Source: Sphingobacteriia bacterium
GTDB lineage: Bacteria; Bacteroidota; Bacteroidia; Bacteroidales; TTA-H9
Assembly (NCBI GenBank): GCA_021286705.1
Contig: JAJTBW010000001.1
Span: 9,325 to 73,324, forward strand
Reading direction: 5' to 3'
DNA: 64,000 nucleotides
The position numbers were made by a program, and so were the translations under genes. The notes beneath the pieces are model-generated. The model was not told the DNA's origin, made no database searches, and saw only the letters and a list, made by a program, of their open reading frames with translations. How positions within the stretch are numbered: the first letter of the stretch is position 1; each line of letters opens with the position of its first letter. Shown in pieces: positions 1-64,000 of the stretch.

Positions 1-518
1 AACTACTGGATAACCTATTAGAGTGGTCAAGGACAAAGCAGGGGCTTGTTAAGCCAAACTTAGTCCTGATCGATATTGTCTCTCTAACCAAAGAGGCAAT
101 CGCTATACACCAGACTCAGGCGAAAAACAAATCTATCTCTATTGTTCTGAATCTTCCCGATAGAGCCCATGCCCTGGCAGATGCCCATATGTTTAGAACC
201 ATTTTGCGTAACCTGATCTCAAATGCTATAAAGTTTACCCCGGCAGGTGGAAGGGTTGAGCTATTTACCACTGAAGATGCCTCCGTTATAAATCTATCAA
301 TTAGTGACTCTGGCTTGGGTATACCTGATGAAAGCATCCATGATCTGTTTAACTTAACGAGTCAGTTTAGACGAAAAGGCACCGATAATGAGCCTAGTAC
401 CGGCCTCGGACTGATCTTGTGTCAAGAGTTGGCATTGAAGCAGAATGGGGCAATAAGTGTGCACTCTGAAGTGGGCCGGGGGAGTACGTTTACGCTTACG
501 CTAAGAAAAGAGGGTTGA
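1..518 (+). CDS. Sensor histidine kinase, C-terminal part only (HATPase_c); 5' end lies outside the window
   Basis: Frame 3 is open from the window edge to TGA 516-518. Translated motifs are [10 protein letters not shown] (N box), DSGLGIP (G1) and STGLGL (G2), and the tail [10 protein letters not shown] is typical of HATPase_c. Confidence 0.85.
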
Positions 519-635
519 GCGGGGGCTGCTACGCAGGCGGGGATTGCTTCGCAAGCGGGGGCTGCTACGCAGGCGGGGATTGCTACGCAAGCGGGGGCTG
601 CTGCGCAGGCGGGGGCTGTTTCGCAGGCGGGAATT
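519..635. repeat. Tandem repeat, 18-bp unit x 6.5 (GCGGGGGCTGCTACGCAG alternating with GCGGGGATTGCTTCGCAA variants)
   Basis: Read directly. It fills the gap between the convergent stop codons at 516-518 (+) and 634-636 (-). Confidence 0.95.
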
Positions 636-2013
636 AGAATTTGCGTATTGGGATTTTGAGAGATTTAAGGAGGGCTAGGGTTGGCGTTTGGTTGTTGGTA
701 ATCAGGAAGTATCCTTCGAAGTTGGGGATTGGTGCAATAGATATTGTACTGTCGTTGGCGATATCACGGCCTCTGTCGATCAAGAGGATGGTATTAGCCA
801 CATTAGAAGCCTCCTCTTTCAGGCGCCAGGTGCGTCTTTCGTATGCAGGTCGGAGTGTTGGTGGAAAGTTCTCTTCGATCGAGGGTGAAGCATAGGTAAA
901 ATGGTCGTAAAACCAATGATTATTGACTACAACCAACTCTACATTTTTCTCTTTACAGAGTTGACCAAGCTTATGACTATCGGAGAGGAAGACTTCAATA
1001 TCAGCAACATTTACCACTGAATCCGATTTTTTATCCTTCGTGATAGTTGTTGGGAATAGATAGGCCTTATAGGCTAAAAAAGCTACCATCACCATTGGTA
1101 AATAGGGATAGATGGCCGCTCCTTTTATATTGAATCGACTGACAAGCAGTGCCAGTACAAGAGGAAGTCCTAGAAAAGCTCTGGAATAGGAGTAGAAAAC
1201 GGAGTCAGTGCCATCAAAAACCTTCGACATGGTCAGTGAGAAGAGGAAAACCAACAGAAACCCTATAGTGGCAATACCTTCAGGGAACCTCTTTTTATAT
1301 AAGAACCATACCGACGCCATTAATGGAAGCAGGAAATAGATTATTAAAGGGTGCACCATCATAGGGGTAACATTCTTGAACAGTTGAGGCATGTCGCCAA
1401 TAGCCCTGTATAGGTTATTCAAACTTATTATCAGTTTTATCTGGTGGAGGTTCTCGTTTGGATGTTCATAGTAGAAACTGTAAAACAGACCAACAATAAC
1501 TAAAGCAGGGATGGCTCCAAGTGATAAATAGATCCAGAATTTTCGCTCAGATAGATGTGTTATTGCATAATATAAAAAGATAGGCACCAGAATGAAAACA
1601 GAGCCTGTTCCTATTATTAATGCAACTATAGAGATAAAACCAAGCCATAGGTGTTTAACTGGTGTGCTTCTCCCTGTTAAACTGAATAATGCCAGCGTTC
1701 CTACAAAGAGGCCCCCAACCCATCCCCGGCTCAGAGAGGTAATGTAGTCGTACTCTACGGGCAAAATAAATGGAATTGCTATAACGAGGAGTGCTGTGGT
1801 GTATTGACCTCGCCGGTATAGCAACCACGTCATTATCAGAAAGGGCAATAGGGTTAAGACCGAGGTGATATAAGGTAAAACTAAATAGGCTTTTAATCCC
1901 ATCCAGAGAAATGGAACAGCTAGAAGAGACTCAAACATAGGATTATATGACTGTCCATAAAATCCTGGGGTGTGAAAACTCCCATTTGAATAATCAAATG
2001 CACCTAGACTCAT
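634..2013 (-). CDS. Polytopic membrane protein, GT-C-fold (family 39/83-like) glycosyltransferase candidate; 5' end probably disrupted
   Basis: 459-aa ORF with many hydrophobic segments. The same frame stays open 38 codons upstream of the ATG (to 2127). That extension encodes a TM helix plus FDSDEAI, the DE motif of the first loop in GT-C enzymes, but has no start codon. An ATG at 2153 is in a different frame. Confidence 0.5.
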
Positions 2014-2313
2014 TATAGCCTCATCGCTATCAAAATATTTTAATCCAAATGAATTGAGAACCCATAGTCGATAAACTACAAGAATTATCGATACAAGTAT
2101 TAAGGAGATCCCTTTGCTATTAAGATTCTATTCGACTTCCAAAACATAAACATTGTGTTCTACCAAAACAAAGTATAAGGGCTTTGTAAGGGTTTGGTTA
2201 GAGCGGCAAAGTAAGCAATTTTATCTTTGTGACACAAATAAATGTCTTAATATAAAACTTCCTTAGTATGGAGGCTCATCACAGACGAGGACTTACAAAG
2301 TGATTTTACTGTG

Positions 2314-2352
2314 TGAATTGATTTTGAATTGACTTTGAATTGATTTTGAATG
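2314..2352. repeat. Short tandem repeat, ~11-12-bp unit x 3.5 (TGAATTGATTT-like)
   Basis: Read directly upstream of the TerC-family gene. It shares the TTGAAT theme with the larger array at 3401-3685. Confidence 0.8.
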
Positions 2353-2476
2353 GTTCTCTTCACTTTGTTGTAAAGAACCGAGTCATAGGGAAGTATTAAG
2401 AAAATATCAATTCTCCTTGGAGTTAGAACAAAATTGGGATCCATTGCGTTGATGAATGTTATATAAAATAGCAGCA

Positions 2477-3418
2477 ATGGAAAGTAATATATGGCTTTGG
2501 ATAGGTTTTAATCTTTTTGTGCTTCTTATGTTAGCACTTGACCTGGGAGTGTTTCACCGTAAGGCGCATGAGGTCTCATTTAAAGAGGCAATGACATGGA
2601 GTGCCATCTGGATTGCATTGGCCTTGGTCTTTAATGTTGGTGTCTGGTACTACTTTGGAAAAGTCAGAGCGGTAGAGTTTCTCACAGGCTATATTATCGA
2701 GAAATCTCTTTCGGTGGATAATATCTTTGTCTTTGTTCTGATATTTACCTCGTTTCAGGTGCCTGCAAAGTACCAGCACAGGGTTCTTTTCTGGGGCATC
2801 ACGGGAGCACTGGTCTTCAGGGCTATCTTTATTTTCGCCGGTGTCGCTTTAATTGAGAAGTTCCATTGGATTATCTATGTGTTTGGAGCTTTTCTGGTAT
2901 ATACCGGGTATAAAATTGCACGCGATAAAGGGACTAAAATAGATACGAAGAACAGTCCCGTTATCAACTTCTTTAAGCGTTTTGTTCCTATTCACTCAGA
3001 ATACTCAGGTGATAACTTCTGGGTAAGGCTTGGTGGAAAACTCCATGCAACACCTCTGTTTATTGTTCTTCTCCTGGTAGAAACAACTGATCTGATCTTT
3101 GCCGTTGATTCTATTCCCGCTATTCTTGCGGTTACCAATGATCCTTTTATTGTCTATACCTCTAATGTCTTTGCTATTCTGGGCCTCAGATCGCTCTATT
3201 TCGCACTAGCTGGCAGCTTAAAGTACTTCACTTATCTCCATTATGGATTATCTGCTATCCTGGTCTTTGTTGGAGTAAAGATGCTTATCTCTGATTTGTA
3301 TAAGTTTAATCCTTTTGTCTCGCTGGGAATAATTGGCTTTATCTTATTGGTAAGTATCGTAGCGTCGCTAATGGCAGCTAGGAAGGAGCAGGGAAACCGG
3401 GAGACCGAGAGACTTTGA
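2477..3418 (+). CDS. TerC/Alx-family integral membrane protein
   Basis: Multi-TM protein with LSVDNIFVF and AVDSIPAI motifs characteristic of the TerC family. The ORF opens at 2456, but MESNIWLW at 2477 is the more plausible start. Confidence 0.8.
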   Translation: MESNIWLWIGFNLFVLLMLALDLGVFHRKAHEVSFKEAMTWSAIWIALALVFNVGVWYYFGKVRAVEFLTGYIIEKSLSVDNIFVFVLIFTSFQVPAKYQHRVLFWGITGALVFRAIFIFAGVALIEKFHWIIYVFGAFLVYTGYKIARDKGTKIDTKNSPVINFFKRFVPIHSEYSGDNFWVRLGGKLHATPLFIVLLLVETTDLIFAVDSIPAILAVTNDPFIVYTSNVFAILGLRSLYFALAGSLKYFTYLHYGLSAILVFVGVKMLISDLYKFNPFVSLGIIGFILLVSIVASLMAARKEQGNRETERL

Positions 3419-3685
3419 GACTTTGTGACCGACAGACTTTGAGACAGGGAGACTTATTGAATGTTGAATGTTGAATTTTGAATAACTAGTCTTGAATCCT
3501 GACTGTTGAATTTTGAATCCTAAGGCTTGAATTTTGATCTTTAGTCTTGAATCCTGACTGTTGAATTTTGAATCCTAAGTCTTGAATTTTGAATAACAAG
3601 TCTTGAATCCTAAGTCTTGAATCCTAAGTCTTGAATTTTGAATAACTAGTCTTGAATCCTGACGTTTGAATATTGATTGTTGTGC
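3401..3685. repeat. Degenerate tandem-repeat region (GAGACTTTGAGAC units, then many TCTTGAATCCTAAG / TTGAATTTTGAATA units with ~60-bp higher-order periodicity)
   Basis: Read directly. It begins inside the last codons of the TerC-family gene and runs ~270 bp to just before the Crp/Fnr gene. Confidence 0.9.
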
Positions 3686-3713
3686 CTTGACTACCATTAA
3701 ATAGTGCGCAGAT

Positions 3714-4298
3714 ATGTTAGTTCCTATTAATCCTAATAATAGGTTGGAGGATGAGAAGACTCCTTATAATGAGATAGTGGCTTCTCTTAAGCAGGCTGGT
3801 AAGATGCTGGTTGTCGCAAAAGGGGAGGCTATCTTATTCGAGGGTGAGACAGTGGATTATGTGTTTATTATTGAGGAGGGCTGTTTTAGAACGCATCGAT
3901 GGATCAATGATGAAGATATAACCATTGGGTTTACCTTTATGGGGGATATTGATACCTGCCCTTACGCTTTTATAAATCAGCTAGAGAGCACCGATACAAT
4001 CGAGGCTTTAACTGATGGTAAGGTTATCCGAATTCATAGAAGAGAGATTGAGAACCTTCAACGAGTGAATCCTATGTTTAATAACTTTGTTAATAGTCTG
4101 TTAAGCAATTATATTGAGGTGCTAATTAAAAGAAATATCGATCTGCGTACGAAGAGTGCTGAGGCTCTTTACAAGGAGCTGCTTGAAAGACAACCTTACG
4201 AAGTAGCAAGAATCCCCCTGATGTTTATTGCATCCTATCTGGGTATCACAAAAGAGAGACTCAGCCGGATCCGAAAAAAAGATTCTCAAGTTGACTAA
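3714..4298 (+). CDS. Crp/Fnr-family transcription regulator (cNMP-binding domain + C-terminal HTH)
   Basis: 194 aa. It has a beta-roll-like segment GEAILFEGETVDYVFIIEEGCFR and a C-terminal HTH IASYLGITKERLSRIRKK. Confidence 0.75.
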   Translation: MLVPINPNNRLEDEKTPYNEIVASLKQAGKMLVVAKGEAILFEGETVDYVFIIEEGCFRTHRWINDEDITIGFTFMGDIDTCPYAFINQLESTDTIEALTDGKVIRIHRREIENLQRVNPMFNNFVNSLLSNYIEVLIKRNIDLRTKSAEALYKELLERQPYEVARIPLMFIASYLGITKERLSRIRKKDSQVD

Positions 4299-4360
4299 GG
4301 TCAATTAGCAGCATATTACGCATATCTATTTTCGCCTTTACTAACTTAAAATGGTGAAAA

Positions 4361-5521
4361 ATGAAAGATATGCGTTTTTTGATTTTAGCTTTACTGGTTC
4401 TCTTGATTGGCTGTGAAAAGGATAGTGATAACACTATTTCCAAAAAAAAGGTTCTGTCGGATAACCCTCTGAAATCTCCTCAGGATCTAATGGTCGATAA
4501 AATGGTCATGGCTTATGCTTCAAAGTCGACTACTGCTGGCTTCTCCCTTGCCTTAATCTCTCCTTCAGCTGTCGTTCAATATAACTACGGGGAGACACGT
4601 ATCGGCAATAAAACCCTTCCTAATAATAAGACCCTCTACGAAATAGGCTCTCTCACAAAGACCTTTATCGCCCCATCACTTCTACATTGGATGGATCAGA
4701 ACAATATCGAACTCTCTTCTCCAATTGCAGAATACCTCCCCCTTGAAGTGAGAGCAAATCTGAGCTTAAATAACTCGCCTGTGACCTTTAAGCATCTGTT
4801 AGCTCATCTAAGCGGATTACCCCGTATCCCCAGTGATCTGCCTAATACACTCGATCCGTATAAAGGATACGATAGTACTAAGGTTTATAGCTATCTAAAA
4901 AAGAATAAACTGTTACGTGCCCCCGGCACCCCTCCCAAGTCTGAAGATGACCTCTCGAACTATTACAGTAATCTGGCATACGGACTGGCTGGCCTTATTC
5001 TGGAAAGAAATATGCATAAACCACTTAAGACCATCCTCTATGAGAACTTCTTTAATAAAGAGGGAGAAGGAATCTTAGGTAAATTCGCTATGCCCAATTC
5101 GACACTGGGCGATATCGAAGGGGTCGTTAACAGAGCTTTCCCTCACAACTTAACTAATAACGCTCAATACTGGCATTTATCAGGTTTGGCTGCCGCTGGT
5201 GGTATTAAGAGTTGTCTTGCCGATATGATTGAGTATGCTAAAGGGCAGCTCTCATCTGAAAACAGCAATAATGTAATAGGGGCTTGCCATATCCCGGTGG
5301 TCTCAATTAACAATAGAGACTATTTCGGACTTGGTTGGGAGTATTATTACACCTCATCCGGAAAGAGATTGGTGGTTAAAGATGGAGGTACAGGCGGTTT
5401 TACGGCTTTTATTGCCTTTGATAAAACCTCGGGAAAAGCAATGGTCGCACTCTTTAATAACAGTGCAGATAATGAGCCTGCAACTCCTTTTGTGGATTTA
5501 ATGGAGACGTTCTTCAAGTAA
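4361..5521 (+). CDS. Beta-lactamase-related serine hydrolase, lipoprotein
   Basis: Lipobox LLIGC at the N-terminus and an SxxK active-site motif in YEIGSLTKTF. Length of 386 aa is typical for class C-like/esterase family proteins. Confidence 0.75.
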   Translation: MKDMRFLILALLVLLIGCEKDSDNTISKKKVLSDNPLKSPQDLMVDKMVMAYASKSTTAGFSLALISPSAVVQYNYGETRIGNKTLPNNKTLYEIGSLTKTFIAPSLLHWMDQNNIELSSPIAEYLPLEVRANLSLNNSPVTFKHLLAHLSGLPRIPSDLPNTLDPYKGYDSTKVYSYLKKNKLLRAPGTPPKSEDDLSNYYSNLAYGLAGLILERNMHKPLKTILYENFFNKEGEGILGKFAMPNSTLGDIEGVVNRAFPHNLTNNAQYWHLSGLAAAGGIKSCLADMIEYAKGQLSSENSNNVIGACHIPVVSINNRDYFGLGWEYYYTSSGKRLVVKDGGTGGFTAFIAFDKTSGKAMVALFNNSADNEPATPFVDLMETFFK

Positions 5522-5643
5522 TATGATATAGGTTTTTAATGGTACGTATTAGGTTGCAAACAGGTTATAGCTTGAAAAAGATATGCCTGTTTGCTTTTTC
5601 TGTTTAAAACAATGAGGATTGGTTTTTCTAACGTCTAAATATT

Positions 5644-6465
5644 ATGATTGTTAATTTTCGATTATCGAAGAGTTCCTACCTGGTGTTTTTCTTATTCTCT
5701 TTTGCTATCCCATGGGTTGCATGGAGCTATATGGCTTTTACCGGGTTTAATCTCTATTTGTTCTATACCGGATATAGTTGCTCCCTCTCCGGATTGATAG
5801 GTGTTTATCTCTTTAAGGGGCGAGAGGGTGTTGGTGCAATCTTCAAGGGGATGGTTGCCAAGGCTCCTGTTTCGGCCTGGCTACTGGTGTTGTTTGTCCC
5901 ATTTATCTGGCAGTTTCTGAGTTATCTGTTTTATGGGCTACTGTTAAATGACTCGGGCATTGGTGAAGTTAGGGTCTCTAACTTCACCAATCTCTTTTCA
6001 TTTCATATTCTTTGGCTGCTTACCACAGGACCTCTAGCCGAGGAGTTTGGGTGGCGAGGCTATCTCTTCCCGAGGTTTCTGGCGAAATATAAGTTTTTTA
6101 CTGCCAATGTTTTCTTGGGAGTTATTTGGGCTTTATGGCATCTGCCTATTATGTATGGCAAATGGTTCTCTGAGCCAGTGTCAATGCTCTATTTCTTTGT
6201 CGGGGTCATCTGTTTTGCGATGATTATCGGACTGATCTATATTATTTCTGATGGTAATCTTCTTTTATGCATTGTGGCTCACTGGACTATCAATGCTTCT
6301 CAGGAGATGATGGGTAGTCTCTTTCCTGCCATTGATCCAATGCACTCTGCTTTTCCAATCTTTAGTGTCGTAATGCTGTTGGTTATTACTTTATGGTTGT
6401 ATTATTTTTATCGTAAAGAAATAGCCATGGCAAATGAGGTCACATTGATCTATCGGATGCGTTAG
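5644..6465 (+). CDS. CPBP-family intramembrane metalloprotease (CAAX protease/Abi-like)
   Basis: Polytopic protein with the EEFGWRGYLFPRF (EExxxR) and WALWHLP (H-containing) motifs of the CPBP family. Confidence 0.8.
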   Translation: MIVNFRLSKSSYLVFFLFSFAIPWVAWSYMAFTGFNLYLFYTGYSCSLSGLIGVYLFKGREGVGAIFKGMVAKAPVSAWLLVLFVPFIWQFLSYLFYGLLLNDSGIGEVRVSNFTNLFSFHILWLLTTGPLAEEFGWRGYLFPRFLAKYKFFTANVFLGVIWALWHLPIMYGKWFSEPVSMLYFFVGVICFAMIIGLIYIISDGNLLLCIVAHWTINASQEMMGSLFPAIDPMHSAFPIFSVVMLLVITLWLYYFYRKEIAMANEVTLIYRMR

Positions 6466-6486
6466 CAATGAGAAAATAGTGTTATG

Positions 6487-6652
6487 GAAATGGCGGATCG
6501 TAGACAATCTTTAGTAGTTAAAATGGCGGATCGTAGTCGATCTTTAGTGGTTGAAAGGGTGCATCGTAGTCGATCTTTAGTGGTTGAAAGGGCGCATCGT
6601 AGTCGATTTTTAGTAGTTGAAAGGGCGCATCGTAGGCGATCTTTAGTAGGTT
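6487..6652. repeat. Tandem repeat, 33-bp unit x 5 (GAAAGGGCGCATCGTAGTCGATCTTTAGTGGTT and variants)
   Basis: Unit boundaries read directly at 6487, 6520, 6553, 6586 and 6619. It starts 21 nt after the CPBP stop codon. Confidence 0.95.
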
Positions 6653-6689
6653 GACCGGGCTATTGCAATTTATGTTTTCTTAATAACTG

Positions 6690-7136
6690 ATGATTATGAT
6701 GAAAAAAGTGGTGTTTTTAATGATTTCGATTGTTTTGATGGTGGCATGTAAGTCGATCAAACCGAAAGAGGAGGTGAAGGCGGAGATTGTTAAGGCGGAA
6801 AAGGAGTTTCAGGCTATGGCTGCTGAGAAAGGTGTCGCAGAGGCTTTTTCCTATTATGCCGATGAGAATGGGGTTATAAAGCGTGATAATGACTCGTTGA
6901 TAAAGGGTAAGGCAGCAATAAGGAATTACTATTCAAACCCGTTGTACAAGCGGGTAACCGTCACCTGGACGCCTGACTATGTGGAGGTCTCAGAGGGAGG
7001 CGATATGGCCTATACCTATGGCCGGTATAAATGGGTTTTGGTTGATGAGCAAGGAGGTAGAAAGGAATATACAGGGGTCTTCCATACGGTTTGGAAGCGG
7101 CAGGTGGATGGTACATGGAGGTATGTGTGGGACTAA
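6690..7136 (+). CDS. DUF4440/SnoaL-like (NTF2-fold) lipoprotein
   Basis: Signal/lipobox LMVAC. The C-terminal pattern GVFHTVWKRQVDGTWRYVWD is typical of DUF4440-type NTF2-like proteins. Confidence 0.6.
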   Translation: MIMMKKVVFLMISIVLMVACKSIKPKEEVKAEIVKAEKEFQAMAAEKGVAEAFSYYADENGVIKRDNDSLIKGKAAIRNYYSNPLYKRVTVTWTPDYVEVSEGGDMAYTYGRYKWVLVDEQGGRKEYTGVFHTVWKRQVDGTWRYVWD

Positions 7137-7227
7137 AGTGTCGGCTGGGCGAACGATAGGCTTTGGAATTTATGTGTTTTTCGATATCAGAGCTTTGCTT
7201 GGAAAACGGATTAAGATAATTTAGTTC

Positions 7228-8793
7228 CTAGAGATCAAAGTCTGCTACACTATATACTTGTCCGTCTTTATTTGGTCTCGTTTGTCTTGTGGTTACAAAT
7301 ATTTCCATTTGATTATCAGAATTACTGGAGGGTATGAATAGAAGGTAGCTTCTATCGAAATAGTGTTTACTTGAAAGTGTTTGAAAAAGGTTTATTCCAT
7401 ATACTTCACTTATATGTTTTTTTTGAAGTCTAATTGAATAGGTCTCAAAAGTAATTTCTTCGGTTGATTCTATTATGCGCTTAAACCTTTTCCACCATTC
7501 TTGAAAATCTTGCAGTTCGTGACTCTCTATATCTGTCTTTTTATTCTTGTTATAGCCATTATCCTTATCTATTGGAACATCTCCGGATATATGAAGTGCT
7601 CCAGGTTTTTCAAATAGAGATACAAGAAAAGCTGTGTCTTTCGTGATTATTGATGTGTAGTAACTATCCATGAAGTCCAGAACCCAGATTACGTTAGATT
7701 TGTTGCCTTCCTTGTTCCGATTTATAGAAGCTTTTTCCGGATAATTCATTCCTAATTTAACATTCTCTATTTTACCTTCAACATTGAAATAAAAAGCAAT
7801 TTCTTCAATTCGAGATTCTTTTTTGTTTTTGTTGTTAATTACGATAAGATGATTCCTGCAAATTAGCCACTTGTTGAATTTATAAGTTTCAAGTGTGTCT
7901 ACGTTTAGCATAAACCAATCACTATTATTGATAATTTTCATAAAGGCTTGAAATCCTGCTGAAGTAAAGGAAGCTATGTGCTTTTTAGGCTGGTTATTTT
8001 TTGTTGATCTCTGTTGGAGCTTTTCAACTACTCTAAAATAACGACTCGGATTATTTATTCTGCAAAAGGTGGAATCCACTGGATTATACGTATTAATTGT
8101 ATCAATAGTGTTTTTTTGAGAGATGTCTTTAATTGCTTCAATGTTAATGGTATACCTATATCTGGATGCATTGTCTTTATAGAAGGTATAGACTTTCTCG
8201 TTAATTCCCTGATCGTAGCTCTGAAGTCCCTCTAAATCTGCAGTGACTGTTGTATCGAAAAGTCCACATTCTATAACAAGAGGCTTAGTAGATTTTTCTA
8301 TTGATTTGAAGTAAGCAGGATCAAGCTCAATGTAACCTGTTCCGTGCTTAGCTTTAATAAGGGCTGAGTAACTGTCTGAAATAGGGTATCGGTAATCTAT
8401 TCTCTCTATGGGTCTGCCGTTATGAGTAATCTTTAACTTGAGGAGAAGGTTTTTTTCTGTTTCAATAGTATCTGTTACCTCAATTTTGATCTCCTGGACG
8501 AATGCTTTTATTAGGGAATCAAGGTCTCGTCCTTTATAGATAGCTCTTAATTGCCTCTCTTGCTCAGCGGATGGGAGGGTTTTAAAGAGTGCCATAGCAT
8601 TAAAGAAATGGATTACCATTCCTGTGAGGTTCCTTTTTGCCATTGAATTGTCACCTAAGCGGATGGCATCGGTAATTCTTTCCGCTATTATATTGTTATA
8701 TTGTTCCTCCTTTTGAGTGTTTGTGTTTTGAGCATTAAGGGAATATATGGGCAGTATGCTTAGCATAAAGATCAAGCGCCAGATTTTCTTCAT
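7228..8793 (-). CDS. Hypothetical secreted protein (521 aa)
   Basis: Long ORF with an N-terminal signal-like segment MKKIWRLIFMLSILPIYSLNA. I recognise no family. Confidence 0.6.
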   Translation of the reverse strand: MKKIWRLIFMLSILPIYSLNAQNTNTQKEEQYNNIIAERITDAIRLGDNSMAKRNLTGMVIHFFNAMALFKTLPSAEQERQLRAIYKGRDLDSLIKAFVQEIKIEVTDTIETEKNLLLKLKITHNGRPIERIDYRYPISDSYSALIKAKHGTGYIELDPAYFKSIEKSTKPLVIECGLFDTTVTADLEGLQSYDQGINEKVYTFYKDNASRYRYTINIEAIKDISQKNTIDTINTYNPVDSTFCRINNPSRYFRVVEKLQQRSTKNNQPKKHIASFTSAGFQAFMKIINNSDWFMLNVDTLETYKFNKWLICRNHLIVINNKNKKESRIEEIAFYFNVEGKIENVKLGMNYPEKASINRNKEGNKSNVIWVLDFMDSYYTSIITKDTAFLVSLFEKPGALHISGDVPIDKDNGYNKNKKTDIESHELQDFQEWWKRFKRIIESTEEITFETYSIRLQKKHISEVYGINLFQTLSSKHYFDRSYLLFIPSSNSDNQMEIFVTTRQTRPNKDGQVYSVADFDL

Positions 8794-8880
8794 GTTATCG
8801 ATTTTTTGGCTGATAAAGTGCTCTTTGAAAGCGATTTTATCTTAATTATAACTCCATATTGCTTAACGAGGATATGGCAT

Positions 8881-11800
8881 CTAATTTAACAAAAAGAACC
8901 GGTTCTCAAATGGTTTGATAGTGGTGCTTGTATTCTTCATTTTCTCACCCAATGCATTAACAGGGGTGATCGTAATTCGTCCCCCATCTGGGTTGTAGAG
9001 TTCAAGGTTGGTGGTGATGCCTTCGGTCTCACGTACCTGTATTAGTGCCTTATTTCCTAGCTCATTGGGCTTTGCTGTTATAAGTGTGATGTTATCAGGC
9101 CAGCCGGATATCCAGGATGCCTCTGATCCCATCTCTTTGTTGTATTTGTCGTCTCCTCCTCCAGCAAAGACTCTTGCTTCGGGGGAGGTACAGATAGAGT
9201 TGCCCCAATTAACGGCATCTGTGCGGCTGTTCTTTCCTGAGGTGATGGAGTAGGAGAACTGCATGCCCCCACGTTGCTCGGCATTGAAGTTGGTCGTCCA
9301 ATAGTTGTTCATGGGCCACCCAAAGATATGGGTCGAGGCTGGCATGGCACCTGCCTGATATCGACCGGTATTGATGCCACCTGCCTGGATAAGTGGTGCC
9401 CCCGCGGAACTCAGTACAATCTGATCCTCTTTGTTGACCACCCTTACATATCGCTGCATTGTGTTCCAATCATTTGAGGAGCCTGCAATCTGATCTTTGC
9501 CGGCTATCATCTCTCCCCCGGCTACATCTATTGCAATCTCCCCATTGTTGCTCTTAAAGGGAAATGCTATGTAGACTCCCTCCGGCTCGGTGATCGATCT
9601 CTTGTTGAGCCTGTAGATAACGTCTATTCGTTTCTCGGTGTTAAATAGCCTATATTCGATCTCAAGCAGGCTACCCTCCATGCAAAGGGGCGTCTTTGCC
9701 TTAAAGATCACGGCATCCCAGATGTCACCTCGTTCAGTGCGGTCAAGCCAGATAGAGTCGGGTGTGTTTCTCCGGTAATCGGTCAGTCGGTACATCTCCA
9801 TCTGCTCACGGTTTCCGAGCTCCTCATGGATTACCTCGCCAAACTGCCAGCGACTTGTATCATCCAGAATTTCACGATCTAACTGTTTATCGTAGAGCCG
9901 GCTTATGGTTCCCCTGCTGGGGTCAAATGATATCTTATACCAGTTATTGACTATGGGCTTGCTTATGTCAAGTTTTAGGGACTGCCAGTTATCTAACGAA
10001 CCCACTTTTTCATTGAGGTAGATATTCAGTTTTTTAAATCCAAAGGGGGGCAGATCATGGCAATAGATGTTCCACATATCTCCGTCGGGGAAGGGCTCCT
10101 CCAGTTGGACCTCCACCTGATTATCTGCGTCATCGGCAATGATAAAAGGCTGGTATTTGGGAATGATCTGATGGTCAATATAGACCTTCGTTAAGCCACT
10201 CACTTGATTGCTCTGGGTGTTGAAGAGGTAGATCGTTGGGTCTTTCCCTCGTGAGAAGAGCGATTGTAGTTGACCAAGGGCCTCTTCTTTCAAGCTTGTT
10301 ACCCTTCGTTTGGCTTCCCATGCATACGACTCTTTGATGGCTCTTTGCTCGATTGTTTTAGGGTTCCAGGGCTCTTTTACGCTAGCATGTTTACGCTAGC
10401 ATGGTATCCTAAGGTGTGTTCGACATAGAAAAGCTGTGCTTTGATAGCCTCCTGACGCCTATTCTCCAGATCGGTTGGGAGCCAGGCATAGTTCAATAGA
10501 GCCATCGTGAAAAGACTCTGTATGGAGGCCAACTCAAATTGAGCCTCCCTGACTGCCTCTACCTCGCGGGTGGATGCCCCGAACCCATCCGTCCACCAGT
10601 CAGGCCAGGCACCCTTGATGACCGGTATCTCATCCTGATGTTTTGTGGCCATGGTGCTGAAGAAACCATCAACTGTGGAGGTGGTTAGCTTAGGCCAGCT
10701 ATATTTCTTGTTCCACTGCATGATCATCTCGGATGCAAGGGTGGAGGGAGGCGAATTATCGGTTTGGTATCCGGAGTGTTGTATGGCGATCATGTCGTAG
10801 GGGTATCCCTTCTCCTCCAGCTTAGTCAGGTATGAGAGAAGCTCTTCCTCGAAGATGTTAAAGTCGCCTGCATGGATCTTAAATAGGGTGTTGCCGGTCA
10901 TGTAGTGTTCGGCACGGAAGGTGAGGATACGGTTCCCTGAGGGCGACTCCCACCAGAAGAGCGTTGGCTTGTCGAAGCAGACCAGTGCCCTATGACCATG
11001 TGTCCCCATGTTGAGGTATTTGACCCCCATTTGAGGGAAGATATCAGCCATAGCCCAACCGATGCCGTTAACATCGTTCTGCATCGCCGATTCAACCTTT
11101 AGCCCCTCCGCTCGTATCGTAGCAATCGCCTGCATCGACTCCGCCAGGAGCCACTCATTGGGTAGCTCGTCGTAGTTCAGGTACATCCCCGTAAGGGCAA
11201 TCCTTCCCTCATTGACCCGCTGCTTCAGTCGCTTCACCTGTTCACTTGGCCTGGTTTTGATATACTCGGCTACCGCCCATGAGGTCTCACACGTCCATCG
11301 AAACTGAGCTTCCGAAGGCATCCCGTCTGTTAAATCGCAATAATCCAGAGCATAGTCGATATAACGCAGATGCTCGGCCAGGATATCCCCTTGGGGACGG
11401 GTATATCCGATGTCGGTATGCGAGTGCTGGATGAAGCTGACCTGCCATCTCTTGACGGGAGAGCGCTCAAGTTGTCCGCTCCAGATCTTTTCTCCCGCCT
11501 CGATACGATATGGCACCGAGGTGGTTTTTGTCACCAGTGGCACCGATATTTTAAGATAGTTATAGCCGAAATGGAGTGAATCCTCCGCTGTGAGGCTGTC
11601 GTTGATGAAGACTTTTACTCTGTTTGGCGCCCCATAGTGCATGATCCCGGCGATAGCCAGCTGGCGTTCGCCATTTTTGGTGGAGATAAGTGCGGGTAAG
11701 GCTTTGAAATTCAGCCCGTCGTTGAGCGGTAGCACATAGACGATATACCAGGAGCTTTTATTCTCTTTTCTACCGGTGACCTTGATGGTGATGGGTTGGC

Positions 11801-12329
11801 CTACCGTCAGTTCCGACGAGGGGAGGGTGAGGAACATAAATCCGAAGTGGTCGCCATATTGGTCGATCATATCTTTTTTGAACATCAGCGAGGCTCCGTT
11901 GCCATCATCCAGCACCCAGTGGTCGCTGCCATCGGTATAGAAGGTAAAACGTTTGACCCCTTGAACCTCGACATCGAAGGCCGCCTTGCCGGGTGAGGAG
12001 CCTATGGCCGCAAGCCAGGCGAAACAGACCTTTTTTGAGAGCGGTTTATTCGGAACCGGTGCCGACTGCCACTCTACTGCGGAGGTGCCATCGGTCGCCC
12101 TTGCCAGCAGACACTCACGAGCGATCGATATCGAGGAGTGGTAATTAAAGTCACTACCTGCGATCTTCTTCGCAAAGCCATTTACATAGCTGATCTCTTG
12201 CACAGCGTTCTGTTGTCCATAAAGAGCCAACGACAAGAAGATGAGCATGGTAGTAAAGGTGCGGCTTAACATAACGGTTCCGGTTTGAGATTTTGTGTGA
12301 AGGTTCAAAGATATTAATAACAAAAACAA
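8881..12329 (-). pseudogene. GH38-like alpha-mannosidase split into two ORFs (10377-12329 and 8881-10293) by a 14-bp tandem duplication
   Basis: The N-terminal ORF carries FIQHSHTDIGYT, a GH38-type HxHxD motif. Deleting one copy of the duplicated 14-mer fuses ...GYHASV to KEPWNPKTIEQRAIKESYAWEAKRRVTSLKEEALGQLQS, which runs straight into the second ORF. The likely native start is MLSRTF at 12272. Confidence 0.8.
10376..10403. repeat. Perfect tandem duplication of 14 bp (TTTACGCTAGCATG x 2) causing the frameshift in the mannosidase gene
   Basis: Read directly: copy 1 is 10376-10389 and copy 2 is 10390-10403. Confidence 0.95.
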
Positions 12330-12645
12330 AAAAGAGCATTTTACGGATAATGGTAAAATTATATCGGTTGCCAGCAGCCAGTAGCCAATCTCTTTTTTCT
12401 AACCATCACATTTCCAGTATCTCTGTGGTTCCTCTCTCATGATTGAGTCTACCCCGATCGGATAAAAAGATTGAGGCTTGATTGTATATTGAGATTTAAT
12501 TGAGATTATCACCGTACAAAGATTGTTCCAAAAAGTTTAACAACACTTTTGTCACTAGTTGATTTTTGTCCCCCATAAAAAAGATACAGGTCTCAGAAAA
12601 GCCTTATTTCATCAGGTTTAACGATAATCCCTTCATTTGAGAGAA

Positions 12646-12711
12646 ATAAGAGAAACATAAGAGAAACATAAGAGCGATATAAGAGGGATATAAGAGGGAT
12701 ATAAGAGAGAG
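12646..12711. repeat. Tandem repeat, 11-bp unit x 6 (ATAAGAGNNNN)
   Basis: Unit boundaries read directly at 12646, 12657, 12668, 12679, 12690 and 12701. Confidence 0.95.
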
Positions 12712-13126
12712 CCTTGTAAAGAACAGTATATTAAGATGTTACGATATAGATTTTTGGATTTGTATAACACTAAGTGAATCAATGAGTTAGATTATTTACT
12801 TTTTTTAATAAATTAGATAAAAAGAGAAAATCGACTGCTGGTTGACCTTACGGTAGTCCATTTATTGGAGTAATTTTTCGTATTTGGGACAGCAGTTCTA
12901 TTTTGGTTACCCTATTCGATAGTAGTTTGGAAGTAGCTTTTCCCTCTTCTTTAAAGAATTCTTAGTTTCTTTCCTTAAAAGAGAGTAGAGCGAAATTTTA
13001 CAAGTGTCGATGATTATACGACCATTTTCCAATCAAAAGTGTCGTTTTAGAATCATTATAGGCTATGATAATCAGGGTGATAAGGAAATTTACTTTTTTT
13101 TCACCTTTTTTGTATTTATGAGAAAC

Positions 13127-13310
13127 TTTTCATATCATTGTGGCTTCGATATTTAGTTTTACTCAATCTAAGTTACATAGGGCAAAATTCAAGATATGTG
13201 CAGAAATTGCATGTGTTTGTTTGATCTTTGTGACCCTTGTTAGACAGTGAGTTATAACTAATTCTCTGGGACTGACGGGGCGAAGCTATAAAAGAGCGAG
13301 CCATTTTTTT
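13127..13310 (+). repeat. Conserved non-coding element, copy 1 (paralogue of 34184-34368)
   Basis: Alignable over ~180 bp with copy 2. Two invariant blocks, TTGTTAGACAGTGAGTTA (13237-13254) and CTGGGACTGACGGGGCGAAGCT (13266-13287), are separated by an 11-nt variable spacer and followed by a T-run. Confidence 0.8.
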
Positions 13311-14310
13311 CATCTGAATTTGAGGTAAAAAACTAGGGGGTGGTCTTCCTCGGTGAAATGTTGGGCTGTTGGAACGTTGACAGGAGTGTAAAAGCTTGGT
13401 TAAGCTTATTCATGAGGTAATTGCGATACCACAGTGTACTGTTTGGAGGATACAAATCTGTTAAATTAGCGTTGCCATGGCTGTTGATATAATAGAACTA
13501 ATTAGTATTAAGTAGAGCGCAATTGCAGTCATCAAAGAGATATACACATTCATAATGCTAAGATTTCGTTGCATTGCAATCGGATCATCTCTTTTCTAGG
13601 CTGATTGAAATAAAAAATAGTGGAGGTCAGCAACTTTAGTTGCCATCTTTTTAGGATGGGTTCCTGTATTAGGTTGGATTCTGTGGTTATTAGGTTTAAT
13701 CTTTTCATTTGTTGGCGTTTTTAAGACACCAAAGGGTTTATCAATTGCCGGATTGGTTATTTCCTTAATAGGAGTAATTATACTAATCGTGGTATTTGGT
13801 GCAATTTTAGGTGCAGCGGCTACCATGCAATAGTGATATTAACGATTTAATCTTTTCGAATGATTATTTGACGTTCAGAAGGACACTTCCTTGAAAGTTC
13901 AACAATCTGCGAAATGGTAAATTTGCCAGTATTCATATCTGTTCCCATTTCCGGTTAGCCGTAAAGGAACAAAATTCAAAAGGGCGACAAGGTTTTTGAT
14001 GGGTATATCATTGTATATGAATATATTATAGGTGATTTTAATAAATTTTAATAGACACTTGTGATTCTAAGAGTATCTGTTTTGTAGAAGGCCAACATTG
14101 GAGATTTGTTTGAGTATTCAGTTGATTATTTACTAAGTCAAAATGACAATCAACTCAGTTTATTTGAAAAGTAAAATATTTATCGCATTAGCAATTTACT
14201 TAGTTAAACTATTTACAGAAGTATTTCTTTTGACTGTTTAAATACCTGTTAAATAGGTGGAGTGAGATTTGTCAAGTCATTATCTTAAAATATTATAGCT
14301 AATTTCTTTA

Positions 14311-14889
14311 ATGAATAAAAATGAATTATTCACATTAACTGATCATCAAATCATTGAAAGCCTCATTCAAGGGAATAGTCAGGTAATTCAGTACTTATTT
14401 TATGAGAAATGTAGCTCCATGTTTGGCTACATTATCAAGGAGATTTTCTCATATAAAGTTGATAAGGATGAACTTGTCAATGAGCTTTATATTTATCTGA
14501 GTGAGGACAACTGGAAAAAAGTCAGGGAATTTGAAGGGCGTAGCAAGTTTACAACTTGGCTTTCAGTAATTTCAGTACGTTATTTCTGTAAGAAAAAGCG
14601 AGATAGGATAGATTTTGATCCAAGAAAAGCCCAAATAGATGAAGCAGCGAAACTTCCCAATACTACTAAGTTTGATAGTTTTGTATGTAATATGGATCTA
14701 TATGGCGCAATAAATAAATTGAAAAATCCCAGGGACCGTTTTGTCTTAATGTCATTAGAAATTCGAGAACAAACAGTTGAGGAGGTTGCTAAGGCACTTA
14801 ATATTTCCGTCGATAATTTGTACAATGTACGTAGAAGAGCAAAAAAACACCTGTCTAATATATTAACCGAATATAAATATGAAAACTAA
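14311..14889 (+). CDS. Sigma-70 family (ECF-like) RNA polymerase sigma factor
   Basis: 192 aa. Region-2-like segment is ELVNELYIYLSEDNWKKVREFEGRSKFTTWLSVISVRYF. Region-4 HTH is RDRFVLMSLEIREQTVEEVAKALNISVDNLYNVRRRAKKHL. Confidence 0.8.
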   Translation: MNKNELFTLTDHQIIESLIQGNSQVIQYLFYEKCSSMFGYIIKEIFSYKVDKDELVNELYIYLSEDNWKKVREFEGRSKFTTWLSVISVRYFCKKKRDRIDFDPRKAQIDEAAKLPNTTKFDSFVCNMDLYGAINKLKNPRDRFVLMSLEIREQTVEEVAKALNISVDNLYNVRRRAKKHLSNILTEYKYEN

Positions 14890-16135
14890 TAAATATATAT
14901 CAGAAGAGTTGTTGGCTGCTTTTATTGATGGAACTACGACTCAGGAACAGAACGATTATACTCTAGATGTTTTCAAGGACGATCCTGAACTATACAAAGA
15001 ATTTTGGATAGCCTATCTGGCAGCAAATTTGCCAGTAGGGGAGGATAGAACTCCTCATGAAAATAATGATACATCTTTTAATGGCAACATCCCTACTATA
15101 ATAGTAGGTGGTGGTATGGCTGCCGGATCACTGATCGGTAATGTGTTTGAGCACAGTCACATTCCAATGGTAGCAGTAAATAGTGATGAAAATAATTTTT
15201 TGGATGATAGATTAATGCATCACAATGACTCAATATCTGCAAACGATTTTACTCATCTGATGGAAATAGCAATTCATAAAGCACCAAATCAATTTGGAGA
15301 AGAGGCAAACAATTACGTTTCACCTAACGTAGATCAAGGATATAGTGATACCTGTGCTGTTCGCTCCCAACAATTAGTATTAAATGATTTTGGAATTCCG
15401 GTAACTCAAGAAGATTTAATTAAAGAGGCTACTCAACATGGTTGGTATACTCAAGGTGAAGGAACTCCTTTGGAGTATGTAGGAAATTTGCTTGAAAATC
15501 ACGGAGTGGAAGTCAATCGGTTTGAAAATGCCAATATCTTTAATTTGACAAATGAGTTAGCACAAGGTCATAAAGTAATTATTGGAGTTGATGCCAACGA
15601 GCTTTGGCATAACGGTTTTTGGCAACATGCTAAAGATTCGATAATCGGAGATACTCCTAATCATGCACTGATTGTTGCTGGAATAGATACCAGTGACCCT
15701 AAGCAAGTACAGGTCATTCTCGAAGACCCGGGAACCGGTGATGTGGCAAAAGCTTATCCTATGGAACAATTTCTGGATGCATGGAAGGATTCTCATTGCT
15801 TTATGGTTTCAACTCAAGAGCCAGCCCCACTAGCATTTAATCAGGAAACAATGATGGGTTTCGATTACGACAAAGGGCGTATTCAAAATTCAGAAACTCT
15901 TATGAGTAGTGTTGAAGACACCTATAGGATATCGGAATACCCCTCCATTGATCCTGAACCAACATTCCCAGAATTCGACCGCATAGATACAAATCATGAG
16001 CCGTCTCATCCCGGATATGTACCTATTAGTGAAGAATATGATCCACGCCATCCGGAATATAAAATAGATAAACACCACCCAGAAGATGATCATCATGATG
16101 ATTTAGATATTTCGCATTTAGACCATAATGTATAA
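14879..16135 (+). CDS. Anti-sigma-like N-terminus + hydrophobic segment + papain-like (C39-type) cysteine peptidase domain + His/Asp-rich tail
   Basis: It overlaps the sigma gene by 11 nt. The N-terminus ISEELLAAFIDGTTTQEQ resembles anti-sigma factors, and IPTIIVGGGMAAGSLIGNVF is a possible TM segment. Peptidase signature is Q-x5-C (DQGYSDTCAVRSQQ), NHALIVAGID (His) and ILEDPG (Asp). The tail is KHHPEDDHHDDLDISHLDH. Confidence 0.6.
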   Translation: MKTNKYISEELLAAFIDGTTTQEQNDYTLDVFKDDPELYKEFWIAYLAANLPVGEDRTPHENNDTSFNGNIPTIIVGGGMAAGSLIGNVFEHSHIPMVAVNSDENNFLDDRLMHHNDSISANDFTHLMEIAIHKAPNQFGEEANNYVSPNVDQGYSDTCAVRSQQLVLNDFGIPVTQEDLIKEATQHGWYTQGEGTPLEYVGNLLENHGVEVNRFENANIFNLTNELAQGHKVIIGVDANELWHNGFWQHAKDSIIGDTPNHALIVAGIDTSDPKQVQVILEDPGTGDVAKAYPMEQFLDAWKDSHCFMVSTQEPAPLAFNQETMMGFDYDKGRIQNSETLMSSVEDTYRISEYPSIDPEPTFPEFDRIDTNHEPSHPGYVPISEEYDPRHPEYKIDKHHPEDDHHDDLDISHLDHNV

Positions 16136-18098
16136 TACGAATATGACACAAGAAGAAATTAAACAAGAAACGACTTTATTGAGAGACAACATACTTTCAA
16201 TAATGAAAAAGATGATTGAACAAAAAGCGGGTAAATTTGGAGATAATCTGCCAGCTTATGATATCAGTTTTGAAGCAGCTTACAATTTACTTATTAAACC
16301 TGATTATAATTTAGTGATTAGTGGCGAAGTAAATAGGGGTAAAAGTACTTTGATTAATGCCATTATTGGTCGAGACATTTTACCAACTTATGATAAGGAA
16401 ACAACTTCACAAGTATTTAAAATTATCAATTCAAAAGTAGAATCTTTTTTCATTGTATTTGACAACGGTGATACACAGACAATCACAAAAGAGGAGCTAA
16501 AGCATTTTGGATCTCAAGTTGAAGCAAGCAATAGTATCAACAATGATTTAGGTAATAGAAGAATTGCTTACATACAAGTAAATACTCCAATTGAATTTTT
16601 ACCTGAAGGTGTTACAATTGTAGATACTCCGGGTATTGGCTCTACCTATAAACAACACTCTGAAATCACAAAAGGCTTTATGCAATATGCTGATTCAATA
16701 ATATATCTGTGCAGTGCCAAAAAGCCGCTTGAGATGACCGACATTAGTTTTATTAAAGACAATGTATTAAGCTTACATCATGTGCCGAGCATCATGTTTG
16801 TGATGTCAAAAGTAGATGAGGCTGATAGCGAGGATGCTTTAAAAGAACAAATCAAAAGAAGTGAAACTTTGATAAAAGAAAACTTTGAGGATAATATTGT
16901 GATTAACAAAACGATATTTCCTGTTAGTAGCATATTGTTGATAAAATCATCAAATGCAACCAACGACTGGAAACATCTTTATTATGATAATTCTTGTTTT
17001 GGAAAGATTAAAGAAGAAATTCAACTTTCAATTATTCGAACCCGTGGTCTTGAATGGTCTATTAATGGATTTAATGAATGTGTAAGATATTATAATAAAG
17101 TCTCAAATTCACTTAGTCAGCACATTGATTTATTTGATAAAACTGTAAATGCCCAAAATGCTACTTTCAAATCAGTGGAAGCCAATAGAGCCAAATTTAT
17201 GTCTGATATGGGGCCTCTAAAAAGTAAAAAAATTCTGGACGATATTGCCAATCTACTAAATGCAATTAAACCTCACATGAGAAAGGAATGTAGTCTGAAT
17301 GGTAATATATATCAAAATTATATTGATAAAATTAAATCAGAATTGAGGTCTGATATGAGTCAGGAAGATATAAATGAATATGCCAATCAATTACAAGAAA
17401 ATGTTATTTCAGACATTACAGATAAATGGAATGAACTCTGTAAAGTTGCAAATGACCAGGTTTCTACCTTATTACAGGAATACAGTCACGAATGTAGCAG
17501 ATACGCAGATGATTCATATACAATAAGCAATACAAATATTGATTTAAAGATTGATATTTCACCATCAAATAGGGAATATATTCAAGGAATTCGTTCTCAA
17601 TACCTTAATGCAATGTTTGTTTGTAATGCCGCAACATTACTTGGAAGCTTAGTTTTTGGCCCCGTTGGTCCAGTTATTTGGGTAATTGCGAATATCGGGC
17701 CTATTTTATATGGAGCTATTTTTGGCAGAAAAGAAGCAAAAGAAAAAGCATTCATTAAAGTTCAAAAAGATATTGAAGACTATTTGAGAAAAATTATACA
17801 TGGTGCAGAAAATCAGCTTTTTGAAGTATCTGTTTTTGATGGTAAATATCAATCAACTGTTGATGCATTTGTAAAATCTATGTATCAATTCTCAGAAAGT
17901 ATGATTAAAGAAACATATAAAAAATGTGAGGAAGAGCTGATTGAAAACGAGAAGAAGGTAAAGGAAATAATTTCCGGTATTGATCCTTCAAAAAAGACTG
18001 TACTCGTTAATCTTCTGACAATATGGAAAGAGTTCGGAAAAAATCTTCAGAGCAACTCTGAAACTTTGAATAAGTTGAATCAAATTATGTTTGCTTAA
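16128..18098 (+). CDS. Dynamin-like GTPase 1 (bacterial dynamin-like protein) with C-terminal hydrophobic hairpin
   Basis: G1 is GEVNRGKSTLINAIIG, G3 is VDTPGIGS and the G4-like motif is MSKVD. A long helical region follows. The hydrophobic segment AATLLGSLVFGPVGPVIWVIANIGPILYGAIFG resembles a BDLP paddle or membrane insertion. Confidence 0.8.
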   Translation: MYNTNMTQEEIKQETTLLRDNILSIMKKMIEQKAGKFGDNLPAYDISFEAAYNLLIKPDYNLVISGEVNRGKSTLINAIIGRDILPTYDKETTSQVFKIINSKVESFFIVFDNGDTQTITKEELKHFGSQVEASNSINNDLGNRRIAYIQVNTPIEFLPEGVTIVDTPGIGSTYKQHSEITKGFMQYADSIIYLCSAKKPLEMTDISFIKDNVLSLHHVPSIMFVMSKVDEADSEDALKEQIKRSETLIKENFEDNIVINKTIFPVSSILLIKSSNATNDWKHLYYDNSCFGKIKEEIQLSIIRTRGLEWSINGFNECVRYYNKVSNSLSQHIDLFDKTVNAQNATFKSVEANRAKFMSDMGPLKSKKILDDIANLLNAIKPHMRKECSLNGNIYQNYIDKIKSELRSDMSQEDINEYANQLQENVISDITDKWNELCKVANDQVSTLLQEYSHECSRYADDSYTISNTNIDLKIDISPSNREYIQGIRSQYLNAMFVCNAATLLGSLVFGPVGPVIWVIANIGPILYGAIFGRKEAKEKAFIKVQKDIEDYLRKIIHGAENQLFEVSVFDGKYQSTVDAFVKSMYQFSESMIKETYKKCEEELIENEKKVKEIISGIDPSKKTVLVNLLTIWKEFGKNLQSNSETLNKLNQIMFA

Positions 18099-18100
18099 TT

Positions 18101-19303
18101 ATGGCCAGGCTAAGTATAGATTTTGGAACATCGTACTGCGCGGCGGCCTGGCTTTCACCTGAATCGGGAAAGCCGGAGGCCATTTCATTTGGAGCCGACG
18201 AATATAATAACAATAAATACTATAAATTTCCTTCAGCATTGATTTATGCAAAAGATCAGGCTGGAAATGAAGACGTTATAGTGGGCAAGCAAGCATACAA
18301 TCAAATTATTTCAGGGAAATCGTGCAAAAATGTTTGTTACAAGATTAAATCAGAGATGCGACCTCAAGTAACAAGACAGATAAATGGTTCACCTAAGAGA
18401 TATGAACAGATTGTAGCTGATTTGTTTAAGGCTATAAAGAAAAGAGCCTCTGATTCATGCAAACAGGATTTTGAAGAAGTAACGATCACACATCCTGCAA
18501 ACTTTGAATATCAGCAGTTATTAATTGATGCTGCTGATATAGCAGGTTGGCCTGAAAACAAAGTAACATTACTGGAAGAACCCATTGCTGCAATTTATGG
18601 TTTCTCTATAAATCAACAGATACCAGATAACTCTGGATTAGTTGTATTTGATTACGGTGGAGGGACAATAGATGTTACATATTTATTTAAAAAATCGAAT
18701 AATGAGTTTAAATGGTTCTTCCCTCCTAAAGGTGAATCAAAGTGTGGTGGTGAATATATCGACTTAGAGCTTTATCGTTACTTCTGCAAGCTTGCTAAAT
18801 TAGAAATGTCCGATTTAATCAACTATGAGTTATTAAATAAATGTCGGGCTATTAAAATAAATTTTTCCACGGATCAATTTTTAACTTCAGATAGGATTAG
18901 TATAGGAGACACCATTTATGCAATAAGTCGAAATAAGTTCAATGAACTAATCCAAATAAAGACTGATAGAGCAATTGATGTATTATCCAAAGTACTACAA
19001 GAATGTAAAAATCAAGATAAAACAATTGATTATTTATTGCTAAACGGGGGAAGTTCAAAGCTCCCAATCATCAAAGAATCTATTTTGAAACTTGGCTTTA
19101 ATGAAGATCAATTGATCTCATTTGATGGAGAGGATATTGCTGTAGCTTTAGGAGGAGTCGCAAAATATATTGAAAATTCTCAGAATAAAACAACGCTTAA
19201 GGAGAAAGAAAATATAAGTAAATTAGTCCATAATCAAAGAGTTAGTGACTTAAAATTTAAAGATCCAATATTTGATAATTTTAATTTTAGGAAAAAGATA
19301 TGA
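18101..19303 (+). CDS. Hsp70/actin-fold ATPase (nucleotide-binding domain only, no substrate-binding domain)
   Basis: Phosphate-1 is LSIDFGTSYCAAAW, phosphate-2 is VVFDYGGGTIDVTYL and the adenosine motif is LLLNGGSSKLPIIKE. The protein ends at 400 aa. Confidence 0.75.
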   Translation: MARLSIDFGTSYCAAAWLSPESGKPEAISFGADEYNNNKYYKFPSALIYAKDQAGNEDVIVGKQAYNQIISGKSCKNVCYKIKSEMRPQVTRQINGSPKRYEQIVADLFKAIKKRASDSCKQDFEEVTITHPANFEYQQLLIDAADIAGWPENKVTLLEEPIAAIYGFSINQQIPDNSGLVVFDYGGGTIDVTYLFKKSNNEFKWFFPPKGESKCGGEYIDLELYRYFCKLAKLEMSDLINYELLNKCRAIKINFSTDQFLTSDRISIGDTIYAISRNKFNELIQIKTDRAIDVLSKVLQECKNQDKTIDYLLLNGGSSKLPIIKESILKLGFNEDQLISFDGEDIAVALGGVAKYIENSQNKTTLKEKENISKLVHNQRVSDLKFKDPIFDNFNFRKKI

Positions 19304-20238
19304 ACATATTAATGGTAGGACATAGTTCGTCCGGGAAAACAAGTTATATGGCGGGGTTGTACAGCATTTTTGGCGATGACAAAGATGGTATTGGTATTAC
19401 AACATATGACCAAGCAAAAAATAAAAGATTAAAAATGATCGCACATGATATTCGATTAGGGAAGTATCCTACGAGTACAGATATAGCATCGGAATATAAT
19501 TTTCATTTAACAATTAATGGAGATTCTATCATCCCTTTTAATTGGTATGATTACCGTGGTGGAGCATTATCTCAATCCTCGAAAAATTCGCCTGAAGTTG
19601 CGGCTCTTGTAAATAAGATTTGCGAAGCAAATGCCTTAATTGTTTTTCTGGATGGTGAGAAGATTGTTCAAAGTACAGACGATGAATTAGAAGAAGAATA
19701 TGAAATATTATTGTGGGCTATTCAGAAATCAATTGGATCAAAAAATAATAATAATTATTTCCCTATATCTTTTGTTATGACAAAAGGAGATCTCTATGAT
19801 GATTATTCTGTTTTATATGAATCTAATGGGCTTGACTATTTTATGCCATTAATCAAAAACATAAAAGATGGTAAAGCAGCAGCTGGTATGGTTACTGCAT
19901 GTGAAGTATCTTCAGGTGGTATTTATAATATTTTTCCTCCTCTTCTATTTTCTTTGTATTATGGAATGTCAGATTACATAAAAAAACGAATTAATTATTT
20001 GAATTCTGAAATAGAGTCTTACAATAAACTATGGCCAAATCTATTAGATGATATTTTTGGTGAATTGTCAGAAATATTTGGCAGTGGCAGTTATAAAACT
20101 GATCGACAGCAAGCGAGGGAGTCAATGGCAAAGATTCAGCAAGAAAAAAACAATTTGGAACTATTGGAGTCTTGTCAGAAAGGGATGAAAGAACAGATTG
20201 ATTCTTGGGTCGAAGAAAATGTTATTCTTGCTTTTTAA
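19300..20238 (+). CDS. Small P-loop GTPase A (TRAFAC-like) with C-terminal coiled coil
   Basis: Walker A is VGHSSSGKTSYM, the DxxG-like motif is WYDYRGG and the NKxD-like motif is MTKGD. There is a 4-nt ATGA overlap with the upstream gene. Confidence 0.65.
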   Translation: MNILMVGHSSSGKTSYMAGLYSIFGDDKDGIGITTYDQAKNKRLKMIAHDIRLGKYPTSTDIASEYNFHLTINGDSIIPFNWYDYRGGALSQSSKNSPEVAALVNKICEANALIVFLDGEKIVQSTDDELEEEYEILLWAIQKSIGSKNNNNYFPISFVMTKGDLYDDYSVLYESNGLDYFMPLIKNIKDGKAAAGMVTACEVSSGGIYNIFPPLLFSLYYGMSDYIKKRINYLNSEIESYNKLWPNLLDDIFGELSEIFGSGSYKTDRQQARESMAKIQQEKNNLELLESCQKGMKEQIDSWVEENVILAF

Positions 20239-20271
20239 AATATCAATAGTTAATATAAAAAAGACATTAAA

Positions 20272-21279
20272 ATGAGACAAATAAGTATAGTTGGATTAAG
20301 GGGCTCAGGTAAAACATGTTACATTTACGCAATGAGCAAAACAATGATGAGAGGTATTAACAGTATATCAATTAACCCTATTGATGACAATCTATACAAT
20401 CAACTAAGAGAAGGATGGAGAAAAATTAAAACTGAAAGAAAATGGCCTGAAAATAGTGATAGAGTGACAAAATGTGAGTTTACTTGCTTTGTTCAATTAA
20501 GACCAGTAATGGATTTTTGTTGGGATGATTATAAGGGAGGTTCTTTGACAGGATTGGATACAATAAGCGCGAAAGAGCGAGAGGAGTTTTATAATTCGTT
20601 ATCTATATCGGATGGAATTATATTCTGTGTTCCTGCCGACACAATAATTGAGGCATTGGAAGGTGATGATGATGCTCAGGATGATATCAACATGCTCAAT
20701 CGATTTATTCTTCAATATGCAAGTAAGAATTCATTAAAAGGAATACCTATTACTGTTGCAATAACTAAAAGTGATTTATTAGATAAAGAAGAGTTATCAA
20801 TAGCATTTCAAGTAGTGAAAAAAACTTTAAACAACTTATTTGCCAAAGGAACTAATGTTTCTGCATTACTCGTCCCAATTTCATTAGGCTCGAATTTGAA
20901 AGGCTTACCTGGAGGTGAAATTACTGGAACAATAAATATGGATCCTAAAGCTGGAAATATTCATTTACCTGTATTATTCAATCTTTATTTTATGTTATTG
21001 GAACAAATTGGCGAATTTAGTAATAATCTAAAATCTCTAAGATCACAGCTTTCAAATGTCAATAGCACTATTAATATGGGAACAAATATGAGCGCATTAA
21101 AAAGATGGTGGGAAGGCATTGATGTTGATTACTTACAAAAGAATAAAGCAGAAATAGAAAAATCTATTGAACAAAAAGAGACGGAACTTAAAGGAATCAG
21201 AACTGATCTTGAAAAAATCAAATCTGAATTTGGAAGTGAGTGTGAGTATTATGATAATGGAGACAATAAACAATTTTAA
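20272..21279 (+). CDS. Small P-loop GTPase B, paralogue of GTPase A
   Basis: Same motif series in the same order: VGLRGSGKTCYI, WDDYKGG, ITKSD, and the shared P-x-LF-x-LY segment. It ends in a C-terminal coiled coil. Confidence 0.65.
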   Translation: MRQISIVGLRGSGKTCYIYAMSKTMMRGINSISINPIDDNLYNQLREGWRKIKTERKWPENSDRVTKCEFTCFVQLRPVMDFCWDDYKGGSLTGLDTISAKEREEFYNSLSISDGIIFCVPADTIIEALEGDDDAQDDINMLNRFILQYASKNSLKGIPITVAITKSDLLDKEELSIAFQVVKKTLNNLFAKGTNVSALLVPISLGSNLKGLPGGEITGTINMDPKAGNIHLPVLFNLYFMLLEQIGEFSNNLKSLRSQLSNVNSTINMGTNMSALKRWWEGIDVDYLQKNKAEIEKSIEQKETELKGIRTDLEKIKSEFGSECEYYDNGDNKQF

Positions 21280-21282
21280 CAC

Positions 21283-22608
21283 ATGAAGTTATTTATTTAT
21301 ACGAGAACCTATAAAGACGATTATAGGCTTATTGCAAGTCCAAATGAGTCTTATTTACCCGAAAATATCTTATGGGCTTTTATAGCCTTTTCTAGAGATG
21401 TGATTAATATTGAAAATCCATTATATGGTGATTTCAAACTTGCGAGATGGTCAATTTATAAATATTATGATTACGTACTATTTGGGATTGGATGTAAAAA
21501 TATAGAATTAAGCGAACACTCTAATGACAAAGTTGGTAGACCTGTTAGAGGATTTTTTGGAGTTGTATTGAAGTTAACTGAGGAAACAAACATTCTTCCT
21601 TTTGATCTACAATATTTTAAAGACATTTATAGATGTTTCATTTCTCCACATTGGGAAGAACGAAATTTTATGCTCAACGATATTGATTGTTTATTAGATA
21701 TCTCTAGATATAATCATCTACCTCCTTCTAATATGCAGTTATTAAACAACATGGTTCTCAAAACAAAATTTTTTCAATACAATAACAAATTAGAGAATTA
21801 TTTAGCCTCATGTCTAAATTATAGCATATGCAATATCGTCACCGGCATTAATGTTGAAGAACACGCAATTGAAGCTGGTTTTATGAATGCATTATCATTT
21901 GATACAATAGAAGAGAAAATTGTTGATAATTCAAAAAAGAAAGAGCAATTAACGAGTCAGAATAAAGTTGTTGTAACTAAAGAAAAAAAGATTCAAAACA
22001 ATAATATCCTATCTGGTTCATCTAAACATTTGATGAAAAATATAATTGCACAAGCAATAGAGACATTGAATCCTTTCTCAAGTTCAAAATCACAACGTCA
22101 TTTTAAAAATCAAGAAATTGATTTAAATATTGAGGATTCTAATAGTAAAATATCAAGAGTTACAATAAATGATGAACCCATTTTAACAACAAAAGACACA
22201 GACGATGAAAATATTGAGCTTCTTCGCCAAGCCTATAAAGAAAACAAACTAAATAAAAATGCACAAGAAGGAGCATTCAATACAGATGCGACAATTGATA
22301 TCAGGAATGATATGTTATCGCTTAAAAATAATGTGGCTGAAAAACAAGAACAGATTAACATAGATAGTTTCGATATAGGATTAATGAGACAAAATATCAA
22401 TACAACAGATAATTTTTCCGATGAAAATACTTCTTTTGATGATCTCCAAGAGATAACACCTGGAAAACAAATTTCAGAAAAATATAGAGAAATATTGTCT
22501 GAGCTTAAATCTTCTATTTCATCAATTGATGACTACAGCATTTCTTCTGAAAAATATATAGAGATAGAAGGTCTGGTAAAAGAATTGATTACTAAAATCA
22601 AAAGTTAG
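21283..22608 (+). CDS. Hypothetical protein (441 aa): ~200-aa N-terminal globular part + N/K/S/D-rich low-complexity C-terminal half
   Basis: The ORF is tightly spaced within the operon, 3 nt after the upstream stop. I recognise no motif. Confidence 0.55.
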   Translation: MKLFIYTRTYKDDYRLIASPNESYLPENILWAFIAFSRDVINIENPLYGDFKLARWSIYKYYDYVLFGIGCKNIELSEHSNDKVGRPVRGFFGVVLKLTEETNILPFDLQYFKDIYRCFISPHWEERNFMLNDIDCLLDISRYNHLPPSNMQLLNNMVLKTKFFQYNNKLENYLASCLNYSICNIVTGINVEEHAIEAGFMNALSFDTIEEKIVDNSKKKEQLTSQNKVVVTKEKKIQNNNILSGSSKHLMKNIIAQAIETLNPFSSSKSQRHFKNQEIDLNIEDSNSKISRVTINDEPILTTKDTDDENIELLRQAYKENKLNKNAQEGAFNTDATIDIRNDMLSLKNNVAEKQEQINIDSFDIGLMRQNINTTDNFSDENTSFDDLQEITPGKQISEKYREILSELKSSISSIDDYSISSEKYIEIEGLVKELITKIKS

Positions 22609-22615
22609 TACAAAT

Positions 22616-24196
22616 ATGGATTATATCTTTTCCACTAAATCAGTATTATCCGAGTTCATTCAATTTATAAAAGAGTCTCCTTGGGTTAATGATTATTCAA
22701 TTCAACTACAACAACTTTTAAGTGGAATAGACGAGCCATGTCGGTTAGCCATTGCAGGAAGAGTAAAAGCCGGTAAAAGTTCTCTTGTAAATACTTTATT
22801 GGGAGGCGATTTTGCAAAAGTTGGTGTAACAGAAACAACAGCTACTATCAATATTTTCAAGTATGGCACCCCTCCTGATAGTGATTTTCCAATACAGTGT
22901 TGTTATGTCGATGGACATAACGAGTGGGTCTCGAAAATCTTTTTGGATTCTTTACAAGGCACTTCAGAAGATAGTTTGACGAAAGTTAGTGAAATCAAGC
23001 ACCTTGTTTATTTTATAAATGATGCCAGACTACAGGATATAATTTTGATTGATACTCCTGGGACGAATGCTGTAGTTGATGAACATCAAAATCAAACTGA
23101 GCTATATTTTGGATTGAGAAGAAGGCATAATTCTGAAACTATCGAACTTACAAACAGTGCCGATGCGGTTATCTATCTTCTTGGAGAAGTGGCTCATGAA
23201 TCAAATCAGGATTTTTTAAGCAATCTAAACGAAACGCTTGGGCAAAGAGCAAACATAAATACTTTAGGTATTATGTCGCAAATTGATCTATCAGACGATC
23301 GTTTGTACAACAAAAAGGAACGAACGATAGATCTGCAGCTCAGATTGTCAAACTATATATCCTCTGTTGTCCCAATCTCGGCTGGTTTAAAGTATTTTTT
23401 GCCAGACAGAAAGGAAGCGGAAAGAATGAAGTCCGTATTAATGCTGTTCAACTCAGAGGAAAACCTAATGAATTGCCTGGAGATGGAAACAATATATATG
23501 ATGCCAACTTTGCCCGGAATTCAGGTTTCATTGGAAGAAAGAAAATCCATTCGTCATTTAGCAGAAGGAATGCCATGGCGAGTATTTGTTGTAATCGCTC
23601 GTGAACTTTATAAACACGACGTTGACTCAGCATTGCGTATTTTAGAAGATTATTCTGGTATAGAGCGCTTAAGAAATGTACTAAACAAACAGTTTTTCGA
23701 AAGAAGTAAAATCCTGAGATGCAACAATGTGGTTGAGAAATTATGCGAAATTCTAAACAACATATTGAAATATGGTGGGTTGGAAAAACTTCGTGAAGAA
23801 GCAAGCATCAAGGATCGTTGTTTAAACGAATGTAGTAATCTGTCCACAGAAATCTCAGTTGTTTTAAAGAGCATGATAGAAAAGCATATGAAATCAGCTC
23901 AATATTTAAAAGACACAGAAACTGAGCTAATAAAAATTAAAGAACAGGTTTTAAAAATCAAACAGGAAACAGAGCGGATAAACAATGATTTCTATTGCCT
24001 CCAACTCCTTTGCGACAACAAAGGCATTTTTAAGTCTGAAGAACTCGAGGAGTTATCAGAGCTATTGTCATACAATACAAAAACGGTAAAATGCAATGAT
24101 CGGAGAGAGTATTGGCAAGATTTAAGTTATCGTTCTATTTCCGAGATTAAGCAAACCATTGCTGAAAGAGCTTATCAAAAATATGATGAACTTTAA
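22616..24196 (+). CDS. Dynamin-like GTPase 2
   Basis: G1 is AGRVKAGKSSLVNTLLG, G2 region is VGVTETT, G3 is IDTPGTNA and the G4-like motif is MSQID. A long helical C-terminal half follows. Confidence 0.75.
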   Translation: MDYIFSTKSVLSEFIQFIKESPWVNDYSIQLQQLLSGIDEPCRLAIAGRVKAGKSSLVNTLLGGDFAKVGVTETTATINIFKYGTPPDSDFPIQCCYVDGHNEWVSKIFLDSLQGTSEDSLTKVSEIKHLVYFINDARLQDIILIDTPGTNAVVDEHQNQTELYFGLRRRHNSETIELTNSADAVIYLLGEVAHESNQDFLSNLNETLGQRANINTLGIMSQIDLSDDRLYNKKERTIDLQLRLSNYISSVVPISAGLKYFLPDRKEAERMKSVLMLFNSEENLMNCLEMETIYMMPTLPGIQVSLEERKSIRHLAEGMPWRVFVVIARELYKHDVDSALRILEDYSGIERLRNVLNKQFFERSKILRCNNVVEKLCEILNNILKYGGLEKLREEASIKDRCLNECSNLSTEISVVLKSMIEKHMKSAQYLKDTETELIKIKEQVLKIKQETERINNDFYCLQLLCDNKGIFKSEELEELSELLSYNTKTVKCNDRREYWQDLSYRSISEIKQTIAERAYQKYDEL

Positions 24197-24201
24197 ATGT
24201 T

Positions 24202-24387
24202 TTGTATATGAAAAATATAATTGAACCTTTAATTGAGCGCATTCAAAACTTTCAATTTTCGGACACCTTCGAAATTGATGAGGAAGAATCTTATCAAACT
24301 AAAGAACAGGGAAAGGACGATGACTTATCAATTGACTGTCTAAATAATACGATTGATAACACTGCATCCCCAAATGATAAAGCTTAA
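24202..24387 (+). CDS. Small acidic protein (61 aa; ATG at 24208)
   Basis: It lies 5 nt after the upstream stop and is acidic (EIDEEESYQTKEQGKDDD). Coding status is uncertain. Confidence 0.35.
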   Translation: MYMKNIIEPLIERIQNFQFSDTFEIDEEESYQTKEQGKDDDLSIDCLNNTIDNTASPNDKA

Positions 24388-24511
24388 AATAATGAAATAA
24401 CGACACTTATTTCCTTATTCTTAATTGACCATGTCGTTTTAACAACACATTTCAACAGTATTTACAGTAAACTTACCCTGTGCTTTATACGAAAAATTTA
24501 AAATAATTACC

Positions 24512-24991
24512 ATGCTCGATTTAAACGATGAAATTTTTGAACATTCAGCAGATAGTGATTTAGATACTCTCTCAAACGCTTTTGAGGGCGATGAAATTCA
24601 CCATGATAATTTGTCCATTCTGTTGCATAATGATTTATCAAATCAAAATACACTCCCACTAAATGATGATTCATGTTCATTCTTTCATTGCGAAATTGAC
24701 GATCATCATACGATAGAAGAAAGTCATCTCTCCATACACCATGAATCTTCTGGATTATCAGAACATAAATCTGATCCAATATCTTTCAAAGGACAATACA
24801 ATGATTCAGAGATAAGACACCTTAAGGATGAAGTAAGTAAATATCAATACGAAGTTAGTAATTTGAGAAGTGAAGTCCATCATCAAGAAATAATGGAGGA
24901 TCCTTCAAAATTAAGCAAAGCAGTGTCTGATTTAAACTATGCTATCGATAAACTTAATTATGCACAAGAAAGACTTAATAATGCTACATAG
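24512..24991 (+). CDS. His/Asp/Glu-rich protein with C-terminal coiled coil (159 aa)
   Basis: The ATG ORF is separated from the operon by 124 nt. Composition (EIHHDN, EIDDHHTIEESHLSIHHE) resembles the tail of the anti-sigma/peptidase protein. Confidence 0.45.
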   Translation: MLDLNDEIFEHSADSDLDTLSNAFEGDEIHHDNLSILLHNDLSNQNTLPLNDDSCSFFHCEIDDHHTIEESHLSIHHESSGLSEHKSDPISFKGQYNDSEIRHLKDEVSKYQYEVSNLRSEVHHQEIMEDPSKLSKAVSDLNYAIDKLNYAQERLNNAT

Positions 24992-25024
24992 TCAATCAGT
25001 TAAGCGTACAAGCCCCAGTTTTCA

Positions 25025-25070
25025 AACTTCAATTATTCATAGAAATGATTGAAGTTGATTCCTTTTTAAA
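25025..25070 (+). terminator. Candidate rho-independent terminator closing the dynamin/Hsp70 operon
   Basis: AACTTCAAT (25025-25033) pairs with ATTGAAGTT (25048-25056), followed by GATTCCTTTTT. Confidence 0.4.
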
Positions 25071-25246
25071 CCCAGATTATGCAATGGCTTCTTATGTCGC
25101 GAGTTAAGTGACTAAGAGCCCATATCTTAGTGTTATAATCTAATCATCCAAAAAGTGAACGGAATAATACCATAGGAATATAGTGATAGGAAGACATCTC
25201 TTTGGGGTGGTATGAGCCTTATCAAAGAACTCTATGACGCGTTGGT

Positions 25247-25603
25247 ATGTTTGACAAACTTCGTAATCTACCTCTGCAAAACCCTGGCAGTGCTATAGGA
25301 GTTGAACATTATGAGATAATTGAAAGCTTTATAATGAGTGTTATACTTGGCGCAGGGAACTGCAATAACGCCTCACAGATCAGCTATGATGAAGTATTAA
25401 AAGAGATCTTCCAGTGGAAGAGAGGTATGCCGTCTCAAAGTACCCTGTCAAGGTTTTTCCCTAAGTACGACCATGATTCGAGTGATATGATTTTTTCTGA
25501 CTTGTTAAGTTGGTGGTTTAAGGAAATGGGGCAAAACAACTTGACCCTTGATATAGATTCAACAGTAATCACCCGTTATGGGAACCAAGAGGGGGCAGGT
25601 TGA
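25247..25603 (+). pseudogene. Truncated DDE transposase N-terminal fragment (IS1380/IS4-like)
   Basis: Only 118 aa, ending ...LTLDIDSTVITRYGNQEGAG then a stop. The DIDST..G.QEG segment is the first catalytic-Asp region of such transposases, and the rest of the enzyme is absent. Confidence 0.55.
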
Positions 25604-25828
25604 TAGTCGTGCCGTCAAAAGTTCTCTTTGGAAGATACCTGACAAGTGGACTGAAAGCATATTCCCCTTCGTTCATAGCAACCAATTTGATATTGGATGC
25701 TAGTTACAAATTCAAATCAGCACGTTGGTAAAATAGATACTTTTTGCTAATTATGAGAATATTACAGCTGTATATTGAAATTTTTAGTGGACACTAGTGG
25801 CCCCAAATATCACTTTGAACTTGACCTT

Positions 25829-26084
25829 AGACAGAATTAAATCCATAGTTTTGCAATTGCCTCTCGTTGTTAAACTTTGTATGAAAGCCTTTGAAAGCTT
25901 CTCAAAGCTGACCGTTTGGACCTTACAGAGGGCAATTACAACCATAGACATCAACTTTAATCTGGAACGATTGATTTTTCCTTTAAAATGAGTGTCTAAT
26001 ATTGGGAATAAATCAGTAATTTCTAATTTTTTCTTATCTTAATTTACTGATTTTCATTAGATTAATTTTTTGTCATGTACTAAG
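25829..26084 (+). repeat. IS-debris-like repeat, copy A (left part matches 30205-30258; right part 25945-26084 matches 28138-28274)
   Basis: Aligned by eye. The right part ends in TTTTTGTCATGTACTAAG in both A and B, and copy A ends 13 nt before the ImmA/IrrE start codon. Confidence 0.7.
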
Positions 26085-26097
26085 GTAAATTTGAAAC

Positions 26098-27228
26098 ATG
26101 AGAAATGAAGTAAATGTAAATAACGACATGCTAACCTGGGCTATTGCCCGGGCTGGCTATGATGTGCCTGCATTTGCCGAAAAGTTTCCGAAAATATTAG
26201 ATTGGCTCAAAGGGCAAAAGAAGCCTACCGTAAAGCAACTTGAAGATTTTTCTAAAAAAGTTTATCTCCCTTTTGGCTATCTTTTTTTGCCACAGCCACC
26301 GCAAGAAAGAGTTCCTATTCCTTTTTTCCGCACAAACGGAAATCAGGCAGACAGAATCAGCATAAATTTGTATGATACAATTTTGCTACTGCAACAAAGG
26401 CAGGATTGGCTGAAAAATTATTTACAAGATAATGATTTTCAGCGTTTACCTTATGTTGGTAAATTTCGAAATAGCAATGATGTAAATGCCATTGTAGCAG
26501 ATATTCGCCTAACATTACAATTACCTGAAAATTGGGCAAGTCAATTCAGAACATGGCAGGAAGCTCAAGACCATTTGGTTTTGCATATTGAAGACAAAGG
26601 AATTATTACCATATTTAACGGAATAGTCGAAAACAATACACACAGACCTATTCTAGTTGACGAGTGCAGAGGTTTTGTTTTAGTGGACGAGTATGCTCCG
26701 TTCATGTTCGTGAACAATAGCGATTTTAAATCTGCACAGATGTTTACCATTGTCCATGAGTTGGCTCATATATGGACTGGTCACAGTGCAGGTTTCGATT
26801 TCCGCAGATTGCAACCTGCTAATGACCCAATAGAAATTCTTTGCGACAAGGTGGCTGCTGAATTTTTAGTTCCTGAGCAGGAATTTAATGAAGTGTGGAA
26901 TCACAGTCCCAATAATTTCACTTATGCTTCTCGATATTTTAAAGTAAGTGAAATTGTAATTGCCCGTAGAGCATTAGACACGGGAATAATCACTAGACCA
27001 CAGTTTTTTGATTTTTATGAGGAATATTCTAACCGTGAATTTGCAAAAAAAGAAAGACAAGGCTCTGGAGGTGATTTTTACGCAACAACGAAAAAGCGAA
27101 TCAGTATCACATTTGCCAGTCATGTAAATCAGGCAGTAAAATCTGGCAATTTATTATTTCGTGATGCCTATAAACTTACGGGCTTAAAAGGCGACACGTT
27201 TGAATATTTCTTCTCTAAACACCTATAG
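26098..27228 (+). CDS. ImmA/IrrE-family (DUF955) zinc metallopeptidase with N-terminal HTH-like region
   Basis: It has an HExxH motif in FTIVHELAHIW and is 376 aa long. It is followed immediately by a DUF4411-like gene, a known gene pairing. Confidence 0.7.
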   Translation: MRNEVNVNNDMLTWAIARAGYDVPAFAEKFPKILDWLKGQKKPTVKQLEDFSKKVYLPFGYLFLPQPPQERVPIPFFRTNGNQADRISINLYDTILLLQQRQDWLKNYLQDNDFQRLPYVGKFRNSNDVNAIVADIRLTLQLPENWASQFRTWQEAQDHLVLHIEDKGIITIFNGIVENNTHRPILVDECRGFVLVDEYAPFMFVNNSDFKSAQMFTIVHELAHIWTGHSAGFDFRRLQPANDPIEILCDKVAAEFLVPEQEFNEVWNHSPNNFTYASRYFKVSEIVIARRALDTGIITRPQFFDFYEEYSNREFAKKERQGSGGDFYATTKKRISITFASHVNQAVKSGNLLFRDAYKLTGLKGDTFEYFFSKHL

Positions 27229-27233
27229 CTCGA

Positions 27234-27734
27234 ATGCCAGTATATGTCTTAGATAGCAACTTTTTTATTCAGGCTCATCGGTTTCATTATCCGATAGACG
27301 TTGCTGCGTGATTTTGGAATAAGCTTCGGCAACTAGCAGAAGCAGGCTGGATTATCAGCATTGATAAGGTTCAGAAAGAGCTATACGACAAAAACGATGC
27401 ATTAGAAGAGTGGTGCAGAAACAATTTGCCTGAAGCCTTTTTCAAAGACACATCCGTTGTAATGGCAGCGTATGGACAAGTTATAGCTTGGGCAATGTCA
27501 AGAGGCGGCCATTATTTGCCGAATGCTTTGAACGAGTTTTTAGATGCTGACGAAGCAGATGCATTTTTAGTAGCCTATTGCCTTGCAGACCCGGTAGACA
27601 ATTTTATAGTAACTCATGAAGTTAGCGAGCCTAACCGACAGAATAAGGTTAAAATTCCTGATGCTTGTGTTGCTTTAAATGTTTCGTATATGAATACCAT
27701 TGGAATGTTCAGACAATTAAGAGAAACATTTTAG
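27234..27734 (+). pseudogene. DUF4411 (PIN-like) protein gene interrupted by an in-frame TGA at 27309-27311
   Basis: A single frame reads MPVYVLDSNFFIQAHRFHYPIDVAA-stop-FWNKLRQLAEAGWIISIDKV...DADEADAFLVAYCLA...KIPDACVALNVSYMNTIGMFRQLRETF. Both sides of the stop look like DUF4411. Confidence 0.6.
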
Positions 27735-28137
27735 CCCATGCAGCAGTCACACACATACCGCATTCTCACAAGCTAACACACTGACTAAAGGTGCGGTAAG
27801 AGTGTGCCTACCCCAACCCAAGAAGAATTTCAAAATTTTTTCTCCCCTGCTTTCTAAGTACATAACCAAAATTCAAAGATTTTGATACGAGATTGATTCT
27901 TGAAGTTTATCAAGACACCAGCCACATATGAGAGTCCATATTTGAATATACTCTGTGCTTTCCTGCCATGTGTTTTAATAGAGATCGGACGAACATTTTC
28001 ATGAAGAAAAATTCCAATTTTATAACACCATATAAATGCTATTGTCACCAGAAGTATATGTCTCTCTAATTTTATATATATCTGTCAAGGGTGTTTCCTC
28101 AATATTAAAAGTTATTTTTAATTCGAACATAGTATTA

Positions 28138-28274
28138 TAGACATCAATTGTAATATAGAGCGCTTGACTTTTCCTTTGAAATGTGTGTCAAATAATGGGA
28201 ACAAAATGTAATTTCCAATTTTTCTTACCTTAATTTACAGTTTTCAGTAAATTTTATTTTTGTCATGTACTAAG
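28138..28274 (+). repeat. IS-debris-like repeat, copy B
   Basis: ~75% identical by eye to 25945-26084 and shares the terminal TTTTTGTCATGTACTAAG. Confidence 0.7.
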
Positions 28275-28668
28275 ATTTTATTTTGTTGAGATCGTTAACT
28301 GGTTAGAGCCCAATTTGTCGTTAAAAGGTCTTAGTACAGTCGGTTTTAGTTTCAAGACTTGATTAGTTAGATAGTCTTTCAGAAAATCAGGGATCTTGTA
28401 CGTGTCTATAGAAATTACTAAAGGATTAGGCTAACTGGTTAAGATAATAGTTGCTGCGATAATGATTTGGGAACTGGAAGTTTTAAGAGAGAGAGATACA
28501 ATTTTACTGTTTTTTTACTTTTTGTTGGTATAACGGAAATTTGAAGCAAGTTTGAGAAGTTTTGTTGCAAACTTTATGTCTAAAATTTTAGAACTTTAAG
28601 TCAAGAATAGTTCACTAAAAGAGTGAATCTATTTCAAATGTGTGTATATTTGCAAAAGAATTCAGTGA

Positions 28669-28992
28669 ATGAAAATTGAATTTGAGTACGACTATTTGCG
28701 CGAATTGTACGAAGAAGGAAAAGCATCGGGCAAACGATATAGGTTCCAGTCAGGGGTAATTAATCAGTATATTAAAACGGTGAGCATTCTGATGAAAGAA
28801 CCTGATACTGAGTCCTTGTATCAATATAAGAGCCTTCATTATGAACGAAAACATGGTAATCTACACGGCATCGAAGCAGTATATGTAAATAAGCAATACA
28901 GGCTTGAGTTTCGGAGTCGGTCAGAAGGCAAGGAACCAAATGTCATAACTATTTGTTCATTGCTAGATTTGAGCAACCACTATAAAAAATGA
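28669..28992 (+). CDS. higB: HigB-like (RelE/ParE superfamily, killer-protein type) toxin
   Basis: 107 aa. The pattern ...LHYERKHGNLHGIEAVYVNKQYRLEFRS...LSNHY matches the HigB killer-protein family. It overlaps the downstream antitoxin gene by 4 nt. Confidence 0.65.
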   Translation: MKIEFEYDYLRELYEEGKASGKRYRFQSGVINQYIKTVSILMKEPDTESLYQYKSLHYERKHGNLHGIEAVYVNKQYRLEFRSRSEGKEPNVITICSLLDLSNHYKK

Positions 28993-30104
28993 CACACATG
29001 GAAACAAAAGAGTACATCCCATTTAAGGCAATACACCCTGGACTTATCATTAAAGATGAACTGGATGCCCGAGGAATTTCTCAAAAAGAATTTGCGCAGG
29101 ATATTGGTATGCAAACAACTATGCTCAATGAAATTATTAAAGGTAAGCGAGCTATAACTGCCGAAATAGCGTTGGTCTTGGAAAAAGGTTTAGGAATAAA
29201 AGCTGCTTCATGGATGCGCCATCAGGTAGGTTATGAATTGGACTCTGTTCGTATTAAGGAACGTAACATCCTTAAAATTCAGCAAATGGAGACTTGGAGT
29301 ATTATTAAGCAATTTGTTCCGGTTTCGGCTTTCTCAAAACTTGGGTTGTTGTCAAATTCACTAGCTGATAATATTGCACGCATCTGGGATATTTACAATG
29401 TAGATTCTATCGACCTTTTAGTTCAACGGGTTTCTGTAAATAAATGCAATGAGTATTATAAAAAGTCGGAGAAGTTAAAAAGCGACCAAGTAAATATCAT
29501 GGGTTGGAGCCAGTTAGTACGTTGGCAAGCCACTTCAATTAAGGTAAATGTATTTAGTCCTGATAACCGTGATGTTATAATTACCGAATTAAAAGAGGTT
29601 ATTCGAGCCAACAAAAATGTTGTAAGGTATACGCAGGAAGTACTCCATAAATATGGAATAAAATTTTTGGTACAGGAACGATTTAAACAATCTCCAATAG
29701 ATGGCTATTCTTTTTGGAGTAGTGAGAATCCAACCATTGTTGTTACAATGCGTAAAAAATTCCTCGATAATTTTGCATTTACAATAATGCATGAGTTAGG
29801 CCATGTTTTCACTCATCTTGTGGCAGATAAAAATGTAGATTTCTTAGATATAGAATACCCAAATAGATCATTGTCAGTTAAGGAACAGGAAGCACACCAT
29901 TTTGCTCAACAATGTTTTTTAAAAGATGCTACTTGGAACGAATTTTTTAGCCGAAACATAAAATTCTCTTATCCCTCAACTGAAAAGGAAATGGTTCAGT
30001 TGGCCGTCAAAGAGAAAATCCACCCCAGTATAATTCTAGGAAGATACTGTTTTGAAACTCGTAATTTTGCTATCAAAACAAGCATTGATCGTACAATCAG
30101 TTAG
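28989..30104 (+). CDS. higA: HigA-like XRE-HTH antitoxin fused to ImmA/IrrE (DUF955) metallopeptidase domain
   Basis: N-terminus is HPGLIIKDELDARGISQKEFAQDIGMQTTMLNEIIKGKRAITAEIALVLEKGLG (HigA HTH). The C-terminal part has the HExxH motif MHELGHVFTH. Confidence 0.7.
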   Translation: MTHMETKEYIPFKAIHPGLIIKDELDARGISQKEFAQDIGMQTTMLNEIIKGKRAITAEIALVLEKGLGIKAASWMRHQVGYELDSVRIKERNILKIQQMETWSIIKQFVPVSAFSKLGLLSNSLADNIARIWDIYNVDSIDLLVQRVSVNKCNEYYKKSEKLKSDQVNIMGWSQLVRWQATSIKVNVFSPDNRDVIITELKEVIRANKNVVRYTQEVLHKYGIKFLVQERFKQSPIDGYSFWSSENPTIVVTMRKKFLDNFAFTIMHELGHVFTHLVADKNVDFLDIEYPNRSLSVKEQEAHHFAQQCFLKDATWNEFFSRNIKFSYPSTEKEMVQLAVKEKIHPSIILGRYCFETRNFAIKTSIDRTIS

Positions 30105-30204
30105 CATTCTACATACGTATCATTTCTGAGGTCATATAGTGTGATTGAGGTTTAACCAAACATCAGATTTCCCCCTTCCTTTAAAACAGTTTGAAATCTG
30201 TCAA

Positions 30205-30258
30205 AGACAGAATTAAATCCATAGTTTTGCAGCTGCCTCTGGTTGTTAACCTTGTATG
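30205..30258 (+). repeat. IS-debris-like repeat, copy C (~90% identical to 25829-25882)
   Basis: Aligned by eye. It lies at the transition from the AT-rich island to the higher-GC patch. Confidence 0.7.
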
Positions 30259-30284
30259 GCGCAGATCATTTAAAAGGTGGACTA

Positions 30285-30908
30285 ATGGAATCATCTGAGA
30301 TTTTAAAATCGTTTCCTTTTCTGTCAAAGGCTGCTCTCCAGGAGATTATCCAAAACGCGGCTGAGAAGTTTGTGAAAAGGGGAGATATTATTGTTAAACA
30401 GGGTCAGTACCTGAATGTGCTTCCGCTGGTGGTGAAGGGTTCTATACGGGTGTTTCAACAGTATGAAGACAGAGAGATCCTGCTCTATTATGTCATGAAG
30501 GGTGAGACCTGCATAATGTCCCTCTCAGCCTGTTTCTTCTCCACTCCGAGTCAGTCGCAGGCTGTTGCCGATGAAGATAGTGCCATGCTTCTGGTTCCTA
30601 AAAAGTTTATTTATGAATGGCAACGTAAGTTCCCCGAATGGAATGAGTTTACGATCAGCACCTATAGAAGTCGTTATGATGAGCTGTTGAATGCATTCAA
30701 TGGCGTCGTGTTTACCGGTATTGAAGCCCGACTGCATGATTACCTTTATGCCTACTCTAAAGCCAATAATTGTTCATTGGTTCCCTTTACCCATAACGCT
30801 TTAGCCAATGAACTGGGAACAACCCGTGTGGTCATCTCACGTCTGCTGAAACGCTGGGAGGAGGATGGAAAGGTTAAGCTTCAACGAAAGGGGATTCTAC
30901 TGAAATAA
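30285..30908 (+). CDS. Crp/Fnr-family transcription regulator
   Basis: It has a cNMP-binding-like beta-roll (RGDIIVKQGQYLNVLPLVVKGSIRV) and a C-terminal HTH ALANELGTTRVVISRLLKRWE. The ORF opens at 30243, but MESSEIL at 30285 is the more likely start. Confidence 0.75.
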   Translation: MESSEILKSFPFLSKAALQEIIQNAAEKFVKRGDIIVKQGQYLNVLPLVVKGSIRVFQQYEDREILLYYVMKGETCIMSLSACFFSTPSQSQAVADEDSAMLLVPKKFIYEWQRKFPEWNEFTISTYRSRYDELLNAFNGVVFTGIEARLHDYLYAYSKANNCSLVPFTHNALANELGTTRVVISRLLKRWEEDGKVKLQRKGILLK

Positions 30909-30996
30909 TTTTTATTGTTCTGTATCAAAAGGATCATTTATCGACCATTGTTGCACGGTAGTTTTGCCGCATGTTTATCTTAAATAAATATAGACA

Positions 30997-31305
30997 ATGG
31001 AAAAAATGAGATTTTTCGTGGATACCCACGACAGTAAAAACAGCACTTTCCCAGCTGGTATTACCCCATCACAGTTTGAAGCATTTTATGCTGAATATGA
31101 GAAAGCTTGCTATGCAGAAAACGTGGTTCCTGTTCGGATACATGTTGGCTATGATGAAGGACGGGCCTTCTGCCTTAATATGGCCACCGATGCCGAGGCC
31201 GTGAGACGGGCTCATGAACGTGTGGGTTTACCTTTCGACTCGATTACCGAAGTTAAAATGGCCTCCCCTGGCGATACCTTCTTCCGTCAACCTGAGTCTA
31301 AATAG
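30997..31305 (+). CDS. DUF4242-like small protein
   Basis: 102 aa. The pattern MRFFVDTHD...VRIHVGYDEGRAFCLNMATDAEAVRRAHERVGLPFDSITEV matches my memory of DUF4242 (SCO4226-like). Confidence 0.5.
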   Translation: MEKMRFFVDTHDSKNSTFPAGITPSQFEAFYAEYEKACYAENVVPVRIHVGYDEGRAFCLNMATDAEAVRRAHERVGLPFDSITEVKMASPGDTFFRQPESK

Positions 31306-31528
31306 CATGATAAGGGATTTCCATTTAAAAGATGCCTCTTAAAAGGAGTCGTATGAGCGTAAATTATGTAAGTTCCGGCAGGTTGAATCCGTTTCTATCT
31401 TATATATCGTTGAAAGCAGTAGTATGCTATCTGGATTGAATCTACAGTTATTTACTTAATTTGCGGTCTCTTTTATTGTTTGACCCGATAGATTTGCCGG
31501 GCTTATGAATGCAAAAATCATTATCTGA

Positions 31529-31930
31529 ATGGTGACACAAATCAAGATGTTTCAAATAATACTCTTTGTCGATAATCAGGAGATTAGCAGCATCTTTTAC
31601 CAGCGACTTCTACGTATAGCTCCCTCACTCAATGTCCCCGGGATGACGGAATTTACCATTTCCGATCATCTTAAGCTCGGTTTGATGCCCAATAATGGGA
31701 TTGCCCGAATCCTTGGTGATGTCATGCCTCATCCATCTGAAGGAAATGGTATCCCAAGATGTGAACTCTATATTTATGTGGATGATCTCGAGTCGGAGTT
31801 TGGTAATGCTACTCATTGTGGTGCCAGCTTAGTGAGTGGTATACAGCAGCGAAACTGGGGCGATAAGGCATGCTACTTTGCTGATCCCGATGGGCACATT
31901 ATTGCTTTTGCAAAGAAGATAGATGATTAA
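31529..31930 (+). CDS. VOC-family (glyoxalase/bleomycin-resistance fold) protein
   Basis: 133 aa, with the C-terminal CYFADPDGHIIAFAKK typical of VOC proteins. Confidence 0.6.
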   Translation: MVTQIKMFQIILFVDNQEISSIFYQRLLRIAPSLNVPGMTEFTISDHLKLGLMPNNGIARILGDVMPHPSEGNGIPRCELYIYVDDLESEFGNATHCGASLVSGIQQRNWGDKACYFADPDGHIIAFAKKIDD

Positions 31931-31989
31931 CTCTGCAGGAAATAGTTTAGCAATAGTGACGTTATATAGATCGGATAGCATTGTAATAA

Positions 31990-32601
31990 AATGGAGTCAT
32001 ATATGACAAATATCTATCTGCCTTTCATCTCTTTGGCCATTCATGGGGCGGACTTTATGCTCAGATCTATTGCCAAAAATACCCTGAGAAACTATTAAGC
32101 CTATTCTTGTGTTGTCCTGGCTCCGGGACTAATACCGAGTGGAGGCAAACTGAAAAGGAGGTGATGCAATTCAATAAATCGAAGTGTAATACCCGGGAGT
32201 GGTCGATGATGGGATTGAATAGCTTATTGGGAATGGTCGGTTCGAATAAAGCCTACAAGCGTCTTTTTATGCAAGTAATAAAGAATTATAATGATGGTCT
32301 TGTAGATGCCTCCAATTTAAATGTTGATTTCGATAATCTTACTGCGGATGCGATAAATAGTACGAGACCAGAGATTGTGAAGTACCCTTTGTTACAAAAG
32401 CAAGAGAATCTCCCATTCAGAGTTACTATTGTTTATGGCGAGTGGGATATTTATGGTAGAAGCAAAGATTATGTAATCAACAGGTATCCCTCTGCTAAGG
32501 TTATTACGATACCACAGTCCGGTCATTTACCCTGGTTACACAATCCACAAATGTATACTCAGGTAGTTGATCGTCATTTTAAATTTAAAATTTACACATA
32601 A
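31990..32601 (+). pseudogene. 5'-truncated alpha/beta hydrolase
   Basis: The frame is open from a TAA at 31987-31989. It encodes the nucleophile elbow LFGHSWGG and the C-terminal QSGHLPWLHNP. The ~90 aa normally preceding the elbow and any start codon are missing. Confidence 0.55.
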
Positions 32602-32602
32602 G

Positions 32603-33061
32603 ATGAAGAAAATAAAGAAGTTGTCGGAGAATAAGAATTATACGGCTGTTAATATTGGTTCATTGCAGGATATTGGTGAATACGAGTTGATTCATCCTAA
32701 AACTAATGCTACTATTAAAGGAAAGGTCTTCCTGAAAGAAGCTAGCCAGTCGACCGGGACAGAGATCTCTTTCAATGCATTGCCTCCCAAAACAGAGGTA
32801 GGCTATTTTCATATTCATAACAAGGATGAGGAGACATATATTATCTTGCAGGGCTCCGGTTATTATCAGGTGGATGAAGATTGTTTTCCAATTGAAGAGG
32901 GCAGTGTAATCAGAGTCTCTCCTGCAGGGGTACGGAGTTTATGCAACACGTCTGAAACGACGATGATTTATATATGTGTACAATCCAAGGAGAACTCGCT
33001 CGAGGAACACACCACCGATGATGGGAGACGCATTAATTGTGAACCCAAATGGAAAAAGTAA
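32603..33061 (+). CDS. Cupin-domain protein
   Basis: The cupin motifs lie in GYFHIHNKDEETYIILQGSGYYQVDEDCFPIEEGSVIRVSPAGVRSLCN. The start is taken at MKKIKKL. Confidence 0.65.
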   Translation: MKKIKKLSENKNYTAVNIGSLQDIGEYELIHPKTNATIKGKVFLKEASQSTGTEISFNALPPKTEVGYFHIHNKDEETYIILQGSGYYQVDEDCFPIEEGSVIRVSPAGVRSLCNTSETTMIYICVQSKENSLEEHTTDDGRRINCEPKWKK

Positions 33062-33534
33062 ATCATAAGGAGCACAACTATAAACTGTCGATTCGCTGGA
33101 CCGGCAATAAGGGTGAGGGGACTAAGAATTACACGGCATACGAGCGTAGCCATGTGATACAGGTCGAGAATAAGCCTGATATCTCAGGTTCATCCGATCC
33201 TGCGTTTCGTGGGGATAGTACCATGTATAACCCTGAGGAGTTGTTGGTTGCCTCACTGTCGTCATGTCACATGCTTTGGTATCTGCATTTATGTGCCGAA
33301 GCCAAAGTGATTGTCATAGACTATGTTGACCATGCAACCGGTAAAATGGTGGAGACTGAGGAAGGAGGTGGTAGTTTTACGGAGGTTACTCTACACCCTG
33401 TCGTAACTGTAAAGGAGGCTTCCATGCTTGGCAATGCCCGGGAACTCCACTTAAAGGCTCATGAGCTTTGCTTTATTGCTAACTCGGTTAATTTCCCGGT
33501 ATATCTCCATCCGTTGATTAATTCTGTTGATTGA
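33049..33534 (+). CDS. OsmC/Ohr-family protein
   Basis: 161 aa. NPEELLVASLSSCHMLWYLHLC contains the conserved OsmC Cys region. Confidence 0.7.
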   Translation: MEKVNHKEHNYKLSIRWTGNKGEGTKNYTAYERSHVIQVENKPDISGSSDPAFRGDSTMYNPEELLVASLSSCHMLWYLHLCAEAKVIVIDYVDHATGKMVETEEGGGSFTEVTLHPVVTVKEASMLGNARELHLKAHELCFIANSVNFPVYLHPLINSVD

Positions 33535-33566
33535 GCTGTATTTGTTGATTAAAGATTGGTTGTAAA

Positions 33567-33853
33567 ATGGAAATTGTTGAAGTTGCTTTTGGTGAGTTCT
33601 CTATTACCACTGATCTACCATTGCCTATCTGGGCGATGTCTATATTTTAGAGGGCTATCGTGGTCTGGGTCTTTCAAAAAAGTTGATGGAGTGTATTATG
33701 GGTCATCCGAATCTGCAAGGTTTACAGCGATGGATCTTATTAACTTCAACTGCCGCCTGATTATATGAGAAGTATGGTTTTGCAAGGCTCGCCAAGCCCG
33801 AGAAGTATATGGAGATTTTTAATCCGGGGGTTTATGGAAAGGGGGAGGGGTAA
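33567..33853 (+). pseudogene. Decayed GNAT N-acetyltransferase (internal deletion/frameshift plus in-frame TGA at 33758-33760)
   Basis: The N-terminal frame is MEIVEVAFGEFSITTD. It then shifts to a second frame, AYLGDVYILEGYRGLGLSKKLMECIMGHPNLQGLQRWILLTSTAA-stop-LYEKYGFARLAKPEKYMEIF. That second frame is the acetyl-CoA motif A and C-terminus of a GNAT. Confidence 0.6.
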
Positions 33854-34183
33854 AGGGAGTATGATATTAATGACCAAGTCTGTTACGTTGATGTAAGTCA
33901 TGAGATTCCGTGATGATTGAAAAGAGTATTTGAGTAGTTTAGGTATTAAACCAGATACCTCTGGATAAAAGAGTTTTATACTTATCATCTTAGATGGAAT
34001 GTCAGTTAATGGCTGATAATTATGGATCATAGTTATCAGCTATTTTTTTGTTCTAGGGTTGCGATTTTAGTTCATTCGTTGAAAAACTAATGAACTTGGA
34101 TGATCTGGTTTTTTAAATTAGAATAAAATAATTTTCATAAATATGGTTCAGTTTTACGGGTTTTGGTTGAAAGTTAACAGCCA

Positions 34184-34368
34184 TTTTCTTATCATTGTAT
34201 AACCATTCTGTAAGGCTTACTCAATCTAGATATGATACATGGTGAAATTTTAGATATGCGCATGATTTTCATGTGTGTAATTTGTTGTTGTATGTATTGT
34301 TAGACAGTGAGTTAAAGGAGATTTACTGGGACTGACGGGGCGAAGCTGTAGGGAGTGTGAGCGTTTTT
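34184..34368 (+). repeat. Conserved non-coding element, copy 2 (paralogue of 13127-13310)
   Basis: The invariant blocks are at 34297-34314 and 34326-34347 with the same 11-nt spacing. It ends 18 nt before the ORF at 34386. Confidence 0.8.
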
Positions 34369-34385
34369 AACCTTGAATTTTATTT

Positions 34386-34844
34386 ATGAAGATATACTCA
34401 GATTACTTTATCGAGCTAACGAAGCCGGTAATTCAGCATACCCATTATTTGGTCACTTATGAAGAAGGAGATATTGTCTATTTTATTGGTTGTTATAAGA
34501 CCCTTAAAAAGGCTAAAGTGGTTCTCAATGCTCTTTGGACGGGTGACTATCTTTCAAAAAAGCGGGGTTTTTACGTGGACTATATCTTGAACCCTTTTGC
34601 TACTGTACCACTTAGAGGTGAAAGGTATATAATTGGTGGATTTTATGGAATCACTGATGGAGAAACCACTGTAGTAATAACGAAAATTGATATAAAGCTT
34701 ATAAATTGGCCTCTAGAAGTTAAGGCCTGTGAAAATGTTCGTCGCCTGTTCCCGGATTTTAAGATGGAAATTGAAGATGAAGAATCGGTACGATATGATG
34801 AGTTTGATGAAAAATACAGACTGAAAATGGATTATGCGAATTGA
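34386..34844 (+). CDS. Hypothetical protein (152 aa)
   Basis: ATG ORF directly downstream of conserved element copy 2. I recognise no family. Confidence 0.5.
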   Translation: MKIYSDYFIELTKPVIQHTHYLVTYEEGDIVYFIGCYKTLKKAKVVLNALWTGDYLSKKRGFYVDYILNPFATVPLRGERYIIGGFYGITDGETTVVITKIDIKLINWPLEVKACENVRRLFPDFKMEIEDEESVRYDEFDEKYRLKMDYAN

Positions 34845-34998
34845 TTCCACTTTCTTTTTATTTGTGCACTTAGGCTGCATACAAAGGCTTTTACTTTGCT
34901 GTGTTATTGATCGGGATGTTCCAAGAACCTTTCATCCATGACTAAAAAATTAAGAAGGTTCTACCTAAAAGGTCTAATTATTAGTTAACAAAGGCTAT

Positions 34999-37365
34999 AT
35001 GAAGTATTACAAGAGGAGTTCTCTGGTCTTCTTATTTATTCTATGCTATTTCATAGGCATTGCCCAAAAGTTGACCATTGCCGACATCCAGAACATCTGT
35101 AACAATAAAGATGTGGATGCAATCAATCAGATCATGCTTGCAAAGGGGTGGTCTTATTATGATTCAAAAGATGAGAATGAGAGAGGATATGGGGTAGTTA
35201 CATGGGCTTATAATAAAAGCAGTTTTGGTGATAAAGCCAATGGTTGGTTTTCTGTGATAACCTCTAATGGACTTTCAGAGCAATGTGAGTATACGGTGTT
35301 CAATAAGCCGGCTTATTTTATTGTCTTCAATGCGATTAAGGCGAATGGGTATAAGTTTCAGAAGAGTTCTGTCGAAGAGAACTCGATAGTAAGTCGGTAT
35401 GCTAATGCTAAGTATTATTTAAGTATCCATACGTTAAAATTAAGTGATGATGAATATGTTGACAATAGTCTCACCGGTTATAAGTTCTTGATTGAAAAGA
35501 AGGGTGGAATATTGGATAATGCCAATGGATCCAAAAAGATCTATTATGAAGACAGTGATGCCTTACAGATAATTTACAATCTAAAGGATGGAATGTTTCA
35601 CGGAGCTGCTACCTGGTATCATCGCAATGGAAAAGTGATGAAAACCGGGAACTTCGTGAACGACAGACAAAATGGTCAGTTTAAAGAGTATGATGAAGAG
35701 GGGAACATGGTGGCGAGCTATACCATGCTGGATGATAGTATTGATGGGATTTTAATGATTTATGATAATCAAAAACTCGTCTCAAAAGTAAGCTATAAAA
35801 ATGGTGCAAAGCAGGGAGTTTGTGAGTACTATTCTTCCAATGATGCGGGTACAATTACTATTTTAGATCAGGGGAATTATATAAATAATGTTCGGGATGG
35901 TGTTTGGAATACCTTTTTGCTAAAGGATGGTAAGAAGTTATTGATGGATTTTATAACCTTTAAGAATGGAGTTCAGGATGGAAAGTTTTGTAAATATAAA
36001 AACGATTCGGTTATCTTTGGGAGTTATAAAAACGATCGCATAGATGGTGAGTATCTGGTGTATAGTAATAATTTGATCAGAGTGTTAGGCATATACGAAT
36101 ATCAAGATACTGTAAATATGTCTTTATGCTCGAAAGGCTTTTATAAGGATGGAAAGAAGACTGGGTTCTGGCGAAATTATCAGGGAAGAGATCGGGTAGA
36201 AGCTGGTTATTACGTTAATGATCTTAAAGAAGGGGAGTGGAAGCGGTATTATGCTGACTATCTTTCTTATGATAAAAGTCTGAATATTAAAGGAGAGTTG
36301 TATTTAGTGGAGCAATACCAACATGGAAAACGAAATGGGAAGTCTGAACGGTTTTCATATATTGTTCCTCAAGTGGTACCTTGTGAAGACTTGAAAAGTC
36401 CCATAAATACTAACTCAGACACCTGTTTTAAGTATTATGTAGAGAGATTTAAAGAGGTGTCAACTTATAAAGATGATCTTCTTGATGGTCTATATCTCTA
36501 CACTGACAGTCATGGGATTATTCTCTCTAAAGGTAATTACCGGAATGGTAAAAAGGAGGGTGAATGGCTTGAGTCTGAGAAGTACACTTCTAATGACGAT
36601 AGTACAATCAATTACTTCCGAAAGGGCACATATAAGAATGATCTGAAGCATGGTCTTTGGATAGAGTCTTTCGAAAATGGTAATATAGCCGCCTCAGCTA
36701 ACTATTATGAAGGGATGCTCAACGGTTTGAGTATTACCTATGGGGAAAGGGATATTAAAAAGTCGAGGCTGAGTTTTCTCTTCGGTGAGTTAACGACGTT
36801 GGAGGTTTTTGATGATAAAGGAGATCAGATTATTAGAATGTATGATATATTGGATGAGACCTCCTCGTTTTATAGGTTGAAAAGAACCTTGATTAATCCT
36901 GATAATACGTTTGTAGGTGAGTATTATTGGGCAAAAGATAATCAGGTTACTAGCTATGATCTGTTTGATATTGTTTTTAGCATTAGTTCAATCAATGAAG
37001 ACGGTAATAGTTGTTATCCGGATGGTATGTTCATTGGTTACGATTCAAAAATGCAAAAGATTTATGAGGGTCGTAAGTATAAGGCAATGAAAATTGGAGA
37101 TTGGATCTACTATTATCCTGATCAGGATGTTGAAGTTAAGATTGGATATGGTAAGGATGGTGAGATTGAAAGTGAAAGATATGTGACTATGTCGTCTCAG
37201 GAGGATTTTTCTGGTACGTTTAAATATATCGACTCGAAAGAGAATACCCGCGAGGAGTGTAAAATTAAAAAGGGACTTAGAAATGGGAAGTCTGTTCTTT
37301 ATGATATGACATCGGGGGATAAGATTAAAGTGGTGAGGTATTCTGAGGGTAAGGTGGAGGAATAG
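34999..37365 (+). CDS. Secreted protein built from many YwqK/MORN-variant repeats (788 aa)
   Basis: It has a signal-like N-terminus. G-x-W/F-x-x-Y-x-x-x-G modules recur, e.g. HGAATWYHRNGKVMKTGNFVNDRQNGQFKEYDEEGNMV, KKTGFWRNY, LKEGEWKRYY and LKHGLWIESFENGN. Confidence 0.65.
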   Translation: MKYYKRSSLVFLFILCYFIGIAQKLTIADIQNICNNKDVDAINQIMLAKGWSYYDSKDENERGYGVVTWAYNKSSFGDKANGWFSVITSNGLSEQCEYTVFNKPAYFIVFNAIKANGYKFQKSSVEENSIVSRYANAKYYLSIHTLKLSDDEYVDNSLTGYKFLIEKKGGILDNANGSKKIYYEDSDALQIIYNLKDGMFHGAATWYHRNGKVMKTGNFVNDRQNGQFKEYDEEGNMVASYTMLDDSIDGILMIYDNQKLVSKVSYKNGAKQGVCEYYSSNDAGTITILDQGNYINNVRDGVWNTFLLKDGKKLLMDFITFKNGVQDGKFCKYKNDSVIFGSYKNDRIDGEYLVYSNNLIRVLGIYEYQDTVNMSLCSKGFYKDGKKTGFWRNYQGRDRVEAGYYVNDLKEGEWKRYYADYLSYDKSLNIKGELYLVEQYQHGKRNGKSERFSYIVPQVVPCEDLKSPINTNSDTCFKYYVERFKEVSTYKDDLLDGLYLYTDSHGIILSKGNYRNGKKEGEWLESEKYTSNDDSTINYFRKGTYKNDLKHGLWIESFENGNIAASANYYEGMLNGLSITYGERDIKKSRLSFLFGELTTLEVFDDKGDQIIRMYDILDETSSFYRLKRTLINPDNTFVGEYYWAKDNQVTSYDLFDIVFSISSINEDGNSCYPDGMFIGYDSKMQKIYEGRKYKAMKIGDWIYYYPDQDVEVKIGYGKDGEIESERYVTMSSQEDFSGTFKYIDSKENTREECKIKKGLRNGKSVLYDMTSGDKIKVVRYSEGKVEE

Positions 37366-37618
37366 TTCATTATTCAGATAATCTATGATTGAGAACCTTT
37401 AGAGATTAAAAGGGCTGTTAGATTATTCTTTTTCAGGTTTGATACTAATGATCATGTGCTTCTTGAAGAAAATTACCTATTCTTGATAATGATTATTGAG
37501 CGTTTTTGGAGATTGTTTTGAATGAGATACTGTTGGTATGCGATTGAAAGTAAGGTTTAAAAGTGTATATTAGATTGGTGCATTAGTAAAATGATTTTTT
37601 ATTAAGTAAAGTTGATCT

Positions 37619-39061
37619 ATGGGATCTGATTTAAAGCGCTATTTTGAGCATGAATTATTCTTCCAGCAGACGGTAGCTTTTAATCTATTACAAAAGTTTA
37701 TAAGTGGTGGCAATTCAAGGATTTTTATTCTGAAAGGTTATGCTGGAACTGGAAAGACTACTTTAATGAGTGGTTTTATAAAGTGGTTGAGAGAGCAGCA
37801 TCTGACGTGGGTTTTATTAGCCTCTACAGGACGAGCTTCAAAAGTATTATCTGATAAGACCGAGACTTTATCCAATACCATTCATAGTTTTATCTATATT
37901 TTTCGTGACTTGGATGATGATTTGGATTCTCTTCTTAATAAAGAGGACAAGCTTGAAGTTAATGATAAAGGTCAGATAAGTCTTTTGTTTGATTTAAAAG
38001 TAGTTGGATCTAATCTTGAGAATATTTACATTGTCGATGAAGCCTCAATGATTAGTGATACTTCTGATGCAAATAGTTCATTTGCAAAATTTGGTAACGG
38101 TAAACTTCTCACAGATCTTCTGCGTTTTGATGCAAAAGGTCGGTTTATTTTTGTTGGAGATCCATGTCAACTTCCTCCTGTTGGTCAAGGCTTTTCGCCT
38201 GCCCTTTCGAAAGAGTATATTGAGAAAACCTTTGGAGAAAAGGTTGTTGAGTATGAAATGACGGAGGTTGTGCGACAGGCTAAAAAGAATGGAATAATTG
38301 ATGCTTCCCTGAAACTCAGAATTCTAAGGGATACAAATCCTGCTGTTAAATGGGCTTCTTTACCTTTGAAGGGGCATTCTAATATTGTTCTTCATGAATC
38401 ACATGCAAGTTTGTTAAGAATGTATATCTATAAAGTTAAAGAATTTGGGTTTGATTATACGACATTGCTTTGTCAAACTAACCGTCATTGTTCTGATCTA
38501 AACAGAATTCTCAGACCTGCCTTGGGTCTAGATAGTTATAGCTTGGCAGTGAATGACATACTATTGGTTACTCAGAATAATAATTTAACTGGTTTAGTGA
38601 ATGGCGATATTATAAAAGTTAATCGTATTGGAAATAGAATACGACGTTGTGATCTTTCTTTTGTAAATGTTGAGGTTCAGGAATTGGTATCTAAGAGGAT
38701 TTCGGAAGTACTTTTAATTGAGAATATTTTGGGTTCAATGGTGACGAATTTGAATTCCAAACAGCATAAAGATCTAATGGTTGATTTCTATCTAAGGATG
38801 AAGAGCCTGGGGATTAAGCAAAAAGATGAAGCCTTTAAAATAAGAATGTTAGAAGACCCCTTTTTGAATGCCTTGAGGTCAGTATATGGTTATGCCCTAA
38901 CTTGCCATAAAGGACAAGGAGGTGAGTGGAATGAAGTTTTTTTGTATCTGGATAATAAGATTCATGGAATACCAAAGCCCGAAATTTACCAATGGCTATA
39001 TACTGCTGTAACGAGGGCTAAAGTAACATTACATATAGTAGATGATTGGTTTGTTAAATAG
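37619..39061 (+). CDS. RecD/TraA-like SF1 DNA helicase (AAA_30 + UvrD_C_2-type)
   Basis: Walker A is GYAGTGKTTLM and Walker B is IYIVDEASMIS. Other helicase motifs are FVGDPCQLPPVG, ALTCHKGQGGEW and LYTAVTRAKVTLHIV. Confidence 0.8.
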   Translation: MGSDLKRYFEHELFFQQTVAFNLLQKFISGGNSRIFILKGYAGTGKTTLMSGFIKWLREQHLTWVLLASTGRASKVLSDKTETLSNTIHSFIYIFRDLDDDLDSLLNKEDKLEVNDKGQISLLFDLKVVGSNLENIYIVDEASMISDTSDANSSFAKFGNGKLLTDLLRFDAKGRFIFVGDPCQLPPVGQGFSPALSKEYIEKTFGEKVVEYEMTEVVRQAKKNGIIDASLKLRILRDTNPAVKWASLPLKGHSNIVLHESHASLLRMYIYKVKEFGFDYTTLLCQTNRHCSDLNRILRPALGLDSYSLAVNDILLVTQNNNLTGLVNGDIIKVNRIGNRIRRCDLSFVNVEVQELVSKRISEVLLIENILGSMVTNLNSKQHKDLMVDFYLRMKSLGIKQKDEAFKIRMLEDPFLNALRSVYGYALTCHKGQGGEWNEVFLYLDNKIHGIPKPEIYQWLYTAVTRAKVTLHIVDDWFVK

Positions 39062-39093
39062 TAGGTAGTTTTAAAAAAGTAACTATTGGGTTT

Positions 39094-40107
39094 CTATTCT
39101 TTATTTAGTTGAATTGATGCTTTTTGCAGTAAGAGTATCTTTTCAGTTAGATTGGATGGAGAGATTATTTTAATACTACCAGCAAATGAAAGAATCAGGC
39201 TTTCTAACTCATAGTTTATTTGTAAAAGTAGCTTAACTTCTAGGGTTTCTCTGTCTAACCATTTGGCTTTTTGAGAACCATGAATAGGTTTGGTTAGAAT
39301 ATAATGGCCAGTGATTCCCTTAAAGTGGAGTATAACCTCTTCCAAAGGACTATTCTCAGGTTTGGTGACACCAATGAAATCATCAAAATATTCTGACCAG
39401 TTTATGTTTCGATTAGGTTTGAAAGTATCAGATGAATCAGAACAGTTGTCAATTCGATCAATTGCTAGATTCCAATCTTCTTTGTTTTTTGTAGTGTTTA
39501 AACCATATACAAACCATCTGTTGTTATACTGTTTAAGGAAATAGGGATGAAATTGTATCACCGAAATTTTATCTTCATTATAAGGTTTGTATTCAATCCT
39601 TAAGACCTTTTTATATATGATTGCATTGTGAATTTTAGGCAAGTTTTCAAGCCCTTTTAGGTACGGGTTATTGTCGAAAGAGATCACTTGTTCTTGGTTA
39701 GGAATGCTTATTTGGTGATTAATTTTTGTTAGGATCTCTTCGAATCCGATAAACTGTGGCATCCCACTAAAATGAGAAAGTATTTCGGCTGCAGTTTTTA
39801 GGTTATTTAGTTCAACTTCGTTTAGTGGGAGGTTGTTAATAGAGAAAGAGAGGTCAGAATATCTATAGAAGACCTTATTGCCATCTCGAGTTTTAAGCAG
39901 ATCAATTTGCCAACCTTCAGAACTTTCCATGAAGAGAATATCATTATAGATTTGTCTTCGGCTAATTCCTCTGGAATTTGGATTTCTTTCGATAAGAGTT
40001 CTGGAACAAATCTCGACTAAGTCATCTATGCAATAACGTTTACCGGGATTCCTGAAGCAGTTGTCCAGGATCTTATATCGTAGAAAAGCATCTTTGTTTA
40101 TAGACAT
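39094..40107 (-). CDS. WYL-domain transcription regulator candidate
   Basis: 337 aa. The N-terminal wHTH-like segment is YCIDDLVEICS...SRRQIYNDILFME. The WYL-type core is IQFHPYFLKQYNNRWFVYG. It is divergent from the cassette leading into the cas operon. Confidence 0.6.
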   Translation of the reverse strand: MSINKDAFLRYKILDNCFRNPGKRYCIDDLVEICSRTLIERNPNSRGISRRQIYNDILFMESSEGWQIDLLKTRDGNKVFYRYSDLSFSINNLPLNEVELNNLKTAAEILSHFSGMPQFIGFEEILTKINHQISIPNQEQVISFDNNPYLKGLENLPKIHNAIIYKKVLRIEYKPYNEDKISVIQFHPYFLKQYNNRWFVYGLNTTKNKEDWNLAIDRIDNCSDSSDTFKPNRNINWSEYFDDFIGVTKPENSPLEEVILHFKGITGHYILTKPIHGSQKAKWLDRETLEVKLLLQINYELESLILSFAGSIKIISPSNLTEKILLLQKASIQLNKE

Positions 40108-40256
40108 GGTCTTGTTGAATTACTGATTTAATGCTTGGCAAGATAAATAAAAATCTAATTGTGCAGATTGATTGCACAGAGTCTAATTTCCTTTGCAATG
40201 TTTTACTGACTACATCGCAATAAATACTAATTGTTAACGATTTCATTTGAATACAT

Positions 40257-40553
40257 ATGATAAACTCTGAGAAACCCAGTTTTTATAGTCATGGATCATA
40301 TGGTGCTACTCTCTTTGACCCCCGGTGGAGAGAGAAACGTCAACGGATTCTTCAACGTGATAAAAATAAGTGTGTGATATGTAATGCAATTGAGAATTTG
40401 CATGTTCATCATCGACAATACCATTTCTCTAAATCATTGAATCGGTTTAAGAACCCATGGGAGTATTCTGATTCTCTATTAATAACGCTTTGTGAATCTT
40501 GCCATGGGAGAGGACATAATAAGTATACAGTACCTACAAAATATATTAAATAA
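40257..40553 (+). CDS. Small HNH endonuclease-like protein (98 aa)
   Basis: CVIC...LHVHHRQYH...LITLCESCHGRGH forms a Cys4 + HNH-type motif. Confidence 0.65.
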   Translation: MINSEKPSFYSHGSYGATLFDPRWREKRQRILQRDKNKCVICNAIENLHVHHRQYHFSKSLNRFKNPWEYSDSLLITLCESCHGRGHNKYTVPTKYIK

Positions 40554-40561
40554 CACTAACA

Positions 40562-41140
40562 ATGGGACTATTTGATTTTTTAAGACGCAACAGTAATGCG
40601 CAGGCAAAAGAACTGCCACAAACAAACGAGACGAAGGAAGAAAAAGAGCTACCGGAAATTCCAAAAAACCTGTTTATTGAAGATAATGAGCCAGTAGAAG
40701 TTAAGCAGGAGGTTGCTGGTAGAACTGATGTAAATGGGATTGAAGCGATCTATGCCTTTTTGCAAAAGGATTATGAAGAAAAAGGGTATAATGATGCAAT
40801 TGTAAATCCAGATGATAGTCATCTTAAAGATAATATAAAGGTGATAAGGTATGATCTGGAGATGGTTGTTGAAAGGGTACTCAATTATTATGATAATCTT
40901 ATTCTTGATATAGAATCTAATATTAATGCCCGAGCTAAAGCTGGTTTGTTTGATTTAGTTGAGCAGTTGAAAGGGAAAAAGGAAATGGTTATAAAGCATA
41001 TCAATAAAGTTAAGGAGTTAAAGGAGGAGGCAAATGATGAGGAGAGTATTACTAATCGTGCTATTCTTTCATATAAAAATGGCTTTATGAAGGGATTATC
41101 TGCCTTAACACACACTAACTTATTAAATAAAAACCTATAG
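40562..41140 (+). CDS. Coiled-coil protein of unknown function (192 aa)
   Basis: It starts 8 nt after the HNH gene and has a K/E-rich helical sequence. Confidence 0.5.
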   Translation: MGLFDFLRRNSNAQAKELPQTNETKEEKELPEIPKNLFIEDNEPVEVKQEVAGRTDVNGIEAIYAFLQKDYEEKGYNDAIVNPDDSHLKDNIKVIRYDLEMVVERVLNYYDNLILDIESNINARAKAGLFDLVEQLKGKKEMVIKHINKVKELKEEANDEESITNRAILSYKNGFMKGLSALTHTNLLNKNL

Positions 41141-41141
41141 C

Positions 41142-42119
41142 ATGAGAAATATTTGGATTCGTTTTGGTTGCTTTTTAACAGGCTACAATTACAAACTTGT
41201 AAAGGCTTCAAGTGAGGTTGTTACAAAGACAGTCCTTAGGTATACAGCTGCTCTACTTATAATAATGCCAGTTTGGGCTTTTATAGGTGCTACTTTTACA
41301 CTTAGGTATCTCCACGGTACTATGTTATATGCAATACTTGCCGCCGCACTTATGGTCTTTATTGTTGTTCAGATCGAGCGCCAGATTATTCTGGTGGTTC
41401 ATGGGAAAAGTGGGTTTACCAAATCCTTTAGAATTGCTATCGGTATCGTTATGGCAATTCTTGGCTCAGTAATACTTGACCAATATATCTTTAAGGACGA
41501 TATTGATAAAACTAAGATCACTACAGTTGAAAAGGAAGTTCAGAGATTATTACCCATTAAGGTGAATGAGCTAAATAATCAACTTGTCGATCTTCAGGGT
41601 ACAATCAATACCAAAGAGGAAGAACGGATTAATCTCGTAAATGATATTAATAAAAGTCCTGTTATTGCATCATATCAGATTAAAACCGATCAGACAAAAG
41701 ATGAAGCATCAGGTAAGATGGTTTCTGTGGGTCGGCAAGTTACTACTCAGACTATTGAAAACCCGAAGATTAAACAGTTAGCTCCGTTGAATGATCAGAT
41801 TCAGAAGCTATATGAGCGAAAGGTCGAGCTTGAAAAGAAGATCATTGATGTTAGAGTCAGTATTGAAAATGAATTGAAATCAAAGACTGGTTTTCTGGAT
41901 GAGTTAAAGATTATGTTTGAGATTCTAACTAGTCATTGGATATCAATGTCTGTGTGGATTTTGTTATTTCTGTTCTTTTTGATGATAGAACTTTTCGTTA
42001 TAGTTTCTAAATTTACTGATGTTGACAGTGATTATGAGAAGATAATACTTTCATCAATGGAGAATAGGAAAATCATGATAGATAAGCATGCTAAAAGTCA
42101 GATTGATGGTTTATCCTAA
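41142..42119 (+). CDS. DUF4407-like membrane protein (N-terminal TM cluster, central coiled coil, C-terminal TM)
   Basis: It starts 1 nt after the upstream stop. Hydrophobic segments are at residues ~35-110 and ~255-285, with a long heptad-like middle. The family assignment is from memory only. Confidence 0.45.
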   Translation: MRNIWIRFGCFLTGYNYKLVKASSEVVTKTVLRYTAALLIIMPVWAFIGATFTLRYLHGTMLYAILAAALMVFIVVQIERQIILVVHGKSGFTKSFRIAIGIVMAILGSVILDQYIFKDDIDKTKITTVEKEVQRLLPIKVNELNNQLVDLQGTINTKEEERINLVNDINKSPVIASYQIKTDQTKDEASGKMVSVGRQVTTQTIENPKIKQLAPLNDQIQKLYERKVELEKKIIDVRVSIENELKSKTGFLDELKIMFEILTSHWISMSVWILLFLFFLMIELFVIVSKFTDVDSDYEKIILSSMENRKIMIDKHAKSQIDGLS

Positions 42120-42181
42120 TAGATGTTGACTTAGTTTATTAAAACGAAATGAAAGTTTAACCTTATAATATTTGATAGATA

Positions 42182-42388
42182 ATGGGTTATCCTACGAAGT
42201 CACAACGAAAAAAGAAATGTCCACGGTGTGGTAAATATGTTCCTACATATGCAACTGACTGTTATGATTGTGATTGGGATTTTGATTTTGTTGTTGGCAG
42301 TCAATATGTAGGTAAGAAGCGTTGCCCTAGATGTGGCGAAATGATACCGAATGAATGGAACTTTCATACTTGCGGATGGAAGTTTTGA
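42182..42388 (+). CDS. Double zinc-ribbon mini-protein (68 aa)
   Basis: Two CPRCG...C-x-x-C-type units are present: CPRCGKYVPTYATDCYDC and CPRCGEMIPNEWNFHTC. Confidence 0.5.
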   Translation: MGYPTKSQRKKKCPRCGKYVPTYATDCYDCDWDFDFVVGSQYVGKKRCPRCGEMIPNEWNFHTCGWKF

Positions 42389-42487
42389 GATTGAACCCAC
42401 AGAGTATTTCTAAGATATTAAACTTGACTTAGCTCTGTTAAAGTTGAATGAAAGACTAATGGTGTTGATTATAAAAATTCTAAATAG

Positions 42488-43156
42488 GTGCGAAATATTA
42501 AATTAATACTGGTTGTTTTTAACACTGAACTGGAATCATTTGAGATGCCTGCCTTTAGGGGAGCCATAGTTGAAAAAGTGGGTCGGGAGAATGATTTATT
42601 TCATAATCATTTAACGTCGGATCAATATTACTATCGTTATCCTATGATCCAGTATAAACGATTGGGGAAGCGACCAGCAATTCTTTGTTTGGAGCAGGGT
42701 GCTGATGAGCTCTATAAGTTTTTTCAAAATAGAGATTGGACAATATATATTGGGTCACGTCAACTCGAAATGAAAATATTTAGTCTGGAGTTTCATCATT
42801 CTGATGTTGGAATTGAATCCGGGTTGACTAGCTATGAGATAAAAAATTGGCTTGGCCTCAATAGTCAAAATTATAATGCTTATCAGGAACTAGATAGCTT
42901 AGTTGACAGAATTTCTATGTTACAAAAGCTTCTGGTGTCAAATATTCTTAGCTTCGCTAAGGGAATAGGATGGGATGTTGATCAACAAATAATTGTTACG
43001 ATTAATCGAATCAATAATTCAAGATTAGTTAATTTTAAGGGGCAACAATTGATGGCGTTTGATCTTGCATTTAAGACAAATGCTGTTTTACCAGACTATA
43101 TTGGTTTAGGTAAAAGTGTGAGTATTGGTTATGGAACTGTAGTCAGAAAAAAATAA
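42488..43156 (+). CDS. cas6: Cas6-like crRNA-processing endoribonuclease
   Basis: GTG start, 222 aa. FRGAIVEKVG...LFHNH...YRYPMIQYK is followed by a C-terminal glycine-rich loop GLGKSVSIGYGTV. It is the first gene of the cas cluster. Confidence 0.6.
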   Translation: MRNIKLILVVFNTELESFEMPAFRGAIVEKVGRENDLFHNHLTSDQYYYRYPMIQYKRLGKRPAILCLEQGADELYKFFQNRDWTIYIGSRQLEMKIFSLEFHHSDVGIESGLTSYEIKNWLGLNSQNYNAYQELDSLVDRISMLQKLLVSNILSFAKGIGWDVDQQIIVTINRINNSRLVNFKGQQLMAFDLAFKTNAVLPDYIGLGKSVSIGYGTVVRKK

Positions 43157-43159
43157 ACT

Positions 43160-44626
43160 ATGCAGAAAAGATTTCTTTATGGAGCTTCTGTGCAAGGTAT
43201 ACAGAGCTTTATCTTTCAGACCAACAAGCTTAAAGAGATTGTTGGTGCCAGTGAATTGGTTGATAAAATTTGTACTGAATTTTTTCAAGATTCCTGCAAG
43301 TGTACCCCAATTGAGACGAACCTCAATTGGATCATTGGAGCGGCAGGTAATATCAAATATCTCTTCTCTAGTGAAGAAGAGGTAAAATCTGTTGTGTTAG
43401 ATTTTCCGAAAAAGGTGATGTTGATGGCGCCAGGTATTACCTTAAGTCAGGCTGTTGTTGAAGTTGAGGGTGATTTATCTGTAGATCACATCAGTGAACT
43501 AGAAGGGCTGTTGAAACTACAGCGAAATAGAATGGTTGATCCATTCTATTACGGTTATATGGCTACAGAGAGGAGTCGGCGAACCGGTGTTGTATCTTGG
43601 TCAAGCGGTTCTGATTATGAGGATTTACCATCTATTTTGAAAAAAGAACACAATGGAAAAGGGCTGCTAGAGAAAATTGGACATTCTCATCTTGAGAGGC
43701 AATTTGTTTTTGACATTGAAAGATTTGTTTCAAACGAGAAAAAAAGTTGGATTGCCGTCGTTCATGCTGATGGAAATTCCTTAGGAGTGGTAATTCAAAA
43801 ACTTTCAGCAGTACTTAAAGGCAAAGTTGGAAGTGAGATTGTGGAAAAGTATAGATCCTTTTCGCAAAACTTGGATATGGTTACTAGAGCGGCAGCCAAG
43901 GAGGCTTTTAGTGAGATTTTCAGTGATGAGATTAAAAATGGCACTGAGATTGGCTTTCGGCCAATTGTTATCGGTGGGGATGATCTAACGGTGATAATAC
44001 AAGCATCTAAGGCGGTTCCATTCACTCAATTATTTTTAGCCAAGTTTGAAAAGCTAAGCTCTGAGGTCTTTAAAGGATTCTTTAAATCAATAGGTCTGGA
44101 AAAGGAATGTTTAACAACCTGTGCAGGTATCTCTTTTGTTAAGTCTTCCTTCCCGTTCCATTATGCTGTTTCTTTAGCCGAGAATCTCTGCAAAAAAGCT
44201 AAAACGGCATCTAAGAATACTGATAGAGTGAACCCGCCATCTTCATTAGCTTTTTTTAAGGTGCAAAGTAGCTTTGTTGATGATCTGGATGAGATGATAA
44301 AGAAAGAATTGGTGTGTAAGAGTGATAGTTTATCTTTCTTTTATGGACCCTACTTCTTAAATCAAGAACCTTCAATTGCGCAACTCAGCAAAAAGGTTGA
44401 AAAATTGCGTGAAGAAAGAGCTCCGTCATCGCAGTTACGTCAATGGTTGACAGAACGTTATCATGATAAAGGTGCAGCAGATATGCTAATTGACAGAACC
44501 ATCGAGATATTGAGAAGAAAAAAACAGGGACATTTTATTAAAGATTTAGATCTTGAGTCATTAAAGGATAGTAATAATAAAGTTTGCCCGGTTTATGATT
44601 GGATTACGTTAAACTCTTTACAATAG
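43160..44626 (+). CDS. cas10: Cas10 (short, HD-less) with intact cyclase/polymerase palm motif
   Basis: The N-terminus FLYGASVQGIQSFIFQTNKLKEIVGAS is typical of Cas10 right after the HD position. Palm motifs are WIAVVHADGNSLG and PIVIGGDDLTVI (GGDD). Only 488 aa, with no H-D motif region. Confidence 0.8.
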   Translation: MQKRFLYGASVQGIQSFIFQTNKLKEIVGASELVDKICTEFFQDSCKCTPIETNLNWIIGAAGNIKYLFSSEEEVKSVVLDFPKKVMLMAPGITLSQAVVEVEGDLSVDHISELEGLLKLQRNRMVDPFYYGYMATERSRRTGVVSWSSGSDYEDLPSILKKEHNGKGLLEKIGHSHLERQFVFDIERFVSNEKKSWIAVVHADGNSLGVVIQKLSAVLKGKVGSEIVEKYRSFSQNLDMVTRAAAKEAFSEIFSDEIKNGTEIGFRPIVIGGDDLTVIIQASKAVPFTQLFLAKFEKLSSEVFKGFFKSIGLEKECLTTCAGISFVKSSFPFHYAVSLAENLCKKAKTASKNTDRVNPPSSLAFFKVQSSFVDDLDEMIKKELVCKSDSLSFFYGPYFLNQEPSIAQLSKKVEKLREERAPSSQLRQWLTERYHDKGAADMLIDRTIEILRRKKQGHFIKDLDLESLKDSNNKVCPVYDWITLNSLQ

Positions 44627-44631
44627 CAATT

Positions 44632-45243
44632 ATGAAAGATATTACTTATAGCATAAAGTTTTATTCACAATGGCATTGCGGCTCGGGCGAATCGCAAGGA
44701 GCCGATTTAGATGCGCTCGTGATTAAAGATAGACAAGGGTTGCCTTATGTGCCCGGAAAAACCGTTAAAGGGTTGGTTAGAGACTCTTTTTTGGAACTTG
44801 ATATAATTGGTTACTTCGACCACAAGGGAAAGGAAATTGAGATCTTTGGTTGTGGTTATGACTATAAACAGAAACCTAAAACTGACGATGGTAAAAAGGA
44901 GCAGGGAATAATCAACCAATCTAGGCTTTATTTTAGTAATGCTGTATTAAAAAGTGTTGTGAAAGATGAGATTGAAAAAGCATCACTCATCCCATTTTTA
45001 TTTAATAAAGTGACCAGAACCTCAATTGACGAAAAAGGAGTGGCAAATGAAATGTCATTACGCTCCATGGAGGTTACTGTACCAGTGGCCCTAACTGGTA
45101 AAATATTAAATGTGGAAGATCAGTATGTAGATAGTATTATAGATGCTATGAAGTTTATTAAACGATTAGGTAGTGGCCGGAATCGTGGACTTGGTAGATG
45201 TTCATTTGAGGTGTTGAATATATCAGAAAGGAGGACTATATGA
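44632..45243 (+). CDS. cas7: Cas7-family RAMP (Csm3/Cmr4-like)
   Basis: WHCGSGESQGADLDALVIKDRQGLPYVPGKTVKGLVRD is followed by the C-terminal G-rich loop RLGSGRNRGLGRCSF. The start is taken at MKDITY, just after the cas10 stop. Confidence 0.75.
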   Translation: MKDITYSIKFYSQWHCGSGESQGADLDALVIKDRQGLPYVPGKTVKGLVRDSFLELDIIGYFDHKGKEIEIFGCGYDYKQKPKTDDGKKEQGIINQSRLYFSNAVLKSVVKDEIEKASLIPFLFNKVTRTSIDEKGVANEMSLRSMEVTVPVALTGKILNVEDQYVDSIIDAMKFIKRLGSGRNRGLGRCSFEVLNISERRTI

Positions 45244-46697
45244 AGACTATAACATTTGTATGTAAGTTTTTAAGCGATGTGGTGTTGACTACTTCAGCTG
45301 CAACTGAAGGGGTTCATGCTTCTTTGGATTATATTCCGGGAGCTGTGTTCCTTGGTATTGTGGCTAAGAGGTATGACTCTTTCAAAGAACTAAATGCTGC
45401 ATATGATATCTTTCATAGTGGTAAAGTTCGTTTTTCTGATGGTCAAATATACCTGAATGGTCAACGCTCATTTAAGACGCCTTTACTTTGGTCAGCCCCA
45501 AAGTCAGAAGGGAAGAGTGGTGTTTTGACTTTTAGCGCAGCATGTAATAAGGAGCAGATGGCTGACAATCTTGCAAAGGGTCTGCAATTTAAGCAAATGC
45601 GAGATGGTTATTTTGTTTTAAATGGCAATGATGCTATAAAAGTGGAAATCGAGAAGCAATTCGCCTTAAAGTCGGCTCAAGACCGTGAGACCAGAAGAGC
45701 AAAGGAAGGGAGTATCTTTGGTTTTGAGTCTATTGCAGCTGGAACGACCTGGTGTTTTAGGATCGATATTGATTCAAGTGTTGAGCATCTTTCTGATAAA
45801 ATTGTAAAGGCTTTAATTGGAGTGCATCATATTGGGAAAAGTCGTTCTGCTCAATATGGGCTTGTGCAAATTGATGAGATTAAGCCCCTAGAAGTAAAGG
45901 CAGAGCTTTTTAAGGATCTATTTATTTATGCTGATTCTAATCTTTGTTTTTTCAATGAGTTCGGTTCCCCTACGTTTACGCCAACCGTTGAACAGCTAGG
46001 ATTTAAAAATATGAAGATAGACTGGAAGCGTTCTCAGATTAGAACTTCTAGTTATTCTCCATATAATCAACATCGAAAGAATAGAGACCAGGAGCGACTT
46101 TGCATTTCAAAAGGCTCGGTCTTTGTACTTACCGGAGAAACACCTTCTAATCTACCTAACAGGGCATTTGTTGGAGAGTATTTGAATGAAGGGTTGGGGC
46201 AGGTTTACTTGAATCCTTGGTTCCTTAAGTATGATGAGAAAACTTGTGAATTTGAGTTGAAACTTGGGAAAACTCAAGAACCTGATTTACTGCAAGATTA
46301 TGCTGCTGGTGAAGCGAATCGTTTTGATCAGGCTTTGTTAGCTTACTTACGGACTAAAAAGTCAGAAATCGGGGATAGTTTTTATATTACAAATGCTGTA
46401 AATGAATTTGTCACTAAAGCTAATGAATTTAGAGGGATCACGAAGAGTCAGTGGGGTGCGATAAGAAGTATTGCTGAGTCAAGTAAAGATGCAGATGAAT
46501 TAATGAATCAGTTATTCAATAATAGTAACGCTTATTTAACCCATGGAATTGCTGCAAATGACTGGAAAGAGTATGGTAGGTGCGATAAACTGAAGAAAAA
46601 TCTGCTAGAAGTAAAAGGGACGCTTAATTTAAATGAATATACTGTTCTTCTAGCTTCAGAAATGGCAAAGAAATCAAATAGAGAAAATTATGAGTAA
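45240..46697 (+). CDS. csx10: Csx10-like (Cas5-family) RAMP
   Basis: 485 aa. The N-terminus is LSDVVLTTSAATEGVHASLDYIPGAVFLGIVA and a later loop is IGKSRSAQYGLVQI. The position after cas10-cas7 is as in type III-D loci. Confidence 0.55.
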   Translation: MKTITFVCKFLSDVVLTTSAATEGVHASLDYIPGAVFLGIVAKRYDSFKELNAAYDIFHSGKVRFSDGQIYLNGQRSFKTPLLWSAPKSEGKSGVLTFSAACNKEQMADNLAKGLQFKQMRDGYFVLNGNDAIKVEIEKQFALKSAQDRETRRAKEGSIFGFESIAAGTTWCFRIDIDSSVEHLSDKIVKALIGVHHIGKSRSAQYGLVQIDEIKPLEVKAELFKDLFIYADSNLCFFNEFGSPTFTPTVEQLGFKNMKIDWKRSQIRTSSYSPYNQHRKNRDQERLCISKGSVFVLTGETPSNLPNRAFVGEYLNEGLGQVYLNPWFLKYDEKTCEFELKLGKTQEPDLLQDYAAGEANRFDQALLAYLRTKKSEIGDSFYITNAVNEFVTKANEFRGITKSQWGAIRSIAESSKDADELMNQLFNNSNAYLTHGIAANDWKEYGRCDKLKKNLLEVKGTLNLNEYTVLLASEMAKKSNRENYE

Positions 46698-48159
46698 GAA
46701 TAATTTGAGATATATAGCAAGGATCGTTGTTGAAGCAGCAACTCCTTTAGTTGTCGGTTCCGGAGAGGAGGGGTTAACAATTGACAAGTTAATTGCTCGT
46801 GATGTAAACGGACTCCCCATTATACCTGGGTCTGCATTGGCTGGTGTTTTCAGACATGAGTACAGTGCAACTAATGGTAGTGAAAAGGAGAATTATCTTT
46901 TCGGTTATCAAAGTAATAATAATGGAGAAGGGTCTAGAATATTCTTCACCAACGCCCATTTTGTTGGATCAAAGGGTGTTGTTTATGAGGGTTTTGAGCA
47001 TTCAGAAGAGATAAAAACGGATAAATTCGCTGAAGTATTCAAACACCTACCTATACGTCAACATGTCTCTATTGATCATAAAGGGGTAGCTAAGGATGCT
47101 GGTAAATATGATGAAGAGGTATTGTTTAAAGGTACGAGGTTCTGTTTTGAGGTTGAAGCGATCGATATTAACGAGGAAGATTGGTTGTCTTTGCTAAACT
47201 TGTTAAAACAAGATAGATTTAGAATTGGGTCTGGAACACGTAAAGGTTTTGGTGCTTTATCGGTTGTTTCTGCTTCTGCATACACCTATGATTTTACCAA
47301 GAAAACAGATGTTGATTTGTATCTGGATAAGAAGGCTTCCCTCAATTATCCGGTAAATTACTTTAATCCAATTGATTTAGTTGAATCAACCCAGGAGACA
47401 GATGAGTATGTTTTGAGAATTAAAGCTGATAATTTTTTCTTGTTTAGTTCAGGTTTTGCCTCCTCTGATGCCGATATTAATCAGGTTATGGAGGATATAG
47501 TTGTGTGGGATGGGCTTATTCCTGATTTTAAAAAGAATCAGGTGCTTATTCCTGCGACATCCATAAAAGGGGCGATCTCTCATAGGGTTGCTTTCCATTA
47601 TAACAAATTAAAGGGAATTTTTGCTGAAAATATCCATTCTTCGAATCTAATTACTGAGCTAGTAAAGGATGAATCTTATTTTAAAACGCTGATTGATCGT
47701 GAGCATTTTAATAGTTCATCACTTACTTCTTCTGAGTTATTTATAAACTTCAATCCGGCTGTTAGAGGTCTATTTGGCTATTCTGAAAATCCCTGTGATG
47801 ATAAAGACAAGAATCGGTATCAAAAGAATCGTGGTAATGTCATTTTTAATGATCTCTACCTCGATGCAAAGTGTGAGGATTTTAAGGTCTTTAACCATGT
47901 ACGGATCGATAGATTTACTCAAGGCTCTTACGCTGGAGCACTATTCAATGAAAAGGTCGCTGGCATTGGTGGTGAGTTTGATTTAACGATGGCAGTAAAT
48001 AAGAATATTCATTCTGATTATATAAAGTGTTTTGAAAAGGCGTTGCTTGATATTGTTAACGGTATTCTTCCTTTAGGTGGAAGAACAATGCTTGGTCATG
48101 GCATGTTTAGTGGAAAATTGTTCAAAAATAAAACTGAAATTAGTTATGATTCATTATAA
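46690..48159 (+). CDS. Fusion of two Cas7-like RAMP domains
   Basis: Two RAMP units are present. Unit 1 is VVGSGEEG...NGLPIIPGSALAGVFRH ... RIGSGTRKGFGALSV. Unit 2 is IPATSIKGAISHRVAFH ... LPLGGRTMLGHGMFSG. Confidence 0.7.
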   Translation: MSKNNLRYIARIVVEAATPLVVGSGEEGLTIDKLIARDVNGLPIIPGSALAGVFRHEYSATNGSEKENYLFGYQSNNNGEGSRIFFTNAHFVGSKGVVYEGFEHSEEIKTDKFAEVFKHLPIRQHVSIDHKGVAKDAGKYDEEVLFKGTRFCFEVEAIDINEEDWLSLLNLLKQDRFRIGSGTRKGFGALSVVSASAYTYDFTKKTDVDLYLDKKASLNYPVNYFNPIDLVESTQETDEYVLRIKADNFFLFSSGFASSDADINQVMEDIVVWDGLIPDFKKNQVLIPATSIKGAISHRVAFHYNKLKGIFAENIHSSNLITELVKDESYFKTLIDREHFNSSSLTSSELFINFNPAVRGLFGYSENPCDDKDKNRYQKNRGNVIFNDLYLDAKCEDFKVFNHVRIDRFTQGSYAGALFNEKVAGIGGEFDLTMAVNKNIHSDYIKCFEKALLDIVNGILPLGGRTMLGHGMFSGKLFKNKTEISYDSL

Positions 48160-48565
48160 GCAACATAATACGTTAGAAACGTTACCAAACAAAGAGTATC
48201 ATGGTTATTTATGGTTTGCCGACTGTGAATTTCCTGAGGTGATTGATGGTTTTCTATCGGGAAAACTCATGAGTAGAGATAATACATTTATTGTAGAAGG
48301 AAATCTGATGTCAAAGGATAATTTAACTTCTGTATCCATTAAACAGGTAGGATCTACGCAGTTTATAATGGAATTCAATCATAAGGATATTTCTGAAGAT
48401 AGAGCTTTGCAATTTAATGATTTAACCTATATTCCTCATAAATTGCCTGGTTTTAAAGAGATTGTTTTTAGACAGGTTTGGATTGCTGAGAGTGATGAAA
48501 ATTGTTGTAATTGGCCTACTTACAGACCAAAGTATCAGTATTTTGTAGAACTTAAAAAAGATTAG
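48146..48565 (+). CDS. Small protein inside the effector operon (139 aa); occupies the position of cas11/csx19-type genes
   Basis: The ATG at 48146 overlaps the upstream stop by 14 nt. I recognise no motif, and the sequence does not look strongly helical. Confidence 0.4.
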   Translation: MIHYKQHNTLETLPNKEYHGYLWFADCEFPEVIDGFLSGKLMSRDNTFIVEGNLMSKDNLTSVSIKQVGSTQFIMEFNHKDISEDRALQFNDLTYIPHKLPGFKEIVFRQVWIAESDENCCNWPTYRPKYQYFVELKKD

Positions 48566-48567
48566 TC

Positions 48568-50883
48568 ATGGTTTTAATGAAAGCACCTTTTAATTTTGTC
48601 CCATTAAATCAACATGTCTACTATCCTGATTGGGCAGAACAAGTTTCTCAAGATATTCCTTTCAGCGATGGTTTGAGCGGCCAAATAGAGTTGACTATCG
48701 AGGCGGAGAGTCCTATCTATATTAGAAATGGTTTCTCGGTTAATGAGTTAAAATCTGAGAATAAATCTGGGGATTTTGTCTCTAATAGTTTTTGGAATTT
48801 TAATGGTCAGTATTTTATTCCTGGCTCAAGTCTCAAAGGAATGATTCGCAATATTTTTGAGATTATAAGCTTTAGTAAGATGCCAACTGATCCAAGAATG
48901 CGTTTTGCCAGAAGAGACATGTTAGCAAATAATAGGAGTAATATTTATCCTCTTAAGAATATTACGGAACAAAAGGAAATTCGCTGTGGGTGGTTGTCTA
49001 TGAATGATAATTCTTATGTAATTAAAGATTGCGGACATCCATATAGAATTAGTCATAAAGAGCTTGATAAAATTTTTGGTTCTGAGTTATTTGAGAATCA
49101 TTTTTCCAAAGTAAAAGGCAAGGATTTGTCAAAGCCTATAGACCGCTTAAATCCTAAGATGGCTAAATTTAAATATAAACTCATTGAAAAAAATGGATTG
49201 AGCAAATATTTGAAAGGCTCTTTTGTAAAAGATGAAGCCAATAGAAAAGCTACTTACGAGGATGGAAAAGGGAGTCGTGGTGAAATAGTATTTACTGGCC
49301 AGCCAGATAGATGGGATTTTCCTAGAAATAAAGATAGCAAAGGAAAATTTAACGAGTTTGTGATTTTTGAAGATGAGCTTGGTTCAGACTATAAGATTTC
49401 GAGAGAGGTCTTTAATCAATACAACTTCTTTATGGATGATTCTGAAGATTGGCTTTATTGTCTATCCAAGATAAAAGAGGGTAATAGGTATCCTGTTTTT
49501 TTTCGTTTCGAATCAGAAGAGTCAGAAGAGGCTAAGAAAGTTAAAGACTTTGGATTGGCATTTATGTATCGCCTTCCATATATAAAAGGGGTCTCACAGT
49601 TAGTCGATGAGTTTCAAGAGCCCAATGGAATTGATTTAGCTGAGGCTGTTTTTGGATTTACTGAACTTAAGAAAGTTAAACTAGAAAGGAATAAGAAGGT
49701 TGTTGAGAAAATAAATGGGTCCTTAAAATCAAGGGTTCATTTTGGGCATGCCTTTGCTGAGGCAAATTCTATTACTCTGGCGGATCAGATTACAGGATGT
49801 TTGGCGGGACCTAAAGCGTCTTATTATCCCATTTATATTAGGCAACGGGAGGTGGATCCGGATAAAGGAAAGTATTACCAGACTTATGATAATGGCGTGA
49901 TTAGTGGCTGGAAGCGATATCCCTTAAAGGAGAGTGTTCAACTATTACCTAAAATCGGAGATAAAATGGATACGACCTTCGTTCCTGTTGAAAAGGGGGC
50001 GAAGTTTTCGGGAAAGATTACTTTTCATAATTTACGTCCGATAGAATTGGGATGTTTGTTATCTGCAATAACTTTTCACAACAATCCAGAGTACCGTCAC
50101 TCTTTAGGGATGGCAAAACCTTATGGCTATGGAAAAGTAAAGATTGAATCCAAGTTGAAGGTTTTTGATGAGAATAGTCTAGATATTGATGGTTATCTGG
50201 TAGCCTTTGAGAAGAAAATGAATGAGTTCTTAGCAACTAAGAGGTTGGGTAAGTGGTTTTCAACAGAGCAGATTGAAGAGTTATTTGCGATGGCCGACCC
50301 CAAGCGGGTTAATAAGGAAAATTCTGATCAACTTAACTATCTTAACCTTGGTGGAGGCAATGCTGGAGCAAATGAATTTCTGAAGATTAAAAAGCAAAAC
50401 GATTTCCTACATCCTTTTACCTCTGTATTTAAAGGCGGGACTTCAAGAGTTAGTCCGTTGGATTCTTATTTAGCTCGTGAAAAAGCTAATCAGGAAAAAA
50501 TGGAAGAGGAGGCTCGGGAAGCTGAGAAGCGTATGATTGAGGAGCAAGAGATGCAACGTAAGCTTGCCGAACAAGATCGATTAGATAATAAAAAACAGGA
50601 ATACCTTGAACAAGGGCTGGCTCTTTTTCTTAATTCACCTTCGTTTAGCCGATTTTTGGATAAGTGTGATGACTATAAAAAGAAGTTACAGCTAGAGGTT
50701 ATTCCAGAAGATCAACATGGTATAATCATACAAGTCATTGAGTCTTTCAATAAAACCGACAAGGAATTTTTAAAAGAAACAAGAAAAGGTGGCTTCGAGA
50801 AAGGTCGATCTTGGCTTCGATTGCAAAAGCTAATAGGAGAGAAACCTGCTTATAAGATGTTTCAATTGATCTCCAATCCATAG
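48568..50883 (+). CDS. Large RAMP protein (Cas7/Csm5-like, TIGR03986-like) with insertions and a K/E-rich coiled-coil C-terminal extension
   Basis: The N-terminus is APFNFVPLN...LSGQIELTIEAESPIYIRNG...FIPGSSLKGMIRN, and the G-rich loop is SLGMAKPYGYGKVKI. The C-terminal ~170 aa begin EKANQEKMEEEAREAEKRMIEEQEMQRKLAEQDRL. Confidence 0.65.
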   Translation: MVLMKAPFNFVPLNQHVYYPDWAEQVSQDIPFSDGLSGQIELTIEAESPIYIRNGFSVNELKSENKSGDFVSNSFWNFNGQYFIPGSSLKGMIRNIFEIISFSKMPTDPRMRFARRDMLANNRSNIYPLKNITEQKEIRCGWLSMNDNSYVIKDCGHPYRISHKELDKIFGSELFENHFSKVKGKDLSKPIDRLNPKMAKFKYKLIEKNGLSKYLKGSFVKDEANRKATYEDGKGSRGEIVFTGQPDRWDFPRNKDSKGKFNEFVIFEDELGSDYKISREVFNQYNFFMDDSEDWLYCLSKIKEGNRYPVFFRFESEESEEAKKVKDFGLAFMYRLPYIKGVSQLVDEFQEPNGIDLAEAVFGFTELKKVKLERNKKVVEKINGSLKSRVHFGHAFAEANSITLADQITGCLAGPKASYYPIYIRQREVDPDKGKYYQTYDNGVISGWKRYPLKESVQLLPKIGDKMDTTFVPVEKGAKFSGKITFHNLRPIELGCLLSAITFHNNPEYRHSLGMAKPYGYGKVKIESKLKVFDENSLDIDGYLVAFEKKMNEFLATKRLGKWFSTEQIEELFAMADPKRVNKENSDQLNYLNLGGGNAGANEFLKIKKQNDFLHPFTSVFKGGTSRVSPLDSYLAREKANQEKMEEEAREAEKRMIEEQEMQRKLAEQDRLDNKKQEYLEQGLALFLNSPSFSRFLDKCDDYKKKLQLEVIPEDQHGIIIQVIESFNKTDKEFLKETRKGGFEKGRSWLRLQKLIGEKPAYKMFQLISNP

Positions 50884-50917
50884 GGTTCTTTTAAATGTTT
50901 TCTGTCTGTTCGTTATA

Positions 50918-50963
50918 TGATCAGCATCTATAGAAAACTTCAGTTTTCTATAGATGCTGATCA
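50918..50963 (+). terminator. Perfect 21-bp-stem hairpin (loop TTCA) followed by a T-rich tract; terminator or attenuator between effector genes and CARF genes
   Basis: TGATCAGCATCTATAGAAAAC (50918-50938), TTCA, GTTTTCTATAGATGCTGATCA (50943-50963), then AAGCTTTATGTTTTTCTTTT. Confidence 0.6.
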
Positions 50964-50993
50964 AAGCTTTATGTTTTTCTTTTAGTTGATTTT

Positions 50994-52094
50994 ATGAAGG
51001 ATAAATCTCTCATTCGAAATGTTGTGATGCTTTTGGTCTCAGATCAACCAGTGTCAAATCTATTGTTTTGTAGAAATCTTGACTTGGAAATTGATGAAGT
51101 CGTGCTTTTTACGACCACAAAGATGGAGCGAAGTGGAGTTACAGATAATCTAATAAACGTACTTAACTTAACCTGTGAAATAAAGAGAATAGTTATATCT
51201 AATACAGATTATCTGGATGCCTATTCTTTATTAAGTGAGATTAAAAGTGATGGCCAGAGGCTTCTTGTGAATTTAACTGGAGGTAATAAGATTATGGCTA
51301 TGGCTGTTTATGATGCTTTTAGAGATCATGGTGGGTGTCGTTTTTATTATAGTCCGGTGGGTGGTGATTTATTCACATGTTTCAATGACCCAGATGCGTC
51401 ATTTTCTATTAGAAGGAATCTAAATGTATCTGAGTATTTGAACTCATACGGCATTGGTTTTAACCATTCTGAGAATTGTATCGCTAACTTTAAGGAGGCG
51501 GAAATGATCATGCGGTTACACCAAAAATATAAATTTAATAGAAGAAGAGTGCTGAATTATTTGGAGTCCAATAAAAGTGATTATGTCGAGTTCAAGAAGT
51601 ACTATGAAGGGGGCTGGTTTGAGGAATATTTGTATTATTCTATAAAAAAGCACTTGAATTTAGGCGATGATGAGATCTATTTAGATGTTGAACTGATAGC
51701 TGATCAAGAGACTGGTAGAGTAGTTAATGAGTTAGATGTAGCATTTGTATATAAGAGTGATCTGTATATTATAGAAGCTAAAGCGAATGTTACATCAAGA
51801 GGCGTATATAATATTAACCCACTTGAAAGCAGTCGTCCAAAGGTTAGTGTGGCCGACGACAAGCCGTTAGGTCAATACTTGTATAAGCTTGCTGCTGTTA
51901 ATAAGTTACTTGGTATACGTACTCAATGTGTATTAGCTACCTTAACAGATCTTCGTTCTGGTGGTGAGGACTTTAACAGAACACTTCAAGACAGAATGAA
52001 AATTCTTGATATTCATCATTTAATTGATAGATATGAATTTATTAACGATGAAAATTTTAGTAAACGAATAAATTATTTAGTAAAAAACTTTTAG
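50994..52094 (+). CDS. CARF + PD-(D/E)xK nuclease, Card1/Can2-like (DUF1887-type), copy 1
   Basis: The N-terminal Rossmann-like CARF is VMLLVSDQPVSNLL...VNLTGGNKIMAMAV. The C-terminal nuclease motif is ELDVAFVYKSDLYIIEAKAN. Confidence 0.7.
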   Translation: MKDKSLIRNVVMLLVSDQPVSNLLFCRNLDLEIDEVVLFTTTKMERSGVTDNLINVLNLTCEIKRIVISNTDYLDAYSLLSEIKSDGQRLLVNLTGGNKIMAMAVYDAFRDHGGCRFYYSPVGGDLFTCFNDPDASFSIRRNLNVSEYLNSYGIGFNHSENCIANFKEAEMIMRLHQKYKFNRRRVLNYLESNKSDYVEFKKYYEGGWFEEYLYYSIKKHLNLGDDEIYLDVELIADQETGRVVNELDVAFVYKSDLYIIEAKANVTSRGVYNINPLESSRPKVSVADDKPLGQYLYKLAAVNKLLGIRTQCVLATLTDLRSGGEDFNRTLQDRMKILDIHHLIDRYEFINDENFSKRINYLVKNF

Positions 52095-52096
52095 TT

Positions 52097-53302
52097 ATGA
52101 AAAAACTTTTGGTTAATTTAATTAGCGAGCAGACCATTCCAGTTTTGCTTTCTATAAATTCATTTCCCGAGGCGAAGCATCATCTGTTTATTACAACTCG
52201 AAAAATGGAGGATGCTGAGACAGGACGGCGAAGTTTATGGTTAAAAAAGGCAGCTAATTTGGATCCTGTTAATGTTGTGGTGACAGAGGTTTTGGCTGAT
52301 GATTATAATGATATTATGGCTAAGCTCGGATCTGAGCAGATGGAGGATTATTATAAGGAGTTTGATGAGATTATTGTTAATATTACAGGTGGAAATAAGC
52401 TGATGTCTATCGCTGTGAATGAATTTTTTAAGGGAAAAACAGAGAATATCTACTATTTGCCAATTCATAATGAAACATACGTTATTCCTAATAACCCATT
52501 GTATAAGAAGACAGTTAACTCATTGCTGAGTATCGAGACCTATTTAGGTGCCTGTGGTTTGCATAAGACTGATAAACGTGTTTCCTTTAAGCAACCACTT
52601 AACTCTCCTCGGGCATTTACATTTGAGGAGTTGGAGCGACTATTAGGTGAGTTTTTGGTAAATGAGGAGCTAAGAGCCAAGAGTGAGCGGTTAAGATTAC
52701 TGTTTAGAGCAGATGATTCTGTATATCGATTTAAAAAGGACAAATTGGATTATTCTGTTTTGCCGGAAGCAGATGAGATAGATGAGATATTAACTAGTTT
52801 TGGGTTCTCACCTGATGAAATGATTGGGAAGAAGACGGTGGATTTTATCACGGGTGGTTGGTATGAAGAATATGTATACTATTTAGTTTGCAGTATGTTT
52901 GAGAAGGAGGGATTAGTTCCTGTGGGTTATGACTTAGAAGATTTTGTGAAAATTGGAGTGCAATTATCACCTAAAGCTGGTGATGAATTTAAGGCTAAGT
53001 ATTTTACTTCTAATGACCTTGACGTTATATTCATTCTTAATTCGAAGCTATATGTTATCGAATGTAAAAGTGGCGGAATGGATAAGACGTATGACTATAA
53101 TAGAACTGTATATATGCAAAGTGCTCTGAGGAAATATTTTGGACTGAGTGTTACTTCAGTTTTATGTACATTGTCTTCTGTAAGCGAGGAAAATATGGAG
53201 AAAGCGAAGGTTTTTGGAATAAAAGTATTAGACAAAAGTTATTTTGCTAATTCTATCAATGAAAAAAGCATAAAAGATTTTTCACAATCAAAGAGAGATT
53301 AA
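52097..53302 (+). CDS. CARF + PD-(D/E)xK nuclease, Card1/Can2-like, copy 2
   Basis: The CARF is LVNLISEQTIPVLL...VNITGGNKLMSIAV and the nuclease motif is DLDVIFILNSKLYVIECKSG. It starts 2 nt after copy 1. Confidence 0.7.
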   Translation: MKKLLVNLISEQTIPVLLSINSFPEAKHHLFITTRKMEDAETGRRSLWLKKAANLDPVNVVVTEVLADDYNDIMAKLGSEQMEDYYKEFDEIIVNITGGNKLMSIAVNEFFKGKTENIYYLPIHNETYVIPNNPLYKKTVNSLLSIETYLGACGLHKTDKRVSFKQPLNSPRAFTFEELERLLGEFLVNEELRAKSERLRLLFRADDSVYRFKKDKLDYSVLPEADEIDEILTSFGFSPDEMIGKKTVDFITGGWYEEYVYYLVCSMFEKEGLVPVGYDLEDFVKIGVQLSPKAGDEFKAKYFTSNDLDVIFILNSKLYVIECKSGGMDKTYDYNRTVYMQSALRKYFGLSVTSVLCTLSSVSEENMEKAKVFGIKVLDKSYFANSINEKSIKDFSQSKRD

Positions 53303-53682
53303 TGCTAATCAATATATCAAATCATTCATGTACTAGTTGGGGATTAGATCAGTTAAATACTGCCAAGAGCAAGTGGAGTCGTGTGGTTGATTTATTAAGT
53401 CCGATGATTCCACCCGAAGCAGGTGTTAATGATCTAATCCCTGTCGTAAATGATTATGTCAAAAAGGTTCAAGAAATTGCAAAACTGGAGAAAGAGGGCA
53501 CTGTATTTATTCATGTTATGGGCGAATTAACATTTACATTTATGGTGATAGCAAAGCTTCAGCGGGAAGGATTTCAATGTGTAGCTAGCACGACCAAGCG
53601 GGATGTTATCGAAGAGAATGGAATTAAACTTAGTGAGTTTAAATTTGTTCAGTTTCGAGTATTTCCAAAATTCGATGAATAG
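53302..53682 (+). CDS. Small CRISPR-linked protein of unknown function (126 aa)
   Basis: It overlaps the upstream stop by 1 nt (TAATG). The sequence is LINISNHSCTSWGLDQL...FIHVMGELTFTF. It might be Csx20-like, but I cannot verify that. Confidence 0.45.
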   Translation: MLINISNHSCTSWGLDQLNTAKSKWSRVVDLLSPMIPPEAGVNDLIPVVNDYVKKVQEIAKLEKEGTVFIHVMGELTFTFMVIAKLQREGFQCVASTTKRDVIEENGIKLSEFKFVQFRVFPKFDE

Positions 53683-54025
53683 CACTATCGAAGTTCCTCT
53701 GTTGTGATTGTTAGAAGCTTTGTGGTCATTAAGCGTATATATTTTATACTATTTGATTAAATACGTTGTTGCTTCCTTGTTTTATTGGTTTTTAGTTAAT
53801 TTTTTTCATCTAGAGATATAAGAGCTATTGATCCTCCTCTTTTCTTTTCCTTCTTAATCCAATAGTGATGGTGTTAGAAGGGAGAGGAAGAGGAGGGGAA
53901 GTGGAGAGGTGATTTAGATGTTCATGTGTTTCGTGTGAAAGATTGTTTGAAGAGTATTTAAAGAATTTGTCTTGAGTTATGTTTTGAGTGTAAAAGAGTA
54001 CTTATGATTGAAATAAATATTTGTT

Positions 54026-55009
54026 ATGGAGCTAATATTAAATAGTTTTGGTACAACTTTATCGAGGGAGAATGACCAATTTGCAGTGTCACATGCTGAT
54101 GGTAAACAATTGATTCATCCTTCAGAAATCAAATGCATTTCTATAAGTAAAGGGGCAAGAATAACTTCTGATGCCGCACTGCTTGCTATCGATAATGAGA
54201 TAGATGTACTGTTTATTGATAAAAAGGGGATGCCAAAAGGGCGCATCTGGAGTTCAAAATATGGTTCAATCAGTACAATAAGAAGAAAGCAGTTAGATTT
54301 TACCTTCAATGAGATGGCTGTAGAATGGATAAAGGATGTTATACGCCAGAAGTTAGAGAATCAGATTGCTTTGCTTTATAGTAGTTGCCCTGTTGATCGA
54401 TTAAATGATGTCTCTTTCAATAGATTATTGAATCGGATAAAAGACTATTCGGTTAAGATTGAAGGTCTTAATGGTGGGATTGTTCAGGACGTAGCTTCCT
54501 CGTTAAGGGGCTGGGAAGGTGCTGCAGGAAAGATATATTTTGAGACGTTATCAACGTTTTTGCCAGAAGAGTATAAGTTTCAAGGAAGGAGTCAAAATCC
54601 TGCTGTTGATTTGTTCAATGCATTATTAAATTATGGTTATGGGATATTGTATGGCAAGATAGAGGGTGCAATGATCAGAGCAGGGATTGATCCTTATGTA
54701 GGTGTTTTTCATCGTGACGATTATAACAGGCCAGTGTTGGTCTTTGATGTGATAGAGTTATATAGAGTCTGGGTGGATTATGTTGTTTTTAATTTATGTA
54801 AACAGAAGGCTATCGGGGAGGAGTGCTATAGTAGGCGCCCTGATGGTTCCGTTTGGTTGGAGATTCTTGGAAGAAGAATTCTTATTCAATCGATCAATGA
54901 CTATTTTGATGAAGTTATACTCATTAAAGGACTTGAAAGAACGCGACTTACGCATTTGGAATTGTATTGTCAGAATCTAGCTCAGTATTTTTTAAAAGGG
55001 AAGTGGTAA
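54026..55009 (+). CDS. cas1: Cas1 integrase
   Basis: 327 aa with EGAAGKIYF, NALLNYGYGILY and GIDPYVGVFHRDDYNRPVLVFDVIELYR, the conserved E/H/D catalytic region. Confidence 0.9.
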   Translation: MELILNSFGTTLSRENDQFAVSHADGKQLIHPSEIKCISISKGARITSDAALLAIDNEIDVLFIDKKGMPKGRIWSSKYGSISTIRRKQLDFTFNEMAVEWIKDVIRQKLENQIALLYSSCPVDRLNDVSFNRLLNRIKDYSVKIEGLNGGIVQDVASSLRGWEGAAGKIYFETLSTFLPEEYKFQGRSQNPAVDLFNALLNYGYGILYGKIEGAMIRAGIDPYVGVFHRDDYNRPVLVFDVIELYRVWVDYVVFNLCKQKAIGEECYSRRPDGSVWLEILGRRILIQSINDYFDEVILIKGLERTRLTHLELYCQNLAQYFLKGKW

Positions 55010-55010
55010 T

Positions 55011-56018
55011 ATGTTAATGCGTGGAAAAAATATAACGGCCAGTGGTGACCCGTTACAACCGATTGAATTAACTCACTTTTTTAGATCTATTGTCAATCCT
55101 ACAGAGGAGCTTATACAACGAATAGATCAATTACGCATAGTGAGTACCTTGGATCAGGTGAGGTATCGTCAGCTAAAGACAACCTTGCCCTATGTGGTTT
55201 GTGGCAGTTATCATCCTGCTATCAGGAAGACCTCCAGTTTTGCATCCATTGAGTGTTTTATCCTCGATTTTGACCATCTAAACAGTAAAAATATTGAAAT
55301 AAAAGATTTCAAGGCGAAGATGCGAGAGGATTCCAGAATCTTGATGCTTTTTGAATCGCCGAGTGGAGATGGATTAAAAGTGTTGTTTAAATTAGATGAA
55401 AAATGTTATGATCCTGGTGTATATAGGCTGTTTTATAAACTATTCGCAAAGAGCTTTTCTATAGAATATGGTTTAGATCAAGTAGTAGATGAGCGGACAA
55501 GTGATGTTACTAGAGCTTGTTTTTATAGTTATGATAGAGATGCATGGTTAAATGAGGCAGTCACTCCAATAAAAATATCGAATTACCTTAATTTGGAAGA
55601 GATAAGTCAGGTAGATGCTTTATTGAAAGAAATTAGAAACGATGTCAAGGAGGAAAAGAAGGAGGAACGTGAGGCAAAAGTAAGTGCATCAGCTGATACA
55701 TTAAAGGAAATAAGATCCATGCTCCTACCTAAGGCTAGGCCGATTGAGAAGGATGTGTTTGTTCCAGAAGAACTTAAGGGGCTTGAAGAAATGATTAAGG
55801 TTAGATTGGAGAGTACCCCGATTAAGGTCGTGTCTAGTGAATCTATCCAATATGGCAAGAAGGTGAAATTTGAAATGGAGACCGTAAAGGCTGAGGTAAA
55901 TGTATTTTATGGCAAGAAGGGTTTCTCGGTTGTTTCAACAACTAAGACAGGGACAAATCCGGAGTTTGCACAGTTATGTAAGGAATTGCTTGAAGATCTG
56001 TTGATACATCGGAGTTGA
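55011..56018 (+). CDS. Primase-polymerase (AEP superfamily, VirE-N/BT4734-like) encoded between cas1 and cas2
   Basis: The DxD motif is FILDFDHL, the SxxGxG motif is FESPSGDGLKVLFKL, and a further motif is DVTRACFYSYDRD. It starts 1 nt after the cas1 stop and ends just before cas2. Confidence 0.65.
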   Translation: MLMRGKNITASGDPLQPIELTHFFRSIVNPTEELIQRIDQLRIVSTLDQVRYRQLKTTLPYVVCGSYHPAIRKTSSFASIECFILDFDHLNSKNIEIKDFKAKMREDSRILMLFESPSGDGLKVLFKLDEKCYDPGVYRLFYKLFAKSFSIEYGLDQVVDERTSDVTRACFYSYDRDAWLNEAVTPIKISNYLNLEEISQVDALLKEIRNDVKEEKKEEREAKVSASADTLKEIRSMLLPKARPIEKDVFVPEELKGLEEMIKVRLESTPIKVVSSESIQYGKKVKFEMETVKAEVNVFYGKKGFSVVSTTKTGTNPEFAQLCKELLEDLLIHRS

Positions 56019-56031
56019 TTTGTGTTTTTTT

Positions 56032-56496
56032 ATGAAGAAGAGTAGCGAATTGACTTTTGTTCGGAAGGTACTTGCTTTAAAGAAGGCAGGTATTGGTATT
56101 AGTCCTCCGATTATTCAAGAACAGGAGGAGTTAATTTCTTTAGAAGAGCGATGTCAAAAGTTATTAGGTATCGTAAGAGAAAGGAGGAAGTCAACAGATA
56201 TGGTTTTCTTTGTGATGTATGATATTGAAAATGATAAAGTTCGCCGATATGTTTCAAAGTACTTGGAGAAAAAGGGATATTTAAGAGTCCAGAAGTCGGT
56301 CTTTCTTGGCAAAGCAGATCGAAATGAGTTTAATAAAGTAGGCGATACTTTGAGAAAGGTGAATGAGATCTATGAAAATGAAGATAGTATAGTGCTAATC
56401 CCGGTTTCTAGCGATGAGTTGACAAGCATGGAGTTGATAGGGAAAGATGTGAATATAAAAGCCTATTATGATAAACCTGGAACTCTGTTTTTTTAG
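56032..56496 (+). CDS. cas2: Cas2 with ~55-aa N-terminal extension
   Basis: The core MVFFVMYDIENDKVRRYVSKYLEKKGYLRVQKSVFLG is a typical Cas2 beta1-alpha1-beta2. The ORF opens at TTG 56020 and the first ATG is at 56032. Confidence 0.85.
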   Translation: MKKSSELTFVRKVLALKKAGIGISPPIIQEQEELISLEERCQKLLGIVRERRKSTDMVFFVMYDIENDKVRRYVSKYLEKKGYLRVQKSVFLGKADRNEFNKVGDTLRKVNEIYENEDSIVLIPVSSDELTSMELIGKDVNIKAYYDKPGTLFF

Positions 56497-56619
56497 TACC
56501 TTTGTTATTAGGTGGAATTAGTATACTTTTGCAATCCCAAAAAAATGAGGTACAGAGTGATTTTTTTTAGATCTTTTTGTTCTTATGGTATTGAAAGTAA
56601 AGTAGATGCAATGGGTGCT
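56497..56619 (+). promoter_or_regulatory. CRISPR leader (AT-rich) with a Bacteroidota-type -7 box candidate
   Basis: This is the 123 nt between cas2 and the first repeat. TACTTTTG at 56524-56531 fits the TAnnTTTG consensus. A- and T-runs are also present. Confidence 0.5.
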
Positions 56620-59600
56620 CTGAGGAACCCTCTTCCAGAATAATAAGGATTAAGACAAATTACTTACTTGATAATTTGGAAACTCAATAATTGCTGAGGA
56701 ACCCTCTTCCAGAATAATAAGGATTAAGACTATTATCACGCTGTTCGAGTTGGAATATTACTTCTCTACTGAGGAACCCTCTTCCAGAATAATAAGGATT
56801 AAGACTCCGCACTAGTCGTTCTATCCATATCATACTTAATCCTGAGGAACCCTCTTCCAGAATAATAAGGATTAAGACTTCCTTGTTACATCTGGACTCT
56901 CGAAGAGACATAAACTGAGGAACCCTCTTCCAGAATAATAAGGATTAAGACTCTATGTTCCTTGTTACATCTGGACTCTCGAAGAGACATCTGAGGAACC
57001 CTCTTCCAGAATAATAAGGATTAAGACCTTCTAGCAAGTTTTCTGCCGCTGTATCAGCGACAGCTGAGGAACCCTCTTCCAGAATAATAAGGATTAAGAC
57101 ACTAAATAATTGTTCTAAAGATTGTACTAAGTTAGCTGAGGAACCCTCTTCCAGAATAATAAGGATTAAGACTGAACGAGAGAGCTAGGTTTGGTTCCGA
57201 AATCTTTAACTGAGGAACCCTCTTCCAGAATAATAAGGATTAAGACTGAATAACACTTTTGCTTCAGTTGGAGAAGATTCTGAGGAACCCTCTTCCAGAA
57301 TAATAAGGATTAAGACTTGTTATGAATCTCAACTCTTGGGCACAGTTGTGAGCTGAGGAACCCTCTTCCAGAATAATAAGGATTAAGACACCCTCTTTAT
57401 TTTGCGCTTCAGTATTATTTATTGCCTGAGGAACCCTCTTCCAGAATAATAAGGATTAAGACGGAGCTTTAATGTCAGTACCTTCAGCGAGGCTTAAAGC
57501 TGAGGAACCCTCTTCCAGAATAATAAGGATTAAGACCCCTTCTTTTGCTTTAAATTCAGCCAAAGAAACAACACCTGAGGAACCCTCTTCCAGAATAATA
57601 AGGATTAAGACACCTTCTTTATTTTTTCTTTGGTGATTATAACTATATCTGAGGAACCCTCTTCCAGAATAATAAGGATTAAGACTCTGCAAGAGGTATC
57701 TTATAATCCTATATGTGGATCTGAGGAACCCTCTTCCAGAATAATAAGGATTAAGACGTCTGAACCCCTTCTTTTGCTTTAAATTCAGCCAAACTGAGGA
57801 ACCCTCTTCCAGAATAATAAGGATTAAGACAGTTTATTACCTTCAATTATTTCTTCTTTAGTCATCTGAGGAACCCTCTTCCAGAATAATAAGGATTAAG
57901 ACCCTTAACACTACCAGCCTCTACGAAGTAGAGGAAAATGCTGAGGAACCCTCTTCCAGAATAATAAGGATTAAGACTTCATTTACGCTGAATGTTTGTT
58001 GAAGTTATTTAAAGCTGAGGAACCCTCTTCCAGAATAATAAGGATTAAGACAACGAATAAAAGCTCTTCCGTGAATCTTGGCATTCTGAGGAACCCTCTT
58101 CCAGAATAATAAGGATTAAGACAAGTAAAGATAGATGCTAATACTAGCATCCTTTTTAGTTCTGAGGAACCCTCTTCCAGAATAATAAGGATTAAGACCA
58201 CTTTTATAGTGCCTGCTTCAACGAAATATAAGAAACTGAGGAACCCTCTTCCAGAATAATAAGGATTAAGACTCTTAGTTGGGAATTTCCCAACAGGAAT
58301 AACTTTCCTGAGGAACCCTCTTCCAGAATAATAAGGATTAAGACAGTTACAGTTGTTGTTGTAGTGTACACAACAAAAGACTGAGGAACCCTCTTCCAGA
58401 ATAATAAGGATTAAGACTCCTGACAATCTGGCTTACAATAAAGAAAACAAACCTGAGGAACCCTCTTCCAGAATAATAAGGATTAAGACGAGGAAAATAC
58501 TAACTTTAGGATCTTTCTTGGTAGCTGAGGAACCCTCTTCCAGAATAATAAGGATTAAGACCCAGTTGCAACACTGATGTTCCAATAATCTCCTGATTTC
58601 TGAGGAACCCTCTTCCAGAATAATAAGGATTAAGACACTAACCAAAGGCAATCGTCTTTAAATTCATTAAGATTCTGAGGAACCCTCTTCCAGAATAATA
58701 AGGATTAAGACCAACAGGAATAACTTGTACTTTCATAACAATTCTACTGAGGAACCCTCTTCCAGAATAATAAGGATTAAGACCCTTTTTCTTATTCTGC
58801 ATTCAGGAGTTCCACTTCAAGTCTGAGGAACCCTCTTCCAGAATAATAAGGATTAAGACTTGATATACTTGCTTAGTATAATTACAATATTGAAACCTGA
58901 GGAACCCTCTTCCAGAATAATAAGGATTAAGACCTGTTTGTATCTTGCGATAGCGTTGCATTTTTTAAATCTGAGGAACCCTCTTCCAGAATAATAAGGA
59001 TTAAGACTTCGACGTAGCCGGATGGCATCGCAATAGTTGGATCGCCTGAGGAACCCTCTTCCAGAATAATAAGGATTAAGACATGATAGCAACGTATAGG
59101 CCGGCTGCGTTTCCGGGGTCTGAGGAACCCTCTTCCAGAATAATAAGGATTAAGACAGCACCTGTTGCAACGGAGATATTCCAATAATCCCCCTGAGGAA
59201 CCCTCTTCCAGAATAATAAGGATTAAGACCCTGTTGAATAACTGCTTTACATAATCTTTGTCTAACCTGAGGAACCCTCTTCCAGAATAATAAGGATTAA
59301 GACAGCTTACTACTTTTTGTAAGCTTTCCTTTTCTTCATCTGAGGAACCCTCTTCCAGAATAATAAGGATTAAGACGGAACTAGCACGCACTTTCACAGT
59401 GCCAGCCTCTACTGAGGAACCCTCTTCCAGAATAATAAGGATTAAGACACACTCATGTACACTCTCAATTAACTAATTTACAAGCACTGAGGAACCCTCT
59501 TCCAGAATAATAAGGATTAAGACGAGGAGCCGAAGCCCCTCCGGGTTATTTTAAATCTCTGAGGAACCCTCTTCCAGAATAATAAGGATTAAGACTCTTC

Positions 59601-62600
59601 ACATGCTGAATTAATAGCTGCATCCTCAGTGCTGAGGAACCCTCTTCCAGAATAATAAGGATTAAGACGACCTTTGGGAGAGGTAGATCGTGTAAACTTT
59701 TTACACTGAGGAACCCTCTTCCAGAATAATAAGGATTAAGACCAATGGCGAATGTGTTCTCTGAATCGTCCTTTACTCCTGAGGAACCCTCTTCCAGAAT
59801 AATAAGGATTAAGACATAACAAGGGCGATAATTAGTTTAATCATTTTGTCCTGAGGAACCCTCTTCCAGAATAATAAGGATTAAGACATGCTATTATATC
59901 GTCTCCACAACGTTTAGTAGGATCGCTGAGGAACCCTCTTCCAGAATAATAAGGATTAAGACGTAGCAACTTAAGTGCTTTGTCTGGATATTTCATAAGG
60001 CTGAGGAACCCTCTTCCAGAATAATAAGGATTAAGACTAAGTTTTCTATATACATATGCCAATCCGTCTTTCTCTGAGGAACCCTCTTCCAGAATAATAA
60101 GGATTAAGACTCAAAGATGAAGTTGGTATGCATATCTACATACCATCTCCTGAGGAACCCTCTTCCAGAATAATAAGGATTAAGACAGGAAGAGGCACGT
60201 ACTTTAACACTGCCAGCCTCTCTGAGGAACCCTCTTCCAGAATAATAAGGATTAAGACATTACGTAAGATTTTGATACTACTGGATAATTTCTGAGGAAC
60301 CCTCTTCCAGAATAATAAGGATTAAGACTGTATATGAAGTACTGTTTTCATAATCTTCACATTTCACTGAGGAACCCTCTTCCAGAATAATAAGGATTAA
60401 GACTATGTATAGAATTTTGGCTGCAACCCAATTGGAGATCTGAGGAACCCTCTTCCAGAATAATAAGGATTAAGACTGTAGGTAGTTTCTTCTTTATAAG
60501 CTTTATAATAACTGAGGAACCCTCTTCCAGAATAATAAGGATTAAGACTAAAGGTAAATACTAATTTTAGGATCTTTTTTTAGTACTGAGGAACCCTCTT
60601 CCAGAATAATAAGGATTAAGACTGTTATTGTTATTTTGGATTGTTGCATTTTACACCTAACTGAGGAACCCTCTTCCAGAATAATAAGGATTAAGACTCA
60701 ATTACACCATCAGTTAAAATTAATTCCAATAGCTGAGGAACCCTCTTCCAGAATAATAAGGATTAAGACAGTTCTCTTACTGATTATGGCTGAATCAGAC
60801 CCAGGCTGAGGAACCCTCTTCCAGAATAATAAGGATTAAGACTTCTTCAGAAAACTCTTTAGGAGAATATTCTTGTTTACTGAGGAACCCTCTTCCAGAA
60901 TAATAAGGATTAAGACAACCTCAGAAATGTATAATTGTTTGGATTGTTGTGCTGAGGAACCCTCTTCCAGAATAATAAGGATTAAGACCATTTCACTCCT
61001 CGATAAAGTACTAAACATTCCAGCTGAGGAACCCTCTTCCAGAATAATAAGGATTAAGACAAACCACTTGGATTAGGATCAGTAAAATTGGTTTCTACTG
61101 AGGAACCCTCTTCCAGAATAATAAGGATTAAGACCCTCGTAGACTTCTTCATAACCCTCTTCTAATAAGACTGAGGAACCCTCTTCCAGAATAATAAGGA
61201 TTAAGACATTGGGGTATTTACGCTTTTCGTAATTCAACTTAGCGCTGAGGAACCCTCTTCCAGAATAATAAGGATTAAGACCTGCACCGATAAGGCGCCT
61301 GCCTGACAGATTGACGACACTGAGGAACCCTCTTCCAGAATAATAAGGATTAAGACACCGCTTGTTTGGCGAACTTGTAAGCCTTGGTTCCTGAGGAACC
61401 CTCTTCCAGAATAATAAGGATTAAGACCTGTTGTTTTCGTACTGATCCAGAAGCACTTCTAAAAGCTGAGGAACCCTCTTCCAGAATAATAAGGATTAAG
61501 ACTCATCATATTCCCTTGTAAGGGATCCCTTTAATATGCTGAGGAACCCTCTTCCAGAATAATAAGGATTAAGACCATTCCTTGCCGTATTTTGCCACGA
61601 ATTTTTGACCGCTGAGGAACCCTCTTCCAGAATAATAAGGATTAAGACTTACCTATTATTTCACATACTTCTTTATCCAATGTACTGAGGAACCCTCTTC
61701 CAGAATAATAAGGATTAAGACATTATTTACAATGAATCTTTGAATAGCTTGGCGGAAAACTGAGGAACCCTCTTCCAGAATAATAAGGATTAAGACTTTT
61801 TTGGATTGTTATTTTGCATTTTACACCTAAAACTGAGGAACCCTCTTCCAGAATAATAAGGATTAAGACCTACTATTCTCATAGTCTTCACAAAGGACTT
61901 CAAAAGACTGAGGAACCCTCTTCCAGAATAATAAGGATTAAGACCGCCACTAATTTAGTTAATTGTTCTTTTTCCTTTTCTGAGGAACCCTCTTCCAGAA
62001 TAATAAGGATTAAGACCGCTAACAGATATGCGTTTCATTATCTGTGATCCGGCTGAGGAACCCTCTTCCAGAATAATAAGGATTAAGACTCATAACTCAT
62101 TGATTAACCGTTTAAGAAACTCAACTGAGGAACCCTCTTCCAGAATAATAAGGATTAAGACCATCTTTTACATTGTGTTTATAATAGGAGTTTATGGACT
62201 GAGGAACCCTCTTCCAGAATAATAAGGATTAAGACTCTCGTTGTACTGGTATTTACCAAAGTTTGTTAAGATACTGAGGAACCCTCTTCCAGAATAATAA
62301 GGATTAAGACGCCCAGTTTTCAGTTTATTGAGATGAATATCAAGGTCTGAGGAACCCTCTTCCAGAATAATAAGGATTAAGACCTCCAAACAGATATTTA
62401 TGTATAGTTTTTGTATTTCTGAGGAACCCTCTTCCAGAATAATAAGGATTAAGACAATTAACCCCTTTTTTTATTCAGCAGGATTCAGCAACCTGAGGAA
62501 CCCTCTTCCAGAATAATAAGGATTAAGACGGGTTGAAATCTGCGAGGTAATTGTAGGTAGTATAACTGAGGAACCCTCTTCCAGAATAATAAGGATTAAG

Positions 62601-64000
62601 ACTATTAGTCTATTTTCTCTTACACAATCTGCTACATTGCTGAGGAACCCTCTTCCAGAATAATAAGGATTAAGACGTTACTTGTGTCATGTTTGTGTGT
62701 GTTAAGGAGAGCCTGAGGAACCCTCTTCCAGAATAATAAGGATTAAGACTTTGACCTACGTAAACGTAAAACTTTTTGTCCATCCTGAGGAACCCTCTTC
62801 CAGAATAATAAGGATTAAGACTCGTCGGCTATTCTTGTCATATCTGTGTTTGTTTTAAAGAACTGAGGAACCCTCTTCCAGAATAATAAGGATTAAGACA
62901 TTTAACAGTTCGGCTACTAGCCTTCTTAGCGCTCTGAGGAACCCTCTTCCAGAATAATAAGGATTAAGACATCAGCCATTTTAGAATAGCTAATCTCTTT
63001 ACTAGCTGAGGAACCCTCTTCCAGAATAATAAGGATTAAGACCCGGACAAGATACCTTTTCGGTATCCTGCACCTAAACTGAGGAACCCTCTTCCAGAAT
63101 AATAAGGATTAAGACTTCACATAATGCTCTTCAAAAGAAAGAGCAAAGTTTGCTGAGGAACCCTCTTCCAGAATAATAAGGATTAAGACTAACTATATTT
63201 GTTAGTCCAGAATTAGTAGCTGCTATACTGAGGAACCCTCTTCCAGAATAATAAGGATTAAGACTTCACCAGTTAGGATACCTTTAACATAACCAGTACC
63301 AACTGAGGAACCCTCTTCCAGAATAATAAGGATTAAGACCAATAACTAAGGTCTCATCCTGAATATCCAATTGTGGGCTGAGGAACCCTCTTCCAGAATA
63401 ATAAGGATTAAGACAGGCGGCTTCGAGTTCAAAGCGCACTTTCACCTTTGCCTGAGGAACCCTCTTCCAGAATAATAAGGATTAAGACTGGAAGCTGCCG
63501 TAGACATAGTTAGCAGGTACTGCGCTGAGGAACCCTCTTCCAGAATAATAAGGATTAAGACTCAAGATACATAGATTTTATTCTTTCAGTCGATCTACTG
63601 AGGAACCCTCTTCCAGAATAATAAGGATTAAGACTTTATGTGCAACAGAAATGATGCACATTTATGTAGATCTGAGGAACCCTCTTCCAGAATAATAAGG
63701 ATTAAGACCCATTGATTAGTATGTCAATCAACGCTGCCTGATGCCACTGAGGAACCCTCTTCCAGAATAATAAGGATTAAGACGAAGTAGAGGAAGATGT
63801 TAATACTAGCATCTTTTTTACTGAGGAACCCTCTTCCAGAATAATAAGGATTAAGACAATTCTCTATTGTAAGAAGAAGCTCTGACTTTTACTCTGAGGA
63901 ACCCTCTTCCAGAATAATAAGGATTAAGACCGCTGTATCTGCGACAGACTCGTGTGCGTCTATCGCGACTGAGGAACCCTCTTCCAGAATAATAAGGATT
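56620..64000 (+). CRISPR. CRISPR array: 100 complete + 1 truncated copies of the 37-bp repeat CTGAGGAACCCTCTTCCAGAATAATAAGGATTAAGAC; 100 spacers of 33-41 nt; continues beyond the window
   Basis: Every repeat boundary was located by hand, from the first at 56620-56656 to the last complete one at 63894-63930. All copies appear identical. The repeat 3' end ATTAAGAC resembles the AUUxxxAC 8-nt crRNA tag of type III systems, giving + strand orientation. Confidence 0.97.

What the first reader, a model, noticed from the sequence alone, without database searches (positions are those of the whole stretch)
57903..63820. Eight of 100 spacers converge on one ~75-nt segment of a single protein family, in several sequence variants
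Seen: the eight spacers are at 57903-57940, 58123-58161, 58199-58235, 58490-58524, 59377-59411, 60187-60221, 60549-60585 and 63784-63820. They overlap or are homologous. Their reverse complements translate to IFLYFVEAGSVK, TKKDASISIYLY, FLYFVEAGTIKV, TKKDPKVSIFL, EAGTVKVRASS, EAGSVKVRASS, TKKDPKISIYL and KKDASINIFLYF. Together they tile a consensus TKKD[AP][SK][IV][NS]I[FY]LYFVEAG[TS][VI]KVRASS. The spacer at 63415-63451 (AKVKVRFELEAA) may be a distant ninth member. Differences among variants are mostly synonymous or conservative. Inference: the host has repeatedly sampled the same conserved gene region from a diversifying group of related invaders, probably phages. This may be a highly expressed structural gene or an acquisition hot spot.
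Basis: partly seen in the sequence, partly recalled or inferred. Interest (0 to 1): 0.75.

Follow-up and report, generated by a model that had tools for sequence, protein, structure and literature searches.

The report
CRISPR spacer hot spot on one gene
Eleven of the 100 spacers in this type III CRISPR array, plus at least 7 in an unrelated array from a sister strain, come from one ~150-nt hairpin-rich coding segment of an unidentified invader gene family, which matches the spacer-capture hot spots recently described for type III systems.

Summary

- **More members.** Three further window spacers belong: 58273-58307, 58712-58746 and 63858-63893. That makes 11 of 100. The spacer at 63415-63451 does not belong.
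- **Tiling.** Together they cover nt -10 to +125 around a conserved Met codon.
- **Coding.** Mismatches between overlapping spacers fall 13/19/52% on codon positions 1/2/3, so the segment is coding and under purifying selection. At least 5 sequence variants were sampled.
- **Independent array.** A sister strain's array (ENA ERZ724078, 133 spacers, none shared) has 7 spacers on the same segment. Another 11 lie on a possibly homologous segment.
- **Orientation.** All give crRNA antisense to the mRNA.
- **Host system.** It is a type III locus: Cas6b, a short Cas10, RAMPs and two Card1-like nucleases. Adaptation is by Cas1, a CAPP_B primase-polymerase and Cas2.
- **Hairpins.** Spacers are enriched in hairpins, the hot spot most of all.

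The best reading is a capture hot spot followed by selection for orientation, as published for Streptococcus thermophilus type III-A.

The invader was not found in any database, and the identity of the target gene is unresolved.

The parts
56620..64000 (+). CRISPR array: 100 full 37-nt repeats plus one truncated by the window end, with 100 spacers. It is transcribed on the + strand; the leader-proximal (newest) end is at 56620.
   Evidence: The repeat ends in ATTAAGAC (a 5'-handle-like 8-mer). cas2 and an AT-rich leader lie directly upstream. L019 shows a degenerate terminal repeat at the far end in the same orientation.
56497..56619 (+). Leader between the cas2 stop codon and the first repeat.
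57903..57940 (-). Hot-spot spacer 18; sense strand reads IFLYFVEAGSVK; nt 60-97 of the target. It contains a 7-bp hairpin, CCTCTAC/GTAGAGG.
58123..58161 (-). Hot-spot spacer 21; TKKDASISIYLY; nt 36-74. It contains the hairpin GGATGCTA/TAGCATCT.
58199..58235 (-). Hot-spot spacer 22; FLYFVEAGTIKV; nt 63-99.
58273..58307 (-). It has an 8-bp perfect palindrome, GTTGGGAA-A-TTCCCAAC, and a 2-codon deletion relative to spacer 29.
58490..58524 (-). Hot-spot spacer 26; TKKDPKVSIFL; nt 35-69.
58712..58746 (-). It marks the upstream edge of the tiled segment.
59377..59411 (-). Hot-spot spacer 38; EAGTVKVRASS; nt 77-111.
60187..60221 (-). Hot-spot spacer 49; EAGSVKVRASS; nt 78-112.
60549..60585 (-).
63784..63820 (-). 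Hot-spot spacer 98; KKDASINIFLYF; nt 39-75. One of the oldest spacers in the window.
63858..63893 (-).
63415..63451 (-). Spacer 93: NOT a member. It belongs to another cross-array target, AAKV[KR]VRFELEAALGDFED.
54026..55009 (+). cas1.
   Evidence: TIGR00287, 225 bits against a cut-off of 71.7.
55011..56018 (+). CRISPR-associated primase-polymerase, class B (CAPP_B), lying between cas1 and cas2.
   Evidence: NF040562, 375 bits against a cut-off of 200; PF08800; PMC8211822.
56020..56496 (+). cas2.
   Evidence: TIGR01573, 54 bits against a cut-off of 24.5.
42488..53682 (+). Type III effector and signalling genes: cas6b 42488-43156; short cas10 43160-44626; RAMPs 44599-45243, 45240-46697 and 46690-48159; TIGR04423 protein 48077-48565; TIGR03986 RAMP 48568-50883; two Card1/Can2-like CARF nucleases 50994-52094 and 52097-53302; Csx20/MJ1673-like 53302-53682.
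56879..56990 (-). Spacers 4 and 5: a 33-nt identical overlap shifted by 6 nt, in adjacent array positions. An example of redundant re-sampling of one sequence.
57537..57793 (-). Spacers 13 and 16: a 28-nt identical overlap.

Best explanation
The array is the memory bank of a type III CRISPR-Cas system. Its effector side has Cas6b, a short Cas10, several Cas7/RAMP proteins, and cyclic-oligoadenylate signalling to two Card1-like nucleases. Its adaptation module is Cas1, CAPP_B primase-polymerase and Cas2.

Eleven of its 100 spacers derive from one ~135-nt stretch of a conserved protein-coding gene of an unidentified invader family; with a sister strain's array the tiled stretch reaches ~150 nt. 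The stretch runs from 10 nt upstream of a conserved Met codon to about codon 48: MKVQVIPVGKFPTKKD[AP][SK][IV]SI[FY]LYFVEAG[TS][VI]KVRASSYNRELVDGDLI. Each spacer comes from a different sequence variant.

I think this is a capture hot spot. The type III Cas1-Cas2 machinery, here with CAPP, preferentially takes prespacers from hairpin-forming, probably actively transcribed DNA. This segment is unusually hairpin-prone, so each new variant of the invader is sampled at the same place. Selection then keeps only insertions whose crRNA is complementary to the mRNA, which type III interference needs.

Shown here: the tiling, the coding nature, the number of variants, recurrence in an independent array, the uniform orientation, and the hairpin enrichment.

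Inferred: that the bias arises at capture; that transcription or a nearby promoter is involved; that the Met is the gene start; and that the invader is a virus.
For: - **Tiling.** 11 window spacers cover nt -10 to +125.
- **Coding.** Codon-position mismatch rates are 13/19/52%.
- **Independent array.** ERZ724078 (L012/L020) has 133 spacers and shares none with the window. It has 7 spacers on the same segment: sp12, 14, 104, 111, 128, 130 and 133. A further 11 tile nt 4-137 of a second peptide in the same ungapped register, with 11/40 identities (permutation p about 0.01) and a shared NRELV motif.
- **Capture bias rather than pure selection.** There are 22 near-identical overlapping pairs within single arrays, often in neighbouring positions, which add no new specificity.
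- **Hairpins in spacers overall.** Mean fold z is -0.81 +/- 0.11, against -0.06 +/- 0.06 for random 35-38-nt host or viral fragments. Perfect stems of >=6 bp occur in 25% against 6.6%.
- **Hairpins in the hot spot.** Hot-spot spacers give z -1.86 (first family) and -3.34 (second family). The assembled 124 nt of the second family folds into four tandem hairpins, z -9.4 as DNA.
- **Compensatory change.** A hairpin over the PVGxFPT codons is kept between variants by compensatory synonymous changes, T-A to G-C.
- **Structure argues against selection for accessibility.** Structured targets should be worse, not better, for crRNA access.
- **Orientation.** All 18 spacers on this segment (11 window, 7 in the other array) are antisense to the mRNA; for the first 14 placed, p = 6e-5. 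44 of 47 related pairs share orientation. Spacers are pyrimidine-rich on the crRNA strand, 68 against 26.
- **Precedent.** S. thermophilus type III-A preferentially acquires from partially palindromic DNA, ssDNA origins, promoters and tRNA/rRNA genes (PMC8860593). It also acquires from a narrow window just downstream of an early phage promoter: 20% of resistant mutants (BIMs) targeted one 210-bp gene, and natural arrays show the same pattern (PMC13575424).
Against: - The protospacer locus was never found, so promoter proximity, transcription timing and even the virus/plasmid nature of the source are unknown.
- Only 10 nt upstream of the Met are known, and they contain no in-frame stop, so the segment could be internal to a larger gene.
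- In the window array alone, hairpin enrichment outside the hot spot is modest: mean z -0.19 (not significant), stems >=6 bp in 17% against 6.6% (p = 0.003).
- In S. thermophilus, integration is orientation-independent. Here even redundant spacers all share orientation, which a capture-plus-selection model explains only if redundant spacers were also selected.
- The apparent sharp edges of the segment may be partly an ascertainment effect, because unlinked neighbouring spacers cannot be recognised without a reference.
Confidence: 0.6

Rival explanations
1. Pure selection. Spacers are captured uniformly, and only crRNAs against this segment protect, for example because it is the earliest or most abundant transcript. 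Only those lineages survive.
For: Uniform antisense orientation. Type III needs target transcription. The Thermus and Streptococcus literature shows early-gene enrichment among survivors (PMC7515739, PMC13575424).
Against: A ~150-nt window is far narrower than a transcript. Redundant near-identical spacers add no specificity. Hairpin-rich targets should be poorer crRNA targets, yet they are enriched. In S. thermophilus the bias was shown to arise at capture, independent of interference (PMC13575424).
Confidence: 0.12
2. Interference-driven ('primed-like') acquisition. Old spacers such as 98 and 99 partially match new variants, and the resulting type III response produces DNA fragments near the target that are captured. 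New spacers therefore pile up around old ones.
For: The oldest window spacers (98, 99) are already in the hot spot. There is a burst of 6 members within spacers 18-29 (p about 0.01). Type III tolerates mismatches (general knowledge).
Against: Only a Palm2 domain is detected in the 488-aa Cas10, and no HD nuclease was seen. The Card1-type effectors are not target-localised. Two independent arrays share the same segment in two diverged families, which argues for a property of the target rather than of array history. The type III-A hot spot is interference-independent (PMC13575424).
Confidence: 0.1
3. Copy-number or paralogue effect. The segment is repeated many times in one invader genome, or lies on a small high-copy or ssDNA replicon (for example a rolling-circle element whose single-strand origin overlaps the gene). 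The excess and the 'variants' would then come from one or a few genomes.
For: Several diverged families (the main one, the second one and perhaps a third) occur together in one array. The four-hairpin architecture resembles single-strand origins, which are the strongest type III-A hot spots (PMC8860593). CAPP primes on ssDNA (PMC8211822).
Against: The segment is coding and under purifying selection. Even a 5-kb source gives p about 3e-3 for the clustering. No such element was found in plasmid or viral collections.
Confidence: 0.12
4. RNA-derived spacers. The segment is an abundant structured RNA, and spacers were copied from RNA as in RT-Cas1 systems.
For: Strict antisense orientation; a structured target (z -9.2 as RNA); a tRNA-like spacer in the sister array; absence from DNA databases.
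Against: No reverse-transcriptase domain is present in Cas1 or its neighbours. Both CAPP classes tested used RNA templates poorly and could not prime on RNA (PMC8211822).
Confidence: 0.04

Closest known systems
Type III-A spacer-acquisition hot spots in Streptococcus thermophilus (Zhang et al. 2021, PMC8860593; Noble-Molnar et al. 2026, PMC13575424)
   Same: A very narrow region supplies 10-20% of spacers. Hairpin-forming or partially palindromic DNA is preferred. Natural arrays show the same pile-ups. Retained spacers are antisense to mRNA. A small ORF (or its 5' part) is the target.
   Different: This is a different phylum (Bacteroidota MAG) and a different effector set (short Cas10, TIGR03986 RAMP, Card1-like nucleases). 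There is an extra CAPP_B primase-polymerase between cas1 and cas2. Promoter dependence is not testable here. Orientation is uniform even for redundant spacers, whereas type III-A integration is orientation-independent.
CAPP-containing adaptation modules (Zabrady et al. 2021, PMC8211822)
   Same: The cas1-CAPP_B-cas2 gene order in a Bacteroidota type III locus. NF040562 is matched well above its cut-off.
   Different: That work is biochemical and says nothing about which sequences are sampled in vivo. This array gives a natural spacer repertoire for such a module.
RT-Cas1 type III systems (RNA spacer acquisition)
   Same: Bias towards expressed or structured sequences, and antisense crRNAs in natural arrays.
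   Different: There is no RT domain here, and CAPP prefers DNA templates.
Free-DNA-end / Chi-limited hot spots of type I and II adaptation
   Same: Strongly non-uniform sampling of invader DNA.
   Different: Those hot spots span kilobases and start at DNA ends. This one is ~150 nt inside (or at the start of) a coding region. Possible end-derived spacers were seen only in the sister array (L012 sp27/37/60).

Membership tests
CRISPR array with type III cas locus | Identical direct repeats separated by unique spacers of similar length, next to cas1/cas2 | tested here: met
   100 identical 37-nt repeats and spacers of 33-41 nt. cas1, cas2 and the leader lie directly upstream.
CRISPR array with type III cas locus | Cas10 signature protein plus Cas7-type RAMPs | tested here: met
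   PF22335 Cas10/Cmr2 Palm2, 51 bits against a gathering score of 27. TIGR02577 matches at 45 bits, below its cut-off. TIGR03986 RAMP scores 272 bits against 161, and there are several RAMP hits.
Subtype III-D | Subtype-specific gene set (csx10, csx19, all1473-type genes; Cas10 often without HD) | not tested
   Only generic type III models were hit. No HD domain was detected in the 488-aa Cas10, but no subtype classifier was run.
CAPP_B adaptation module | AEP primase-polymerase of class B encoded with cas1/cas2 in a Bacteroidota type III operon | tested here: met
   NF040562, 375 bits against a cut-off of 200. The gene sits between cas1 and cas2. The host is annotated as a Sphingobacteriia MAG. 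PMC8211822.
Type III adaptation hot spot (S. thermophilus type) | A narrow region supplies a large share of spacers | tested here: met
   11/100 spacers in the window array. 18/130 unique spacers (7 + 11) in the ERZ724078 array.
Type III adaptation hot spot (S. thermophilus type) | Protospacers are partially palindromic or hairpin-forming | tested here: met
   Hot-spot z is -1.86 and -3.34. The assembled 124 nt give z -9.4. Stems >=6 bp occur in 25% of spacers against 6.6% of controls.
Type III adaptation hot spot (S. thermophilus type) | Lies just downstream of an active (early) promoter and depends on transcription | not testable with these tools
   Only 10 nt upstream of the Met codon are known (spacer 29), and the invader genome was not found.
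Type III adaptation hot spot (S. thermophilus type) | The bias arises at capture, independent of interference | tested here: inconclusive
   Only indirect support: 22 redundant near-identical overlaps and enrichment of structured targets.
Type III adaptation hot spot (S. thermophilus type) | Integration in both orientations | tested here: inconclusive
   44/47 related pairs and 22/22 near-identical pairs share orientation. In a natural array this cannot be separated from selection.
RT-Cas1 RNA spacer acquisition | Reverse-transcriptase domain fused to or next to Cas1 | tested here: not met
   Cas1 (327 aa) hits only Cas1 models, and the neighbouring gene is an AEP Prim-Pol.
Target = RNA polymerase largest subunit (Rpb1/beta') | Collinear match to the Rpb1 domain 2 motifs (..R.L.DGD..FNRQPSLH..NADFDGD) | tested here: inconclusive
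   L012_sp14 (SYDRELIDGDLI) matches 11/12 of an Rpb1-like ORF on IMG/VR contigs L024/L025, directly before FNRQPSL. The search pattern carried only about 37 bits, so about one chance hit was expected. No spacer encodes NRQPSLH or NADFDGD, and no other spacer matches those contigs. Pfam and PDB searches with the peptide alone give no RNAP hit.

The most novel reading that the evidence does not exclude
The CAPP_B primase-polymerase gives this type III adaptation module an intrinsically strand-specific way of capturing spacers. It would act on hairpin-forming single-stranded DNA exposed at one locus of the invader, such as the displaced strand of a promoter-proximal R-loop or a single-strand replication origin embedded in a gene. 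It would fill that DNA in to make prespacers whose orientation is already fixed. This would explain the extreme focus on a four-hairpin segment. It would also explain why even redundant spacers are always in the functional orientation, which is not the case for type III-A.
Probability: 0.12. Interest if true: 0.8.

Novelty: new member of a known kind. Interest (0 to 1): 0.5.

Why it matters
Type III systems capture DNA but must recognise RNA, and how they end up with useful spacers is an open question. Transcription- and hairpin-linked capture hot spots have been shown experimentally only for Streptococcus thermophilus type III-A.

These two natural arrays come from an uncultivated Sphingobacteriia lineage. 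They show the same signature: a ~150-nt pile-up, hairpin-rich spacers and antisense orientation. The system is distant, has different effectors and carries an added primase-polymerase.

That suggests the bias is a general property of type III adaptation. It also offers a concrete test substrate for the unknown in vivo role of CAPP: the 48-codon, four-hairpin segment.

Finally, the finding flags an abundant but unsampled invader family in the habitats of these bacteria.

Tried and rejected
**Target searches, all negative**
- tblastn of the 29- and 41-aa consensus against GenBank phages and PLSDB plasmids.
- blastn of the whole array against phages.
- Seven back-translated or exact patterns against IMG/VR.
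- One pattern each against GTDB genomes and JGI metagenome contigs.
- Three protein-collection searches with consensus alignments; each returned 'no candidate shares three 5-residue words'.
- Pfam, PHROGs and PDB searches with the peptides.
- Self-targets in the window and in all fetched loci.

**Repeat searches for more arrays**
- Repeat search in metagenome contigs: one short contig only.
- Repeat search in GTDB genomes: none.

**Ideas rejected**
- The second family's hot spot is non-coding terminators. It is open in one frame across about 40 codons, its few substitutions are not decisive (position 1/2/3 = 5/3/7 by hand count), and it shares register and NRELV with the main family. I treat it as probably coding.
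- Spacer 93 is a member. It is not.
- A Bacteroidetes -7 promoter box in TAGAATTG upstream of the ATG. Eight bases with a mismatch in AT-rich DNA carry no weight.
- An open-frame count as a strand test. It was uninformative.

**Leads left unresolved**
- An RNAP Rpb1/beta'-like match.
- A weak OB-fold match, PDB 2K75, E 0.06.


Full report
**What is at the coordinates.** Window 56620-64000 is a CRISPR array. It has 100 identical copies of the 37-nt repeat CTGAGGAACCCTCTTCCAGAATAATAAGGATTAAGAC, a 101st copy cut by the window end, and 100 spacers of 33-41 nt.

Directly upstream on the same strand lies a type III locus:
- Cas6b, 42488-43156.
- A short Cas10, 43160-44626, in which only the Palm2 domain is detected.
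- Several RAMP/Cas7-like proteins, including a TIGR03986-family RAMP at 48568-50883.
- Two Card1/Can2-like CARF nucleases, 50994-53302.
- A Csx20/MJ1673-like protein.
- Cas1 (54026-55009), a class B CRISPR-associated primase-polymerase (CAPP_B, 55011-56018, NF040562 at 375 bits against a cut-off of 200) and Cas2 (56020-56496).

The proteins are annotated in NCBI as coming from a Sphingobacteriia MAG. Three things place crRNA transcription on the + strand: the position of the leader, the repeat's 3' end ATTAAGAC, and a degenerate terminal repeat at the far end of a related array.

**Check of the observation.** Their reverse complements translate as stated, except that spacer 54 gives LKKDPKISIYL rather than TKKD....

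Three more window spacers belong to the set:
- Spacer 99 (63858-63893), VKVRASSYNRE.
- Spacer 23 (58273-58307), KVIPVGKFPTK.
- Spacer 29 (58712-58746), TAGAATTGTT-ATG-AAA-GTA-CAA..., i.e. RIV-MKVQVIPV.

So 11 of 100 spacers tile nt -10 to +125 around a conserved Met codon. With spacers from a second array, the consensus is MKVQVIPVGKFPTKKD[AP][SK][IV]SI[FY]LYFVEAG[TS][VI]KVRASSYNRELVDGDLI.

The suggested ninth member, spacer 93, shares only VKVR. It belongs with L012_sp34 and L020_sp119 to a different target.

In 46 overlapping pairs, mismatches fall 13%, 19% and 52% on codon positions 1, 2 and 3. The antisense frame is neither open nor conserved. The segment is therefore coding and under purifying selection.

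No two overlapping spacers are identical in their overlap. Five mutually overlapping spacers all differ, so at least five variants were sampled.

Chance clustering is excluded: about 2e-11 for a 40-kb source and 3e-3 even for a 5-kb one. Six of the eleven sit within spacers 18-29 (p about 0.01).

**An independent replicate.** Cas1 proteins at least 90% identical to the window's occur on other contigs. One contig, ENA ERZ724078 (L012/L020), carries 133 spacers, none shared with the window.

- Seven of its spacers map to the same segment: sp12 PVGSFPTKKDPDK, sp104 FPTKKDPSKKIFL, sp111 SISIFLYFIVA, sp130 QSKKIYLYFIEA, sp128 ASSFNKELKNG, sp133 SCYNRELVDGD and sp14 SYDRELIDGDLI. They extend the segment to about nt +145.
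- Eleven more (sp64, 62, 58, 41, 39, 16, 59, 63, 28, 11, 29) tile nt 4-137 of a second peptide, NFQV[IV]GILDL[SN][ES]FKS[RK]IGAEKLQIFTSK[TS]GKKYATDHNRELVAS.
- That second peptide aligns to the first without gaps in the same register: 11/40 identities, permutation p about 0.01, local BLASTP E 0.016, and a shared NRELV motif. I treat it as a probable diverged homologue.

The two arrays also share several other targets, so they face related invaders.

**Orientation.**
- All hot-spot spacers are inserted so that the crRNA is antisense to the coding strand (for the first 14 placed, p = 6e-5).
- Of 47 DNA-level related spacer pairs, 44 share orientation. The three exceptions are one probable chance match (L001_sp3 with W_sp56, 15/16 nt) and two that involve a terminal-inverted-repeat-like sequence (L012 sp27/37 with sp60).
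- All 22 near-identical overlapping pairs within one array share orientation.
- In a tblastx all-against-all comparison, 49 pairs score at least 18.5 bits, while a single shuffled control reached 18.0 at most. 47 of the 49 share orientation. For diverged coding pairs the sense strand is almost always the reverse complement of the array strand.
- Spacers are pyrimidine-rich on the crRNA strand: 68 against 26 in the window and 78 against 27 in the other array.

This is what a transcript-sensing type III system needs.

**Hairpins.** Spacers in these arrays fold better than expected.

| Set | n | Mean fold z | Perfect stem >=6 bp | Perfect stem >=7 bp |
|---|---|---|---|---|
| All spacers | 240 | -0.81 +/- 0.11 | 25% | 12.5% |
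| Random 35-38-nt host or viral fragments (control) | 2 x 250 | -0.06 +/- 0.06 | about 6.6% | 1-2% |
| Hot-spot spacers, first family | 18 | -1.86 | 9 of 18 | 7 of 18 |
| Hot-spot spacers, second family | 11 | -3.34 | 9 of 11 | 8 of 11 |
| All spacers outside the hot spots | 211 | -0.59 | 20% | 15 of 211 |
| Window spacers outside the hot spot | 89 | -0.19 (n.s.) | 17% (p = 0.003) | 6 of 89 |

In the window array alone, the effect outside the hot spot is weak.

The 124 nt assembled for the second family fold into four consecutive stem-loops of roughly 6-13 bp. The z-score is -9.4 as DNA and -9.2 as RNA, and 0 of 200 shuffles fold as well.

In the first family, hairpins recur at similar positions in different variants but with different sequences. 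The one over the PVGxFPT codons is preserved between W_sp23 and L012_sp12 by a compensatory pair of synonymous changes, GTT to GTG and CCA to CCC. Not every variant has every hairpin.

**Explanation.** These features match published properties of type III-A adaptation in Streptococcus thermophilus.
- It preferentially captures partially palindromic DNA, single-strand origins, promoter regions and tRNA/rRNA genes (PMC8860593).
- It has a transcription-dependent hot spot within the first tens of bp downstream of an early phage promoter. One 210-bp gene accounts for 20% of resistant mutants (BIMs), and natural arrays show the same pile-ups (PMC13575424).

I therefore read the finding as a capture hot spot on a hairpin-prone, presumably transcribed segment. 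It is re-sampled each time a new variant of the invader is met, and selection then keeps the antisense orientation.

Two points argue against pure selection. Redundant spacers from the same variant add no specificity. Structured targets should be harder, not easier, for crRNA to reach.

A primed-like mechanism is less likely. No HD nuclease is detectable in Cas10, and two unrelated arrays converge on the same segment.

An RNA source is unlikely. There is no RT domain, and CAPPs copy RNA poorly (PMC8211822).

A multi-copy or small-replicon source cannot be excluded.

One discrepancy with type III-A remains. Integration there is orientation-independent, whereas here even redundant spacers share orientation. 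This could still be selection, but it leaves room for an orienting role of CAPP.

**The target.** I could not find it. The following were all negative:
- GenBank phages and PLSDB plasmids.
- Seven of the eight IMG/VR pattern scans (the eighth is described next).
- One pattern scan each of GTDB genomes and JGI metagenome contigs.
- Three searches of the 5.8-billion protein set.
- Pfam, PHROGs and PDB.
- Self-targeting in the window and in all fetched loci.

The last IMG/VR pattern, for Y[ND]REL[VI]DGD, hit two related viral contigs, L024 and L025.
- In these contigs SYDRELVDGDLI lies directly before FNRQPSL...NADFDGD in an RNA polymerase Rpb1/beta'-like ORF.
- That block is 11/12 identical to L012_sp14.
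- An alignment anchored on the L025 part extends into the hot-spot peptide against RPB1.
- However, the pattern carried only about 37 bits, so roughly one chance hit was expected.
- No spacer encodes the downstream RNAP motifs, and no other spacer matches those contigs.
- Without the L025 part, the only PDB hit is a weak one to a small uncharacterised archaeal protein, which from memory I take to be an OB fold (2K75, E 0.06).

Two questions therefore stay open: whether the Met is a gene start or an internal residue, and whether the gene encodes an RNAP subunit, an SSB-like protein or something else. The Met's G is conserved in two variants that differ by a 2-codon indel just after it.

**Verdict.** 'Phage' and 'structural gene' are untested.

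The phenomenon belongs to a kind already described for type III-A. What is new is its appearance in natural arrays of a distant, CAPP-containing Bacteroidota system, and the unknown four-hairpin target.

Noticed in passing
L012: spacers 27, 37 and 60 (locus positions about 14555, 15292, 16988): Read as reverse complements, spacers 27 and 37 both end in ...TTAATAGGGGCTATACACTA after unrelated sequence. Spacer 60, in the opposite orientation, ends at the near-identical ...AGGAGCTATACACT. This looks like spacers taken flush from terminal inverted repeats or DNA ends of a linear element.
   Followed up: partly
L012: spacers 31 and 35 (about 14849, 15143): The overlapping spacers assemble to ...ACCAGGATGGTCGTAGTGTGGGTTCGACTCCCACACC, which looks like the T-arm and 3' end of a tRNA. 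tRNA genes are known type III-A capture hot spots, and tRNA 3' ends are also attachment sites for integrative elements.
   Followed up: no
L020: spacers 121-126: Spacers 121-123 are repeated exactly as 124-126, which is a three-unit block duplication inside the array.
   Followed up: no
L001, L003, L006, L014, L016, L018 compared with the window and L012/L020: Strains with Cas1 at least 90% identical have arrays ranging from 1-5 spacers to more than 100, and the two long arrays share no spacer. In L003 and L006 the short array is followed by PIF1-like helicase and TOTE-domain genes.
   Followed up: partly
window 56879-56990, 57537-57793, 60623-61832: There are other overlapping spacer sets in the window: 4/5 (33 nt identical), 13/16 (28 nt identical) and 55/59/71. 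The last set covers an ATG and 11-13 nt upstream of it (AGGTGTAAA-ATG-CAA...) in three variants. It is a second, smaller pile-up at what looks like a gene start.
   Followed up: partly
window 58562-58599, 59157-59192, 63043-63078, 63265-63302: Spacers 27/35 (KSGDYWNISVATG[A]) and 88/91 (GAGYRKGILS / GTGYVKGILT) are diverged pairs that also have partners in the other array (L020 sp123 and sp121). From memory they loosely resemble RNAP beta' motifs, but a PDB search gave no support.
   Followed up: partly
window 43160-44626 and 50994-53302: Cas10 is only 488 aa and only its Palm2 domain is detected, with no HD. The locus carries two tandem Card1/Can2-like CARF nucleases, so defence probably relies on cyclic-oligoadenylate signalling.
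   Followed up: partly
window 14311-24196 and 37619-42119: The neighbourhood looks like a defence island. It has a dynamin-like GTPase (16128-18098) next to an Hsp70-like protein (18101-19303), a RecD-like helicase (37619-39061), a WYL-domain protein (39094-40107, minus strand), a small protein with a weak IscB/HNH-like hit (40257-40553) and a DUF4407 protein (41142-42119).
   Followed up: no
window 518-631, 3457-3676, 6487-6654: Non-CRISPR tandem repeats: 18/36-nt units at 518-631, 7/35-nt TTGAATC-type units at 3457-3676, and five copies of a 33-nt unit at 6487-6654.
   Followed up: no

Follow-up and report, generated by a model that had tools for sequence, protein, structure and literature searches.

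In a III-D-like CRISPR array from a Bacteroidota genome, all mapped spacers are antisense to an ORF block of a crAss-like phage

A long CRISPR array next to a III-D-like cas locus, in a 64,000-nt stretch of a Sphingobacteriia bacterium genome (contig JAJTBW010000001.1, positions 9,325 to 73,324, referred to here as the window), was analysed for the strand that its spacers target. An earlier reading of the array sequence had concluded that the spacers are antisense to mRNA; that conclusion holds because 16 of them map to phage and all are complementary to the sense strand. Three independent tests, on related spacers, codon usage and real protospacers, support the view that nearly all spacers are antisense and, since spacers of this kind are the reverse complement of the target coding strand, that the crRNAs would pair with phage transcripts. 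Strand bias is what one expects of type III systems and has been documented before, so the main value of the present case is as confirmation. It comes from a lineage and subtype not looked at before, namely a Bacteroidota III-D-like locus with a CRISPR-associated primase-polymerase (CAPP) module and a crAss-like phage as target.

The array (56620..64000) runs off the end of the window and, like all the features described below, is given on the + strand. It is made up of 100 identical 37-nt repeats, CTGAGGAACCCTCTTCCAGAATAATAAGGATTAAGAC, and a cut 101st repeat, with 100 spacers of 33-41 nt. The leader (56497..56619) is situated between cas2 and the first repeat. At 56501-56531 it matches TTTG-N19-TAnnTTTG, the Bacteroidetes-type promoter consensus; the match is weak by itself, as the window contains 5 against 2.2 expected. 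Array polarity is indicated by the end of the repeat, ATTAAGAC, by the location of the cas genes and array on the same strand, by the promoter-like site in the leader, and by the degenerate repeats at the far end of the array in another contig with an identical cas region. We infer that transcription runs rightwards from the leader adjoining cas2, so that each crRNA would have the + strand sequence of its spacer behind an 8-nt AUUAAGAC handle. The repeat does not fold significantly and matches no Rfam family, and a search for it in species-representative genomes found none. Comparison of the spacers with the rest of the window gave no self-target above 15-17 nt.

The cas genes begin with cas6b (42488..43156) and a short Cas10-like protein of 488 aa (43160..44626), which has a palm2 domain (PF22335, E 2e-13) and an IGGDD motif in its translation; no HD domain was detected in it. 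RAMP/Cas7-like and Cas5-like effector subunits are encoded at 44599..50883, where four ORFs gave RAMP matches and proteins of the TIGR03986 and TIGR04423 families scored 272 and 66 bits, both above cut-off. Two Card1/Can2-like nucleases with CARF and nuclease domains (50994..53302) are probably effectors activated by cyclic oligoadenylate, and a Csx20-like small protein (53302..53682) was assigned on a weak match. Judged by its GGDD Cas10, RAMP subunits and CARF effectors, the locus is a type III system. Loci of subtype III-D encode a Cas5 of the Csx10 type together with Csx19-type subunits; they have several Cas7-like genes, and their Cas10 often lacks the HD domain. The TIGR03986 and TIGR04423 proteins, which we presume to be Csx10 and Csx19, and the short Cas10 without an HD domain fit a III-D-like assignment.

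The adaptation genes are cas1 (54026..55009), a class B CRISPR-associated primase-polymerase (55011..56018) and cas2 (56020..56496), in that order and with overlaps or gaps of 1-2 nt. The primase-polymerase (Prim-Pol) matches NF040562 over its full length (375 bits, cut-off 200), and PF08800 also matches it. Cas1 is a plain, stand-alone protein of 327 aa with a Cas_Cas1 domain only, and a Pfam scan of 40 ORFs in the window found no RT domain. The sequence-only reading was thus right in stating that RT-Cas1 is absent, and the gene order and NF040562 confirm a Prim-Pol between cas1 and cas2. The nearest relative among species-representative genomes was a Bacteroidales MAG.

The idea of antisense crRNAs arose from pairs of related spacers said to differ only at synonymous sites when read as reverse complements. 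For S27 (58562..58599) and S35 (59157..59192), whose reverse complements encode KSGDYWNISVAT(G) and GDYWNISVATGA, this is exactly what is observed. They have the peptide GDYWNISVATG in common, and the 6 nt that differ over the 32-nt overlap are the GGA/GGG, AAC/AAT, AGT/TCC (a serine switch) and ACT/ACA changes, all of them silent. The reverse frame contains no amino-acid change and no stop, compared with 2 changes and 2 stops in the best forward frame; none of the forward frames of S27 is open. Six random substitutions gave a fully synonymous, stop-free frame in 0.06% of simulated trials (~6e-4). A second pair, S6 (57028..57063) and S100 (63931..63968), shares a 17-nt overlap in which a single mismatch gives GCT/GCA in the VADTA frame, as had been described. 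It had also been offered as evidence of strand, but the mismatch is equally synonymous (TCA/TCT) in an open forward frame, and the pair is therefore uninformative on that point.

The FLYFVEAG family (family A) has a single orientation, as claimed, in all eight members: S18 (57903..57940), S21 (58123-58161), S22 (58199-58235), S26 (58490-58524), S38 (59377-59411), S49 (60187-60221), S54 (60549-60585) and S98 (63784-63820). Another serine switch, AGT/TCT, separates S38 from S49. Among related spacer pairs in general there were 15 concordant orientation links and 0 discordant ones, no opposite-orientation pair rose above the shuffled null, and a six-frame test on families D, A and H favoured the reverse strand as sense. 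Codon-degenerate patterns for family A gave no genuine target in IMG/VR, the six matches obtained being chance when translated; the family was not found in JGI metagenomes, and its peptide, padded with X, gave no candidate in a set of 5.8 billion proteins. The corresponding patterns for families D, G and F found nothing in IMG/VR.

Mapping of protospacers, with scoring of their strand relative to genes, had been put forward as the check on the antisense inference. When it was run, 16 of the 100 spacers mapped to an uncultivated crAss-like phage, within a block of about 2.6 kb whose small ORFs all point the same way. Every called gene in the block is on the plus strand and all 16 spacers match the minus strand, ie they are complementary to the sense strand. 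They represent about 12 distinct sites (two-sided p ~5e-4), and three of the matches are perfect (37/37, 37/37 and 36/36 nt).

Three spacers are antisense to ORF1 (84 aa): S12 (57463..57499; 36/37 nt in phage sequence L019), S13 (57537..57574; 36/37 nt in L018) and S16 (57758..57793), whose protospacer overlaps that of S13 with a 10-nt shift. ORF1 has 56 homologues of 78-100% identity, and the in-frame differences between S13 and both L012 and L011 are all third-position synonymous; on this evidence it is a real gene. Antisense to ORF2 are S72 (61870..61907; 37/38 nt, L017 310-347), S73 (61945..61979; 33/35 nt, L017 191-225) and, at its 3' end, S96 (63635..63671; 37/37 nt, L017 419-455). S51 (60329..60366) matches ORF2 at the protein level (CEDYENS...), at the S72 site in another phage variant. 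S55 (60623..60660; 23/23 nt, L017 126-148) is antisense to 5' UTR sequence of ORF2 and to the A of its start codon, and S71 (61797..61832; 20/20 nt, L018 3273-3292), which forms a family with S55 and S59, is antisense too. The reverse complement of S55/S71 had looked like a gene start (ATG CAA...), a reading rejected when the mapping placed it in the 5' UTR. Further upstream is S31 (58860..58896; 37/37 nt, L017 67-103), 45-81 nt before the ORF2 start, and S97 (63709..63746; 34/34 nt, L019 7506-7539) lies between ORF1 and ORF2; both have the orientation of the other mapped spacers.

Around ORF3, S53 (60477..60511; L013 12449-12483) is antisense to the first 5-40 nt of the ORF and S76 (62162..62198; 33/37 nt, L013 12531-12567) is antisense within it. 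S52 (60404..60439; L013 12283-12318) lies upstream of ORF3 and is antisense to the ORF block; S79 (62384..62418; 31/35 nt, L013 12307-12341) is also upstream and has the common orientation. So has S78 (62311..62346), which matches 36/36 nt in L013, L016 and L017, at a highly conserved block with a 28-aa plus-strand mini-ORF. In total, 7 of the 16 mapped protospacers fall outside ORFs of at least 80 aa, in a 5' UTR or between ORFs, while those of S13/S16 and S53 begin 5-16 nt inside an ORF and that of S73 begins 43 nt inside. Over 14 alignments of 13 mapped spacers, a small sample, there was no conserved flank that could serve as a PAM, the 3' flank was not complementary to the handle, and the full GTCTTAAT adjoined no protospacer. 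A 16-nt match of S21 in L018 was put down to chance, a reversed decoy spacer having given 17 nt and no family A peptide being encoded there. All 100 spacers, concatenated, gave just two chance matches against cultured phages by blastn and nothing against plasmids, and no exact S78 protospacer was found in IMG/VR or JGI metagenomes.

The sites are strongly clustered: about 12 fall in 3.7 kb, and the 9.5 kb of late genes contain none (p ~1.5e-7), with no mapped spacer in the adjacent portal/terminase block. The small-ORF block has been sampled repeatedly, from different phage variants and along the whole array. From the genome layout, it is probably the early region of the phage, and it appears to be transcribed as one rightward early unit; scans of the block for sigma-70 and Bacteroidetes promoters were uninformative. 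As the mapped protospacers all lie in one co-directional block, the mapping by itself cannot separate spacers antisense to transcripts from spacers that simply match one strand of phage DNA. The bias might then follow the polarity of injection, of replication or of a free end, and look antisense because the genes are co-directional. The confinement of all 16 to about 2.6 kb favours this, as would a genome end beside the block, where contigs from many samples stop. L013 and L016-L019, however, read through that break point, which is not what a fixed genome end would give. Moreover, the synonymous-site tests and the codon classifier described below score coding sense, not genome strand, and the same bias is seen in unmapped spacers and in unrelated families, for example D, A and H. 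We consider an origin in DNA-strand polarity very unlikely.

The codon-usage classifier was 79% accurate on host gene fragments and 77% on windows of phage 11b. It called 72 of the 100 spacers antisense, and the maximum-likelihood antisense fraction was 0.88 (0.72-1.0), or 0.85 (0.67-0.99) with families collapsed. Since 6 of the 16 mapped spacers were called wrongly, the classifier underestimates the antisense fraction; composition statistics alone bound that fraction only to about 0.67-1.0. Counts of stop-free frames did not separate the strands (154 vs 154). S9, S15 and S25 have better reading frames on the forward strand and, with the terminator-like S40, look sense by composition; all four are unmapped. 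The statement that spacers are antisense wherever the coding strand can be deduced is therefore true of all 16 mapped spacers but too strong for the unmapped ones.

The bias is most readily explained by selection. Cas1-Cas2 would insert DNA fragments in either orientation, and only those lineages whose new crRNA is complementary to a transcript would outlive infection, leaving an orientation bias in the array. Once a crRNA has paired with a transcript, the short Cas10 would begin to signal through its GGDD cyclase and so activate the two Card1/Can2-like nucleases. The clustering may be increased by an acquisition hotspot associated with transcription. This explanation taken whole, a III-D-like Bacteroidota array with transcript-pairing crRNAs and a bias produced by selection after either-orientation integration, is in our judgement likely. 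In type III-A the bias has been shown experimentally to be selection after orientation-blind integration: natural S. thermophilus arrays have nearly all spacers mRNA-pairing, and integration without interference is 53/47 (PMC8860593). By analogy with such systems, which have no Prim-Pol, selection rather than the Prim-Pol most likely sets the bias here.

The sequence-only reading had connected the bias with the Prim-Pol. Nothing in the data supports that connection, the near-complete bias of natural III-A arrays arising without a Prim-Pol (PMC8860593); nothing here requires a role for the enzyme, although it may still have one. A Cas1-PrimPol-Cas2 complex could nonetheless acquire spacers directionally, so that the bias precedes selection, for example if the Prim-Pol primes on and copies ssDNA exposed by transcription (for instance the non-template strand displaced where an R-loop forms in the early region) and the polarity of the intermediate fixes orientation. 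The position of the gene between cas1 and cas2 agrees with this, as does the finding that CAPPs prime and extend on ssDNA templates, for which a role in adaptation was proposed (PMC8211822). No PAM is present to set orientation, and the 16/16 antisense sites, clustered at 5' UTRs and ORF starts, resemble transcription-dependent hotspots (PMC13575424). Against it, equal bias and similar hotspots occur in III-A systems without a Prim-Pol, where integration is orientation-blind in the absence of interference (PMC8860593, PMC13575424), and PMC8211822 does not report any biochemical connection of CAPP with the polarity of integration. A natural array has already passed through selection and so cannot tell the two apart. 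Directional acquisition in this general sense appears to us unlikely. The stronger form, in which the Prim-Pol makes adaptation intrinsically directional and transcription-coupled, turning exposed early-phage ssDNA into prespacers that retain their polarity on integration, we consider quite unlikely; if true, an adaptation module working on DNA alone would do a task that was thought to need RT-Cas1.

Copying of spacers from RNA would also give an orientation that follows the transcript, with the Prim-Pol taking the part of RT-Cas1 as reverse transcriptase. The strong bias and the clustering of targets in a block that is probably transcribed early or at a high level are in keeping with this, and with no RT present another polymerase would be needed. 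Both CAPPs tested, however, strongly prefer DNA, with poor extension and inefficient priming on RNA templates (PMC8211822), and even RT-Cas1 systems are reported to integrate in either orientation (PMC5576922). The S31 protospacer, upstream of its start codon, may also fall outside the transcript. Such copying is extremely improbable.

In natural type III arrays the bias toward mRNA pairing averages 65% and reaches 88% (Vink et al. 2021, PMC8482600); the 16/16 found among mapped spacers here is at the top of that published range. The array resembles other natural type III arrays (PMC8482600, PMC8860593, PMC13575424 and, for T. thermophilus, PMC7515739) in its mRNA-pairing crRNAs, in having no PAM where the system owns cas1-cas2, and in targets enriched near ORF starts and in a restricted, probably early block that is repeatedly hit. 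Acquisition hotspots have been described as early-gene and promoter-proximal, 10-50 bp into ORFs (PMC13575424). Unlike the published arrays, it belongs to a III-D-like Bacteroidota locus with a Prim-Pol in its adaptation module and an uncultivated crAss-like phage as target.

The Prim-Pol resembles the class B CAPP of the DbCAPP type (Zabrady et al. 2021, PMC8211822): it passes the NCBIfam equivalog model, is flanked by cas1 and cas2 in a type III locus and comes from a Bacteroidota lineage, where class B almost exclusively occurs. That study described DNA-dependent priming and polymerisation by CAPP and proposed a role in adaptation, not orientation control. The RT-Cas1 type III systems of M. 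mediterranea (III-B) and V. vulnificus (III-D) likewise add a polymerase to their adaptation module and need transcript-complementary spacers. The present locus differs from them in its plain 327-aa Cas1 with no RT domain and in its polymerase, an AEP-family Prim-Pol that, by analogy, is probably poor on RNA templates. It is a reasonable choice for testing the influence of a Prim-Pol on spacer choice or orientation. The repeatedly hit small-ORF block, presumably expressed early, would extend the recently reported preference of type III adaptation for early genes to a natural system that is only distantly related, and the protospacer mapping links an uncultivated crAss-like phage to a host.

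The CRISPR array extends from 56620 to the end of the window and consists of 100 identical 37-nt repeats (CTGAGGAACCCTCTTCCAGAATAATAAGGATTAAGAC) and a cut 101st repeat, with 100 spacers of 33-41 nt, numbered S1 to S100 from the leader side. The cas genes upstream are all on the + strand: cas6b, a Cas10-like gene (43160-44626; 488 aa, with a palm2 domain and an IGGDD motif but no match to an HD domain in the domain search), several RAMP genes (members of TIGR04423 and TIGR03986 among them), two CARF nucleases of the Card1/Can2 type, a weakly matching Csx20-like ORF, cas1 (a plain protein of 327 aa), a class B CRISPR-associated primase-polymerase (CAPP, or Prim-Pol; NF040562, scoring 375 bits where the cut-off is 200) and cas2, after which the array follows on the same strand. 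No reverse transcriptase domain was found in the 40 window ORFs scanned. Gene content and ORF scan agree with the earlier assignment of the locus as a III-D-like type III system that has a Prim-Pol and lacks RT-Cas1. The Cas10-like protein is unusually short, has a GGDD motif and is accompanied by the two Card1/Can2-like effectors in tandem.

The sequence-only reading held that the crRNAs are antisense to mRNA, and this was examined directly by mapping protospacers. Most target searches gave no match. A codon-degenerate pattern for LAEFKAKEGV, derived from S13 and S16, identified a single IMG/VR contig, in which an 84-aa plus-strand ORF (ORF1) matches the S13 peptide at 12/12 residues, that of S16 at 11/11 and, downstream, that of S12 at 7/10; every in-frame nucleotide difference from S13 is a synonymous third-position change. 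ORF1 has 56 homologues (78-100% identity), and their contigs, extended by walking downstream, provided the set of related phage loci. S12, S13 and S16 lie in ORF1; S97, S31, S71 and S55 in the ORF1-ORF2 interval or ORF2 5' UTR; S73, S72, S51 and S96 in ORF2 (104-108 aa); S78 in a highly conserved stretch with a 28-aa plus-strand mini-ORF; S52 and S79 upstream of ORF3; and S53 and S76 in ORF3 (82 aa). The best matches were 37/37 (S31, S96), 36/36 (S78), 34/34 (S97), 37/38 (S72) and 36/37 (S12, S13), and the longest match of reversed decoy spacers was 17 nt. All 16 mapped spacers, read on the window + strand, correspond to the phage minus strand, and all called genes of the block are on the phage plus strand. 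The 16 represent about 12 distinct sites (two-sided p ~5e-4), so the antisense claim is supported for the 16 of 100 spacers that could be mapped; none was sense, and a roughly equal split is not seen among them. The sequences flanking the protospacers showed no conservation, and on the 3' side they lack complementarity to the handle, so orientation is not set by a PAM.

Composition was assessed over the whole array. Counts of stop-free frames did not separate the strands (154 vs 154), and the + strand of the spacers is rich in T and pyrimidine, with T>A in 66 spacers vs 27. A codon-usage classifier trained on 39 window ORFs, with an accuracy of 79% on 36-nt host gene fragments and 77% on random windows of Flavobacterium phage 11b, called 72/100 spacers antisense; the maximum-likelihood antisense fraction was 0.88 (0.72-1.0), or 0.85 (0.67-0.99) with families collapsed. 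The classifier labelled 6 of the 16 mapped spacers 'sense', and its 72% is therefore an underestimate. Possible exceptions, all among the unmapped spacers, are S9 (57247-57279), S15 (57686-57720) and S25 (58418-58452), which have good forward-strand reading frames, and S40 (59524-59558), whose forward strand resembles a GC hairpin with a T-run behind it.

Related spacers point the same way. S27 and S35 encode KSGDYWNISVAT(G) and GDYWNISVATGA on the reverse strand, and the codon differences are exactly those first described: six nucleotides in the 32-nt overlap, including a three-base serine switch (AGT/TCC), with no amino-acid changes and no stops, against two of each in the best forward frame. 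When six substitutions were placed at random, only about 0.06% of simulations kept a frame that was both open and fully synonymous. For S6 and S100 the 17-nt overlap and its single GCT/GCA mismatch are as previously read, but the pair carries no strand information, because in an open forward frame the mismatch is TCA/TCT (Ser) and also synonymous. All-against-all comparison gave nine families, A to I. With the weak family I (S83/S85) left out, the other eight contain 15 same-orientation links and no opposite ones, the best opposite-orientation score (12.5) being level with the shuffled null (12). The members of the FLYFVEAG family (family A) share one orientation, as proposed; there are eight of them, and S38 and S49 differ by another serine switch (AGT/TCT). 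In families D, A and H a six-frame test pointed to the reverse strand as the sense strand. S4 and S5 (56879-56990; 33 identical nt, offset 6 nt) and S13 and S16 (57537-57793; 28 identical nt, offset 10 nt) seem to stem from separate acquisition events at almost one position of the same target, and the members of each pair lie near each other in the array.

Evidence for rightward transcription of the array, on which the label 'antisense' depends, is indirect. The 3' end of the repeat is ATTAAGAC, resembling the usual 8-nt crRNA handle. The position of the array behind cas2, with both on one strand, fits this direction. The 123-nt leader contains a statistically weak match to the Bacteroides promoter consensus (56501-56531). 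A Logan contig (SRR17235526) matches 3609 nt of the window's cas region without a difference; its array, at 3610-5008, has only a few repeats, spacers that the window lacks and, at the far end, degenerate repeats. A short-read collapse joining leader to trailer is the probable cause; alternatively, this strain's array may be much shorter. The spacer strand bias itself agrees with rightward transcription.

The targeted phage is crAss-like: its terminase shares about 41% identity with terminases from crAss-like phages for which Bacteroides, Flavobacterium and Cellulophaga are listed as hosts. A Bacteroidota host agrees with the closest relative of the Prim-Pol among species-representative genomes, a Bacteroidales MAG, and with the near restriction of class B CAPPs to Bacteroidetes (PMC8211822). 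The 16 spacers (S12-S97, 57463-63746) fall in a small-ORF block of about 2.6 kb (10150-12570 in phage contig L013, 60-750 in L017). Beside it is a leftward block encoding portal protein, large terminase, GroEL-like chaperonin, metallophosphoesterase and HNH endonuclease, and no spacer matched the adjoining 9.5 kb of conserved packaging genes (portal, terminase, chaperonin). Under an even spread over L013, the probability that twelve sites would all fall within 3.7 of its 13.7 kb is ~1.5e-7. Judged by its layout, small ORFs of unknown function divergent from packaging genes, the block is probably an early region. Mapped spacers occur along the whole array, from position 12 to 97, and S51/S72, S55/S71 and S52/S79 match shared sites with differing sequence variants, which implies that the region was sampled repeatedly over time.

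These phages appear to have a hypervariable region that coincides with the targeted block. Contigs from a dozen independent samples (L011, L012, L014, L020-L028) end about 25-750 nt downstream of ORF1, and the contigs extending past this point (L013, L017, L018, L019) are mosaics in which segments of ~100% identity adjoin unalignable ones. One stretch of ~230 nt (L013 11655-11885, L017 670-900), which holds the S78 protospacer and mini-ORFs of 28 and 37 aa, shows a single difference between phages otherwise ~80% identical, and is conserved above the neighbouring protein-coding gene. One variant (L019 5596-5913, minus strand) has an extra 105-aa gene at the divergent junction adjoining the block; its Tad2-like domain (PF11195) belongs to a family of signalling-nucleotide sponges, and it may be an anti-defence gene. 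The chaperonin (L013 5915-7507, minus strand; phrog_5725, PF00118) is full-length at 530 aa.

Spacer strand bias is an already known phenomenon. In natural type III arrays spacer orientation favours mRNA pairing, at a mean of 65% and at 88% in Moraxella III-B (PMC8482600), and in S. thermophilus III-A nearly all spacers of natural arrays have that orientation; there, new spacers integrate 53/47 when csm1-6 is deleted, so the III-A bias arises by selection (PMC8860593). Whether or not interference operates, new type III-A spacers come mainly from sites immediately behind early phage promoters and from 10-50 bp into ORFs (PMC13575424). The clustering here fits those hotspots: the protospacers of S13/S16 and S53 start 5-16 nt inside an ORF, that of S73 43 nt inside, and several sites are in 5' UTRs. 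The published record would thus explain the present pattern without new machinery. A role of the Prim-Pol in spacer orientation is possible, as speculation; CAPPs are DNA-dependent enzymes and poor on RNA templates (PMC8211822), which argues against spacer acquisition from RNA, and a natural array, having already passed through selection, cannot decide the matter. The new elements are modest: the bias is documented for a Bacteroidota III-D-like/CAPP locus, an uncultivated crAss-like phage is linked to a host, and targeting concentrated on one small-ORF block is seen in a natural array.

The surroundings of the locus are defence-island-like (14311-24196 and 37619-42119), with two dynamin-family GTPases, an HSP70-like ATPase, two double-GTPase proteins, a peptidase C39-like protein, a RecD/Pif1-like helicase, a DUF4407 protein and, on the opposite strand, a WYL regulator. 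Three tandem-repeat tracts that have no relation to the CRISPR repeats lie at 518-631 (18/36-nt unit), 3457-3676 (a TTGAATC-based 7/35-nt array) and 6487-6654 (five copies of a 33-nt unit).
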